Source: Ophelia neglecta
Taxonomy: Eukaryota
Direction: 5' to 3'
Assembly: GCA_965285935.1 (NCBI GenBank)
Contig: OZ260663.1
Coordinates: forward strand, 64,294,001 to 64,358,000
Length of the DNA stretch: 64,000 nucleotides
Shown here: positions 1 through 64,000 of the stretch, one piece after another
How positions within the stretch are numbered: position 1 is the first letter of the stretch
Layout of the letters: every line of letters starts with the position of its first letter
The notes under the pieces: model-generated
What the model was told of the DNA's origin: nothing
The model's database searches: none
Seen by the model: only the letters and a program-made list of their open reading frames with translations
Program-made: the position numbers and the translations under genes

Positions 1-2053
1 AATTTCATTTTTTCACAATTATATTTTACTCCTAAAAGGATCAGTAGAATGATAAAATAATACTTGTTCCATACATTGCAAAACCTTTTAAGGCAGTCTT
101 AAAATTTCAACTTAGAATATGCTATTCATGAGGCAGACTGACATTGGCCTCGATATGGATACTTGTACATCTGAATTAACGAGATTGCCTGGTTGCAGTT
201 TCCCCAGATCATCTACAGAGATCTGCTATTGAACCAGTTGATACCATCTGATGATTCCTTCAACATGTAGATTAGTAGCAGACACAAATTGATCAGTTTT
301 ACGCCGGCTGATATTATTTACTGACTATAACTGTGGCCCGGTAGTTGCCAAGGCTGTTCGGCAGCAGACAATCATTTGATGGGGATTTGCCCCGAGCTCT
401 TAATCACAATTGCTAACAAGTGATTGTGTTTGTACAATGGTGATCATTGTGACATGATATGCTAATGTCAATATGTTAATGTCTCTCTTTAAACACTTGT
501 GTTCTCAGGATTAAGGGTAATATCGGCAAGCTTTCAGCATGGTTCCTTATCTACTACACTACTATACGTGTTCATGTACCTAATATGGTTCCAGACTAAG
601 ACTTAGCATGTTGGTACTTTGATGCCAAGACCACCTTCCACCTCTATTCTTGGTTCAAAGCAGTGCTTTTATATTGTTTCATGTTCTAAATAAATGAAGT
701 TAATTTTACAACTCTAAGTCATTAATCAAGTCATTTATTGGTGCCATTGGATTAAATTTCCTTATTGTTCATCTTAGTTACAATAACATACACACAATTT
801 GGAAGCATTTTTACAATAGCAGTTCATTTGTGCTTGTTTTTTTTGTTATTAATAGAAGTATCAAACATGACTGTCTCCTGTTTTGATGCCTCCATTGCTC
901 TGGTTCCCAGATTTGCAATTTTATTGATTTTTTATTGCCATCAAATGTGGTTTATATTGTAAAGACATGAGGGGACAGGTGTCATAGCAGTATGTTTGCT
1001 TGACATGGGCAGGTTACATGCACGAGCTTGTGCTTCAGTAGCAATACAAAGACAATTGTGAATTGATCTATGTTTTAGTGTACTTTTTGTTTGTATTCAT
1101 CATTTTCAAATTATTTACGTGTACCCAAAAGGCTTCGCAGCACATGTGAAAGGTTGTGTGTGGGCTAAGAAAACAACTTTTTGTTTTTTAGGCTTGATTT
1201 TATTGTGACTGAGTGATGTGATGTCACTTCAAGATGGGATAAATATGTATCCTACATCAATACAGTGCTGGTAAAAAAGCATATACATGGTCAGACCAAA
1301 AGTTTGGTGAACTGGCAGTTTAAATTATGAACAGATCATAATCATAATACATATATGAAGTATTAGCCACTAAAAAATTCTAAAAAAAATCGGTAATTTT
1401 TTAATGCAAATTTTGCATTATGTTAGCCACCAAATTGCCTTACTTCCCTCTCCCAGTTCCACTGAATGGCCTTCAATCCGACTTTGTCGAAGAAGGACTG
1501 CAGCAGGTTTCAACATACTTAAATTAAGCTACTGCAATGACTGGTAATGATGTGGAGTTTCTAAGGAATCCCAAACGATCAGACTGTGCTACAGTGGCAC
1601 AACAAGACAAATCAATTACCCTGCCCATGCATCTCAATTCCATCTTCCACCCTCTTTATTTCTAACTTTGTCACAGTACCAAATTTCCTCCATGATGCAG
1701 TTTATTGTACCATGTTTCACCATTTTTGCTCATTTTCTCTCTTTTTGTATCCCATAACACCAATTCAAGACATTTTGCAAGGTCATGATTGCCTGCAGGT
1801 ATGGCATATAAATCTGAAAAAAAATATACTAGAATATGTCACAGACTGCACTGGATGGCTTCTGCATTTTTTTAACAAATGTCTTTGTCTGGTCTACAGA
1901 AGAAAATATGAAAACAATGTTTTTACTCGTATATGGCATTTATCTGCAGAAAGATAGATTGAATACCATCAAAGTCAAATGCTACTGCTTGTAATAAACA
2001 CAATCAAGATTCAAGTGTACAAGTAGATTGACTAGAAAAATCATACCTTGGTA

Positions 2054-2608
2054 ATAATATCCCGGAACGGAAGTATCGGGGATATTATGTTTTTGCCCTC
2101 CTGCGTTGTCCGCAGCGGCCGCGGATGGTTTGTGTAAGCATGACAACTCAAACAAAATGCAATTTTGAAATTTCTCTCTTGTTTGATGGAATCATGTCCA
2201 ATCAAAACCAAAGTGCTTGATTCTGGATATTGTTATGCATGGTTGACTTTGAAGTTCCAAATTCTGCCAACAGAGGGAGCTTTAAGTAAAAAATATGGAC
2301 ATTTTTCCTTCTGTCTCTTGAATTATTGGTAGTATTGATGCAAAACTTAATGAAAATAAAGTGCATTGATCACAAGATTAATTTAGTAATGCATGAATGC
2401 CATTGAGGTCCCAAATTTTGACATATCTCAGTCTGTTTTATGGAATCATTTTCCACCATAGCCAAATGAACTGATTGGTTTGAGCTGTCATGCTTGGTTG
2501 ACCCTGAAGTTAAACATTCTGCCACCAGAGAGAGCTTTTTGGCAATTATCACAAGAAGTGTTTCGGGGATATACCCTTTGCATTTGTGGACGAATGTGTA
2601 CGCCTGGT
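2054..2608 (+). mobile_element. Non-autonomous Helentron-associated element (HINE; DINE-1/pearl-like)
   Basis: 5' hairpin ataatatcccgga(2054-2066)...tcggggatattat(2076-2088), then a short gtccg-type tract. Internal core repeat ggttgac..tgaagtt..attctgcca.cagag.gagcttt at ~2241 and ~2496. 3' subterminal IR tttcggggatat (2561-2572) and 3' hairpin catttgt-gg-acgaatg (2581-2596), ending cctggtt. Confidence 0.7.
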
Positions 2609-5600
2609 TTGTTTCTTAGTTTGCCTTGTTTCTGGGTGAAAATGATGCCAAAAGGGGCTTTCTCTCTGCTTTGCATTCTCCCTACATAATAGATACATGC
2701 ACATTTTTTCCGTTGTGTTTTTCCATGCACTATTCTTTCAGAACAAAGAATCCAGAGTTTTCCATAGAATAAAATTCATGTAAGTTAAGTGCTTGTGACA
2801 TTTAAGTGTGGTGAGTTTGGTGTTAAGGTGGTGGTGTCCCCTGATGACTCGACATTTCATTAGCCCGGTCTCCCTCGTGCCTCTGATCCATTGCCCTGAT
2901 TTATGTGGTGCCACACACCATAGAAGCTTCTGTTCCAGTCTCCGCCTTAGTCCCTGTCTCAAATCAATTTTAACCCTTCATTTTGCCTCATGTAACCGTC
3001 TCCAGATTAAGAAATATGTGTTTAATATATGAGCCAGTAGATATCATAAATCAGGGTTAATTTAATACTGATATTTAATTTGAAATTGGACTTGCAGCAT
3101 TGCTGGTTTGCTATCGAGATTGGTGGCTGTTTTAAGAGTAGTGTAATATGAAGGTACAAGTGAGAGTAGATATATTGCAGGTATTGTATGGTGATAACAT
3201 TCATTGTCAAGTCTTATGGAGTAGAGACAAGATGGCCTCTCTCAGTGTGCCGTAGAACTTCCTCTAATTAACAGCATCCTCAAGGCATGATTTGTGCTCC
3301 CACTGGACATTTGAATGTGTCCCCTCTTGTCCTCCCCTTTGTCCTTCTAACACCCTGCTAATAATTTGTCCTGGCAGTCCATTGAATGCTGGCTTGCCAA
3401 AATGATCTATACACCAGACTTTGTAGGCTTTGTTAGCCAAGCTCTTTGCCGAAGCAGCAGCATTACAATCACAGCGCTGCCATCTACTGTAAATGTATTA
3501 TTGTTTGTGTGTTGTTTATGTCATTTGTTTATTGAAAATAAACACCTTGAGTTTTAGGACCTCTACATGACTTGCAACATAATCCCCTGGATTTCTTAGA
3601 AGCTATATTAAATGATGCATTCAGACAGAATGGCATATATTAATGGTGACAAACAGAAATGAGTTTACAGTATTTGAGGTTCAATACAATAAGATAGGAA
3701 GACAGTGTTTTAAGACGAGGACATTGATGAATGCTACAAGAGAGTTATCGCATGTTGAAATGTCTCTAATATATCCCTGGCGATAAACTAGTATTTGAAT
3801 TTATAGAACTGTTTGGGTTGCAATAAGATTGCCAGGTAAGATTAAGTTATACAATCAATCTGGTGTTAAGTATCTTTTGATAGCATTTACAGCCCAGGCT
3901 CCATGTTGTATTTGTCGTATCTCTCATGCTCCTGGCTTTTGGTTTTCCTCTCCTGCCACCACTGGCAGAATGGTTCATTCATAGGGGCTCACCTAGGTGC
4001 TCAAGAAGAACAGTAAATCAAATGTTTGGCTGGCAATTTGAAATTACATTCTGTTGAGTCACATAAAGGGCCTTTGGAGAGCCACTACATTTCACAATTG
4101 TTCGCATATAGGGATGCCACTTAGCCTAGCAGCCGTGGATTTATCTGGACTAAGAAGCACTTTTAACTGTGCCATGCCATCTTTGCTTGGTGGCTAAGAT
4201 ACCTAACAAGTCAGTTGATTGTCAGGCATGGTTGATATATGGTGTGATGCCTACACATAAAACTCGTTGCTGTGAAATTGGCAAGCTTTGGTCTTTTACA
4301 GGGCTTCCCCAGACCCTACCACGGCTCCCCAACTCACTGTTTGGTCTTTGCAAAGTGATTTTACCATTTAACTGAACATGTACATTTATCATTGTAGACC
4401 GACCTCAATATGAAGTCTCATTTCCAGATAAGTTTTTGGATGTTAAGTCAATTGCCTTTGTTATTTGGATACTGTAAATTCTGTAATGTTATACATGAGA
4501 AGTTTTATCAGGAAGTTTACCGGTTCTGTTAATACATGCATGCTTGCCACTGTACGTCATGTGCTTTGAGGTTGTGGCCTTGCAGACAAGGAAGCTATAC
4601 ATTGATGTCCGCTTGCGTGTGATGCCATTTTAATGAACCCAACATAATCATGGGCATGTCTAGCTAACTGTCAACTAGCAAAAGGTCAAAAATCATCAAA
4701 AGCACATGTACTTATAGAGCTGAACTAAAAAGCAGTACCTTCTGTATTTATTGTGAAGTCAAGACAGCTACTTTAGAATTGATATTTCCTTAGTTATTTG
4801 TTAACTTTTACTTTTAGAGAGAAAAATAACTAGCGCTGACATAGAATGTTCTTCAGATATTGGGCTTGCTTTTTGTCATATTTATATAAACATGTATATT
4901 TATTGGGTGTTTTATTCTTTTTTTTTAACTATGCAAATTAAAGGGGTTAACATTTGAATGTGGACTTGATTTATTTTCTGTTGGGTATTAATGGCTGTTT
5001 TCTAAGCTTAATCAACAAAAATGTATTTCTATATATATGCATATATGGTAGTAAAAAACTAACAATAATGAACTTTTAGTCAGAATGCCAGACAGGTATG
5101 TCCAAGATGTTTTGACCTCCTTTATGAATGATTTGCACACATTTGAAAATGTGCAATTATAACAGTCTTAATGTGCATTTTGTTTTACACACCTAGAGAT
5201 GCAAAGCACTCAGAGTATGTTAATAGAGTGGGACAGAGCAAAATCATTCACAGTGACCAGTTCATGTGCCTTAGCAGTTAATCCCATCTGTGTCAAAAGT
5301 GGAAGTATAACATGCCAGATATTGAGTGCCTGGGCAAATGTTTATTTAAAGTAGAAAAAATAGTCTTTAGAATTGTTACAATTAGATTCTCTTGGTACCT
5401 TTCATAAAATATGACAATTTTTGAAGTAACTCTATAAAAAGTTGTTTCTCTATGCAAAAGACATTAGAAGGGAATTACATTCTAGAGGGAGTATTTCTGC
5501 CTTAGTAACTGAAAAAAATTATTCCAAACATTTAACAATTAACTGGATATACAGTAGACTATATGATTGTACATGTATGACAATAACTATCATATTAATA

Positions 5601-6689
5601 TAAGTTGTCATGTGTCATGATAATGACGCTGGTTCTGAATTTTGATCATTATTGAGGCTACACAGCCATTTGGAGGTGACACGTAATGCCCTCCTTCTAG
5701 CTGGACGGTTTTCTCTGCATGTCACCTGCCAATTCTACAAGCCTGCAATTGTAAAATGAGATGGCTAATTCCTTGTGTATAAATGTTAACAAATCACTAA
5801 TTAATGCTGTTATTATATGATGCAGTGATGGGTCCTCATATTTTAAGCAGGTGGGAGGATGGAGTATTAGTTTAAGGCATCAGAAGTTAGCACGATGCTC
5901 ACACTATCCACAAACAAAAGAGGTGTTTGGTTTATAGCAACAAAAGAGCGTTATTATGACCATGAGCTGCTGTGATTGGAAGGATAGTCATGTAGAAAAC
6001 TGGCGGTAATCTGATTTTCAGATCTCACAGCAGAATACCAAATATAGGGTCTGAGGAAAAACTGTCTGCAGGGTGGGAAGTGTAGGATGAAATTTAGAAA
6101 AAAACTGTTCTCTCCAAGCTACATACAATGTCATGTAGCGATGTAATTGCCCTATAAGAGTTCCAGTATTGTGTGTTTTTGCAGATTTTTTTCTTTTAAA
6201 ATTTAGATTTTAAGCATGGAACTAATTAATTTTATGTCAAGAGCAACATCATTATTTTGATCAAGGTGTGAGTATTTTAGTGCTAATTTTCAGGATACAT
6301 TAGAATTATACAGATATACTGTAGACAGGGTTCTGTTATTTTGTACATGTATATGAGCCAGCCCCACTGCGGGGTTTGTTGCTGGCACTACACCTATATA
6401 ATTGTATACAACTTGATTACATTTATGTGACAGTGCAGAACATTTTCATATTTGGATTTCATTTTTATTTTCACTGCTTCATGCTAATTTTAGCTCCACT
6501 GTTAATGACCACAGCGGGTCTGGATGAACAACAGATTCACCATCCTTCCTCTGTCAGTGTCCATTGTCTCTTGTCTGAATCCCAGCTCCTCCCTCAATAC
6601 ACATCACAATCAGCATCAGATGTGGTGAGAACATCTTACCATTGAGCCTCACATTTCAATGAACCAGAATTTAAGTTATAGAAATCACA

Positions 6690-7015
6690 TTTGACCTTGG
6701 CCCAAGGTTAAAAAATGCCTTGTGGTGGCTAGATTGTGATAGGCTTGACAGTCATGTTCACTGCCAATAACAGCTCATACTCGGGAGATCCAGTGGTGAC
6801 CTTGACTTTGACCCTGGCCTATTTTTGAAGGTAAGATAGAGAAAACTAGATTGTCAATGCTTGTGGTGGCCTTATGGTGCAGGATAGGCAAGAAAAAGAC
6901 TACTAGTAAAGCATACCCGAGAAATCTATTGGTGACCTCCATGATGAACTAAATCTATGTTCAAGGTCATATGACAAAAATAGATTTCAAACTGCCTGTG
7001 GCTGCTTAATAGTGA
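6690..7015. repeat. Degenerate ~135-141 bp tandem repeat (about 2.4 copies) with TGACCTTGACTTTGACC motif, probably the core array of a HINE-type element
   Basis: tgc(c)ttgtggtggc-like motif at ~6717, ~6858 and ~6993; catac.cg.ga.atc...tggtgacct at ~6776 and ~6912. Confidence 0.55.
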
Positions 7016-10000
7016 GTGTTCAAACATGTTGTAGCTTGAAGGTAGTTTCATTTTCATTGGCAACATACATTCAAAATAACAGTGAAGCTTGATGGACAGG
7101 ATACTTTATCTTGAAAGATTTTTGTAAAGTAACTCCTGAAAACTTATAGGGCCTAATTTGTTGTTTTTTATAATCACAATGTGATAGTAAATCACAAAAT
7201 AGATACAATTTGAAACAATAAACTCAAAAGTTAAGCAAGATGAATTATTAGAATAAAAAAGATATTAAAAGTGTTTTGTTATAAATTATACATGATGTGC
7301 CTGAAATTTTTAAACATCTTGTTTCCAATTAATTAGTTCACACCTATAACATATTTGTATCCAGAGTATATATGACAGGTTAATGGGTTTCGGTCAATTG
7401 TTTTCAATAGTGGTCAACATTGTAAATGACTTCAAGTGGCTTGGCTCCACACATTAAACAAATTGACAGTGTAGTCTTTCTTGTAAAGATGACCTTTGTA
7501 AGAATTGTGACTTGCTCTGTGTGAAAATCTTCTGCAATATATTTGGTGTCTTTTGCCTTTTTTGTCTACCTTACAAAGACCTGTTGAAAGCTCTTTGGGG
7601 GGCCATCATCTTTTTTTCCTCCTTGATATATTATGTTGGCTTGTGCTTTATGAATAAGCCAGGATCATATTCTGCACACCCAAGCCTGTAGATGTTGTAA
7701 GGTGTCACATCAATGAACAGTACAAACATGTATGCTTCCTCTTTTAGCAGTGCCTACAATAATGCATGCACCAAGCAAGATGTATTTTGTATGGCTTACA
7801 TGATTTTTAAAATGGCAATGGTATTAGCTTAATCAAGGAAATGACATCAAGTATACGGAAAATAAAACTGAATTATCCCAGGATGCTACTTGTCTGTGCC
7901 TACAACCCTACAAATGTATTTCTCCTGATTCATTTTGAAGCTGCATTAAAGAAAATTAATACTGAAGCTGTAGAGTGTTTGTCAGCGCATACAGAAGCTG
8001 AATCTGACTGTTTCTGCATGAATATTATCCATGCCAATGTAATTATCACAATTAGTAGGTTTCCATGGAAATGAGCCAAAAATGAACGACAAAACAGTAA
8101 TATACCTTGTGCTGGCACTGTCTTGTACTATGACTGTGGTTAGCTAGGATTGTAAAAAGACGCCAAGGTAGGCAATTTTTATTTGATCACTGTTTTTACC
8201 ATTATCATTTTCTATGTAAGATGGACACCTTAGGCCTTCAAAATCGTGTGGTAGTAGGTGAACTCAAGATGAACTCAATTTGAGCCTTGCTGCTGTCACA
8301 AGCTTTAGACTAGTAAGGAAGTGATCAGTGATCAGATGCTGTGTTTAAATTAGCCACTCTCAATGAGGACTAGCCTGCTGGCTATGTAGCTTTCAGGCCT
8401 CCACATCCGCTGCATTGTATCCGTACACCTGTATGACAAGATGGTTATGGCAGCAATATTAGAAATCTAGCTGTTGTCATGACTCTGTAACACATCTCAC
8501 AAAAACACAATAGGAGAACACCATCTAATTTAAAGCCATATTTTCTGTCATTTGAGATTGTTATTGTCCCTGTATTTTACCTGTGCTACACAGTGGTGTG
8601 TTATTACATGGCTCGGATGACGAGACCGGCACCTTGAGTTAGTTGATAAGTATATATTGCTTTAACTAAACCAATATGTGCTGTCGACCTGCAATATTTG
8701 TGTTCTTTGAATTTTCTTCTTTTCTGGGCATTTGCTGAGTAAGAAGTTGAAGGACAAATTTAAAATTATGCCTGTGAAATGAGACTTTGATTAAAGAAAT
8801 ATACAATGCACATGGATTATTTAGGAACAAATTAAGATTGCTTTAGGTGCTGTTTATTGTTATAACTGAACAATTATACATGACTTGCAACATTTTGCTG
8901 CAAGACTTTGGTATAAAACAGAAATATTGAAAGCCACATGTATGCATGTGTACATTTTAACATCATTGACCAAATTCAGCTTCTACCTGTTTCAGTTCTC
9001 TGAAGCCTGTCTACCTGTCAGATCTTTCAGCTCCCTAATTCCCACCAAAGTTCTTAAAACAGCTCTGATCTACGAGCCATAGTCATTTTGTGATCATTTT
9101 GCCTCAAAAGAACATGGACAAAGGTAGACAGAGAATCAATCAGTATAATAGAAGCTCATCAAATTGGCCAGCAAGGTGCGTATTAGGTGGATTGGAGAGG
9201 AGATGAAAGAGTCGGGTGAGAAGACAAGATGTCCAATTGGTTGCATTGTCGCCTGAGTTTGTCGGGAGAATTTTTGCTTGATGGATACATGTAGATCCAG
9301 CGTGTTATCAAAGGCTGTCACATATTGCCATGCATCTATGCCAATCAAATTTGGGGCATTTAATTACCTCTAGCCGGTGATGTATTAATATACAACCAAA
9401 CAACTGTCCAAACAGAAAACAATATATAAATGTAGATATCATAGCTTGTTCTATTGTAAGAAATGATAATGATAGTTTGTTTTTTTGTAAATGATGATTA
9501 CCGGTATGATGATTTATTTCTATGGTGCTTTTTTTTTTATACAAAATTCCCTTATAAATCAACACCAGTAAAACTTTGTTAGCCCTTAAGTAAAAGGTGT
9601 GGTAGTCAAAGCACTTTTACTTTTTTACACTGGTTTAATATTCCATTATTATCAATGATAATCAAGGAATGAAAAAAACTGTTGAGGTCTTGACAATTGA
9701 CTTATACCTATACAATTCCTGGCCAGCATTGTGAAATATGAGCTGATCAGGTAAAAATTAGAAGCACTGAACCATTGAACTATAATATTTTGATAGAGGT
9801 CAATGGGATTTCCAAGAATTTCCAAGCCAATTAATTTATATGTCTTACAAGTTACTCTTTATTTTGATTAATATGGTTACATCTTAGTAAATGTATTAAG
9901 CTATCTGGAAGATGTGTAACTTGGATTAGAAATTCCTCATTATGAAGAAATATTTAACATATGATAATCATGATGGCTGAATGCTAAACTAACATCCGCT

Positions 10001-10226
10001 ATGTAATGACACACTCATTGCAATCCATATTCAATATTCAAGATAATTACTTCCCTCAAGTGACAACATTTAGAATTTGCGTCATAAAAATTGGCATGGT
10101 CAAGGCCCAGATTTCCTGGTCATTAGGGCAAATGCAGGTTTTTGCTTCTTTGTCGGTTTCCCACAGTATGAGCTTTCTTAGAATCATTTTATGACAAGAC
10201 TGTGTGCGTGTCTACCAAGTCCCTGC

Positions 10227-10362
10227 AATTTGCTGAAAATTGGGGGTTTTCAGACATGGGGTCCATGAGAAACAAGCAAATTGCACCTGTCCCCCATCCA
10301 ATGTTCTTGTTTCCCCAGGAACCCGACAACATCTGAAAATCTGCTCCTTTTTTCAGCAATTT
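10227..10362. repeat. Imperfect inverted repeat (~57-64 bp arms, ~15 nt loop), possibly inside a decayed MITE
   Basis: Left arm blocks ttgctgaaaa / ttttcaga / gggtcc / gaaacaag / attg pair in order with right arm blocks caat / cttgtttc / ggaaccc / tctgaaaa / ttttcagcaa. Confidence 0.7.
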
Positions 10363-11439
10363 CCCTTTAGTTTGTTATATTATTATTTCTGTTGTCCAAT
10401 ATAGACTCGGCAGGGGACTCCAGCTTCTTGGCCATGTGCTTTCAAGGCAGACTTTTCCTTTGGACACCCTAAGACCTAAAATAAAAACAACCGGCCTGCA
10501 ATGCTTTGGCCACCAAAGCTTGGCAGGACTGTATTAAAGACTTCAAAACAAGATAGATTTTTAGGCAATGGTCTGTCAAATTTGGGCATCTATGTGAATT
10601 TTGCCAAATTTCATTTTCAGTTTGAAAAATGATAGTTTGTCAAATAGTTACTTACCAATGGATGTCATTGTGCAACATTATGTATGTATTATTGTGAACA
10701 CGCAAATTGGCAGATACCGACCAATCAGGTTTTCTTGTACATGAGTAGTAAAGTAAATTTCGGCAGCCATCATGACATCACAGACAATCTACATCATTTT
10801 CAATTTGTGACATAAAAAATCACCCATAAAAGCAGAAGTGAATGGATAAAAAAGTATCTCTTCCTTGAAAGAGTTCCAACCTCTTTTGGAGATTTGGTCA
10901 TTTTGGTCCTATATTCAACCAGACCATTTTTAAATTAAACATTTTAATGTTTTATTAAAGGTAACAGAATTAATGGTATACAAAAATAAATCATTTTACA
11001 TCAGCCTTTTTGTGTCCTAATTTGCAAGTTTGTCATGCACAAGAAAAATCTCTGCACAGTGAATGGAATTTATATTTCATATTTCTACTTAGATGCAGAT
11101 CTTGCTGTGAAGAAATTATTGCCACTGTCTAATATCCTCAAAGCAAATAAAATGTCACTTTTGTAATTGCTAACCAGCTCTGTGGTTCCTCCTCTACCCC
11201 AATCTATTTCAGTGTTATGCCTTAATGCTCAGATATTACAGTACATCCTTTAAGAAAGGAATAGCAGAGCACAAAGGGGTTTTATGTTTCAGACTGTTAC
11301 CCATGGACAGTAATCAATAGCCCACATGATGAGGAATGATGCCCATTACTAGACCATTATCTGTTATGTAATCGTTGGCCAGTGTAGTTACATGTATTAG
11401 GTCATTTTGTAACAGGTGTTTAAAGACATATCACACTTA

Positions 11440-11518
11440 GCTAATTGGTTCTTTTCTTATCTCTTTCAGGTATGTATTCATTCATCTATAGAGATATGCT
11501 GACAAGGTATATGTAAGT
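11440..11518 (+). other. Candidate recursive splice site (3'SS directly followed by 5'SS) with a downstream RS-exon donor
   Basis: gctaat-tggttcttttcttatctctttcag|GTATGT (junction 11469/11470). Downstream donors aag|gtatat (11507) and tat|gtaagt (11513). Confidence 0.55.
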
Positions 11519-14500
11519 TGTACAATGGTTACATTACATTTTGTAAGAATCACATAGAAACTTGACTTAATTATATAATAGATAAAGCAGGAAAATGAGA
11601 GCAGTCATTAATTTTATCATGAAACAAAGTAAGTGGGATATATGCTTCATTCTGAACTTCTTTGTCATTCTTTTGAGCCATACTGCATTCTATTTAAACC
11701 CCGCGGGTAATAAAGATCCATTACTGGTGTGGCTGTCACATGGTTTTCTTTTTATATCTTATATGATGGACATACATAATTAAGCCCCAGGGCCTAGGAT
11801 TACAGTTCCTCCATACATTCCGGATCTTAAAGTTGTCTCATATTCACAAGATATCACTGCAATTCTTGCCTTTGGCCAAAGCAATATCTTGCAGACAGTT
11901 TTGCTGCTGGCCAAATTGATGCAGCCATGACTTTATACTTACATGTACATGTATGCATGGCTTACAAGGTTTATCAAGTGGATATCTTGAAAACAAGGTA
12001 TGACTTGTAATTTTGGCAGGAAGAAAGTAGGACACTCAAACTGTCAGCAGGCAATCTTTTGCAGTCCTAAGCCTGTGTACACCAGTGTAGACATAGCTAT
12101 AGTAATGTCCACCAGGTGGAGGAAAGAGACATCCAAAAGAAGAAGAGTTCTCAAGGTGATCATAAATGGCGATAAATTGATACTCCAACCATTTTCTGAT
12201 TGCCCAAATTGTTTGCCTGTCTTGGCTGAGTCTTCGGTCACTTTTGTGAAATTTCCCACTTACAAAGCTCCGGTGGGTGTTTATCAGATATTAAACCCGT
12301 CTAATGAGCAGATACAGGTGAACAGGTCCTATGGGGCTAGCACAGGTGCTTGTGGCACTAATTATTTACAACAAGGAGGCTCAGGGAATCTCTAACAGTG
12401 GCCCATCCCTTTTATAACTTTGGAACAAACGCCTGTCTGTTTAGATTTATAAATAGCATGGAAAGAGGGATTTATGTATTATTCCTTCCTTATGCCATTA
12501 TCCTTCCTTATGTTAAAGTTTTTGGGGGTCTGAAAGCTCTTCATTTTGGTTATACAGGTAGTGACCACCTGTATGGCCTGGACAATGAGCTGTAGTGTCA
12601 ACTTAGAAATGAAATCGCAGAAAGATTACTCTCGCTTTTAAAGAAAATGTATCACAATAGTTTTAGAATTTAGGCATGTATTTAAGCTGTACATGTGCCT
12701 ATACTGTTTTTTCTTGTGTACTAAATTTGGCCTTTATTCAAGAAACAAACTGGGTTTTTTTTAGCACGAAGCATTAACTTGGTCAGTGTAAACAGACATA
12801 ATTTGTTCTAAATCCCATGGTCCCTCTATGTAATCCTTGGGAGCCCCTGATTTATGTCTCATTGTTCTAAAATGTACCAGAGAATAGACAATTCTAGTTC
12901 ATTTGCACGCAAGACACCTGTTTACTGGTATTCTAAGTGCATTTACCCTTTTTATAGATAATCCATATTGGCATTTTAAGACATTGTTAACAGTTTTGTC
13001 ATTCCTGTTACACTTTATAGGAAATCAATGTAGTTGTCTAGATGATGCACCCTTGACTCTGCACTGTATGCTGAGGTTTGCTCAGGCAATGATATAAAAA
13101 AATGTGTGTTTACTAAAACTGAAACAAGGTATGGATATAAAAGCACATTGTGTGTCAGATACCCAGAAAGAACACAACAATTTCACAAGTGACTACCTCA
13201 AAAAAGGTGTCTGTACGTATAGTTATACTATGAGACTTTTAGAACATACATTTACATACAGTCTTGTACACATGGTCATACACACTGCATGAACTCAAAC
13301 TGTGTTCTATCCTACTATAAACAATATACAAAGAGAGTAAATGAGTTGTTTCATATTAAAATGACATTGAAAGCATTTCTATGTGCACATAAGTCATGCA
13401 TGCTGGTATATTAACACATATGCTTATTGTTATTAACTGAAGTACAATGCCAGATAATGGGCAGTACCATCTTTAAAATGAGGTATGGCTTTCATAAATG
13501 ATATACACTAGTGCTCCTTACACCTTGATGAATAAAAGCAGTATATTGGAAGAAATTTATTCCACCTTAAAACAACAAAATATGAAATTAGGTCCCAGTT
13601 TCAAATGGATTATAATGACCTGTCATTTTAGTTTTTTCTGTGAAAGATGCATGATGATAGGTATAAAAGTGAAATTATTGTTTCTCATTTTGGTAAGACT
13701 AAGTATTTTAAAGCATTCCATCGTCCACTTGGCTCTGCCGCCAATTTTTGCTCAGATTCTTCACCTGCTTATTTCAGCTAATATCCTTTCTGTAATGGGT
13801 TTGTCCAGTCTGTGTATGATTGGCTGTCTCACCAATGGAGATCTGCAGGCAAATCACCATGGTGATGAAGAACGGATACCACAAGTTCATTCCATGTAAT
13901 TGAACAGACTTTGGCCATGTCGCCTATTGTTCTCAACATATTGCTTCCACCAGTCTCAATTTTGCAATTATTCGTTCTTTGGTCAGGCTTGCCCCTGCAA
14001 ACTTCCACGTTGACATTCTCTAAATCCATGAACTGGCACTTTTTACCCATCAATAAGAAAATTAATATCAATGTTTTAATCATTCCAGCTACAAGCTGTC
14101 AATTAGAGAATGTTTTCTAGTGCCAATTACTGTTGGCGCTATCCAGTTGGAAGAGATACATTGTTCAGATGGCAGGGGTCTCTGTAGCTTAAAGCTGTGC
14201 ACAGGTGATAGATCAGTGGATTGTCAATGCACTACTACTGCCTTGTTGAAACCTGCCTGGAATTTTTTAATAAGTTCATTGCAAAACCAATTGGAAACAA
14301 TGTTTTCTATATACAGTTTAATACATGCCAAATGTTGCCTGCCCAGATTGATTTGCCACATCATTGATGAAGATGGCAATGTCCTTTCTTGCCAAAATGA
14401 CATTTATCATAATGAAACTTACTGGGAAGTTTTTCTGTTTTTTGATGATGAGTCTGATGCTGTCTTGTTAAGGAATCCCTTCACTGTCATCCCATGCCAA

Positions 14501-16640
14501 AACCATACCTACTAGCCATTACCTGATGGGGAATTGTGGCGTGTCCATGGCAACCACAAGGTGGAACTGACGCCAGGGCATTTAGGCCTGTTCAATAATT
14601 TACAAATCATTTTGCTAGCTTTGGTTGTGGACATGTTGGTGTTTTCTCGGAGGCACTGTCCTTGCTCTGCATCTTGGCCAGAATTTGGCATGCGCTGTAT
14701 TCTGTGGTCGTGCTTAAGTTGAAATTGTGTACTCTCTTTGTATCGCAGGTTGGGCTAGACTGGGGTAATTGATGCAAGGTAGTGGCATCTTTTACAAAAA
14801 TCAGTGGTTGTCTATGAAGCAGAGAATGTTAGCATAATGGTAGAGTGCTGTCATCTGATGCTCTGCTGGTAATGATGGTGTATGGCTTGGAAGTGATGGA
14901 CAAGCTGGAGAAGATTAACATGTACAGAGAACACAAGACAGGCCAAGGTGGAATGGTCACTGCTCAAACCAGCTACACTAATGACAACGGTTCACTGTCG
15001 ATCATGAGGACACAGTATCCTTCATGCTTGCTCAGTGGTGGCCATGAAAGTTGGAAGAATTGCACACTATAAAGTATTCCTTGGAATGTCTGACAGTATT
15101 TTGACACATAAAGATTTCACAAATCTTAATTCGATAGTTGAATTTCAAATTGTATTCATATATTATGTGTTATGCTCGAACCAGCAACATTTGATTTGAT
15201 ATTATAAGTGATAAAATGATAATTATTTGTGGCTTATGTTTCAAACTAAATCTTAACCAAACATCTATATGAACAATAACATTTGCAACCATGTTGAAAA
15301 TAACAGATTTGAGAAAAGTGTGAATTGGACAAACTAGGCTTGACTTGTTACCATTGTTCACTTTTACCTCTGTGAACCATAGAGAGGCTTGAAGTAGTAT
15401 GTCAAAACTAGTTCTCATCAGATGTCAGCAAAGGCTGGTCTATGGTTACTACTTTCAAGCTTTCCCCATTATTCAACAGCAGGCTTAGAAGAGGAACCAT
15501 CAAAATGTTTTGATCACAAAGTATTTTCCTGTCCATATTGATTTACTGCTTTTGGAGATGGGATTCATTTAAAGTTCTAAGATAATTACCAATCATTTTA
15601 AAGGCAATAAAATGTGCACATTCATTTGGCTTGAGAATATTAAAGAATTAATCAGGAAACACAATCAGATAATGTTTATCAAGAAGAAAGTTGAAAATTT
15701 TTCGTTGAATATCATGATATAGCTGAATTAATTTGCACTCTCACTTAGATATTTTATAGTAAAATGTTGTTCACAAATTCCTGATATTGAATAAAAGTTT
15801 TATGAATTTATTTTTCCAATCAAGTGTGCACTATAAATTGAATAATTGTGTTTGTCAGCTGGATATGTATGTAATTAATCATTATATCTGGGGTTGGCCA
15901 GTCCTTTATTGGTTTTCACCCTAATACCACTTTATATATACAATTTATATCTACTTAGAAGTAGTATACTGCCTACAATAAACTGAAACACAACAGGTAA
16001 ATACACGTATATATATAAAAAACAAAGTGATTTTGTAAGAAGAAAATGTAAATGATTATGATAAACCAGCTGTGTATTTTTTGACAAGTAATAATAACGA
16101 AGATAAGATGCATTTCATTTGACAGCATAACACTGAGCCATTTTACAACTTGCTCTGATTTAGAATGGTTTTAAGGGGATGATGTAGTTAACAGGATATT
16201 GTACATTATCAGGAGCAGGAGGAGGTGGCCTTTACTTTAACCCCAAACTATAGAAGGCTGGTTTGACTGGCCTCCTTTAAAACATCTCTAGGCACATGTA
16301 GGTGGTTTCTGTCAATCATGAATTATTTTTAAAATTAAGTGTTATTAATCTTTATGGTACTAAAAAGAGCCCTGGATGTATATTTATTAATGTTAACCTG
16401 CAACACCCATGCATGTGAGCCTCGGTTATTAAGATGGAGGTTTCATTTTTCACTTGCCACTCCCTTCTGGCACCATAACACCAGGTGTGGTTTGTTCTGG
16501 GTTCAGAGGCACACCTTAATGTGTAATCAGATATCAGTCACTTGTGTGCATGTAGATTTACTCCTGTTACAGTGATGTTTGTAGCAAAAAAATTCCTGCT
16601 TATGGCACTAAGCTGATTGAACAAAGCACTTATATTCTTA

Positions 16641-17170
16641 AGAGTAGAGTTTATTCAACAATAGCCATGACAGGCTGTGAGGTGTACAACAACGATCTAT
16701 AAATTGCACATGTGCGTTTGAACGGACAAAACCTTAAATAATAAACAATAGGGATGTATGAAAAGGGAATACAAATACAAATCCTCCTGTTTATCTATGC
16801 ATGTAGCTGCTTCTGATTAACATGGCTTTTCTAATATATATTGCTAAATTATTAAGTGTTTTCACAGTTTCTGTTTTCATAAGGGCAATAAATTTAAACA
16901 TGCTAGGCCTAACTATGTAATATCTCTGTATATATTTTGCATTTAATTCAAAGTATAGACAGCATTCTATGATAAAGTGGTAATCATCTTCCAATACATA
17001 ACAGACAGACACAATCTTTCTACAAATGGAATTTGCGGTTTACACCAAGCACCAGTTTCCACCTTAAGTTCATGGTTTCTTGTTCTAAACCTAGCCAAAA
17101 TATATATTTTATCAACAGATAGTTTGGAAATATAAGTTTTAAGTTTACAAAGAAAGGGATACATTTCTAA
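16641..17170 (-). mobile_element. 5'-truncated non-LTR retrotransposon (LINE): frameshifted ORF2 C-terminus with CCHC-type motif, plus 3' UTR
   Basis: Overlapping minus-strand ORFs give LARFRTRNHELKVETGAW..PFVERLC / CYVLEDDYHFIIECCLY...YIQRYYIVRPSMFKFIALM...LNNLAIYIRKAM. This is the typical post-RT zinc-knuckle tail of invertebrate LINEs. AATAAA on the minus strand at 16650-16655 is followed by a ctctactct tail. The clade cannot be assigned by eye. Confidence 0.85.
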
Positions 17171-20100
17171 GTGATTTACATGCTTCAGTTTCTAGAGGGA
17201 CATGTCTGGCTATCAGTTCTGTAAATTTACAATAAAGGGGTTTGATGATTGGCTGTTAAGATCCCAAGACTTTCAGTTGTCATCATGGTAAATGAATAAT
17301 TCAATTGTTGAATTATTTTATTTTCTTGATTGAATGATCTCACCCTACATCAAAATTTCTAAAGCCTTCTGAAAGGTTATTTAAACAAAATGTTTATGAT
17401 AATTTTTGGGTTGTTTTCGTAAAAAGGAGCAACTTTAAATTCTAAGGAGTGTTTATGAAATTTAAGAATTTGGCTAAATGTATTTGCCATGTTCAAACAA
17501 ACTGCCATGAAGTAAGCCATTTCCTGGAGCACTTAAGGCTCCAGAGAGGGAGCTTCCATAGGTCATACTAAATCTTTTGAGTTACATGCACATTTAAAAT
17601 TTAATATATATATTTTTTTTATTAATGTACAATCATGTATATAATTATTTGAATATGATATCATATCCCTTTATGAATTTTTCCTTTTTTCATGAGAATC
17701 AGAATAACAGTCCTTAATTCAACCATATAGTTCAATTAAATGTTGTATGTTTAGTCAGATGTTCAAATCTCAGAAACTGACTCCTTGTGGATGCATGTAC
17801 ATATACATATGTACAAAAGTAATGTACATGTACATTTACATAATTCTTCAGATAACACAAAGGTAACTGAGTAGGTCTAAGTGGAAATGATTACCATGGT
17901 AGGATGTCATGTGACCCACAATTAAGGATCACAACATTAGCCAGAAAATGAAGCAAAGTCCAACTAGTGAAACTACAAATCCATCAATCAGACAAAATTG
18001 TCCATCCTTTCCTACATGAATAAATAATGTTGTCTCTTGAGAAAGGAATGGGCATCCTTTGTGCTTGAGAAAATTTCAAGAACATTTAGTTTACCTTTCT
18101 CCCATAAAATAGTTCACTTGCTTTAAGAGAAGGCCCTAGAGAAACACTTTGTGGCAACATTTTGTCCCTTTCTCTTTTGTTGACCAGACAAGTGTTAGAA
18201 AGACGAGACTGGTGATAAAACAGGGAACAATAAGCCACGGGACATAGTCCAGGCTAATTTACCTTTGTAGCTCTCTCAGAGGGGACAGTGTAAAAGGATC
18301 ACCGTCAAGAATGGCAGTCTGGTTTTATCAAATCACCTCTTGCTGTCCACGCGACCTGACACATAATATAGCCATGATGCATGCACAATACATTGTTCCA
18401 GCCATCTTTGATCCTTGCAAGCTTCCTGCATGAAAACTGAGGTCATGTCAAGTTCACAATGAGAATATGAGATTTAAGACAAATATCAAATGACTAGAAA
18501 ACAGGCATGCTATGTTACTATTGTATCTTTGCACATGATCTTATAGACTTGTGAAAGAGAACTGCATATTTTTCATCAAAATAAAAGACATTTTGAAAGA
18601 AAACATGCAAGAATATATGATAAAGAATAGCGCTTGAGCAACATAAATTCAGCCAGCAATGTTATCTGTCATTGATTGGGGAGAAAAAAAGTCTGATAAG
18701 TGGATGAATGGTCAATGACACATTAGATGCCCTTTGGTCCATTTTTCATGCACTGCTTTGAGGTGATTGGTCAAAAAAAAAAAATCATTAGAAAGGGACT
18801 ATAAACAAAGCAGTGATTTAAGCTGAAGCAGGAAATTGAATGAGAAGCCTGCAGCTGAAGATACTGCAGCTGAATAGCAGTGAATTTCCTTAAAAGCCTA
18901 ATCTAGATATGATCAGGTGGTGGCAGTGGCTTGGATGCAGCTGGACTGAGGGGCGCTGTACCTTTTTGGTTGACAGGCTCTGCTTTCCACATTGATTCGG
19001 TGCTGATGCTGGTCCAGTCACTCACCATCACCTGATGATCTAGGGTGTACATCCTTGTTAGCCTTACTGTATCACATGCTAAAAGCCATTACAAGCACAC
19101 ATCATTTTCAATCAGCCATCATTTCCATCAACTTGACTACAGAGTTTGCTAGCGGCTTGAGGTCACGTTTTTGGGGCTGATTATAGCGTTCAACAGGTGA
19201 CACTAACTCACCCCTGAAATAAAACATTATAATATGGATGCTCGTATACCAATTATCATTGCCTGTAAGAAAATGGCGACCTGACATGTCATGGTAATTT
19301 TGGGCCAATGTTAAACTAGAGAAGGCCACGAAAAATATTGTTTTTGGGCACTGTGCAAGTCTACCACATGTATATCAGGGGATAAAAAAGGTCTCTCCCA
19401 GGACACTTACAGCATCAACCAGTGAATACTGTCCAACATTATTCCTAAAAGTGTTTCAGAAAGCCTCCAAAATTGACATTGTTGCCTAGTTTTTTTGTCA
19501 GTCCAAGCTGACTAGAAGAATTTTAGTTGGAAAGTTCAAATTGTATGGGATTGACATGATCAGTATCAAAGGAATACCAGTCATATGTTTTTGCCATGAC
19601 TTTACACAATCATTCCTTAAAAAAGGAGCCTAACGTTTAATTTTGCATGTTAGGACTCTGGAATATCTTTTTGTGCCAGTGCAAGAATTGAAAATAAAGC
19701 CCAAAGCCAATTGTTGTTGATTCCACCTAGCACCAGGCAGTTGTGTTATCCTCATAAGTCATCTAAAAGTAGCCCTGTCCGGTTTTGCTTTGGACTCAAA
19801 TGTAGACATGTGGTGTCTCCACAGATATTTTTTTTACTGGTGCTGGCCACAAAAGTGGAAGGAACAAGAGACCTAATGCATTTCCCATTAATTAGATGAG
19901 GATATGGTAGGAATTCAGATTGAGTTGAACATTTATTAGGCAGCATGGAGGAAGCAGAATTAAAAGCTTGCTCTCAGATTCCTTCTAATCCCCAGCACAT
20001 GTCCGGGTTCGGCAATGACAGCCACTCCTCTACAATGGTTATTTATTGGTTTTCTTTCTACCAGCCCAATAAAAGTTTAGCAATATCTCATCGAATCTAT

Positions 20101-23100
20101 CAGTGGCACAATCCTGTTCACTCGCGCCAGAGAATTTGACTTGTCGTTCTAATCTCACTGGTGACAGCTTTAAGACAATTTTGAATTGAGAGTGAATAGG
20201 GTATCAATAATGCCTATTGTGGTTTATTGGAAAATATTGGCCTCACACCCATAAAGTTGGTTTGCCTGAAGATATTGTGATTTAATAGAGAGTGGAATCA
20301 TTAGATATTCGGCGGCTGTGGCTTGGTATTATGTGGTGTCATCTATCACTTGAGCAAATCTTATCCGGCGTACATTATTGGCCTCCGCCGAATCCTTTGA
20401 CATTGGCGTAAAGACATATCCCTTCTCACCTTCCTGTGACCCACGATGAAAGTTGCCAGCGATATCAGGCGGAATTCAGAATCGCCTCTTTCCATGACTT
20501 GAATGCCAAGAACCCTTTTCACAACACAGTTCATTGAAAGTCGATCAGAAGGCTTCACCTCGGTGGTAAATATTAATAAAAAAGATGGAGAGGGGATGGA
20601 TAGGGGCTGTAATAGAGCTAGAGAGGCATACCAGTTTGTTAGCAAGTTGGAGGCACCGAGTGAGAGATCAGCACACTAAATTAGAGCTATCTGCTGGTCG
20701 CATGTGAGGGTGTGCTTTGCATGCTACCTGCTCATTGGGAACCCACTCCCTCTCCAACAGTGTCAAGTCGCTCACTGCAGAATCATGGCTCTATTGATCA
20801 TGTTTTATCTGTTCAAAAAGAAATATGGTGCGGCCTTGATCCCTGGTGTCAGATGCAGATACTTTTAATGTTAATTGAAAGTACTGGGTGGTCGCGTAAT
20901 GCGGCTCTCCGCAGACAGGTAAAGCCCAGTTGCTTAGAACACTTGCCTTTTAATGGAATGTTATTGCAGGCGGCTCTTGTCACCAAGTATAGAAGCTTTG
21001 CCATCTTCTGTCAAATTGATTAATGCAAGAGTAATCTAGAGTTGGTGGTAATCGCCACCACAAATAAGAAATTCTTTATGTGTTTACTGCCAAGGTTGGT
21101 TTAATAATGCACTAGCAGACTGCCTTTCCCAGTAGTTTTATCCTTTCTGGCTTGCAAAAAGTTATTTTTATATTGCTGGAGCAAGCTTTCAAATGGAACA
21201 AGGGTTGACAGAATGTAGCACCTACATCAATCTCAGACATGTTGCTAAAGTGATTGTGTGTGAGCTGTTGGATGCATCCATGTTGTAGGTGTACGAGAGA
21301 AATAAAGAGCCAGAATGAATCAGGTGATCAGTGGCTGGCACGCATCAATAAACCAGCGTATGAGGAATGGAAAATAGCAAGTACAAATTTGCCTAATGAG
21401 ACCATATGACGAATTCAAAAAAACAGTCTGTGTCTCCTTGGGTTAATGTCTTGAGAAGCTAAATTTAGTATCAGCTAGGATTACGTGAATGTGGTCTCTG
21501 TACCTTTTTTCTCTGCTATAAAGTTAATACCGCCAGCAGACTATCTTAACAATCTAGCTGCTGAATAGAGCAATACAGGTAGTTATCATGTGAAACATGT
21601 ATGGAAGGCTACATGAGATTAGTTTAACTAGATGTTGTGTCCCTTAGAAAGTAGCATCTTGCCGTTTCCTGTGAGTGCTCTTTACTGCAGTGTTTCTCAG
21701 TTCATTTCTCTAAAGGTATTCATTGCACACATGCATGTACATGTAGATGTACATGTATGGTGCTGGTTTGTTTTGTGCTGCTACAAGATATGTGAACAGC
21801 TGAGAAGCCTTTCAATTGTCTCACATACATGTATAATGATGAATGCCTTTTTTGTAGTCTATTCATAGCTTTTCTTTTCACTAATCTAGAAAGAGAAAAA
21901 ACATGGTGAGAGAACAGAATCAGTGTCGCTAGTTTGAGAAGGTGGTGCCATCAGTCAGTTGTCTGCTACTTTCACAATCTGTGGCTAAATCTAAGCCGGT
22001 GCCATGCCCTGTGGACAAGTTGTTGCAATGCCCTCAGATTTCCTGCCTCTGTGGCCACCCTGCCTCTCAGGCTTAGCTCAACCACCTGATGCTTACTGGA
22101 ATATACTTATAGGCTCAGCTGATGTAGAGCTGTGTTGATTTTAGCACCCATTTTTGGTGAAGGAGCAGGCAGATAATCAATAGTCAAATAGACTTGGTTG
22201 AGGTCTGAGGGCCTTCATCACCTCCACCAGACATCATCAGCGTGCACCATGGCAGCCAGTTTGGAGGCAACTCTCTCAACAGGGACATGTCAGCCTTGGA
22301 CTTACTCCATAAGGCCAGCTCTTCCTGGGCAAAATTAAAATTGGGGCTGATGGAGAATCTTAGAGTGGGCTATAAAATACATATATCTTGCTCAATAGGT
22401 GGCCCTTCACAACCTGCAAGCTGAAGCCTCAAATCTTCTGCTGCTGAAAATCGCTTTTTGAAAAAGTGAAGTCGGAAATTGAGTTTGCCCATGTAGTCAT
22501 GTTTTATGTGGCGTCTACTCTGTCTTGAGACTCCATGTCTGACTGGCAGTTGACAGCCTGCACCTTTATTTAACAAGGGACAATCAACCAAAAGACACCT
22601 ACAAGTACATGTACACTCCATACCAGGCTATGTCCCCCACACTTTACTTTGACAAACACATCACTATTACACAAAGCCATCATCTCTATCTACATGTAGT
22701 CTTCACTGAATTGGGACAGAAATACATGTATATTTATATCATTTGAATTCGTCTCCAGTAAAAAGAGTTCCCAACACATACCTTAGGTACATGTACACAT
22801 ACATGTACAAGTGTTATATTGGTCATTTTTGCCCAAACCTTTTTCATAGCAGGCAAACTGGACGGAGAGATAGCTTACCTTGTATTCTGTACACAGTCTA
22901 TCCACAAAAAAATTTTGATTTCAACACTGGGTCTTTGTTATCAATAAAGAAAGCTGTGTATAAATATATAACCAGGGGGGTCTACTGGGAACCAGAACAG
23001 TCTTTATAGTGCAATCTCTTTATTTTGGCACACAATGTCTAGGAATGTATTGAAAGCAAATAGCAATCCACATGCCACAAATAAAATGCGGAGCACTAAG

Positions 23101-23295
23101 TTTGCCCTGTTCGTCACTAGCTCATATGGCTAAGGCATACATTGTCAGGAGATCAGAGAGTCTAAGACCATAAAACGGCGATAACCTTTAATTGATAATG
23201 ACCTGCACCGTTGTTCAGATTACACAAACCTTTATTTCTGGCTACAGTTAATTAAAGCAGATGGACTTTAGAAATGTGTAGGGATATAGCAAGCT

Positions 23296-23870
23296 CATAG
23301 AAATGCAATCAGGTGCTCTTGTATTGTAGTAAGACCATAGAGATCAGTCAGATACTCATGTATTGTAGTTAGATCATAGAAATCAGTCAGATACTCATGT
23401 ATTGTGGTGAGATCATAGAGATCAGTCAGATAGACAGATACTCATGTATTGTAGTGAGACCACGGAAATCAGTCAGATACTCATGTATTGTGGTGAGATC
23501 ATAGAGATCAGTCAGATAGACAGATACTCATGTATTGTAGTGAGACCACGGAAATCAGTCAGATACTCATGTATTGTAGTGAGATCATAGAAGTCAGACA
23601 GGTGCTCATGTATTGCAGTGAGATCATAGAAATCAATCAGGTGCTCATGTATTGTAGTGAGATCATAGAAATCAGTCAGATACTCATGTTTTGTGGTGAG
23701 ATCATAGATATCGGTCAGATACTCATGTATTGTAGTGAGACCATAGAGATCAGTCAGATATTCATGTATTTTAGTGAGACCACAGAAATCAGTTAGATAC
23801 TCATTTATTGTATTTAGACCATAGAAATCAGGCAGGAGCTCATAAGTTGTATTGAGATAATAGAAACCAA
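23296..23870. repeat. 39-bp minisatellite, about 14 copies (consensus tcatgtattgtagtgagatcatagaaatcagtcagatac)
   Basis: The periodicity is directly visible. Two units carry an extra 8 bp (agacagat, ~23432 and ~23518). This repeat explains the repetitive ORFs 23512-23889(-) and 23530-23796(+). Confidence 0.95.
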
Positions 23871-25071
23871 TCAAATGTTCAAGTATCATGTTTCCAATAG
23901 CTGTTTTCTGGCAATGTTACACAGACATAGACTTATTTCGATTTAGCAAGTTGATAAGTTGTAACTCAGTTGGATGCTGCCCTGTAAAGTTGTTAGCAGT
24001 GGTGAAAAATAAAGTTTTTTAGAGTGAGCCACCAGAAATTCACATTAGGCGACAACATTGAATATCAAATTTTTACTTTATCTAGAGACATAGTAGTTTT
24101 TCCTATGTCCCTAGCTGCAGTGTTTAAATGTACATTACGATGCCCTGTTGTGGTTAAAAGGAAGTTTTTCACTCTGACTGTGGCTGGTTGTGGGAGTAAG
24201 AGTCCCAGGTGGTATTTTTTACCTACTCAGGAACATAGGAATACCTCCGAACCTAGATAGATCCAACATATCGTGCTAGTATAACAAACAGTCGAATTCT
24301 TTCTCACATGGTTAATAAAAAAACACCTTGAATTTAATAGTTGCTTTAATAGACAGAGTGCCCCAATAGTAATCATTTTTGGCTTTGAAACCCCACTTGC
24401 AAGATTTCTTTTTAAACTGAAATGATTGCTGAGAATTAACATCTAGCTAGTTTTATTAGCAGCATTTTCCCAGCAGATTTGTTTACCTTCTCACTAGGCA
24501 TTCAATCGAAATTGCCTTACAAGGGGAATAGCCAAATGGGAAATCTACAGTTCTTAAACTCCATTGTAATGCCATCCACAAACACTGATAAGAGGATCAA
24601 GTTTTCTTTGCCCTCCCCAATGATGGCCAATTAAACACTGAAGATTATACTGTTTTATTTTTTCTAATACTATTTTCATAGCAGGGCTGGCATTGAAGTG
24701 AAGTACTTCCACGTTACAAATTTAACATAGAACTGAGATTAATCCAATAAAAATTTGTTAGACCAAGCCATCAAGGTGCATGCTTAGGATACCTGGTGTC
24801 TTTCAGAGCTTGTGGCATCACAGTCAGCTGAGCTAATAAAGAAAGATGAGAAATGAAAACAAATTAGTTTTGTGTGAGTATGGCTTGGTGCAGTGGGATT
24901 GCTGATGGAATATGAGACCACGAGAGTGTATCCTATAAGTTGGCTCTTAGTGTGTCCTGGGGCCAAGGATGATCATCAACCAGGCTATAGGAAGAAACCT
25001 CAGAGAAATAACTTCCTTATCTCCCAACCTTGACTCAAATCATCTTTCTACCTGCCTTTTTTCCTTCACAG

Positions 25072-25133
25072 TCCAATCAATGGCTGTCGGTAAATAGGTC
25101 TACATGTAGTTTAGCTTTAACTCTTTAAAAAAG
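25072..25133 (+). other. Candidate cassette exon with two donors (18 nt in frame, or 62 nt with a premature stop)
   Basis: cttgac...catctttctacctgccttttttccttcacag| acceptor at 25071; donors tcg|gtaaat (25090) and aag|gtaagt (25134). Confidence 0.45.
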
Positions 25134-28100
25134 GTAAGTGGTGTTGAAATGATAACATTTACAAAATTCACATGTACAGGGGTTGATAAATTCCTCTTTT
25201 TGCTATGAAAGCTAAGTTGTGCATGTCTTTGTAATGTGAATATGCATGCAGCAAAATTGTTGTGATGTCGAGATCTTCAGCCAGTCTGGGGGTTTAATAC
25301 CAGAACTTGAAAATGAAGTATTTCAGCCAATGACAGCAAATCCAGCAAATTGGTCCAATACTTTGCATGTATTGAGATAGCTCAGAACCTATTTGATGAG
25401 GCGGTTATTAATATCACTTGCTCCGAAAAAAGGAAGGGGGAGGGGAGGGCCACACAAAAGGGACACGCAGAATAGGAGGGGGTGGGGGAGTCAAGAAAAC
25501 ACATGCACAAAGAAGTGGCCCACAAATACTAAGTTGAACCTGTTGTTTGTTATACCTGTAAAGAGGGCTGAAATACTTTCACCAAGATTGATCATCTAAA
25601 ATATATTCACATCTTTTTTGCTTTCTTGTTTCATTTGATTAGGCACCATTTTGAAATAACTGAAAAAAAAACAAGAATTATTTTGCACCCTATTGCGGTC
25701 TAAGTGACAAAAACACTAGTGATTCTTACTCTTGGCTGGGGTGGGGAGGGGAGAGGGCATTTAAAATGTTTAGTCTTCTGAAATTAGTAATTCTTCTCCC
25801 AATGCCAAATAATAAACTTGCATGTTGAGAATTGAACAAAGAGTTTTCAGTGATTTCTAAATGTACATGATACACAGTGACTTTAGGCTGAAATGATGTT
25901 TTTGAAAGACATTTGTTAAGATAATGCCTCAATGAAAACCTCAGGGAATTAGTTTCCATTTACAAGATTGACTTGCATTGATTAATTGGGTATGTAATGA
26001 TGTTTCCATGGAGGCATAACCCTAAAACAATACGAAAAAAATGGTTTCTTAGCAACTCCTTAAACTTGAAGACATTTTATAGGCTACTGCTATGTGCACA
26101 CCGGTTCCTTTAATAGTTTAAAAAAAACTGCTCTATGTAGTCCAAGTCTACATAGAAATCATTTTGCCTCCTCAAATCCATACTTTACAATTGTCTTATA
26201 AGTGCATGGGACCCCTCCCCCCTTATTCTTATTATTATCAGATATTATCAGATATTAGCTGAATCAGGTAAAAAAGGAATATTTACTTTACGGTGTTGAA
26301 ATTATACTGGCCACCGAGTTTGGTTTTTGGTGCTGCAGCAAGGCAAAATATTCCTGGAGAAAATTTGTTTCTAAATAGATCTGCCCCAAAATAATGTTAT
26401 GCTAGGAGTTCTTTTGGCTGATGAATTCTTGTGCAGGTAATTGAAAGGTTGCAAAGGTAGGATGGCCAAGGGGAAGATGAATGTCTGTATTGGTAGAGGC
26501 CTATATTAATCAATGTTTCCTGTCCTGAAGCACTGGTATAGCTCATTCTTCTCAATGGCATGCTTTTAGACTGGGCCGGCACTGTTCTCCAGGTCAACTG
26601 GAGTGTGTATTCTGCTACCGGAGCCTGACATTATTTGATCTATTGCAGTGGATGTCCTTCCTGCTGGCTATAAGGTTATGTACTTAATATGTCTCTTACT
26701 GCCAATGTCCTATTGAAATCAGACTTTTTGCTACATTTGTCTCAATCAACAAAAAAAGAAACATGGTTATTCAGAAATGCAGCTAGATAATCAAAATCCT
26801 TTTACATCGTCTTAAATATTCAGAATATGAGAAGTTGTAGAAATAAATTTCCATGAATGAGGGATTGTTTCCCCTTGTTTGTTCATTATTCTTTAAGGTG
26901 AGGATTACATCAGTCAGTTTCCTCAGCAGCCTGTTTGAGCTGCCATCTCAGATTGGTATCTGGCTAATGCTTCTTTCTCTGGGCGGTATCTTTAGTGTTT
27001 TTGACACATTGCATAGGTGTCACCTTTGCAAGGAATTTCTTCCGAACCAATTGACAACTAGATTTCAATTCTGCATAATTCATTTTCGAGATACCATACA
27101 GTTACTAGTATTAGGGTACAATCTTGCAATTCAACTGTTGCTAGATGTCTGAAGCCCAGGCTTGTGAAATTGATTCAATGATTACCAAAAAACTTTCAGG
27201 ACACAACAAATCTGTGCTGATTCCTTTTGACAATGCTGAGTCAATCAAGACGGAATAAATTTGTTTACAGGCAAACGTGAAACCTAAGATGGCATGTACC
27301 AATGTTTTCATGCCACTGGAGGATGTGGTGGCTTTCCCTTGTACCCTTGATAACATGACAAGACGTGATTGTAGTTAGCGATTTGGGGCCTGGGTTAATT
27401 GTGGAGAGGACGTATCCTCTGTGAGTCCACAGGGAATGCTTCTGCACCAGACTGAGATTGACACCTCTTTCATTTTGGTCCTTTATTTGCAGCCTCTGAG
27501 GAAAGCTTGAAAGGCACAAGTCTCTTGATACCAGTATAAAAGCCTGTGGGATATGGGAAGATTGGAGTATGGAGTTGGTAAATGACTGCCAATGACTCCT
27601 CAGGTGGTTGCTATATCCAAAATTTATTGGTTGGCCTGATATGTCAAACTTGCCCAAATTCTAGGTTTGACGACACAGATTCAACTTGCTTGCAGACAAA
27701 TAAATATACACGTAGCTATCCAAATGGCTCCATATCACCCGAGACGGCCAAATGCTCAAAGGCTTCCTTGCGGGAGACCAAGACTAATGTCTCTGCGGAC
27801 GCATTAAAAGGAGGAGGGGAAGGAAATTGAAGGATCAAAGTCTGAAATGAGTGCTATGACTTTAATCCTAATCAGTTTTCTTGGCCTCTCAGATAGAAGG
27901 TGCTTGGTGTGTATGTGAGAGGATAGAGGGAAGTGGGTTAGAGCTAGCAGAGTGAGGCTGGGCCCATACCTGTCGGCCAATCAAGCTCCCTCTTTCATGT
28001 CTACAGTGGGGTCAACTTATTGTGGTTAACAGGCTGGGACTGGACCTGTTCACGTCCTGATGGTGAAACATGATTTATGAGTGACTTGTGGTCATGTAAC

Positions 28101-31100
28101 CTCTCCAGCCACAGAGGATAAGAACTGCTGACTGGTTATCAAACAATACCAGACGTGGCTACAATATAAACCTCCTACAGGCCTATCTCCTTCACCAACC
28201 GGCAAGAATACTTCCAAATTGCATTCTTAATTAATCATGTAAAGAGAGAGCTAGAGTAGGGCAGTTTAGAGCTGGGTCCATTGATTGGGTGTGTGTGCCT
28301 GGCTGGCCGCTTGCTCTGGCCCTCTCTCGCAACTATTGCCTTTGTCCTGCAAAACACTATTGTAACTCACCGCCACCATATGCCAGCCCATCGCGTGAAT
28401 GTGCGCAAAGCATTAGGCAAAAGAGGAGCTACTTTTGGTTTTCATTGACTGCACCATTCAAGTGATGTTTTGGACATTACCATACCAAGTATGTATAAAA
28501 CCACTGTCTGCTTTCAGTCGTTATGTGTGGTTCCTTGTAGGTTCCGTGTTCCCATTGTGTGGTGTGCTGGTGATCCTGCATGTGGTATGGGATGGGTGGT
28601 TCCCAAGTAGCTCCCTGCTGTTGGAGCCTACTGCTAGGGTTAAAGATGATGACCGTGCCTGCCGCCTGCCGTTTGGGGGACTTGTGTGATCACTCTGTCT
28701 TCAGGGTGCCTGATGACACTTTGTCTCCACCAAGACCATTTGTCTCCACAGTGAGTGTAGTCCAGGAGGATTGTCAGGGTGACTCTCCCCAAGCCTATAC
28801 CATCAATCTTACTATCTGGGAAACGGACGCCCATGGCCAGCACATCCGTCTCTGTTACAGATCGCCGACAACCATGATAATACAATCATATTACAGTGCA
28901 GCCAGAAAGGTGCTAAGCCAGCAGGTTGAGATAGCCATTACTGGTCTGTCAACATTAACGTGTACCCTGCTTCATCATCTTAGACATTTTTAGATGTGCT
29001 GGTGCTGAAAGCTATTTCTTTTCTGCTAAAGTTCACAGGAACCCAGCTCTACAACCTCATCATAACAATACCTCAATCTAATGTGTCTGTATCTGTCTTT
29101 GTTCTTTTTTAAGAAAATGAATTAAAAAAAGGTTTATTTGCTTTGCCTTTCAAGGCCAACAACTCTCTTCATCTTCATTTTGACCATTATTTCCATCATT
29201 TTGATTTGTTAAATAACAGGGTGTTGATGGTTTAACAGCACCAATCTAATGGGATGATGTATTGTGATGGATTTTTAAGATCATTGCAGGGTCTTAAGTC
29301 TCCAGCTGGTGTCATTAATCTGAAGATGACAGGTATGCTTCACGATTCAAGCTGGACAGGAGCAGTTCTGGTAGCATGTGAATTCTGACTGGATCTAAAC
29401 ACTCTATGAGACATTGCTGAAAGTTAATCTGCATCAATTTTTCAGTATACAGTTTTGACTAATAGGAATTATACTTGAAACATTTCTATTCCATGTAAAT
29501 TAAATATATGCTTTCTAATCCGAAATTATGCCCTAGGTATGTAGATGAGATATTCTTTAGGGTTGGTTGCTACCTGACTTCATAAGTACTCTGGTAATGA
29601 TGTTAAGAATGTTTTGATATTGGTGAACAACTAAGCTTGAAGAATCCAAATGTTGAATTGAACAAACATACCAGGGTACATGTTATGTTATCACTGGTTT
29701 TATAACAGCATTTTAATCTAGTTACTAAATTTGACGAGCAAGCCAACATTAGAAACATGAGAAAGGCATTTTGACCTTGAAACATTTATGTTTGAGTTTT
29801 TATAGAAGTGGCATTTGTTAGACTTTGGGGTGTACCTTGTTCCCTTGAGTCTAATGTAATGGCCGCTAACACCTCAGCTGAGCTATAGGACTGTCTATCA
29901 AAATTACCCAACGGGTCTCCCTCATATTGGCAACGGAAATGAACTGTTATACATTGTCACCACTTCCGCCAGTCAATATTCCAAGGCTGCCTCGGTATCA
30001 TTTGCTGTGCTGGTGTGAGTATTTCAGTGGTGAATAGTGTTCTTGATTGTGACCTAATTGAATTTGAGGAGCAGGGCCTTGCAATGGCATGGTGAGAAGG
30101 GAACATCAGACGACAATTGTCCATATTTGTTCACCCAGCTGAGAGGGCATGGTGTATTATCTAACACAGTTTTATTGTTTTGTGTGCAATATTCTTCTTT
30201 CATTTGGATTCTGTTTGAACTAATCGTTGTTAGGGTAGTTGAATATTTAAAGTTGGATGGTGTAAATTTAAATGGAATGGCACCAAGTACCTGACAAGGG
30301 TCAATTTATACTTACATTCTTAGAACTCTCCATTTCTTCCTTAAACGCCATAAGTGTTATTTGTTCGTATTTTTTTGGAAGAATCATAACCAATTGCTGT
30401 CTGCTGTTTGCAAGAATAAAACAAAATATGTTTAAGTTAATGCTTTAACAGGTCAAGGCAGATGGCATATGGTGAGTGATAGGTTTTTATCAAACATACA
30501 CTTATGTACATGTATAAACATGTACATATACATGTACATGTATGAGGAATAAAATGTACAAAACTGTTATAGTGATTTTTACATATTGTAATCATGACTA
30601 GAAAGATAGCCCCATTTAAGGCCAAATCTCAACCCAGTCTTAGGAGTATAAATTCCCTGAGTATGGGGTAACAGGGTGCTAACATGTACTAGACTATCAC
30701 AGATAATATGTATTGATGTATGTCACACAGGAGTGAGGTGTAAATCTAGTCTTGTTGCTGGAGGACAGCTGCCATAAAATCTTTCACATGCCCAGAGAAG
30801 CATGCTGAATCCACTTGTATTATGTTTCCACTCCTCAGAGCTCCTCAGTTGATGATAGTTAGTCTTCATCTATGAGCACAATCCAGACAATCAAATACAT
30901 GCCACTGGCCATCACGGATGACCCAGCAATTACAAAAAGCATACACCAGAGACAACTTAAGGCTGGGCTGAGAACACAAAACGCCCAGTTATGTCCTCCT
31001 TAATGGTACATTGTATGGATTGGTGAGTAAAGGGAATAGGACCATCATCATCTGGAGCTATCTGGCCTCAGTCTTTATGACATGGTTCTTGATGGCCACC

Positions 31101-32479
31101 ATAAGGCAGGCCATGGTGTGACATAACCCATATGAAATACCCAACCCCTGACATCTAGTGGTGAAAAATGAGAAAACATTGCTCAAGATATTCACAATTG
31201 TTGCCTTTGGTGAGAACTCTAAATTTACAGCACAGTTTATGAGATTTTTTATTGTTATTCTGGTCAAAGGCAGTGACCAGCTTATGTTAGCATCAGCCTG
31301 AAGGTTAATGAACAGGGCAGGATTGCTGAAAGCTTTCATGGTTTTAGTGACAGAATGCACAATCGCTGTAAGCAATATGTCACCCAAATCTCTTGGAGTT
31401 GCAAAGGCGTTATGGCCTCCTGACTGATCTCTGGGGTGGCAGATGAATGCTGGGAATTTGAAATACTGTCTCTGTGATTCAGATGACATGTATGGCATGT
31501 GCTGTTGGCTGATGGTAGTGCATTGATCACTGGTTAGGAAAGAGGGATTGTAATTGGCCTCGCCAGAAAGGCTCTGTGGGACAGGCATGGGCTACTCCGC
31601 AGGACACCCGCCAAACTAAGTGAACAATCACAGCGTTCTGACTCCTGAAAGAAGTCCTGCCATGTTACTCTATGAATGTTTAATTGCCATGTAAAGGATG
31701 TAGCAGAGAGTAGGTACCCAAGTCATGACTAACCCTGCAGAGGTCAGCCTAACTTCTTGTTGTAGTCATTGGTAGTGATAAAAGCTCTCACATGCTTGGC
31801 TGCCTGCTACACCAAGGCAAATTGGACACTTCTCTGCTGGTTCCCAATTATCAGTAAAAGCTCTCAAGTGGCTAGGACGGGAGCAGAGACCAGACTCTTA
31901 GATTCATCACTTTTATTAACTACTGCTAACCTCTTTTTCAAAATCTTCTCAATAGATGCGGAAGTCTTTTCACCTGCATGGCCCTCTGTTTGATCAGTGG
32001 TATAATGTGATATAAAATCAGCGCTACAGGATGGCAGCGTTTATGGAACAGGAAATGATTAGGACTGGCAAGGCTTACACAGGGTTAGGGCAAACGGGAA
32101 ATTGAAATTGAGAGATTTGAAATGCAATCTGCCAATATTCATTGCAAGCCTCCATTCATCTCTGTCAAATGTTAATTAATTATTATAGGCGAGATGGTAT
32201 TGTTTGTATTTGATCAGTTTTAGGAAGTTCTTTGTAGCTTAAGTTTTTACTGTCTGAATGAACATTGTAAGAGACTGGATAATGATCCCATTTGTTTTTT
32301 AGATAGAAATGCTAATATATCTATCCATAATTCAAGATGCATAGATTCAGTGAAAAAATCCTGTGCAGGTGTTTCTTAATAAATTGATCATCTCCAACTT
32401 CTCACACTCTTTGCATATTTTAGCCCAACACTATGGATGTAATGCAGAAAAACTGGTAATGAATTACAGGTGATTGTGC

Positions 32480-32730
32480 AAATCTATCAAAACTAATAAC
32501 TTCACCCAGTATTAGTGCTGGGATCATGTCTATGACAGAACAAAAGTTCTTTATTTACTGGAAGGTGTTGACCTTCAGACAGTCTGCAAAGATAAACTGT
32601 ACAGACTTTATAATGATCTGTTGTCATACACATTAACCAGCCAGCTATCCGTCCAACTGCTCGTCCAACCACTCAAACAGACAGACCTTGTTAAGATATT
32701 CCTGCTGAGCTCTCAGGGATTAATACATGC
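32480..32730 (-). mobile_element. Possible decayed HINE/pearl-type element end
   Basis: Microsatellite-like ccagccagc/ccgtccaac/acagacagac tract followed by a weak hairpin (attcctgctgagctctcagggatt); upstream ttgacctt motif. Confidence 0.3.
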
Positions 32731-35171
32731 TATTAGGCCATTTTTTACTGTCATCTGAACTGATGTAGGAGAGCCCTGATCAATTTTAATGAATTAATCT
32801 GTCCTAAAATGTGAAGGATTTCTGTATATCATCAGCATCCTATTCACAAATGATCTTCCCCAACTGACAAATCTATGTTTTTCTCAAATGTGGAAAGTGA
32901 GCAAAGTTCATGCATTAAAAAAGTGAATATGTGTGTTGCCTAAATCAGTTTGATTCAATTCACCCGTACCCCAGAGTCTCAGGGTGACTGCATTGATGGG
33001 GGCAGACAAGGCATCTGAAGACACCAGCCCAGAGGAAGGCTGTAATGAAATACTGCATGGCCATCATGTATTCAAGAAGGAAGCAGTTGTCTGAGATTTT
33101 ATGATTTATATGGACATTGTGGATTATTCCAGGTCATCATCTCAAAGCAGCCACTCAAGTGGTACTGCTAGTTGTCAGCTGCAGCAAATATTTTGTTCTT
33201 GATTGCAGCACTTATACCTTGCCTTGGCAATAGACACCTGGTCCTATATCAAGGAAAATCATTACTGAATGGACTTGGCTGGATTATGCTGAAAAATAGT
33301 ACCTGTTGTTTTAATTTTTTTCTATAGCTCACCATTAATTGTGAATTAACATTGACTTGCAAATATGAACCTTGCTCAATGCAAAGGGATGCCTCCCAGC
33401 AAAGACAGACTTTCCACTGGCATTACTAAAATCATCTGGAAAATGGTTGGGTCAAGTTCTCCTTAAGATGGGCCAGTTATAGACTAAAGGAGAAGTAATC
33501 AGTCTTTCAGCTTGTCTTGCCATTGAAATCCTCATCTTATCATATTGTCAATTGCAGGAGGGACAGCTGCTTCTGTTGTTGGTTTGTATGTCAATTTCCT
33601 GGCTAGGCTGGTTGCCTACCCCAAAGACCAATCTATATAGTACATGTATCTCTCATTCTTCGATTAACCACCAAACCAGGGAAGCAGTCAACTTGGTGAT
33701 GCCAGCCAGATTGTCCCACCGACTCCCCAAACCACCACATGTGAGCTTTGATAGCAACAGAAAAACTCTTACAGAAATGTGTCAGCTATGAAGCAGGCAT
33801 CAATTTAGGTTGAAATTCATTGTGAACTGAAATACTTATGAAGTAAAAGGACTCGGTAAACCTCTTTCTTGAGAATGTCTTATTGTACGAGTCTGGATCC
33901 TAGATTCACTTTATGAGATGAAAGGCAAATTAAGTTGCAAAGTATGAACACCTGTTTTTAGCAGTATTGAGTGTTGGAAAGCTGTTTTTTTTCCTATCTA
34001 TACTGTGTTCAAATGTAAGGCGTCATCGGGTCTGCTTAGAGTTTGTTGTTAATGTGGTGTTGCAGACTATCTCTGTTCTATACTGTGCTAGGAAAATTTC
34101 ATCAAGGAGCACAACTCCAAGTATATACTGTTATAGCTTTCACATCAACTTATTAATGTAAACTTATGTCAACTGTTGCTATATACATGCAATACTTGTG
34201 TGTCATGGTGGTACAAGTGATGTGAAGGTTTACCGGGCTTATCACTAAAACTATCACTTTATTTATTTTTATTTGTTTACTTAAACTTTATCTATATGCC
34301 ATGTACGTATACATGTATGTAGGTACATGTTCTTCATTTTTACGGATGTTTTAATACATTTATTAAATGATGAAAATGTGATCTTATTGTGCACAGGCTA
34401 TTGGATGGATAACTTGGATTTGATTCATAAACTTACTAAGTAACGCATTAGACTAATCCCTAAACTGTCTTACCTGAAGAAATGGGCTGAAAATGGAATT
34501 CAATCATAGTGATTTATATGCTAGTAAGATTTATAAATATTCTATGCTGTTGATGTCCTCCATCTTATGGTATTTTGTATGTTTTCTAGCGTTGTGCCAG
34601 TGTTGTTGCCAGTTCTTACTAAGCTGTTTGGACTTGTCTTGTATTGGTTGCTGCTTGTGGCAGGCTCTCATCACTTTTTGGTAGACATGCATGTCAGGCA
34701 CTCAGTGTATTTCCGCATTGCTTTGTGTACCCAGGTCCTTGATGCAAAATGAATGAGAAAACTCAAAGATTAGTTCCTTGTCTTGGTAATGCTGTACTGT
34801 GTATGGCTGGGCTGTCACCCCTAGGACCCTGCCTGCAATATGGGACAGCAGGAGAGCATTGCACATTTCATATTAAATTAAGTGGATTTGATACACTAAG
34901 ATGTGGCTTTGTGGGTGGGTTTAGAATGACTAACATGGCAGATGAGATATGTCACCCTACCGCTCCTTTGTTTTCACTCAATATTGTCTTTTGACTCCTC
35001 TGAGTAATAGGAGACCACAAATTGCTACATCTGCAGGTCGACAATGAGGAAGGTGTAATTGGGTTTGACAACCGACATGAACATTTGGACTGTTTAGAAG
35101 GATTAAGTTGGAATGAGCAGAAATACTTTTTATTTGTTTTTATGTCAATGCACATGTGGGTTAGGGTTTTA

Positions 35172-35245
35172 GCTAGAGTGGCTCGGTATGTAAGCTAGGT
35201 GGTGCTACCTGCAGGATGTAGGGCTTCAATCCCAGCCTTGTCCAT
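35172..35245 (+). mobile_element. Degenerate tRNA-derived SINE head
   Basis: A-box-like gtggctcggtatg and B-box-like gggcttcaatcccagcc at tRNA-like spacing; no intact cloverleaf. Confidence 0.35.
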
Positions 35246-38200
35246 AATTACATTAACATTTTTTTATGTAATTGTGGTAACACTTATTACAATAAAAAGT
35301 ATTCACAATCAGAATCTAAATGTAGGCCCACATCAAGGCATCCATCTGCAGGAGCATGGCCTTTCACTGGCTATTTATGGATTTAACATTTCTAGTTGTG
35401 CACTACCAGGTAGTTATATTGACTGCACTCTTTTCATTAGTGCCACTGGATTTCTACCACTATGCTGAAAACCTTACTTACTAAATAACTAGCTCATTCA
35501 GTTATGAATTATTTAATATGTCAATCTGGCCAAGACATATTATTAGATTAACACTAAATGAGATCATTTCAAACCTTTGATAGCCTGCCATATAGTTTTA
35601 ATCTCTGAAGAAGAGTTAATAACCCAAACGGGTCAGTTTGATTAGTACAGCCCTGAATCACGTATGGCATTTGAATTCCTGTTAAAAAATAACTTAATCA
35701 TGCAGTCTGTTGATTAAATGCTAAGAGAACATCACATTTAAACTCCTTTCCTTCCATTTAATATTTTAAAGCTTACACTTGGTCAATGCAACTTCCTTTT
35801 GTCTCTGGATCTGACATCAGGAATCCTTATTCTTATATATTACACAGCATATTCAAGATGTACCAACAACCACTGAGAAATGTTATTGCTATATGTGAGG
35901 TACTTAGGAACAAACATGCTTTGATGAAAGAAAAAATAAACTATACACATTTTATTTTGGATGAATTAATGTACATGTACAACAACTGTTGTTCAAGAAT
36001 TGGTCCTTGAATCCTGTAGACCCTAAGAATTCATGACCCAAACAAGATTTTAGTAGATTTATATAACAAATAGTTGTCATTTATATACTGCGTAGTTGTC
36101 TTAACTATCATTTAATATTTCAAAACTTTGATTAGATTATGTCTGTAGTGTAACACTTCAAGCGTGAGCAGTATATCTTGATCAGCTGGACAAGTGTTCT
36201 GTTTATGGAGTGCCTAGGAGATGAATAATGTATACCCTGCCTTAGAGCTCGAGCCATCTTCATCTGTGCTGTATCTAAACTATACCGAAGGACCAGAGCA
36301 AGGCAGGCTTTATAATAAATCCATGTACATTCTAAAAGAGGGCAGAAACCCACATGAATCATTAAACAGGACTTGACTGCTGGGCAGCTAAGCCTTTGGA
36401 TTGAACTTAAAAGCAGAAAATTGCTTAGGGATGAGGGAAGAACAGGTTTCTTTTAAGTTTGGAAGTACCAATTGCACCCTCTTTAAAGTCAACTCATTTA
36501 TATCTTAAGCTTCATCTGGCCTTTCCTAAAGTACCTGCTGTAAACAAAATATGCAAAAGTCATGATTGCGGTTCCTAGTTAACGAGAGACACAAGGTTTC
36601 ATGAGTTTGTCTGAAAATTCATACACAGTTTGAAAATAGTTTTATCATCTCAGAACTGATAAATACACATATTTAATTTTTTAACTTACATGTGTATGGT
36701 TAATGGTATTATTAGGTATTTATTTGATCATGTTAGCTGTTATTGTAGGATAGAAGTTTTGGTCCGCTCTAAGTAGACAACAATGGCAGTGTGTTTTGGG
36801 TAAAAATTCGGTGCTGACACCCTTTGGTCCGAAGATCATTTTATAGATGTTTCTGCGCATTGTTCATTTTGCTTAAACTTTTACAAAGTAGACAGTACAT
36901 GTCCTATTATAAGTCAGGTCTTAAACATATAAGAACTAGAGTGAATTATATTAAAAACTATATAGTGTGCAGAAAAATTTAAGTGGCAATTAATCTACTG
37001 GACTTTTTAATTGTAATCATGGAGGAATCCTTTCTCAAGTCCCAGAAACATGACAGATTCCTCCAGAGTATTGCTCTACAAAGATAAATTGGCCTACAGC
37101 CGAGACTGGCTGGCAGAGGTATGGTGGCTCCATTGAGCCGGCCATGCATGCAGTGCGCTGGGCAGGAGCATTGTGGTGGACATGTCATTCAGGCTCTGTC
37201 TGGTAGGTCTGATCAGCGAGGACAGCTCAATCAGATGTGTAGGCCATGGACAGGGTCATGCTATTTGGCCTCCCCAGAGATTTCAAACAGCTAAGCCATT
37301 TCTGCAAAGTGATGTAGTGTGGCATAGGTGGAGAGAGAAACAAAAGTAATTGAAACACAAATAAAATAAACAGTTGATGAGCACAATACAGAGCTGTTGT
37401 ACCTTTTTGATTGAATCTTCTGGTTGAGCCAATCCAAAATGTTAGCCAGGCTTCCCTGAGTCACCGAGCCCATTGCTAGAAAGGGTAGGGGCTAATTACG
37501 AATACAATATAAAGCTATGTATTACATTATGAAGGTACAAAAATAAACTAGACTTTGTAGAGATATTATATAAAGTTTTTAAATGTTGCATGGTGATTTG
37601 TGAACTGCACAGAATACACATACAGGGGTACCATATTTACTCAACAAGATTTTTCTATTGAAATAAGCCATTTGGTTTTGGTAAACGGTTTGCCAATCAT
37701 TTGGAAATTTATCTATACATATTTCTTGCGCTATTTAGAGGGACTAATCCTCAGGCAAGTAGTAAAAGTTCTTGTATGTTTATTAATATGGCTTTTTTTA
37801 CAGTTTAAGTACATGAATGGTAACAACGATCTTTTTGAAACAAAACCTTTTATCTAAATTTGCAGTAATAGTTAGTAATTTTATTAAGCTTATAATGTGT
37901 TGGTTAACATTTGAGTTGGAGGTTCAAACACAGTCCAGTGTTGATCACCGCAGTCAGAATGACTAATGAGCTATGTGATTCCCTGGAGGTCATCTGTCCA
38001 TCTCTTTGTCAGCAGACATGTGGTGACTATATAGAGGGTACCCACAAGAGTGGCAGGTAAATTGGAGCCTAATATCTACCTGCTGATTCACGGCTTGATT
38101 AGCCCCAAAGGTTCTCCCAAGCCAAAGAGCTAGATTGCCGTTAATTGCTTATCCAGATTGGCACTTTTAATTATTAATGTTCACTCATAGCATAAGATCT

Positions 38201-39437
38201 ATGTGTACATGTCTTGTTTTTGTCAATGGGCTAAAGGAGTTATGGTTTATTTCTATTCCCTAGATTTTGTTTTTCACATAGAGGCTGGCCAGGTCCAAGA
38301 TATTAGTCAAAACTTCAAGAAATATATTACTTTACTGATTGTCACCTTCTGGACTTCTTTCATTTGCAAGTCAAAGGGAGAGATGCCAGCACGAAAGTTA
38401 ACCACGGCCATATTTTACCCGCCTGCTCCTTTGTGGTCATGATGTCTGACAATAATTTACCTCTTTGGGCTGTTTAAACCAGGAAAACTGCCATTTCTCA
38501 CCACACTAACCTGTGTCACTAAATGGGATTTAGAGGTGACAAAAAGTGACCGCGTCTGCCTGGCCTGTGAATAAATGAGCTGTGTCTGTGGAGGAGGAAG
38601 TGAGAAGACTTAGACTGGTGCCAGACCATCACTTTCACTTTCACAGCATTTTGTGTGATCTAAGGCCAGCCAGAGGACAGCTAGCTGATGGCGCTCCTAC
38701 TTCAGAGTTCTCTCTAGCTTTCACAAGCTGAGCACAGACTCGCAGTACTCAACTGCCATCAGTGGGGTGTGCGTGGAGGGACACTGCAGAGACTGTCTAG
38801 TTGGTTTGACATGCAAATGGCAAAATACCATGCTTAAATTGAGTCCACAGGAAGTTGAATATATGTCGTTTTCCCTTTTTACCACAGCAAAATGTCATCT
38901 CCAATAAAATGCAACAGCATTAATTAAAACAAAGAAAATTTGTTTTTCGTCATTCATAAAATGTGAAAAATTACTAGCAGAATTGTTGGGATTGGCATTT
39001 CATGACTTTGCTTTTCCTCAGCGTAATTGTCTTTCCTGTGCTGTCTCGAGAACACCTGTGTGCGTGTTCAGAATGCTGGGAGGCCTTATAAGGAAGCCAC
39101 TCTGGACCACTTACTGCACAGACAATGGGACTCCAGCACAAAGTTAGGGACATTTGCTGAGCATGTATAAGTCTTTTCCTGTTAGGTGTAAGGCCTGACA
39201 GAAGTTATAAATTCCAGCAAGCCAAGCCATTTGTTTGACATTAGGCAGAAGACTTGGCAATGCTCTTTAAACTTTCTTTTAGAAGTAAAATAGACCTAAG
39301 ACCCTAGAAAATTGCTCAGGTAGATTGGGGCAGTCCTGTTCAACTCATTACAATAACTCAATACAGGCCAGAGCAAGCATTGTCAGAGTCGAATACTTTA
39401 CCATACATGCGTATACATTAGGAAGCGGTGTTTGGTA

Positions 39438-39594
39438 CTGTGAAAACCCCTGATGAAAGAACACCCCAAAATGGCTGAAACCGCTCTATTTGCTAACTGG
39501 TGTGCCATACCTGCCATGTATTTCAACCCCTTATGAGAGACCGCCCCTCGTATAAGACCACTTATTTGGTGTTCTTTCATTAGGGGTTCCACTG
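39438..39594. mobile_element. 157-bp MITE of the Tc1/mariner-pogo type with TA target-site duplication
   Basis: TA|ctgtgaaaacccctgatgaaagaacacc ... ggtgttctttcattaggggttccactg|TA. TIRs are 27-28 bp and begin CWGTG; internal subrepeats (gagaccgcc, aagaccac). Confidence 0.88.
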
Positions 39595-39930
39595 TATGTA
39601 TGGTACTGTACAGGTCATGCTGTAGGTCTCAGCTGATGTTTAGTGGCTGTTTAATAGAGGCCTAGATGTCATTGAATTTTATTTGTTAATTTATATCCAG
39701 GTTAAAAAGTCACCACCACAAGTATTGGGTGGGTGGCAAACTGTTGTTTATTTACCTTGACAGTTTTTATGATGGTATACTCAAGAGTATTAAAACATTC
39801 AATGATGATAGGAGAAAGTTGTATTTTGCCCCAGGTAGGTATTAACAGGCTTGATAGTAGACCAGCCTTGCCATCTGATTTCTTGTTTATATTCCGCAGG
39901 CAGTACATAATCAATAGCTTGAATTCTAAG

Positions 39931-39967
39931 GGAGGCGGGGGGGGGGGGGGGGGGGGGGGCAGGGGGG
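39931..39967 (+). repeat. Poly-G tract (G23 at 39937-39959 with flanking G-runs)
   Basis: Seen directly. Confidence 0.95.
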
Positions 39968-40762
39968 AGCAATAAATAACATTTATATTTTAAGACCACA
40001 ACTAGCCTGGCCCAAGTCACTGGAATTATGGAGATGACACAGGTTGCTGTGATGATGAGATTTATTATGCTGGAGGTTGGTCCCGGATATGAATTCTAGT
40101 GTAATATTATTACCCTTGTATGAGGCTTAAATAATCTTCTTGTCAAGGCCATGCTTTACTCAAACAAATTACCAGCCAAGCTCACAGATAAACCTAATCA
40201 CACAGCTCCTCTTGTGCCAAAAGTGGAATCTTTTATGAACAGAAATGGTCTGAATGCTATTTTCATGAAAGTGTAGATTGTTGATTTCAGCTAAATTTGG
40301 TAATTATGTCTCCCCAGCGACAGTTTGTTTATGCCCCCTACAAATCAGGTGATTTTCCAGAGCCCTGATTTAGCGGGCATTTCAGAACCCCTGAGGTCTG
40401 TACTGGTTACACAGTAACTTAATAATGATACACTGCACTTCAATTTAATTTGTATATTCTGTACGAATTACAGCTCAATACATAGTTACATGTATATATT
40501 TTTGATTGTGAGTATGTAATGCCATCCACCATTCACCAATGTCAATTTCCAAAATTATACATAAATATTTGATATGCATTTTTCTCCACTAACTTCTGCA
40601 AATAAATCTGCCAAACTCCTGCCCATAACCGTATCTACCAACTGTATGTGTAGAAAACCTTGCATCTGTGTATATCAGTAAAAATCTCCTGTTTTACCAC
40701 CAATGTCTTCAATTCAACAAAATTCCACTTACTGGCTGTGGCTTTACTCTGATGTTACAAAG

Positions 40763-40872
40763 AGGATACAGTACAATTAGGATACAGTACATTTAAGATA
40801 CTGTATAATTAGGATAGAGTATAATTAGGATACAGTTTAATTAGTATACAGTAGGATTAGGATATTGTACAA
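40763..40872. repeat. 16-bp minisatellite, about 7 copies (aggatacagtacaatt)
   Basis: The periodicity is directly visible, with 1-3 substitutions per unit. Confidence 0.9.
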
Positions 40873-41190
40873 GAGGTTGCCACAAGAAGTTTGCAGAAAT
40901 TTATCGTCTTGTTACTGCTAGAAACTATTGCTTCACCTATCTATGGGAAGTCTCAGAGTGCACTGGTACCACCGGCACAGTTGGGAGTCATTTTTCTGAT
41001 CACAATCATAAAATTTAAATCAACTGTCATAATTTTAACTTTAATTTTAAACATTGCATTTTACAAATCATGAATGATGCTTAACAATTCTAAAGTTTCA
41101 GATATTAAATATTTCATAGATTTCATTTCATTTAACTTTTTTTTTCACACTGCATATCCTATAATAAAATGTGTTTCTTCCTACACTCAG

Positions 41191-41209
41191 GTACAATGTA
41201 TTCTGTCAG
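41191..41209 (+). other. Candidate 19-nt microexon or tandem AG|GT site
   Basis: AG-free zone 41120-41188, then gtttcttcctacactcag|GTACAATGTATTCTGTCAG|gtatgt. Confidence 0.4.
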
Positions 41210-42386
41210 GTATGTGTCTAGAATTAGTTAAAGGCAATATACATTAGTTATCAGGTGTAAGTACTAATCAGTAAGAATGACTCAGGGGTAAAGGTTCTTC
41301 ATGTGTGGTTTTGGGCAAGTTTGATTTTCTTGCATTTGAATCATTGGAAGAACATTAACACTAGACTAACTAATATAAGTGTTTGGTGAAGGGAGAAGTA
41401 TTATAGCATGCTGCTGCTGGTTCAATCTAACTTAAATTAAAATGCTTGTATTCCTGCTGGTGAATATCTGAAACTCTAACTTTGATAACTTGTGCTTTAA
41501 TCCATCATAAGCTCTATTTACATGTACATACATGTACATCTACTACACAGAGTTACCTGGTTACCATCATGTATGTGACCCTTTAATAGGATTCAAGTAA
41601 TATATATTAATTTCAACTGCCACATTTACTACGTATTGAAATGAATGCACTGAAATCTTTGATTTAACCTCTGACTTATTGATAAGGTTTCTGGGGTTTC
41701 TGTCTGGTGTGGTGGACAGAGAGCAGGCCCTGGGAGTCCTTACATTGAAAACCCTTGTCACATGTTACCAGGATGGGCTGATAACGTGCTGCTGTTGCTC
41801 CACGGAGAGCTCATCAGTAGTAATGATAGCTTGGGGGTCTCTGCTATGAAACGACATCATGCTCACAGTGATGTAGCAATCAAAGCAGGATTTTCTGTCA
41901 ATAATTCACTCGGTCCAATCACCTATCAATGCTTCTCATCCTGCTCAGCTTCCCAATATAAGATTGGTGTTGATTTGCCAGATCAGTGAGCATGGTATTG
42001 TAGCTGTAAGGAAGAAACAAACTTGTCATATTTTACCTCCTCTCCAAATAACCCAAAAGCTTTTTCTTAGTCACATTTATAACTAACAACAGCTCGCTGA
42101 ACCAACAAATACTATATATAACTCATTTTAACTAACTCAGACTTTCCATGATTCTACTGGCACCTTTTATCTTAATCATAATAAAACAGGCGGTATTTTC
42201 TTATTTTGATTACCTGCTGATACATCAGAACTGGTTATGGCACATTTGTCTTTAAAAGAAGCTCATTCCCATAGTCATCAAACTGATAAGTGCTAATCTA
42301 GAAGTACATGTAGTTTGTTTTATGTACTCCTTGACTTTAATTGTGTGGTTTGCTTTATGTCTAATAATTTGACTAATTTGTTTCAG

Positions 42387-42435
42387 ATGAACCGTCCAAT
42401 ACAAGTGAAGCCTGCAGACAGTGAAAGTAGAGCAG
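42387..42435 (+). CDS. CELF4: CELF3-6 / Bruno-like RNA-binding protein, internal coding exon (end of RRM1 plus RRM1-RRM2 linker), 49 nt
   Basis: Acceptor gactaatttgtttcag|ATG with branch-like ctaat. Translation MNRPIQVKPADSESRA+G closely matches the CELF3/4/5/6 motif MNRPIQVKPADSESRG. Donor GCAG|gtagga, phase 0 in and phase 1 out. The symbol marks the CELF3-6 subfamily; an invertebrate copy is co-orthologous to the vertebrate paralogues. Confidence 0.96.
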
Positions 42436-45400
42436 GTAGGACATGCTTAATAATGCTTTTAGACTTTTTTTACTCTTCCCAATTCAGTAGTAGGAGTAAG
42501 ATACTTTGGATTTTGTTTGTCATGCAAGTCTAGGGCATTAGTTGGAATTATCCATACTAGGATGAAAGATGTTTGAGTTGCTCAAGCGAATTCAGGTTAC
42601 AAATTACAAGTTGTGCTTGGATGATATTAATGAAAATATACCATACTCCAGACAACAACTTTCTATACCTTATAAATGAATGGACAGAAAAACTGAAAAC
42701 ATTCATAATTTTACATGTATTAGTAAAGTTGATTCATCTTCTGTGTATCTATGAAATTAAGGTTTATATCATTTAAACAGGCAAGTAGTATGTAGTAAGT
42801 AGTTACAGATGTTTTACCCCCAAGTCATATTGTGAATGAAGCAATCAGTTATGATATTATTTAGGCTGTATTAAAGCGGTGGTTAGTGTCAGCGCCCTCC
42901 TAGCTTTTTTTAAACAGTGTAAAAGGTTCTGCTAACACACACATATTATAAGTGGTAAAGTATGAACAGTTTTAGCAAAATATTCAGATAAAACCTGCTT
43001 TGTACTGATGTTGAAGAATAATATCATTTTATCACATGTTATTTCAGTCTAGTGATATATTTAATGAAACAAGCTCATGCATGCCAATGTGCAGTAAGTT
43101 TTCCAACTGGTTTTTTAATGGCTAAATAAGGTTTGCATTAATTTAATGATATGTTTGTATGTTAATTTCTTCCCCTCCCTGCAAGAGTTTCTATTTTGAA
43201 TTGACACAAGCCATAGATCTAACAATATATGGCTTTATCACTTGTGTAAACCTCTGTACCACCATCTTATTTTTTTTGGTAATAAGCTCCTCTTAAATCC
43301 ACAGGTACAGGAGATACCTGTCCACTACTACCTATGTTTAGGTAAAAGTAATTGCCACTTGAGATTAAAGTGGGTTGCAGTGGTCGTTTTAAGGCAGAGT
43401 CCATCACATGGTCACAGAGCTCCCTGGGAATTCACCGGGAGCTTTGAAATATACTGGACCCTGCCCTAAAGCCATTGTATGGTGAATTTGTATCCTCCAA
43501 ACTGATGGGAGGAGGGGGAAAGGAACAGGGGGGGGGGGGGGCATGAACTTTCTGTTATGCCTGATGGGTATGCACTTACTCACATGGGGATGGGGAGGTA
43601 TTCAAACAGTAGATTCTTATGTAAGGGTACCTTTCCAAATAAGCCCTATGTAGCAGTGGCTTGTTTCGGTGAAGTTTTCTTTCTGCTCATACTTTTGATC
43701 TGTGTAACAAATAGAATTGAGAAAACAGGTGGAAAAACAACTTCATCTGCTTTACTCAATATCAACCCAGGGACCTTCAAGTTGCTCAGTGGAAACTACC
43801 CCCTTCCCCTCCCCCCACTCCCTCCATATTGGTTGCACCCTTCACTTTCTAAAATTTCAAACTACTAAAGCTTTGAACATGTTAACATAATGTGGAGGTG
43901 GTGTACCGGGGTATCAGGGACTAAGAGCCCTTGCATTCACATAAACAGATGACCTTTTTTTGGCAAAACCGAACTAAGAATATATAAATTCTGCTGGGGG
44001 AAGGAAGAAGGGGACAGAACTAATGGGTAGTGGGGGTGGAAAGGAAGTGTACCAACCTATTTGGAACATGCAAGAGAAGGAGAGAGAGACTTGAGTCGTA
44101 TAATTTTTCATCTGCATGTATAATTAAATAAAGTTTTACCACCTGATCCTGTGTTGTCTTTAGTGTGTTTTTTTTGTCAGTGCCAGAATGTGCTAATGTA
44201 AGAACTGTATGCATTGTACACATGTTTGTACATGGCCTTGTAGTTTTTGGGTATACCTATATATATATAAAGTCATAGAAAAAAATCTTTTCTATATTGA
44301 TGACCGTAAAAAAAATTACAAACAGGTTTGATGCGAATACTGAATGAACATTTGAAGTTTGATTTAACTGTACATGTAAGCATGCAACATCCCAATTAAG
44401 TCTCCGGAGATTACACGGTGGACACTTTGGCCAATCAGAGTTTAGTGTGACTGTGTGAGACAGATTAAGTGAGAGTTTGTAATGATCTTAATTATTCATT
44501 TAGCAGTGATGAACTATTTTACTCAGGCCAATGCTTTAATTGAAAAAAAAGTACATTTATTCATGGTGTAAAATATTCATCTTCTTATTTAATTTATATT
44601 TGGCTTAAAAAGTATGGCTAGAGTCTGATTCTATCTCAAGTAATTTAAAGAATGCCTTCAAGAGCTATTTTAACCAGAGAAGTAATCTGTCTCCATGTTG
44701 CCTACATCCACATTATTTGCCATTGCAATACCCATAAACACAATTCCATGTACATACTGTAAAGAACAGAGCCATTCATTTCAATTAAGTTTCCATCAGA
44801 CATGCAACATTCACTGTTAGTCTTTCTCTGGATGCCCCTACGATTCATCTGCTACTGTAGGTTTGCCGCCAGTCCCACAGAAATGTTATCAAAGCACATT
44901 TGTACATGTATATACTTGTTCATGGAGGGTTTTCAACAATATATCATGTCGAGATTAATCTTTTTTGATTAAAACATTTAAAGATAAAAGGCATTCCTTG
45001 CTACAGTCTTATGTATGAATTAATAAGAAGTAAAACAATACCTTGGTGATAAAATTCACTATAATTCTTATGTTTTCCAGTATGCCTGGTTGTAAACCAC
45101 TTTTGTGTTGCATCTTTCTTATTATATGTGCGAGCAAAGTTTTAATGCTGGTGTCATGATCATAAACAAAATGTTGATGAATCTGACTATATTCTATGCT
45201 GACTAGTTTGACATTTTAATTACGTTTTGCATATTTATACGTAAGTTGTTTGTATTTAAGAGCACAGTAAGTGCTGAATAAATCTGAGCTGGTAGTGTGA
45301 TGAAAGAGAATGGTGTTAGTATTTGAAATCTCAGGATCTTCACCATATTCTCCTCTGTGTAGTCTAGTGTTATGAATCATTAATGTCTGATAGCTCATCC

Positions 45401-47324
45401 TTCACTTTCTTACGTATTGCCACCTTATTATTTCATAAAGATGTGTGATGTTGGGACTGGGGCAGATAAAATGATGAGTTAAAAACATTTTATGACTCTG
45501 TCTCCCCCTCTGCACATGTGCTTTCTGTCAATTGTGTCAACCTAAATGCACATATTTATTTACTGAGGCTAAAATGAAAGTGATGTTTCTTTCTTAGAGG
45601 TGTCCTTGCAATGCCCTTGGTGCTCTTTGATGCCATTTCTCATTGTAAGATGTCTGCAGTCTTCTCTTGCCATCAGAGGCAAGTCACCTAGAGACTCACT
45701 CTGCCAGATACAATGACAAGAAGAAACTGATACACTGGTATATATATATGTATACATGTACAGGGGCCTTAGCTGAGGGCATTCTGGGAAGATGACAAAT
45801 ACAACCTGAAAGCTCCGCCACATACCAATAAGGTGCCCAGATAAATGAATCACACCATCAAATATGAAACTTAAAACAAAGCCAAGGGCAGCTTCATGAC
45901 TTGGTCAAATGGCCAATACTGCAAGTGGTCTTCCTTTATGTATTTATGAGGGCAAATATAATAAATAAATCCAATAACATATTTATCCCTTCAAGTTTTA
46001 ATGCTTCTCTCTAGACAGTATATTTATTACATATTGGCATATACATGTATGTTGTCTACCAAACATGCATTTTACCTGAAAATTCTGCAAGTAAGAAAAA
46101 TGGAACTAATATTTCAATTGGTACATCTTACAAGGCGTAAATATGAAGAAGTCCATCACAATTGACTTTGGAATTCTCACGGTGATCATTGGCTCCTGAT
46201 GGTGCCTTGTGGAGTCACTTTCACACTTCTGCTCGCCATGCCTGCAAAATGTGTTGCCTTGGCCCTATTCTTGCCCAATAGATGCATCTTGTTTTAAGGT
46301 TTAATGATGTAAATTACCCTTTGTGGCATTACCAAGACTTCCCTTCCCCTAAGACTTCATGAGTTCATAAAAACACACACAAAAATGATAAATTTAGACA
46401 CCAATTTCTCCCTCTTGACAATGGGCCCAAAAGAGATTACCGTGGAAACGTTCATGCCTCAGGGATCGTACAACGGTTACGAGGAAGAACCAGAGATGTT
46501 AAAGTATTGGCCAAGCCTTAAAATAGTAAAAGCTTGAGTCACGCAAAGGGCAGAGTTCATTAGTAATTGAGACCTTAGGTAGCACATGTCAGTTCAAATT
46601 AAACCTCCCTACAGTCCCTATGACAAATGTAATGCATTCAAACTAAACACATGGAAAAACAAAGTTAACAGTATCAATAAAAATGCCTTTTCTCCAATAG
46701 TATTATATCATATATCATAAATATTCAGATTTATTGCATTGGACTTAATTTTGAATTAATCAAATTCAACAATTAAGATATAATTGTTTTGTTACAATCC
46801 CTGTATTCCAATAACTCATCATGATACATAGAAAGTGAGATATTATTATTAAAACCTTGGAGAAAAAGTGGTTTTTCATTATTTGATTCCATGCCTTGCT
46901 GAAAAAAATGTTCCATTAATGGCAGTATGATATCATTTTAGAAGGTATGAGCTATGAGAGATTGCTTGACACTGCTCCACCAGGAGTTGACAGCTGACTT
47001 GTGTTTGAGAGAAAAGAGAGTTGACAGTCGAAATCCATGGGAAGCTAAAATAAGGCTCCTATATGTCCAATCACCTGATACAAAGCCGAACTAAACCCCC
47101 TGGGGGGTATTAAGGGGTGGGCTAAATTGCCTGGGTGGTATTAAGGGGGGTGAACGGTGACAATGACTTTACCCTGGTCTGCACTAATAGCCTGATAACT
47201 GGCCACCCCGACTCCCACAGCTGATCAAAACGTCAAATATGTCCATCTAGATATCTTCAGGTTTTAGATGACAAAAACCTAAAGGTCAATATAAGACCTC
47301 CATAAAATATGTCACTGTCCAGGT

Positions 47325-47358
47325 GGGGGGTGGGGGGTGGGGGATTGGGGGCGGGGGG
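47325..47358 (+). other. Canonical G-quadruplex-forming motif
   Basis: ggggggtggggggtgggggattgggggcgggggg: five runs of at least 5 G with 1-3 nt loops. Confidence 0.8.
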
Positions 47359-47887
47359 AGGATGGATAAGCTATTATAAGATTGGATTGCTTTTTTCTTT
47401 AAGAACATGGTATGAAGTACATGTAAACTGTAACAGCAGCGGCACCTATTAGAGGTTATCAGCATCCTTTGGCTTTTTCATTTGTACTTTTTTACATGAT
47501 GTGGTATATCAAGTTTTTTGGTGCTCAAGCCTGCCAGCATTATACGGGTGTCTTAACGAACTAACATTGAGGAGGGAATGGATTGTCACCTACTGATGGT
47601 GATATTATCCCATATATAAAAATCTAATGAGCAGGGCATTGTCGAGGACCCAGATATTTGATGTACAATTAAGAATGGTAACTTTTATTTTAAATCTTAT
47701 AAATTGTGCAATAAATATATAACATGTAGACATGTCAAATATTATTTGATATATATATATATATCTTTTTTTTAACATTTTGAAGTAAATAATCCATATT
47801 ACAAACATGGCACCAGATGGGTTAACTTTGTGTTTGGATTAATACATGCAGTTTCTGTCTTGGAGGAATGATACTTGGACAAAACAT

Positions 47888-48198
47888 AATGATTAAACTG
47901 ATAGACGATAAAGAATATCACAATGATAAACCTGTATAGTCGATAAGGAATATCACAATAATAAACCTGTATAGTCGATAAGGAATATCACAATGATAAA
48001 CCTGTATAGTCGATAAGGAATATCACAATGATAAACCTGTATAGTCGATAAGGAATATCACAATGATAAACCTGTATAGTCCATAAGGAATATCACAATG
48101 ATAAACCTGTATAGTCGATAAGAAATATCACAATGATAAACTTGTATAGTCCATAATGAATATCAAAATGATAAACTTGTATAATCCATAATGTATAG
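47888..48198. repeat. 35-bp minisatellite, about 8.5 copies (cgataaggaatatcacaatgataaacctgtatagt)
   Basis: Units start at 47906, 47941, 47976, 48011, 48046, 48081, 48116, 48151 and 48186. Confidence 0.96.
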
Positions 48199-48440
48199 TT
48201 TATTGCTTAAATAGTACAATTTGTAGCGTACATAGTAAAATAATAATGATGATAGGGTAAAAAGAAAAAAGAAAAAGAGATTTGCATTTATCACATAATA
48301 TTTGTAATACATATAATATAGAGCACGAAAAACTACCTGAATTTATAGAAGTTTGGTGTGAAGCTCGAACGCCTTACGGATAAACACAGCTACATTATTC
48401 AATATCTTAATGCTTCCCTCGTTAAATATCTGAATAATGA
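48199..48440 (-). mobile_element. Short 3' remnant of a LINE related to the 16641-17170 element
   Basis: The minus-strand ORF end IIQIFNEGSIKILNNVAVFIRKAFELHTKLL* aligns with FIALMKTETVKTLNNLAIYIRKAMLIR. AATAAA lies ~140 nt after the stop (48199-48204), the same spacing as in the other copy. Confidence 0.65.
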
Positions 48441-51151
48441 ATATCACATTTATTAGTATAAACCCTACTAATCGGCTGTTATAAACCAGGATGACACAAA
48501 TTGGGACTTCTTTTTCTCTTAATCTTTTGAAGCCAGTATTTATGTGGGTATGGGTGAATAATTGAACAATTACCGGTAATACTTTAATATAAACAAGTTT
48601 AGCTTGATTGCAGTGTGTGTGTTGTACAATATGTACATGCACATGTATATAGTAAAAAGGCATTTGAAAGAACCACAACAAGGAGTGAACTGTAAATTTG
48701 GGAGCTCTTTTTACCTTGCAGGTAATATTGCCGTGCTATATGGAAAATTGTTGCTAGACAAATCAGACAATTTAAGCCACTGGTGCGGTATTATCTGGAA
48801 TTTGTAGGAAAGAAAGAAAGGACAACTTGTGTGTTTATTTTTGGCTCTTGTATAAAAAACAAACCCTCCTAAAAGTGATGAATACTGGTCAAAATGGTAG
48901 GTATGCTAATGGTTTGCACCTCAATTCAATTCCAGGAGTTAAATTCAATTTATTAAAACCTACATACATATGTATTACATGTGCACCTAGTTACAAGAGG
49001 TTAATATTAATGAGCAAAACTGCATAAATCAAGCACAGTGCAACACTGAAAGTGAAATAATGATTGAGTAGGATATAACATTTCAAATTAAATGAATGCT
49101 ATATAAATGATTCTACCTTAAATCACCCATCACAACAAAACTGAATTTAAAAATAGGTGCAAGTGCATGGAAATGTCTGACCTGTATTCTACAATAAACA
49201 ATGAATAAAAACAAATCTATAAAAGTTTATGGGGAACAATTATAACACAATTAATCACTATCCTTTGCTTCCATTTTGCCAGATGGTTTATTGAAACTGA
49301 AATTAAATTAAAATAATCTTAACAAAATTGTATATTCTTACTGCCAGTTATTTTCCAAGATGATTATGAGGACTCACATGTACTGTGCTATGTGATCCTC
49401 TTTCTCCCAGAGTACACAAGTCTGAGTGTGCTCCCCTGGCATACCACTCTAAAGAAAACTAACCTATGAAAATGTTCTTAATATGAAAACCACTTGGAAG
49501 ATTCTAGTTAAAATTTGTATAGTGGTGTTTTAAAAGGTGTATTACACAAACATTGGTAGAGCCTTAATATTTTTTCTCACACATGTACATTTCTGAGCAA
49601 TCAGAATATATCACGAACAGTTGTTTAAAGCAACAGTAATCACTGTGTTCCTCAGTGTTCTAAAAACGTTTTTATTAATATTATTGTTCCAGAAATCCCT
49701 GTCTAAGTGTACAAGTAATCTCATGTATTAGGGGCCAAACAATGTTTATTTAAAGGAGTCACCTTGACTTTGATTGCTGCTTTATTGAATATTTATAACC
49801 CCTTTGCTTATATTGAAGATTTATTAGGTTTCTTCCTTCATAATGCCCTGCTCCTAAAGGTGACAACTCAAGGTCAATAAGGCCTGTTTTCTTGCACAGC
49901 ACAGCTCCTGCTTGTCTTCATGCCTTTGTCTCAATACCAAACCACATGGAAACATGTCTTCTGCTCTGTTCTTAGAAAGCCATCTTGGGTGTGGCTGGCC
50001 AAATGTCATGTGTTGCAGTTCAAAGGATGCATTGTGTGAGAACAGTTGTTGAAATTGGATCTTGTAATCATCGCTCAATGCAGAACAAAGTACCGGTGGT
50101 GTTATGGAAATATTACAAGGAGTTTGATGTGAGATAACTTGACCTATTGTGCTCTACGATAAGGGATGTTTTTTGCTTTCATTGCTCATCAAAACAATTT
50201 TGTTTCAAAACCAGTCAACAAAGAACCCAACTAATATGTTCTCAGTGATACCTTGGTTAAGACATTTTTTTAGTCTTCCCATACTACTGCCTAGATGTAG
50301 ACTAGACTGTGCTGGGTCTCTGTAAGCAGTGCAGCTCTGGGGGGGAGGGGGGGGGGGAGGCGGTCCTGTCTTTAACTAACATGCCCGGGTCACAGTTATA
50401 TATTCATCCAATGAACATATGCCACTTTGTAGTGGGCCCTTTGATGATTTTACCCTGTGACATTATATTGACTCTGGAAGTATTTAATCAAGTTGTATTT
50501 GTTTTATTTCAAACTGTAAAATGCTTTTATACATGTACAATGTATGCCGCAGCCAATTCCTGGAGTACTCTATACCTTACTGAAACCTGCCCTAGTCTAT
50601 TATTTAACACCTTTCCAAGATAATTACCGTCTAAATTATATAAGTGCTGACGAGATTGACTAGTATATTACTGATCATCTGGCATAGTATTAAGTGAAAA
50701 AGTTATCATATAATTTCCCTATCAAATTTTGAATAATAAGCAGAAAATATGACCTGTACATATGCATGTGTCAGGGTGTCTGTATTCATCTTGACCAACA
50801 GAGATTGACCCACTCCCTCTGTTAATATACTCTGGCTGTGTATATCCATGTCCTATTGATATTGTGAGTTCATTAAGCCCTGAATAATAGAGTGATATTT
50901 ATGATGTGGTGTTGTTCATAGATGTACAAGTCATTTAAAAAAGACTATGTACATGTACATGTATTTATTTGGTTCCAATATAACCTACTTCCTGTCAATG
51001 AAAACATATTTTGCTTTTGCCTGCAAGATTATAGAAAATGCCTAATTGTAATAAAAGCAATATCTATTGTGCTTTATATTAATATCAGTGCGAGTACCTG
51101 ACATGATAGGACTCTGTATCTCATTGTCACATTTATTTATTTCAATCCACT

Positions 51152-51197
51152 TAACTGAGAATTCAAGATATCCTAACTGAGAATTCAAGATATCCTA
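51152..51197. repeat. Perfect 22-bp tandem duplication (taactgagaattcaagatatcc x2)
   Basis: Seen directly. Confidence 0.93.
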
Positions 51198-54100
51198 TTG
51201 TGGAACATCAGAATTAATTCTGGAGCTGGGTATTGCCATAAAGGTCTTGTATTAACAAGGAGAGATCAGATTGCAGTTGCAGGATTGTGGCCAATTACTA
51301 TACCATTTCATCCCTGTAATGGCCTTTTGACCCTGTACAATGTTGTCAACCCCCTATAATCATGATTTATTGCCAGTTCCAGGTCCCTTGCCATCCAAAG
51401 CCCTTGTTTCTAATGTTGTGAGTCACTGCCAAAATGCAAGGTGCACTCAACTGGTTTCAAATCACAAATTATGACCGGATGAAAATCAATGGGATTTGAA
51501 CTTAGAGGCAATCGCCAGTTTGGCAAAGCACTTGGTGCAGCTATCCAGCAGATGATGTTGTTCAATAAAACCTGATGATTGCAGCCCACAAGGATGAGCT
51601 GTAGACGCACGCCAACTCTAAATATTTCATGAACTCCTAAAAGCCTTTGCTAACAACAGCACAACATATGGTCTTTTCTCCTTGTGCATAGTTTATGGTT
51701 TCTTGTCTAATCACCAGAGGGACAAAGTAGTATTGGGGGTCTTCTGCATCAGTGGGCAGCAGTTTCACTGTAAAAAGGATGAATGAATGTACAGCATTCT
51801 CGACATTATGCAGTAGAATATGATTATTTGTTGTGCAAGAGTACAGTGCACATTATAAATGTGGGGCAGCCACCAAGCATTGCGACTCATCTGATTTCTG
51901 TTTTCAAGCAAATTAAGATCATCTTAGTGTGTGTGACATGTGGGATCCTACTTATTTGTACCTAGCTAATGATGTAGTGTCTCATTATTCCATCTGAGTT
52001 GTCAGCCACTGGTGTGGAAAATGATCTCTCACATATTAAGATAATAATGACGGTAGATAATCGTGATAAAATCATTACAATTTGCACCTATTCTCACAGG
52101 CAGGTGCTGTGCCTTTCTTTGGCTTAATTCTGGTAATTACTGCTTGCTTCTGCATGTACATGTACAAATGAAATGCAGATGAACATAGTACATCTTAGAT
52201 TATCAGATGTACACCTTCCATTGTGTGATTGTCACCCTCGGTGACATTTTCAATGACATATTCAACGGTTTCCTGGGGTGAGCTCCCGACCTGTCTGTGG
52301 ACAGCAGATACAACAGAGAGGAAGAAATTTCCAGTTGTATATACAGTAGTGAACAGGGCACTGCTGAGAGTGTGGTCCTGAACGCTGGAAAATCACCATC
52401 TCCTCGCAGCTGAGCTTGTTGACATTTGCCCTCCTTATATCAGGATCAAGGGGCTCCAAACCATCCCAGTGACAGCTTATCAATAAAAGAATAAAAATAT
52501 AAAAATACCAGGCGGCGGCCTATTTTTCTATTCTGGGATATCCATAACGGTCCATAACATGTTGATTTTATTATATTGAATTTAGGCACTTTCAATATTG
52601 CCACCAGATCCAATTTCATTGTATTCAAGAATTGATTTCACAATTCCTGGTGGAGGCCTGTTGTACCAACTGGTTCAACAGTGGCAAAAATACAATGTGC
52701 ATTGGAAACAACATTTTCACCCACACTCAGTTTTTTATTGTTTGCTCATGCTGAAATTTGAATAGTTCAATCTGTAATGAAAGGTCGAGGCTAGAAAATA
52801 TCTCAAGCTTATGCTTCCAATATGTTCAGGTATTGGTGCAGCCGGGCATGGTGTTCACCCAGTCACAAACGCATATGACCGCCACTTCTTTGTCCAGTGC
52901 TCGGTGAAGGTGCCGAGAAGTCGTTATCTTTCCTATGGTATAAAAGTAAAATAAGAATTGCTCTTCAACCTTTAACTCAACCAAAATTAAAAACGTTTTC
53001 ACCTGTCATGTTTGTTTTATCATGAAGAATCCTAATCCCATAACATTCTATTTTTATGTAGGATAGTTAAGTGACTGTCAAGCATTGTAAGTGCTGATTT
53101 TAGCCTGTAACCAGTGCTGAGCATGTGGTGTTTTCTCTTAGTGAAGTAGTAGCAAAGCAACCGCAATGACGTAAGTCTGATTGCCAGAATAGGATGTCTT
53201 AATTTCCTTCTTTTTGAAATATGTCCCCATGTACACAACTTTGTACATAATCATGTCAAATACATCTACTTTAATTCCAGCTGATGTTAAAGGTGTCGTG
53301 CTTGTCTGTCTGGCTGTTTATTCCATTGCTGACTTTTAGTGTTAGGAGTTTTGGAGAGCTAGTTATATTATTGTATGTAATTAAGCCCTGATTATATAAA
53401 GCCACTATTTATACCAAACAGATTATAACTGGAGGCCTGTTGATCAATTGCCATCATGAATATGGGAGGCTAATCCTTGTTTGTGCTTAATACTCCTTGA
53501 TAGGAGAGATGGCCTTCATGAAACTACAGCTGATTACTGTTAATGGATAAATGTACAATAGCAAATGGCTGGTCTGTGTGAAGCCTGTGGCTGTAATATT
53601 TGATGTAGCAGAGAAATGTGTCCCTACACATAACAATAATCACCTAATCAGGCTTTCTTTGGCACATTTACACCCTTGCCTGTTCACCTGTTTGCATCGA
53701 CCAATCACTATGCCTGCTCGTGCCGCAGAGAATCGGCAGGTGGCAATGTTTAATCTTTGAGAGTTGTCTGGGTGACGAGGCAGGGTTTAGACCATCAAGA
53801 ATACCTGTCCCATTAGACAAGTCATATTCTCTGTGTGCCCTTTGGCCTGGCCTATGATGTTCATGTCTGTGAGCAAGGCTCTCACCTGGCCTAAGAACGC
53901 TCTTTTACAAATTTACTAACAGACTGATGGCTACCTGGCCAAGTCAGAAAGTTGAATGGATTTAACACTGAGGTCAGCTTAAGTAAATCTCTGTAATCCT
54001 CCAGAGCCTTTATACAAATAATAATTCAAATTTGGTCACCCAACATCAAAGGTTGGATGTTTCACCATATCGAAAAAAATCAATTTTTTATGTGTATCAT

Positions 54101-57100
54101 AAAACCAACTGACACATCAGTGTTCTACACATTGATCATGCCTCTGATTCATGTATTGAACACTAAGTAAACTTTCTTAGTACAATATTTGTACATCTTG
54201 CAGTTGCCTACATTGTGTGCCAGCCAAATTGACAGTCAATGTTTAACTATATCCATCAATGGCTGCTTGGGCTTCTCAGCCACATTATATCAGGAATGAG
54301 GTAAAACTCTCAGCCACATTTTCAAAGAAACTCGTATCTCTTAACCCTTCAGTCCTCACCTACGACATAGCCATTCAATTGTGGCCAACATTAGTCATCT
54401 GATGGCAATTAAGAACCATTTGCAATCTATTTGCTGCTAAAATCCTTCGATTTCTGCTCATTGTCTCTAGCTTTTAGCTCAAATTTAAAATGAAATGGCT
54501 TCAAATATTGATATGAGACAAAAGCTTTTTCATTCAAAGCATATCAAGCATTAATGATGTCATTTATCCATCTTTTTCAAGCGTTCATTGTGGTGTTCTA
54601 CATGGACACCCATCTCAGTGTTAACCTGCTTTGTCCAAATTGCCTGACACTGTTGCATTTCATCCAGATGATCAAACATCAGATTGATGTTTTTTCCATA
54701 TATATTATGGCTGATTTCATATCATAATTCATGCTATAATATCAATTAATCAAATCATATTTTTATCTCTGGTTTTGATTCTCAACTTAGTCACTTGCTG
54801 TGATATCATTGTAACATGTTGCTAGGGAACCCTTTCAATGCAAGTTGTATACATTTAATTAATTCCAACTCATTAGTGTGATCAAAGCTGTTATGCCAGC
54901 AGTAATAATCTTTACCTGGGGTATGATGCCATCACACACGAGCTGGTTACATGATAATGTGCTGATAATCAAGCTAATGAGTTCTGATGAGCTACAGGTG
55001 TGGTTCACCTTACAGGTGGTAATTAGCTAGCTAAGACAATGGCTGTTCCTTCTGACTCGAGGCAGACTGGCAGTTCAGAGAAAAAACTGGATGTGTTATA
55101 TCATTGTATACATGTACATCTGCCTATGAAACAGTTACCCTACAGTGTCCCATTCAAAGCTCCTCAAACAGGACAACAGAGGCGGTAATAGTACTAGCCC
55201 TTGTTTGCTAACAGAGGCACCGCTGTTGGCTGGCAAGGTAAACCAAGTGCAATCAGAGTCTTTGAAGGGCCTCCTGACCTCGCCAGATGACATACAAGGA
55301 CAAAGCCGCCTAAATAGCCCGCTTAGATCCTATTATAATAATTAAAATGAAAAAGGGTGAATTCTGCAGCTAGCCAACTGTGTCTCTTAGTCTTTGTTGT
55401 GATTTCTTGGCAGGGCTGATAATAGTTTGGAGGAAGTTGCATTGAATGGTCAGGAAAGCAGTGCACAAAGCCCGGCCAGTCACTGACCAGACAATGGGGT
55501 GTGTGGCACATGTCCCTGACAACCTTTGCCCCTGTTTTCCCGGCACACGCCCGGCACACTTCTACCCCTTTGTGTGTGTGTACACCTCGCCACATTGTCC
55601 CTAGAACCTGGCTTGTGATTGGCCAAGAGCTCGGCCCGCCTGCACATGGTAGCCAGCTCTCCCACATTAATATTAATGCAGCATGAAGGACAGAGAATCA
55701 GATAAACAGAGTGAAGCAATCACTACATAGAAGGGAGAGTAGGGCGGCAGACGGAGATAGTAACACTGTTTGGATTCTATCCGTCCATTGTACATAGTCC
55801 TGACAGGAGCACTTGTTTTTCTACATAACGGACACTCAAAAGGCACGGAGATGAAAATGGTCGGAGGTAGGTTATCCTGTTATTGTTGGCAATTGCGACT
55901 GTACAGCCTCCAATATGCCAGGGTTGCTGGTGCTGCTTCAGTCCTCTATTGAGCCTCTGATTGCATGTCGTCTGCATGAGCAGCTTTGTTAGCAATAGCT
56001 TTACCATAACATTATCTGTGTCCCATATGCCACTAGAGAAACAGGCATGGGGGTGGAACGGCTCATGGCAACATTTAAAACAAGATTATATGAGCTTTTC
56101 TGAGTATTGAACAGGAGGGTTGGTATTGACAGTTGTTTGTGGCCAGTGTGTGACCTCTGGTTGGATCCAGAGCGGAGTAAGCAGCCATCTGCCACTGTCT
56201 GTGTACAGGCAGACTTCCTGGCAGAATGTGTAAGTAGGCCATGCAGTGCCTAGGACACAGTGTGGCCATTGAGCTAGGAGTCAGGCCTGTACAATGACAG
56301 TGCCAGGAATACTGGGGATACTAGGCAGGATAGACTCAGCTGCCAGTCTGCTGTCTGTCTGTATCTAGGGTCTGTCTGTACATTATGGTCTGAGATACAT
56401 GTGCAAGGGGTGCTATAATTATACCAGCCTCTAATCACAGGCTGTAAAGCTTAGTGATTACATGGGACAGTGTTCCGTAATGGCACCTGACCCTTCTTTG
56501 TCAGCAGCAAAATTGGGTATTATTCTGGCCTGATCAGCATTCAGGGAAGGGCACCCTGTGAAAGCCAGCATTTTAATGCACTGCTCTCCATTAAATGAAT
56601 CGGTGGGCATATCAGCCTGGCACAGCAGTTGCAATGAAGGGGCTTAAAAGAAAAATGGACAAAAAGCTTGATCTATGGGGCCCCTCTGAGTTGCATGTAT
56701 CATTAATCTTCTCCTGGTTGTAAGCTGGTGATGTGTCATAAATTCTGGTATTGAGAGCTTCTAGGAAATATTCCTCAAGCATGTGCTGGGCTTTACACTA
56801 CCCCCAGTCTGAGCTCCCTCTAGACCCTAAGACTTCTGTCTCGAGTAGGGGGCTTGCCTATGGTGGGCAAGACATGTATATGGGAGGCCTTATGATGATA
56901 CAGGACAGGTCCAGCCCCATATCAGCATTCTGTGCATGTCCCCCATCACTGTCAGCTAATATAATCTGCTGACTTGCAGACTGATCCACAGTGATCATGC
57001 AGAGCAGCAGATAAAGAAAACTACCCCTCCTCCCCACACTTCCAGCCATGAATTATGCATCAACAGGAAATTTGGTCAGCATTTTAGAATGTGATAATTG

Positions 57101-60100
57101 GACATAAGAGAGGCAGAAAGAATGGATTTTAGCAAGCTAATTGAGAAGATGGCTGCTCTGTGGGTTTCATCAACTGCTAGCTTTCTTGGAGTTGACTATT
57201 TATAGTGTTGTAATCAGCATCGGTATCGGGAGTGTGCCGCACACTGTCATGTGTAGTGCTTCTAGGAGTGACAGATGGAGTTGGTAACACAGGCTCTGGT
57301 TACACTTGAGAAACTCTGGCAAGTCCCTGTAGGCAAGACCCGGTTGTGTGGCATCTACCAGTAACATTGTACATGACTTGTCTGAAATTCAGATCCCCCC
57401 TCCTCTCAGGGTAACTTGAAACCTAGACACTGTCACACCATGTTGACTTAGGCTAAAGATGACACAGTGCCTTTCTACCTGTGTCAATTTACAGCTAAAA
57501 CAGACCATTACTGATGTAGGTGAACTGATCAGGTTTGTTCTGCCTCCATCTGGGGGTGTTTAAGGATATCACCATATGGCTGCACCGAATGCGTATTTAT
57601 GCTAGATAGAGCTACTTAACACCATTATCTAACCAAATAAAAGTACAATTAATAATACATGTAAAGCCACATGACTAGCAGTAATTTTTCGGACGGACAG
57701 AAGAACCTGTTAATAATCTGGCTATAAGAGCTGTTCATTCTTTCTTTGGTCTGACCGTTAAATCATCTCATCTATGACTGTTGCCTCAAGACATTATCAC
57801 TGACACAACACATAATACACCTTACGCAACCTGCCATGCACTCAACAAAGCCAACGCCTGCGAAATGGGATTTCCTTTTATAGACTCCCAATAATTATGA
57901 GAAGAATCCACTAAAATGCATGAATAATTGCAATTTGGCATTGTACTATTTATGTGTTGCATTGACAGAAACTCGTATTTTGACTGCATATTGGATGGGA
58001 TAATTTAATAAGTCACACTGTTTCCCATGGGGGACTGTGCAGGGTCTTGGTTGGCCATGACAAATTCCCCATCCCTTGGGTCCATATGGACATAGAGTGC
58101 TCCTCTGTCAGCCAATACTGAATTTTGCTCTCTCATGAATCTCTAAAATAGTTGTAGCAGGAAAATAGAAGTCTCAGAAAAGAGAACATTACTGCCATCT
58201 GATACCACCAAAGACAGAAGTTACTGTGGAGCAATCGCTTCTTGTTTCTGAAAAGACTAATATGGCGTCTGTAAACTGATCGCTAATCAAAGCCGCTGTT
58301 TCATATCAGAAACAGAAGAATGTGATTATGATATTGAGATGGGCTTAAGGATAAAACAATACTAAGCATAATCTTGAGTATTCACAGAGGAATAAAACAG
58401 AAAGTATGTGTTGTTCGTCCAACACTGAAGCCTCATTACTTTGGATGTATAATGCATTAGCAGAGTAGCTTGAGTCCCCTCGCTCATTGTTCACTATGGG
58501 AGGGCCTGCAGCGAGATTAAACTCCCCTCTGGACCATACTGCCCATCTTTCTATTTCAGGAGCATTAAATGCCTTTATTGCCAGGCAGTTCATTTAATTT
58601 TAATGGAGCCATTACTGGGAAATGGTGATCTGGCCTAAGGCTCAGGCGATTTGTTGGCAGGAGGCCCCTGACCTCCCACATAGTTTACCTGCAGCATACA
58701 CCATACACCGCCAAAAGTTCACCAGAAATCTGGTTTGGTGGAAACTTAATAATTGTTTTCTAACAGATCAGTTTTGTCAGGCCATGTGCTGAGAATTTCT
58801 TGGTATTTCTTTTTTACAAGAAATAACAACTGCTGCTTTACAGTCAGATGTGTTGGCTGTGATAATTAAGCTGTAATCTTGAGAATTCCTTCAATCAATG
58901 CCATCAATATTATCAACAAATACCTGGCTATCACTCTGAGACTGGTAGAATTACCTGTCTTAGACAAGTCTCTGTGTGATGCTGTGGGAGAAACATGAAC
59001 ATGTATAGGATAATCTGAAAATTATCTCATGTGGATTGGGCAGGTATCGGCTTTATCTGGGTGATGAGGTATGAGCTGAAACAAAGCCCCTTGATGTTGT
59101 TAAGGTATCAGATGAGCTGCTGAGTGCCTTCTTAGTGTAGTAATCATACCTGGGCCAAGGTGCTCCATCTTTCCTGGGTTTTTCGAGCTTGTCCCAGCTT
59201 TTCACAGTTTGGGCCAGTCTTGCAGAGACTAGCTTCGGGCAGATCAATTCTTACTGGTACAGATTAAACAGATGCATGACCCTTGTCCATGGCAGAAGGC
59301 ACTGACAGGGGGTGGACCAATGCCAGGAGCAGATAAGAGAAATATTTACAAATCCTCAGCAGTCTAAACACTGGCCTTTGCCACCATTGATGCCTTGTTA
59401 TGATGCCTGTGCTAATACTGCCAGCTTTGTATATTGTTACTCTTCCTTGGCACTGGCTTACTTCTTGGAATTTTCTCTGAAAATAATGTCCCAAGTAGCA
59501 CTTGTATAATGTGACGTAATAGCTCAGCACCTATAAAACAACTCTCAGGAGACTGAGGAGTACAGTCAAGTAGGTTTGCCAGGAGACTTTAACTCAAGTG
59601 GCCATGTATTATTCTCAAGTGTCTGACCTTTCCTTTATTTTATAAAGATATTTCTTTCTGGGTATATGCTGTATTTTAGCAGTACATGTACCTTCACATC
59701 AAAGGCCTCTTCAATGCATTTAGTTCTATTTTTTTTTTATTGGAAATACTTAATTCTGTGCCATAGAAACCATGTACATCCATCCAGAAACTTGCAGCAC
59801 AAAACACCATGCCTGCATGTGTATGTGTTACAAACATTCTGCATCTAATTAATAATGAATAATGGGGACAAGATATATCTTGACTGTAAATCATTGACTT
59901 TTGTTCATTCCTTCTCTCAGGTTCATCCTCGCCTGCCCTCTAAGAAGAATTTTTATTTTACTTTCTAAAGAGAAGACAAATTCCAAGACAGATGCTAGTG
60001 CACTTGTCTATTGCTGTTTGAGTGTTGAGGAGAAGTTATATATATATTACCAGAGATAAGATAATGCTATTTGTTTTTCTACCTTCAGTACATTAGCAGC

Positions 60101-60173
60101 TATAACTGTCTGGTTTCTGGGGACTGGTGTTTGTCTTTGTTAGTGTCTGGGGGAAGGGCGAAAGATGGGGGAA

Positions 60174-60435
60174 AGTCTACTGAGCTTGTCCTCCTTGCTA
60201 GATCCCCTCGCCTACATGGAAGGGGGGGGGGGGTTTATAGAAGGCCTCGGGACCTGTCTTAGCCAGGCTGGGGATGTGAGATAGTCTAGTGAGCTTGTCC
60301 TCCCTGCTAGATCCCCTCACCTACAAGGAGGGGGGGGGGGGGTTACAAAAGGCCTAAGGAGCTGTCTTAGCCAGGCTGGGGATGAGAGATAGTCTACTGA
60401 GCTTGTCCTCTCTGGTAGATCACCTCACCTACAAG
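60174..60435. repeat. 108-109 bp tandem repeat, about 2.4 copies, each full unit containing a G12-13 run
   Basis: Units start agtcta at 60174, 60283 and 60391. Confidence 0.92.
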
Positions 60436-62606
60436 TCTATGGAGTTATCTCTTGACCTTAACCCAAACATTTGCTGGTCCCTAGACTGGCCTTGGGGACC
60501 AGGCATTTTGATAAACCCCTCCACTACAGTCAGTAGAGAGTGGCCTGAATTTGGGTGGTTGCCAGGACAACTGCCTGGAATTTAAGAGTGGTCATGTGAC
60601 ATGTCCTTTAAGAATCTCTGCCTTCAACCAGCCTTCAGTACAAACCCCTTCACAAGCCTACCTTTGACATCAAGAACTTTTTTTTTTCATTTTTAGATTT
60701 AAGCAACCGATATTCGTGGTTCTTGGAAGGCTTGTAAAAAATTCAATTGAACATGTACATGTATGATTATAATGAAGGTTGAGAGTAAGAGCTTGAGTTG
60801 ACAAGGCCCATCTGGGATGCTCAAAATTTACAGTAAAACTGTTTGGCAAAACGTAGGAGTTGCATGTCTATTGAAAGTAAAGTGTGTTTGGAAGGAGGAG
60901 AAACTTGGCACTAGGGCCATCAGGGAAGGTAGTCTTCCCAATTAATCAGCAGACTACCCAAAAAACTCTAGACTAAATGATCATAATGTTTTCAGCCCAT
61001 TACCGGAATACATGCTCATGTCATTCAATATCAGACCAATCAATTTTTCTTAAAGCCACAGTAGACACTTACCACTATACACATATGACAAAATGAAATA
61101 ATCAAATCCTGTGTGAGTTTGATGCAAGATTTAGATGAACCAAAAAATTGGGTGTTAATTAATATTCTTTTAGATGAATACAAATCTCCCAAGTGGTGAT
61201 GATAAACGTATACCTATAGTGAGAGTGTATATATTATTTACCAGGCAAGACCTACTAGTACCCTGAAACATAAAATAGAGCATTGATGGTTTTACCATGA
61301 CAGTCCCTAGACAAAATCTCTGGATGAGTGGTGGCTGGCGTTCCACTTGAGTTGGGTGTCATTTAACACGCTTAGTGAGTCTGTAATTTAGATCAATCGT
61401 CCAGGTACGTTGGACCAGAGAGCCACCTGCCCATATTCTTAAGGTGCTCAAATAAAATGTCAACAAAGCAAAGATCAAAGCAGTATAAGCAAGCAAGAGG
61501 TGACCGTCTGCCTTGAATCAAAGATTATGGTTGAAAATTGATGGGAACTGAGGTCTAATTGCTGTGAACCTGGCTCACCACACTAGCTTGGTTGGTGCCT
61601 AAACTGCTGCCAGAAAAAGTTCATCAAATTGAAATGGAATGGCCGGTCCATGCAAGTCACGCCCTTTTCTATAAAACTTGACACTTCATTGATTGTTTGC
61701 TGATCCATGGGATTGTCGTTTGTTTTATGCACATGTACTCAACAGGCTGATGTAGACAGCAGTTATAATACATTGTCTAGGAAGCACTAATACACACAAA
61801 AAGACAAATTCTACGGAATCCTTATCAGATATTATTACATGGCCATAATTTATTTGGCATTTATATTAAGTTTTGTTTGGCTGATATACAACATTCTGAG
61901 GGCTGAAGCATAAGGCAGACAAAGGGATACCAGCCCAGGCTGATATTACTATTTCTAGTATAACTAAAAACGTTGCTGAGATTGCAACTGAAGCTAGCAC
62001 AATATTGGTATTAGTGCCCTTGTTGATGACAGCCCACCCTGAATCCAAAGAAGTGGATGACAGGAGGTGCTAATATCCATACCGCCTTTAGGATTTAGAC
62101 TTGTCCTTTAAACTCACTAAAATCAGCTTCTTATGAGCTTTGTTGCCTCGTGCTAAACAAATGGGTACCAAGTTGAGGGAAGTAATACTGGTAATCAAAC
62201 TGAAGCCTATTGTTTTTGTTTTGTTTTTCTGTATCAAAGCAATTTTCATGAAAGATATTCATGATATTGTGAAATCAAATTAAGCGGTTACACATATCAT
62301 AATTTTTTTATTGCTACCTGAAATATATAATTGGAAAATCCTTATTTTGATAACAAAATATTCTAGAATATTTTTAATGGATATGATAGTATCTGCAAGG
62401 AAACAAAAATCAGTAAAAAGAAGAATAGATAATATATGTTAACCTAATAACCATAATATTAAATAAGTAAAAAACTATCAATCTGAAAGGTTTATCAAAT
62501 ATTGATGGGTTCCACAATATCAGATTAAAAATTTATTATTCATATGTTAATTTTTAATAAATACCTTTCAACTTGAGGCTAATAGACCTTTTTTGTTTTG
62601 CTTCAG

Positions 62607-62735
62607 AGGACAGAAAGTTGTTTGTGGGCATGCTGAATAAGCAACAAACAGAAGATGATGTCAGACAACTCTTTCAGCCCTTTGGTTCTATAGAAGAATG
62701 CACCATCCTCCGGGATCAAAATGGAAACAGCAAAG
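62607..62735 (+). CDS. CELF4: CELF3-6 / Bruno-like RNA-binding protein, internal coding exon (N-terminal half of RRM2 including RNP2 LFVGML), 129 nt
   Basis: Acceptor cttttttgttttgcttcag|AG. The final G of the previous exon plus AG gives GAG (E), then [42 protein letters not shown]+G. Donor AAAG|gtaagt. The frame is continuous with exon 42387-42435. Confidence 0.97.
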
Positions 62736-64000
62736 GTAAGTGCCTACTAAATAAGTATTCAACTCCAATTCCAATGACATTATCTTAAGTCTAGATTTAG
62801 TTTTCAAATTTTTAGTTTGTTTTTGTTGTGGTTATTTCACTGTCATTTATAATAAAATTTGTTTTTGTTGGAATAAAAATTGTCTGTCATAAAACAAGCC
62901 TAAATATTCAATTTATTTGAATATCAATTAATGGTACCTGTATGACATCAAACAAACCATAAACTCCTGACAACACACAAAAATGGGCAGACTTTTGACC
63001 CACTTTATCCAACAAAATTGCAGGTTAATACGGCAGAGCTTTTTTTCTTCACAATCAGTAGTAAAAAGAGTCCTAGTGACATGCAGGTAAATGCTTTCAT
63101 GGCATTGAAAACACCCATATGCTCAGATGCTAATTAAGTGGTTGACACATATGACCATGAGAACAAATCTGGGAATTATGTGATACAGTTACACTGATAA
63201 AATCATTTATTGAACTGAAATTTTTAACTAAGAGAAGTAATGAAACATCAAGAAATTGATTACTGCATTTTTTTTCTGCATGGCTGTTAAGTATTCTATG
63301 CCTGTTAGCAATATTGTAACTGGACTCGCACAGTGAAAATAGTCCTTAGTAAATAGTCCTTAGGTAGTGCTCTCTCTCTCCCTTGTAGATTGTTTGATAA
63401 TTGTGTTTCTGCATAAAATCTCTTGATTCGCTTCCAGTCTGCCTTTATAGCTCCCTTGCATCCCCAAGTGGAGAAAATCTGAAAGTATAATTACATCTAC
63501 CCCTTGATTACTTTCTCGCATGAAGACTATGAAATTATGCAGTTGGAATACGGAATCAAAGAAACTAAGTTTATTACATTTCTTCGATCAAGTTCCCTGT
63601 GCCCAATATTGTTCATTAATAACTATACAAATTGGAATATTTGCTCTATCAGTGAAATTTGCCAACACTTGCACAACTGGGGTGGAAATGTAGTGGGGAA
63701 CTGTTGGCACTAAAGGCATTAAATGTGAATATTTGTGGCTGTAAGGGCCTCGTGATAGCATTTTCTACCTCCTATTGTTGGTATTTAGAAACTGCCTTAT
63801 TGAATCTTGCTTGGAAATGATGCAAAAAGTGCCACCTGTCATCTCATATCCTCTCCCTCAAGTTGTCAGAAAGTGATAATCATGCAAGAAAATAGGCAAT
63901 TTACAGGCAGAATGAGAGGGGATGTTATATCAATATGATGCTGATACTGCTGAGCTAATGAAGCTGGCTTTTGTTTAGATATCATACACTGTACAATGTC
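62736..64000 (+). other. 5' part of the next CELF intron
   Basis: Begins gtaagt. The next exon (expected CAFVKF...) is not seen before the window ends. Confidence 0.85.

What the first reader, a model, noticed from the sequence alone, without database searches (positions are those of the whole stretch)
11440..11518. Textbook recursive-splicing (ratchet) site with a stop-containing RS-exon in the >42 kb CELF intron
Seen: branch-like GCTAAT, then a pyrimidine tract (tggttcttttcttatctctttc), then AG directly followed by a consensus donor GTATGT. A second donor pair (AAG|GTATAT, TAT|GTAAGT) lies 37 and 43 nt downstream. Read in phase 0, which is the phase of this intron, the segment gives VCIHSSIEIC* (TGA 11500-11502), and both lengths shift the frame. 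Established: this is the architecture of recursive splice sites in long Drosophila introns and in long vertebrate neuronal genes, where inclusion of the RS-exon introduces a premature stop. Inference: the intron is removed in steps and the site could act as an NMD switch. I am not aware of recursive splicing having been characterised in molluscs or other lophotrochozoans.
Basis: partly seen in the sequence, partly recalled or inferred. Interest (0 to 1): 0.85.

Follow-up and report, generated by a model that had tools for sequence, protein, structure and literature searches.

The report
Candidate recursive splice site, CELF intron
A splice acceptor fused directly to a splice donor, followed by a 43-nt cryptic exon, sits two-thirds of the way into a 93-kb intron of an invertebrate CELF RNA-binding-protein gene; it probably lets the intron be removed in two steps as in fruit flies, but no RNA data exist to prove it.

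Summary
It has a CTAAT branch site, an 18/20 pyrimidine tract, CAG|GTATGT at 11468-11475, donors 37 and 43 nt downstream, and an in-frame TGA.

The host intron is 92.8 kb and phase 0. It lies between the CELF exons ending ...TLPG and starting MNRP... The site is single copy and is the only one of its quality on either strand of the intron.

No RNA run is available for this organism, so use of the site could not be tested.

Indirect support comes from the whole genome:
- The composite signature (Y8-AG|GTRWGT, then GTRAGT 20-55 nt on) occurs at 40 independent loci, this one included.
- Three control patterns give 7-11 loci each.
- The real loci form eight same-strand clusters 40-130 kb across. 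The controls form none.
- The real loci carry fly-type ratchet-point features (TT at -6/-5, C at -3, long tracts). This site has all of them.

U1 pairing favours the regenerated donor over the cryptic-exon donors. I therefore expect default skipping of the cryptic exon, not an NMD switch.

Verdict: a credible but unproven new member of a known kind. This scan has already noted about 35 such sites elsewhere in this genome, which other notes take for an annelid, not a mollusc.

The parts
1..42386 (+). Part of the 92,808-bp phase-0 CELF intron that lies in the window. The intron starts at genome C5:64243579, 50.4 kb before the window.
   Evidence: Upstream exon ...[16 protein letters not shown] found in fetched upstream DNA. 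Acceptor tttcag|ATGAAC at 42386/42387. Intron length computed.
11441..11445 (+). Branch-point-like CTAAT (YTNAY). The branch A is at 11444, 26 nt before the junction.
   Evidence: No AG occurs between 11441 and the acceptor; the AG-free zone is 27 nt.
11446..11467 (+). Polypyrimidine tract: 18/20 pyrimidines before the AG, T at -6, -5 and -4, C at -3.
   Evidence: TT at -5/-6 is found in 196 of 197 fly ratchet points (bioRxiv 10.1101/006163).
11468..11475 (+). Ratchet point: acceptor AG (11468-11469) fused to donor GTATGT (11470-11475).
   Evidence: It is one of 40 independent genome-wide matches to the composite pattern (C5:64305460-64305518).
11470..11512 (+). Cryptic RS-exon of 43 nt (or 37 nt, 11470-11506, if the weaker donor is used). 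It is out of frame (3n+1), with TGA at 11500-11502 in phase 0.
   Evidence: In the class, the spacing from ratchet point to the first downstream GTRAGT is 21-60 nt, mostly 34-60; here it is 43.
11507..11518 (+). Two RS-exon donors: AAG|GTATAT (GT at 11507) and TAT|GTAAGT (GT at 11513).
   Evidence: U1 duplex energies are -5.9 and -5.4 kcal/mol, against -8.4 for the regenerated ratchet donor.
42387..42436 (+). Downstream CELF exon MNRPIQVKPADSESRA(G), the target of the second splicing step.
62607..62735 (+). CELF RRM2 exon (..[42 protein letters not shown]..). It fixes the gene's identity and strand.
   Evidence: The best solved-structure matches are CELF2 and CELF1 RRM1-2, E about 1e-19.

Best explanation
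This is an intronic recursive splice site (ratchet point) with a cryptic RS-exon, of the type described in Drosophila. It sits in the 92.8-kb intron that splits the RRM1-coding exons from the linker exon of a CELF (Bruno-like) gene. The proposed sequence of events is inferred, not observed. (1) About 62 kb into the intron, the CTAAT branch site, the long pyrimidine tract and CAG, together with the GTAAGT donor 43 nt downstream, are recognised as a tiny exon. (2) The upstream exon (...CCT GGG) is spliced to 11470, which removes 61.9 kb. [quoted passage not shown] That step removes the remaining 30.9 kb, including the 43-nt cryptic exon. The mRNA ends up the same as after one-step splicing (TLPG-MNRP). 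If the downstream donor wins instead, a 43-nt (or 37-nt) frame-shifting segment with an in-frame TGA is included. That should give a non-productive, probably NMD-sensitive transcript, which I expect to be a minor by-product rather than a regulated switch.
For: Shown directly by the sequence:
- The anatomy and coordinates are correct.
- The site is on the sense strand of a 92,808-bp phase-0 intron of a gene whose exons match CELF/Bruno-like RRMs.
- It is single copy.
- It is unique in the intron on both strands at the stringent threshold, where the Markov expectation is 0.02-0.28 per 164 kb.

Genome-level evidence for the class:
- Y12-AG|GTAAGT gives 38 hits against 15 for the reversed control.
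- 16 of the 30 loci I fetched have a GTRAG donor 28-60 nt downstream, against about 5% expected (binomial P about 1e-13).
- The composite Y8-AG|GTRWGT-N20-55-GTRAGT hits 40 independent loci, this one included. The reversed control gives 11, the GT-to-GA control 7, and the AG-to-AA control 9-10.
- 17 of the 40 loci form 8 same-strand clusters spanning 40-130 kb. Only 0.14 adjacent same-strand pairs are expected, and the controls have none.
- Class loci differ from control loci in tract length (at least 18/20 Y: 18/40 vs 0/17), TT at -6/-5 (34/40 vs 7/17) and C at -3 (34/40 vs 6/17). This site has all three, plus a branch motif and a 27-nt AG-free zone.
- GTATGT ratchet donors recur in the class: 7 composite hits. 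One is clustered with a GTGAGT site, and one lies upstream of the other CELF gene.

Fit to the literature:
- The regenerated donor pairs with U1 better than the RS-exon donors. This matches the fly rule that the ratchet donor outcompetes the cryptic-exon donor (PMC8605326).
- A short, out-of-frame cryptic exon is typical of fly ratchet points (same paper).
Against: - There is no RNA evidence of any kind. The only public runs holding this DNA are three genome-like contig sets from one sample.
- No orthologous intron could be fetched, so conservation of the site is unknown.
- This site is a singleton, not part of a cluster. Roughly 7-11 of the 23 singleton composite hits could be chance.
- GTATGT sites are less enriched than GTAAGT sites: only 4 of 19 Y12-AG|GTATGT loci carry the downstream donor.
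- Under relaxed criteria one comparable motif lies on the antisense strand of the same intron, at window 34473.
- The 5' segment of 61.9 kb would be near the upper limit seen in flies (63.6 kb).
- The link from 'over-represented class' to 'recursive splicing' rests on analogy with flies and vertebrates.
Confidence: 0.68

Rival explanations
1. It is a regulated poison cassette exon (37 or 43 nt) of the CELF gene. The acceptor at 11469 and a donor at 11507 or 11513 are used to insert a frame-shifting, stop-containing exon that lowers CELF output through NMD. The GT at the exon's first base is either incidental or only modulates inclusion.
For: The segment is 3n+1 long and carries an in-frame TGA. 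RNA-binding-protein genes commonly autoregulate through poison exons (general knowledge; poison exons are discussed in PMC8605326). Expressed RS-exons exist in flies and mammals (PMC6224609, listed).
Against: An ordinary exon starts with GTRWGT by chance only about once in a thousand. The control pattern with the first GT changed to GA, which still captures ordinary short exons, gives only 7 genome-wide hits against 40, so the excess is tied to the fused donor. U1 pairing favours the regenerated donor (-8.4) over both cassette donors (-5.9 and -5.4), which predicts skipping. No transcript data show inclusion.
Confidence: 0.13
2. It is a chance juxtaposition of splice-like motifs in AT-rich intronic DNA, and the spliceosome never uses it productively.
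For: The controls show that 7-11 composite matches per genome arise without the full signal. This site is a singleton. One relaxed-criteria look-alike lies on the antisense strand at window 34473. The absence of SNPs across 11407-11702 is not significant (P about 0.09).
Against: None of the 17 control loci combines at least 18/20 pyrimidines, TT at -6/-5 and C at -3, whereas 14 of the 40 class loci do, this one included. A chance hit would fall on the sense strand of an intron over 50 kb long only a few per cent of the time (my estimate). The local Markov expectation is 0.02 per 164 kb for the acceptor-donor part alone.
Confidence: 0.14
3. It is the acceptor of a cryptic or alternative last exon. 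Splicing into 11470 is followed by cleavage and polyadenylation (AATAAA at 11709-11714), giving a truncated transcript that encodes only RRM1.
For: A strong acceptor is present, and an AATAAA hexamer lies about 240 nt downstream. Cryptic last exons are known in long introns of neuronal genes (PMC7997972, listed).
Against: At this base composition AATAAA is expected about once per kb (my estimate). This reading does not explain the fused donor or the second donor at +43, which are the enriched features of the class. No RNA data exist.
Confidence: 0.05

Closest known systems
Drosophila intronic ratchet points with cryptic RS-exons (Ubx, kuz, Bx, luna; Duff et al. preprint 10.1101/006163; Joseph et al., PMC8605326)
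   Same: An acceptor fused to a donor inside a very long intron. A prominent T-rich tract with TT at -5/-6. A short (about 50 nt), out-of-frame cryptic exon closed by a second donor. A ratchet donor predicted to be stronger than the cryptic-exon donor. Several sites per long intron at other loci of this genome.
   Different: The donor is GTATGT rather than the fly consensus GTAAGT. There is only one site in a 93-kb intron, and its 62-kb first segment is at the fly maximum. The organism is a lophotrochozoan, where the process has not been described. There are no junction, saw-tooth or lariat data here.
Vertebrate RS-exons in long neuronal genes (Sibley et al. 2015, as summarised in PMC8605326 and PMC6224609)
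   Same: The model is the same: exon definition first, then competition between the reconstituted 5' splice site and the RS-exon 5' splice site. Inclusion introduces a premature stop. The host is a long, neuronally important gene.
   Different: Only about nine fully suppressed intronic sites were firmly noted in mammals. This genome shows a fly-like, clearly over-represented class. Vertebrate large introns show little ratchet-site enrichment (PMC2773006).
Autoregulatory poison exons of RNA-binding-protein genes
   Same: A short frame-shifting, stop-containing segment inside an RNA-binding-protein gene that would trigger NMD if included.
   Different: Poison exons do not need a donor at their first nucleotide, and their bodies are usually highly conserved. 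Here the fused donor is the distinguishing, enriched feature, and inclusion is predicted to be disfavoured.

Membership tests
Recursive splice site / ratchet point (zero-nucleotide exon type) | 3' splice site (branch site, pyrimidine tract, AG) immediately followed by a 5' splice site consensus (GTRAGT-like) | tested here: met
   CTAAT, an 18/20 pyrimidine tract and CAG|GTATGT at 11441-11475. It matches U1 at 8 of 9 positions in the genomic context. The regenerated form has a duplex energy of -8.4 kcal/mol.
Recursive splice site / ratchet point (zero-nucleotide exon type) | Lies in the sense strand of a long intron and is not in a repeat | tested here: met
   The 92,808-bp intron is defined by the CELF exons on the + strand. 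The 401 bp around the site are single copy. No ORF of 110 aa or more in the intron part of the window has a Pfam match.
Recursive splice site / ratchet point (zero-nucleotide exon type) | TT at -5/-6 and an unusually strong pyrimidine tract (196 of 197 fly ratchet points) | tested here: met
   T at -6, -5 and -4, C at -3, and 18/20 pyrimidines. The criterion comes from 10.1101/006163.
Recursive splice site / ratchet point (zero-nucleotide exon type) | Cryptic RS-exon: a second donor some tens of nt downstream, with an exon body that is usually out of frame | tested here: met
   GTAAGT at +43 and GTATAT at +37. Both lengths are 3n+1, and TGA is in frame. In 16 of 30 GTAAGT-type loci of this genome the downstream GTRAG donor lies at 28-60 nt.
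Recursive splice site / ratchet point (zero-nucleotide exon type) | Ratchet donor stronger than the RS-exon donor, so the cryptic exon is skipped | tested here: met
   U1 duplex energies: -8.4 for the regenerated donor against -5.9 and -5.4 for the RS-exon donors. This is a crude proxy, not a trained splice-site model.
Recursive splice site / ratchet point (zero-nucleotide exon type) | Belongs to a motif class over-represented in the genome's long introns | tested here: met
   40 loci against 7-11 in three controls. There are eight same-strand clusters and significant feature differences. Intron and strand context was verified by me only for this gene. For the CELF paralog the context is plausible.
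Recursive splice site / ratchet point (zero-nucleotide exon type) | Splicing intermediates: exon-to-ratchet junction reads, saw-tooth intron coverage, and lariats to and from the site | not testable with these tools
   The look-up of sequencing runs returned no RNA run. Read laying could be run only on DNA-like contigs.
Recursive splice site / ratchet point (zero-nucleotide exon type) | Evolutionary conservation of the AG|GT core against unconserved flanks | not testable with these tools
   No related animal genome can be reached. Within the one sequenced sample there is no variant in 11407-11702, but the expectation is only 2.4 (P about 0.09). At another locus, a 75-nt island covering a ratchet point and its RS-exon is the only collinear match between paralogous regions.
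Poison exon / NMD switch | Frame-shifting or stop-containing cassette | tested here: met
   37 or 43 nt long, with TGA at 11500-11502 in phase 0.
Poison exon / NMD switch | Actually included in some mRNAs, stabilised when NMD is blocked, and regulated | not testable with these tools
   No RNA data. Donor competition predicts low inclusion.

The most novel reading that the evidence does not exclude
Fly-type constitutive recursive splicing through cryptic RS-exons is widespread in this lophotrochozoan genome, which is probably an annelid. There are at least 30 high-stringency sites, several per giant intron. That would make the ratchet-point-plus-cryptic-exon design ancestral to protostomes or older, rather than an insect speciality. 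Both CELF genes of the animal carry such a site with the unusual GTATGT donor. In this gene, occasional use of the downstream donor would give a poison isoform that could feed back on the dosage of a splicing regulator.
Probability: 0.55. Interest if true: 0.6.

Novelty: new member of a known kind. Interest (0 to 1): 0.42.

Why it matters
Recursive splicing has been demonstrated in Drosophila and in a few vertebrate neuronal genes. Whether the fly-style abundance of intronic ratchet points is an insect peculiarity or an old solution to giant introns is still open. The 2009 motif survey covered only insects and a sea urchin among invertebrates (PMC2773006). The paper library holds nothing on molluscs or annelids.

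This site is one concrete, testable example in a key splicing-regulator gene. The genome-wide counts made here show that it belongs to a real, clustered class in a lophotrochozoan. One total-RNA data set from this animal would settle both the site and the class.

Tried and rejected
1. RNA evidence. The look-up of sequencing runs on window 8600-14500 (kind rna) listed only three genome-like contig sets from one sample and no RNA run. Read laying on them gave DNA contigs only, with 47 variants in 5.9 kb and none in 11407-11702, which is not significant. It showed no junctions relevant to splicing.

2. Taxon. I located the mitochondrial COX1 gene (contig C223, TGA read as Trp) and searched its longest stop-free piece. 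The hits carry no organism names, so I did not resolve mollusc versus annelid myself.

3. Homology to fly bruno genes. 'bru' terms are absent from the supplements of PMC6110457 and from the text of 10.1101/006163. No paper links CELF2 to recursive splicing.

4. Nested gene or transposon as the owner of the acceptor. The eight ORFs of 110 aa or more in window 1-42300 have no Pfam match, and the site is single copy.

5. Paralog conservation as a proxy for selection. The C9:7.03/7.39 Mb pair proved to be a recent duplication, 87.5% identical over 4 kb, so it is uninformative. This site has no second copy.

6. Additional ratchet points in the same intron. There are none above chance; the relaxed scan gave one sense and one antisense composite.

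7. Spliced models. I made no joined (spliced) sequence model.

Full report
**Observation**

The sequence is as described:
- GCTAAT is at 11440-11445. Its CTAAT core fits the YTNAY branch consensus, with the branch A at 11444.
- A pyrimidine tract spans 11446-11467, and 18 of the 20 bases before the AG are pyrimidines.
- AG at 11468-11469 is followed directly by GTATGT at 11470-11475.
- AAG|GTATAT (GT at 11507) and TAT|GTAAGT (GT at 11513) close segments of 37 and 43 nt.
- Translation from 11470 gives VCIHSSIEIC and a stop, TGA at 11500-11502.

**Gene and intron**

The window is G000:C5:64294001-64358000, + strand. Two downstream exons are in the window:
- MNRPIQVKPADSESRA(G) at 42387-42436.
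- An RRM2 exon at 62607-62735.

The upstream exon is not in the window. I fetched 100 kb upstream and found two further exons:
- The first coding exon, MAALANGP...IKLFVGQIPR...MHK(G).
- The exon [28 protein letters not shown], ending at C5:64243578 with GGG|GTAAGA.

The best solved-structure matches of these exons are Bruno-like 4 and 6, CELF1 and CELF2 (E 1e-18 to 1e-24), so the gene is a CELF gene.

The intron is 92,808 bp, phase 0 and 38% G+C. The site lies 61.9 kb from its 5' end and 30.9 kb from its 3' end. Exons were handled one at a time by reference. I made no joined model.

**Is the motif more than chance locally?**

- In the whole intron, on both strands, this is the only place with at least 16/20 pyrimidines followed by AG|GTRNGT.
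- In 164 kb of real sequence it is the only such site on the sense strand, and there is none on the antisense strand.
- Markov simulations (orders 1, 3 and 5) give 0.02 sites per 164 kb per strand at 18/20 or better, and 0.15-0.28 at 16/20 or better.
- The 401 bp around it occur once in the genome.
- No ORF of 110 aa or more in the intron part of the window has a Pfam match.
- With relaxed criteria (at least 13/20 pyrimidines, AG|GTRNG, and a GTRAG within about 90 nt) there is one sense hit, this site, and one antisense hit at window 34473. Loose versions of the motif therefore do arise by chance.

**RNA evidence**

There is none. The run search found three genome-sized contig sets from one sample and no RNA run. 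Laid on 8600-14500, they behave as DNA: contigs span the site, there are 47 variants in 5.9 kb and none in 11407-11702. The absence of variants is not significant (P about 0.09 for that gap and 0.53 for the 79-nt element).

**Genome-wide test of the class**

The genome is essentially seven chromosome-sized contigs, 738 of 762 Mb.

Simple pattern:
- Y12-AG|GTAAGT gives 38 hits against 15 for the same pattern read backwards.
- In 16 of the 30 loci I fetched, a second GTRAG donor lies 28-60 nt downstream. The background is about 5% (binomial P about 1e-13).

Composite pattern, Y8-AG|GTRWGT, 20-55 nt, then GTRAGT:

| Pattern | Hits | Independent loci |
|---|---|---|
| Real pattern | 49 | 40, after dropping two repeat arrays; this site is one (C5:64305460-64305518) |
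| Reversed control | 20 | 11 |
| Fused GT changed to GA | 7 | 7 |
| AG changed to AA | 16 | 9-10 |

Clustering:
- Seventeen of the 40 real loci form eight same-strand clusters 40-130 kb across.
- Random placement gives 0.14 such adjacent pairs, with a Poisson tail about 4e-14.
- The controls have none.

Features of class loci against control loci:

| Feature | Class (n=40) | Controls (n=17) | P |
|---|---|---|---|
| At least 18/20 pyrimidines | 18 | 0 | 0.0004 |
| TT at -6/-5 | 34 | 7 | 0.003 |
| C at -3 | 34 | 6 | 0.0004 |

These are the hallmarks reported for fly ratchet points: TT at -5/-6 in 196 of 197, a prominent tract, and a short cryptic exon with its own donor (10.1101/006163; PMC8605326).

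I conclude that this genome carries a real population of ratchet-point-type elements. That they are recursive splice sites is an inference by analogy.

**Where this site stands in the class**

It has every class feature: an 18/20 tract, T at -6 and -5, C at -3, a branch motif at -26, a 27-nt AG-free zone and a 43-nt spacing to GTAAGT.

Points in its favour:
- Fourteen of the 40 class loci, and none of the 17 control loci, combine the three tract features (P = 0.005).
- On my rough estimate, a chance hit would fall on the sense strand of an intron over 50 kb long only a few per cent of the time.

Points that weaken it:
- It is a singleton. About 7-11 of the 23 singletons may be chance, so on the pattern alone the odds are roughly even to 2:1.
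- Its GTATGT donor is the less enriched type. Y12-AG|GTATGT gives 22 hits (19 independent) against 7, and only 4 of those 19 carry the downstream donor.

The tract features and the verified context raise the odds that it is a true member to about 0.9 by my reckoning. Allowing for the untested step from motif class to mechanism, I put recursive splicing at about 0.68.

**Mechanism and the NMD idea**

After the first step the recreated donor would be GGG|GTATGT. Its U1 duplex energy (-8.4 kcal/mol) is close to that of the native donor of the upstream exon (-9.2). It is better than both RS-exon donors (-5.9 and -5.4).

In flies the stronger donor wins, and weakening the ratchet donor forces inclusion of the cryptic exon (PMC8605326). 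I therefore expect the 43-nt segment to be skipped by default. Inclusion would give a stop after ten codons and probably NMD, as a minor by-product. A regulated switch is possible but nothing here points to it.

An ordinary poison exon that merely happens to start with GTATGT is unlikely. The GT-to-GA control, which still captures ordinary short exons, stays at background.

**What is known**

- The held paper library has no paper on recursive splicing in molluscs or annelids; the only co-occurrences are incidental.
- The 2009 survey of ratchet-site enrichment covered sea urchin, fly, mosquito, bee and beetle among invertebrates, and found enrichment in all of them (PMC2773006). A further invertebrate phylum is therefore expected rather than startling.
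- I found no record of a ratchet point in fly bruno genes or in CELF2.

**Earlier notes of this scan**

Thirty-five notes on recursive or ratchet sites already exist for this genome, among them ephrin, THOC2, RYK and Eph introns, all without RNA data. One pair, at C5:14.04 and 14.07 Mb with 48-nt cryptic exons, came up independently in my pattern searches. Several follow-up notes treat the genome as an annelid. I could not confirm the taxon, so 'mollusc' should be read as 'lophotrochozoan, probably annelid'.

**Verdict**

This is a credible, statistically well-founded but experimentally untested recursive splice site, a new member of a known kind in an unstudied clade.

Noticed in passing
G000:C7:46504004-46504055 (- strand); the paralog's exons are at C7:46486276-46486389 and C7:46460173-46460298 (- strand): The genome's second CELF gene also has a composite ratchet-point hit with a GTATGT donor (TTTTCAG|GTATGT, with GTGAGT 36 nt on). 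It lies on the gene's strand, 17.7 kb upstream of the first coding exon. That exon begins 4 nt before its ATG behind an acceptor, so the hit probably lies in a 5'UTR intron.
   Followed up: partly
G000:C9:15318781-15318845 (+), C12:5722170-5722235 (-), C1:39023824-39023956 (-): A ratchet point plus RS-exon (CAG|GTGAGT ... CAG|GTAAGT) is the only collinear match between 4-kb regions on C9 and C12: 75 nt at 85% identity, in DNA that otherwise does not align. A third copy, 77% identical over about 120 nt, lies on C1. This looks like a splice cassette conserved among paralogous genes.
   Followed up: partly
G000:C9:7027753-7031813 and C9:7384359-7388419: These two regions are a recent inverted segmental duplication, 87.5% identical over the whole 4 kb. 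Each copy carries the same ratchet-point motif, so the two composite hits count as one independent locus.
   Followed up: yes
G000:C8:80339973-80575878 (- strand): Four to five ratchet-type sites lie on one strand within 236 kb (80339973, 80398421, 80525298, 80575822). This is probably one gene with giant introns removed in many steps. The host gene was not identified.
   Followed up: no
window 34473 (- strand): An antisense look-alike: 16/20 pyrimidines, CAG|GTAAGA, and a GTRAG 37 nt on. It may be chance or part of an antisense transcript. It has an AG inside its tract.
   Followed up: no
window 10720-10900: A short dispersed repeat. Summed contig depth rises from about 27 to about 300, with many loose ends and small skips in the DNA contigs of all three runs.
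   Followed up: no
G000:C8:83012694-83013039 and C9:50269566-50270757: These are arrays of repeated copies (55-nt spacing at the C8 locus) whose unit contains a pyrimidine tract followed by AG|GTAAGT or AG|GTGAGT. They inflate raw motif counts and were removed from the tallies.
   Followed up: yes
G000:C223:4697-6037 (+): This is the mitochondrial contig. COX1 has 8 in-frame TGA codons, consistent with TGA read as Trp in an invertebrate mitochondrial code. The nearest database fragment is 96% identical but unnamed.
   Followed up: partly
window 9427-9498: A small imperfect tandem repeat: period 31, 2.4 copies, 69% matches.
   Followed up: no

Follow-up and report, generated by a model that had tools for sequence, protein, structure and literature searches.

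A predicted poison exon followed by RBFOX and UNC-75 motifs in the long second intron of a CELF3-6 gene of Ophelia neglecta

The second intron of a CELF-type gene of Ophelia neglecta contains one acceptor followed by two donors, an arrangement that poses a question: is it an exon that the gene uses, and if so, would its inclusion insert six residues into the protein, stop translation early, or switch between the two? An earlier note had proposed such a switch from the letters of the DNA. We re-analysed the window, that is, the whole stretch of 64,000 nucleotides in which the cassette lies, together with flanking DNA of the same genome. The coordinates, the letters and both donors given previously were all found to be correct on re-reading, and the elements of the cassette are as follows:

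25029..25034, + strand: candidate branch point CTTGAC, its A at -39, which fits the branch-point consensus yUnAy
25035..25071, + strand: pyrimidine tract and CAG acceptor (AG at 25070-25071), with one TGC at 25053-25055
25072..25133, + strand: 62-nt poison exon predicted from sequence and frames, with an in-frame TAA at 25126-25128
25072..25089, + strand: possible 18-nt in-frame form (SNQWLS), ending at the weak donor 1, TCG/GTAAAT, at 25089/25090
25131..25139, + strand: donor 2, AAG/GTAAGT (13.1 bits), whose +3 base is 25136

The frames and the in-frame TAA had likewise been read correctly, since exon 2 ends in phase 0 and exon 3 starts with MNRPIQVK. The open frame is kept both when the cassette is skipped and when the 18-nt form is included, while the 62-nt form stops at codon 122, upstream of nine or more junctions. 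The RNA fold of 25020-25280 is ordinary (z -1.61; 13 of 200 shuffles were equally stable), and a 301-nt stretch around the cassette is single-copy in the genome.

The host is a CELF3-6 (unc-75/bru3-type) gene with three RRMs, whose best matches are named CELF3/4; comparison of its exons with Capitella protein P0021 gave 74-100% in the RRM parts and 79-100% for the RRM1 and RRM3 exons, values that make an annelid source likely. It is the sole CELF3-6 copy among the 23 matches listed for this genome, and a separate CELF1/2-like gene lies on contig C7. In the window and its flanking DNA the gene extends over ~160 kb and has 12 or more coding exons. Exon 2 ends in phase 0 with ...KTLPG at window position -50422, i.e., ~50.4 kb before the window, so that intron 2 is 92,808 nt long, with the cassette 75.5 kb from its start. 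Two exons of the host gene fall downstream within the window:

42387..42435, + strand: exon 3 (MNRPIQVK...), the last strand of RRM1 and the downstream partner of the cassette
62607..62735, + strand: exon 4, the start of RRM2

In a structural model of the annelid protein P0022, the exon 2/exon 3 junction falls in the loop of RRM1 between the helix at 101-113 and the strand at 134-137. The model therefore agrees with the place previously given for the insertion, the loop before the last beta-strand, which it puts between helix 2 and that strand.

Are the splice signals of the cassette better than such a long intron would offer by chance? They were scored with weight matrices from 37 acceptors and 33 donors of this genome, placed by homology in three genes, namely two CELF genes and that of clathrin heavy chain; 19 of the 24 clathrin junctions were used, the five ambiguous ones being left out along with the uncertain sites of both CELF genes. 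The acceptor had been called one of the strongest in the window, which holds by pyrimidine count and fails by the genome-trained matrix. With 17 pyrimidines in 20 positions it is among the 10 richest YAG sites in intron 2; its score of 5.6 bits ranks 160th among the 3872 AG dinucleotides of the window and lies above 6 of the 37 real acceptors. The matrix score is low because the candidate has C at -5 and A at -4, unlike most real sites here, where T occupies -5 in 29/37 and A occupies -4 in 2/37. Donor 2 ranks second among the 3778 GT dinucleotides of the window and equals the best real donors. Donor 1 (5.2 bits) scores above one of the 33 real donors and has to compete with the top-strength donor 2 just 44 nt away. 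Judged by these scores, both sites flanking the 62-nt exon should be usable, the acceptor lying within the range of real sites and donor 2 at its top.

Chance was assessed in 200 simulated introns (order-5 Markov), with the candidate's own values as thresholds, a choice that flatters the candidate. In 1/200 simulated introns an acceptor as rich in pyrimidines was followed within 100 nt by a perfect donor; the relaxed configuration, an acceptor with an 8/9 donor within 200 nt, appeared in 53/200; and an in-frame microexon with a donor like donor 1 appeared in 137/200, such sites being expected 1.2 times per intron. In intron 2 itself, AG/GTAAGT occurs twice in sense and twice in antisense, and 7 of the 23 strong donors lie less than 200 nt from a pyrimidine-rich acceptor. 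By themselves, the splice signals would probably indicate a pseudo-exon, chance not being convincingly beaten.

What lifts the cassette above chance is a cluster of RBFOX and UNC-75 motifs downstream of it, which is absent from the earlier note. If CELF3-6 regulates its own gene, the motif of its nematode orthologue is expected near the cassette. UNC-75 recognises (G/U)UGUUGUG and, when bound in the intron after an exon, activates that exon (PMC3627589); RBFOX motifs act as activators when they lie no more than 200 nt downstream, also on NMD exons in genes for RNA-binding proteins (PMC3967051); and at unc-32 exon 7a the two proteins act jointly (PMC3585155). The UNC-75 motif had been chosen from published work ahead of any inspection of the site, and the TGCATG motifs were spotted by eye during that check. 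Four motifs follow donor 2:

25220..25225, + strand: TGCATG (RBFOX motif), +87 from donor 2
25243..25248, + strand: TGCATG (RBFOX motif), +110 from donor 2
25257..25268, + strand: UNC-75/CELF3-6 element TTGTTGTG, +124 from donor 2 (motif from PMC3627589, PMC3585155)
25364..25369, + strand: TGCATG (RBFOX motif), +231 from donor 2

Nowhere else in the 160-kb gene, sense or antisense, do three TGCATG fall within 300 nt (Poisson P 0.0013), and in 828 kb of DNA examined, both strands included, there are seven starts of such clusters; Prp8 DNA served as a motif control only. The element (G/T)TGTTGTG occurs three times in intron 2, once inside the same 300 nt (P about 0.01). The 12-mer TTGTTGTG agrees with the proven unc-32 site at 11/12 letters, a level reached by two sense 12-mers in the gene, one of them here, and by two antisense ones. 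None of the other 22 donors of at least 8/9 in intron 2 is followed by more than one TGCATG or by any UNC-75 element, and among the 33 constitutive donors 30 have no TGCATG downstream and three have one. On the sense strand of the CELF1/2 paralogue, no comparable TGCATG cluster was found. Measured with 10 known motifs as a panel, the site was the most extreme of the intron, the three intron windows at this level (3/1851) all lying at the cassette; 0.2% of antisense windows were equally extreme. In 61% of 309 windows one hexamer or another attains P 0.0014, so the argument depends on RBFOX and UNC-75 as prior choices. The genome encodes an RBFOX-like RRM exon on contig C8; a Pfam Fox-1_C search, uninformative in itself, gave no match. 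Both UGCAUG and (G/U)UGUUGUG occupy the proximal downstream intron, which is the activating position, as candidate binding sites.

Taking signals and motifs together, we favour, with modest confidence, the explanation that 25072-25133 is a real, normally skipped poison exon whose inclusion RBFOX and the CELF3-6 protein itself would probably promote. Its middling acceptor would cause the exon to be skipped by default. RBFOX bound to the three UGCAUG and CELF3-6 bound to UUGUUGUG would raise inclusion, being expected to activate because their sites lie downstream of the exon, and inclusion would rise where both proteins are abundant, likely in neurons; the neuron-specific action is suggested by analogy with UNC-75. 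The included form, with its stop at codon 122, would be removed by NMD, which would give negative feedback on the level of CELF3-6, tuned by RBFOX, while donor 1 would see little or no use. If the exon is real, the joint RBFOX and UNC-75 code would extend from nematode target exons to the self-regulation of CELF3-6 in a third animal branch; the case would be a testable example and not a new mechanism.

Sequence variation was taken from three runs (X1-X3), DNA-like and of different haplotypes; 3 of the 29 variant rows were dropped because they came from repeat contigs. The runs cover the intron and show no joint at the cassette. All three are labelled as one sample; over 22000-28200 of the window, X1 is identical to the assembly, and X2 and X3 depart from it and from each other at full depth. 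At 25136, position +3 of donor 2, run X3 carries T, so that A and T alleles exist there. Against a background variation of 0.43% (112 sites in 26,201 nt), a chance hit is expected with a probability of 3.8% for a 9-nt site and 17% for about 43 signal bases, so the variant fits neutrality better than tight constraint. The T-allele donor scores 9.0 bits, which is mid-range, and its 9-mer is that of a constitutive clathrin donor of this genome; the site is thus weakened and need not be killed. The flanks are not poor in variants either (24931-24933, 25136, 25167). For the exon, the acceptor and the four motifs no variant is listed in the three runs, a comparison of low power. The natural +3 variant offers a ready allele test of the cassette.

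Whether the 18-nt form has relatives elsewhere was examined in 470 homologous proteins, a set with redundant isoforms and two annelids; 410 of them span the junction, and the 60 non-spanning ones were left out. A poison exon is invisible in protein sets, and these counts therefore bear on the microexon alone. The SNQWLS-like insertion that the earlier note suggested seeking in related CELF proteins was present, whole or in part, in 0/410 homologues, only two of them annelid. Insertions of any kind at the junction occur in three (P0022, P0172 and P0122), none resembling SNQWLS, and we rejected all three as relatives of the microexon: those of P0022 and P0172 begin with V and look like read-through of a donor, and that of P0122 repeats the preceding exon. 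Among the 175 lophotrochozoan sequences, 121 span the junction and 120 of these lack an insertion, the exception being Malacoceros P0022. In the equivalent loop of RRM2, insertions are found in 64 of 170 lophotrochozoan isoforms; annotation therefore does capture such events in these genes. A degenerate microexon pattern gave no matches in metagenome contigs, an uninformative set.

How, then, do the other explanations fare? The cassette might be a chance pseudo-exon of the 93-kb intron, where splice-like signals and motifs coincide and are never, or noisily, spliced. Perfect donors are equally frequent on both strands (2 versus 2), the relaxed configuration is common in simulated introns, the acceptor is weak by the genome-trained matrix, donor 2 is polymorphic between flanks that are not depleted of variants, and the site was chosen out of a very large scan, all of which would be expected of such a pseudo-exon. 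We had at first held it to be clearly the likelier reading and lowered it because of the downstream cluster: the RBFOX and UNC-75 motifs, which played no part in choosing the site, form the most extreme combination of the intron and lie on the activating side, and we now regard a pseudo-exon as unlikely. It is very improbable that the exon or its donor belongs to a 5' leader transcribed from an internal promoter of intron 2, which would yield an RRM1-less protein from the ATG of exon 3. Exon 3 does open with ATG, and mollusc isoforms include 17 that begin before exon 3 and 28 that begin before exon 4. Against this, CpG at the site is at background (3 in 500 nt, versus 13 at an apparent alternative first exon ending at 55866), and no reading frame opened by an ATG runs to donor 2 in phase 0; a MAV-like start at 25080 is unneeded, given that the mollusc MVAG exon is better matched in intron 3. 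We accordingly rejected ATG GCT GTC G at 25080 as the mollusc MVAG first exon, the better, promoter-like match being the one that ends at 55866. Recursive splicing at the cassette was also rejected, since its acceptor is not followed by GT; ratchet-like AG/GT sites in intron 2 number three in sense and five in antisense.

The switch between donors, in which donor 1 would yield a neural microexon (SNQWLS in the RRM1 loop) and donor 2 the poison form, stands in its poison half, which gains from the downstream motif cluster, and loses its microexon half to the weakness of donor 1 and to the homologue counts; as a whole we consider it rather improbable. The cassette has traits of fly eMIC microexons, namely a weak 3' site, a long AG-free zone (64 nt before acceptor 25071), a UGC near the acceptor and a weak 5' site (10.1101/2021.02.24.432780), and coding sequence for the SRRM_C (eMIC) domain is present in the genome. 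RBFOX promotes microexons (PMC4317164). The RRM1 loop appears to tolerate an insertion of nine residues, as in annelid P0022, whose modelled RRM fold is retained; this natural insertion at the same place served as a stand-in for the 18-nt isoform, and the equivalent RRM2 loop carries the insertions counted above. Donor 1, however, is weaker than 32 of the 33 real donors, and sites like it are expected more than once per intron. The UGC discriminates poorly, as TGC also precedes 12 of 18 constitutive acceptors, and the insertion is missing from every spanning homologue, although the set holds two annelids and microexons are often lineage-specific (10.1101/2021.02.24.432780). Neither a strong CUAAY branch point nor a UCUC-rich tract was found; the candidate branch point is CTTGAC, and the sole CTAAY within 300 nt upstream is at 24833. 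From the sequence, the SNQWLS microexon is unsupported and a switch between donors 1 and 2 is without positive evidence. A little less probable again is a three-way neuronal switch at the one acceptor between skipping, the 18-nt microexon and the 62-nt poison exon, with eMIC acting upstream and RBFOX and the gene's own protein downstream. If true, the six-residue insert in the RRM1 loop would retune RNA binding, a splicing factor would link its dose to the structure of its RRM by the choice of one donor, and the natural donor allele would shift the balance.

The 62-nt poison exon that we favour has counterparts in known systems. Like the RBFOX-tuned AS-NMD exons of Jangi et al. 2014 (PMC3967051), it would be an optional exon with a stop, located in the gene of a splicing regulator and followed by UGCAUG; there RBFOX enhances NMD on top of autoregulation, and the same is predicted here. 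Those exons are conserved and were demonstrated in mouse with iCLIP and RNA-seq, whereas the present cassette is known from DNA alone; the Celf text of that paper names no AS-NMD event in a CELF gene, and its exon lists could hold one. With unc-32 exon 7a and the UNC-75 targets of C. elegans (PMC3585155, PMC3627589) it shares the joint RBFOX and CELF3-6 code, but 7a is a coding, mutually exclusive exon of another gene, while our cassette would target CELF3-6 itself and carries a stop. The eMIC/SRRM3-4 microexons (10.1101/2021.02.24.432780; 10.1101/2024.09.17.613571) are alike in the UGC, the AG-free zone, the weak 3' site and the 18-nt in-frame option; the cassette differs from them in lacking the CUAAY branch point and UCUC-rich tract, in having a stronger, frame-breaking donor 44 nt on, and in having no homologue with the insertion. 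That SR, hnRNP and other regulators use poison-exon feedback is well established (PMC7764535). The SR/hnRNP and SNRPB exons described there likewise act through inclusion of a PTC-bearing exon; they lie in highly conserved sequence, whereas donor 2 of the cassette is polymorphic. In a search largely of literature outside subscription journals we found no report that a CELF3-6 gene, or any annelid, has a poison exon, and a look-up of terms in PMC13326565 (a CELF review of 2026) and PMC7764535 returned none for CELF3-6.

Several other elements of the host gene were observed. At about 55600-55866 (+ strand), in intron 3, lies a likely alternative first exon encoding MKMVG, with donor GAG/GTAGGT leading in phase 1 onto exon 4. 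Its start resembles the MVAG, MVGG and MTVGG starts of 28 RRM1-less mollusc isoforms; a reverse CCAAT box (55617), a GC box (55742), raised CpG and two TGCATG downstream accompany it, which suggests a conserved lophotrochozoan internal promoter. The single-copy stretch 19900-21100 (CpG observed/expected 0.59, versus 0.24 as the median of the gene) is a possible enhancer or internal promoter. At 11469 (+ strand) a strong acceptor with a CTAAT branch point is followed by GTATGT, resembling a recursive splice site of the ratchet-like kind counted above, which is no commoner in sense than in antisense, with an 8/9 donor 159 nt on. An exon-like stretch of 134 nt at 39701-39834 (+ strand), 2.6 kb before exon 3, combines the second-best acceptor of the window with donor CAG/GTAGGT; no TGCATG follows this donor, and inclusion would break the frame. 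Beyond the window, in the intron before the YPAAY exon, three (G/T)TGTTGTG stand within 80 nt (L018, about 2370-2450; window-relative 106371-106441), a possible second self-regulation site of the host gene. Finally, P0022 and mollusc isoforms carry insertions that vary among lineages after exon 3, in the RRM1-RRM2 linker, and in the RRM2 loop, which marks these introns as hot spots where small exons arise or donors shift.
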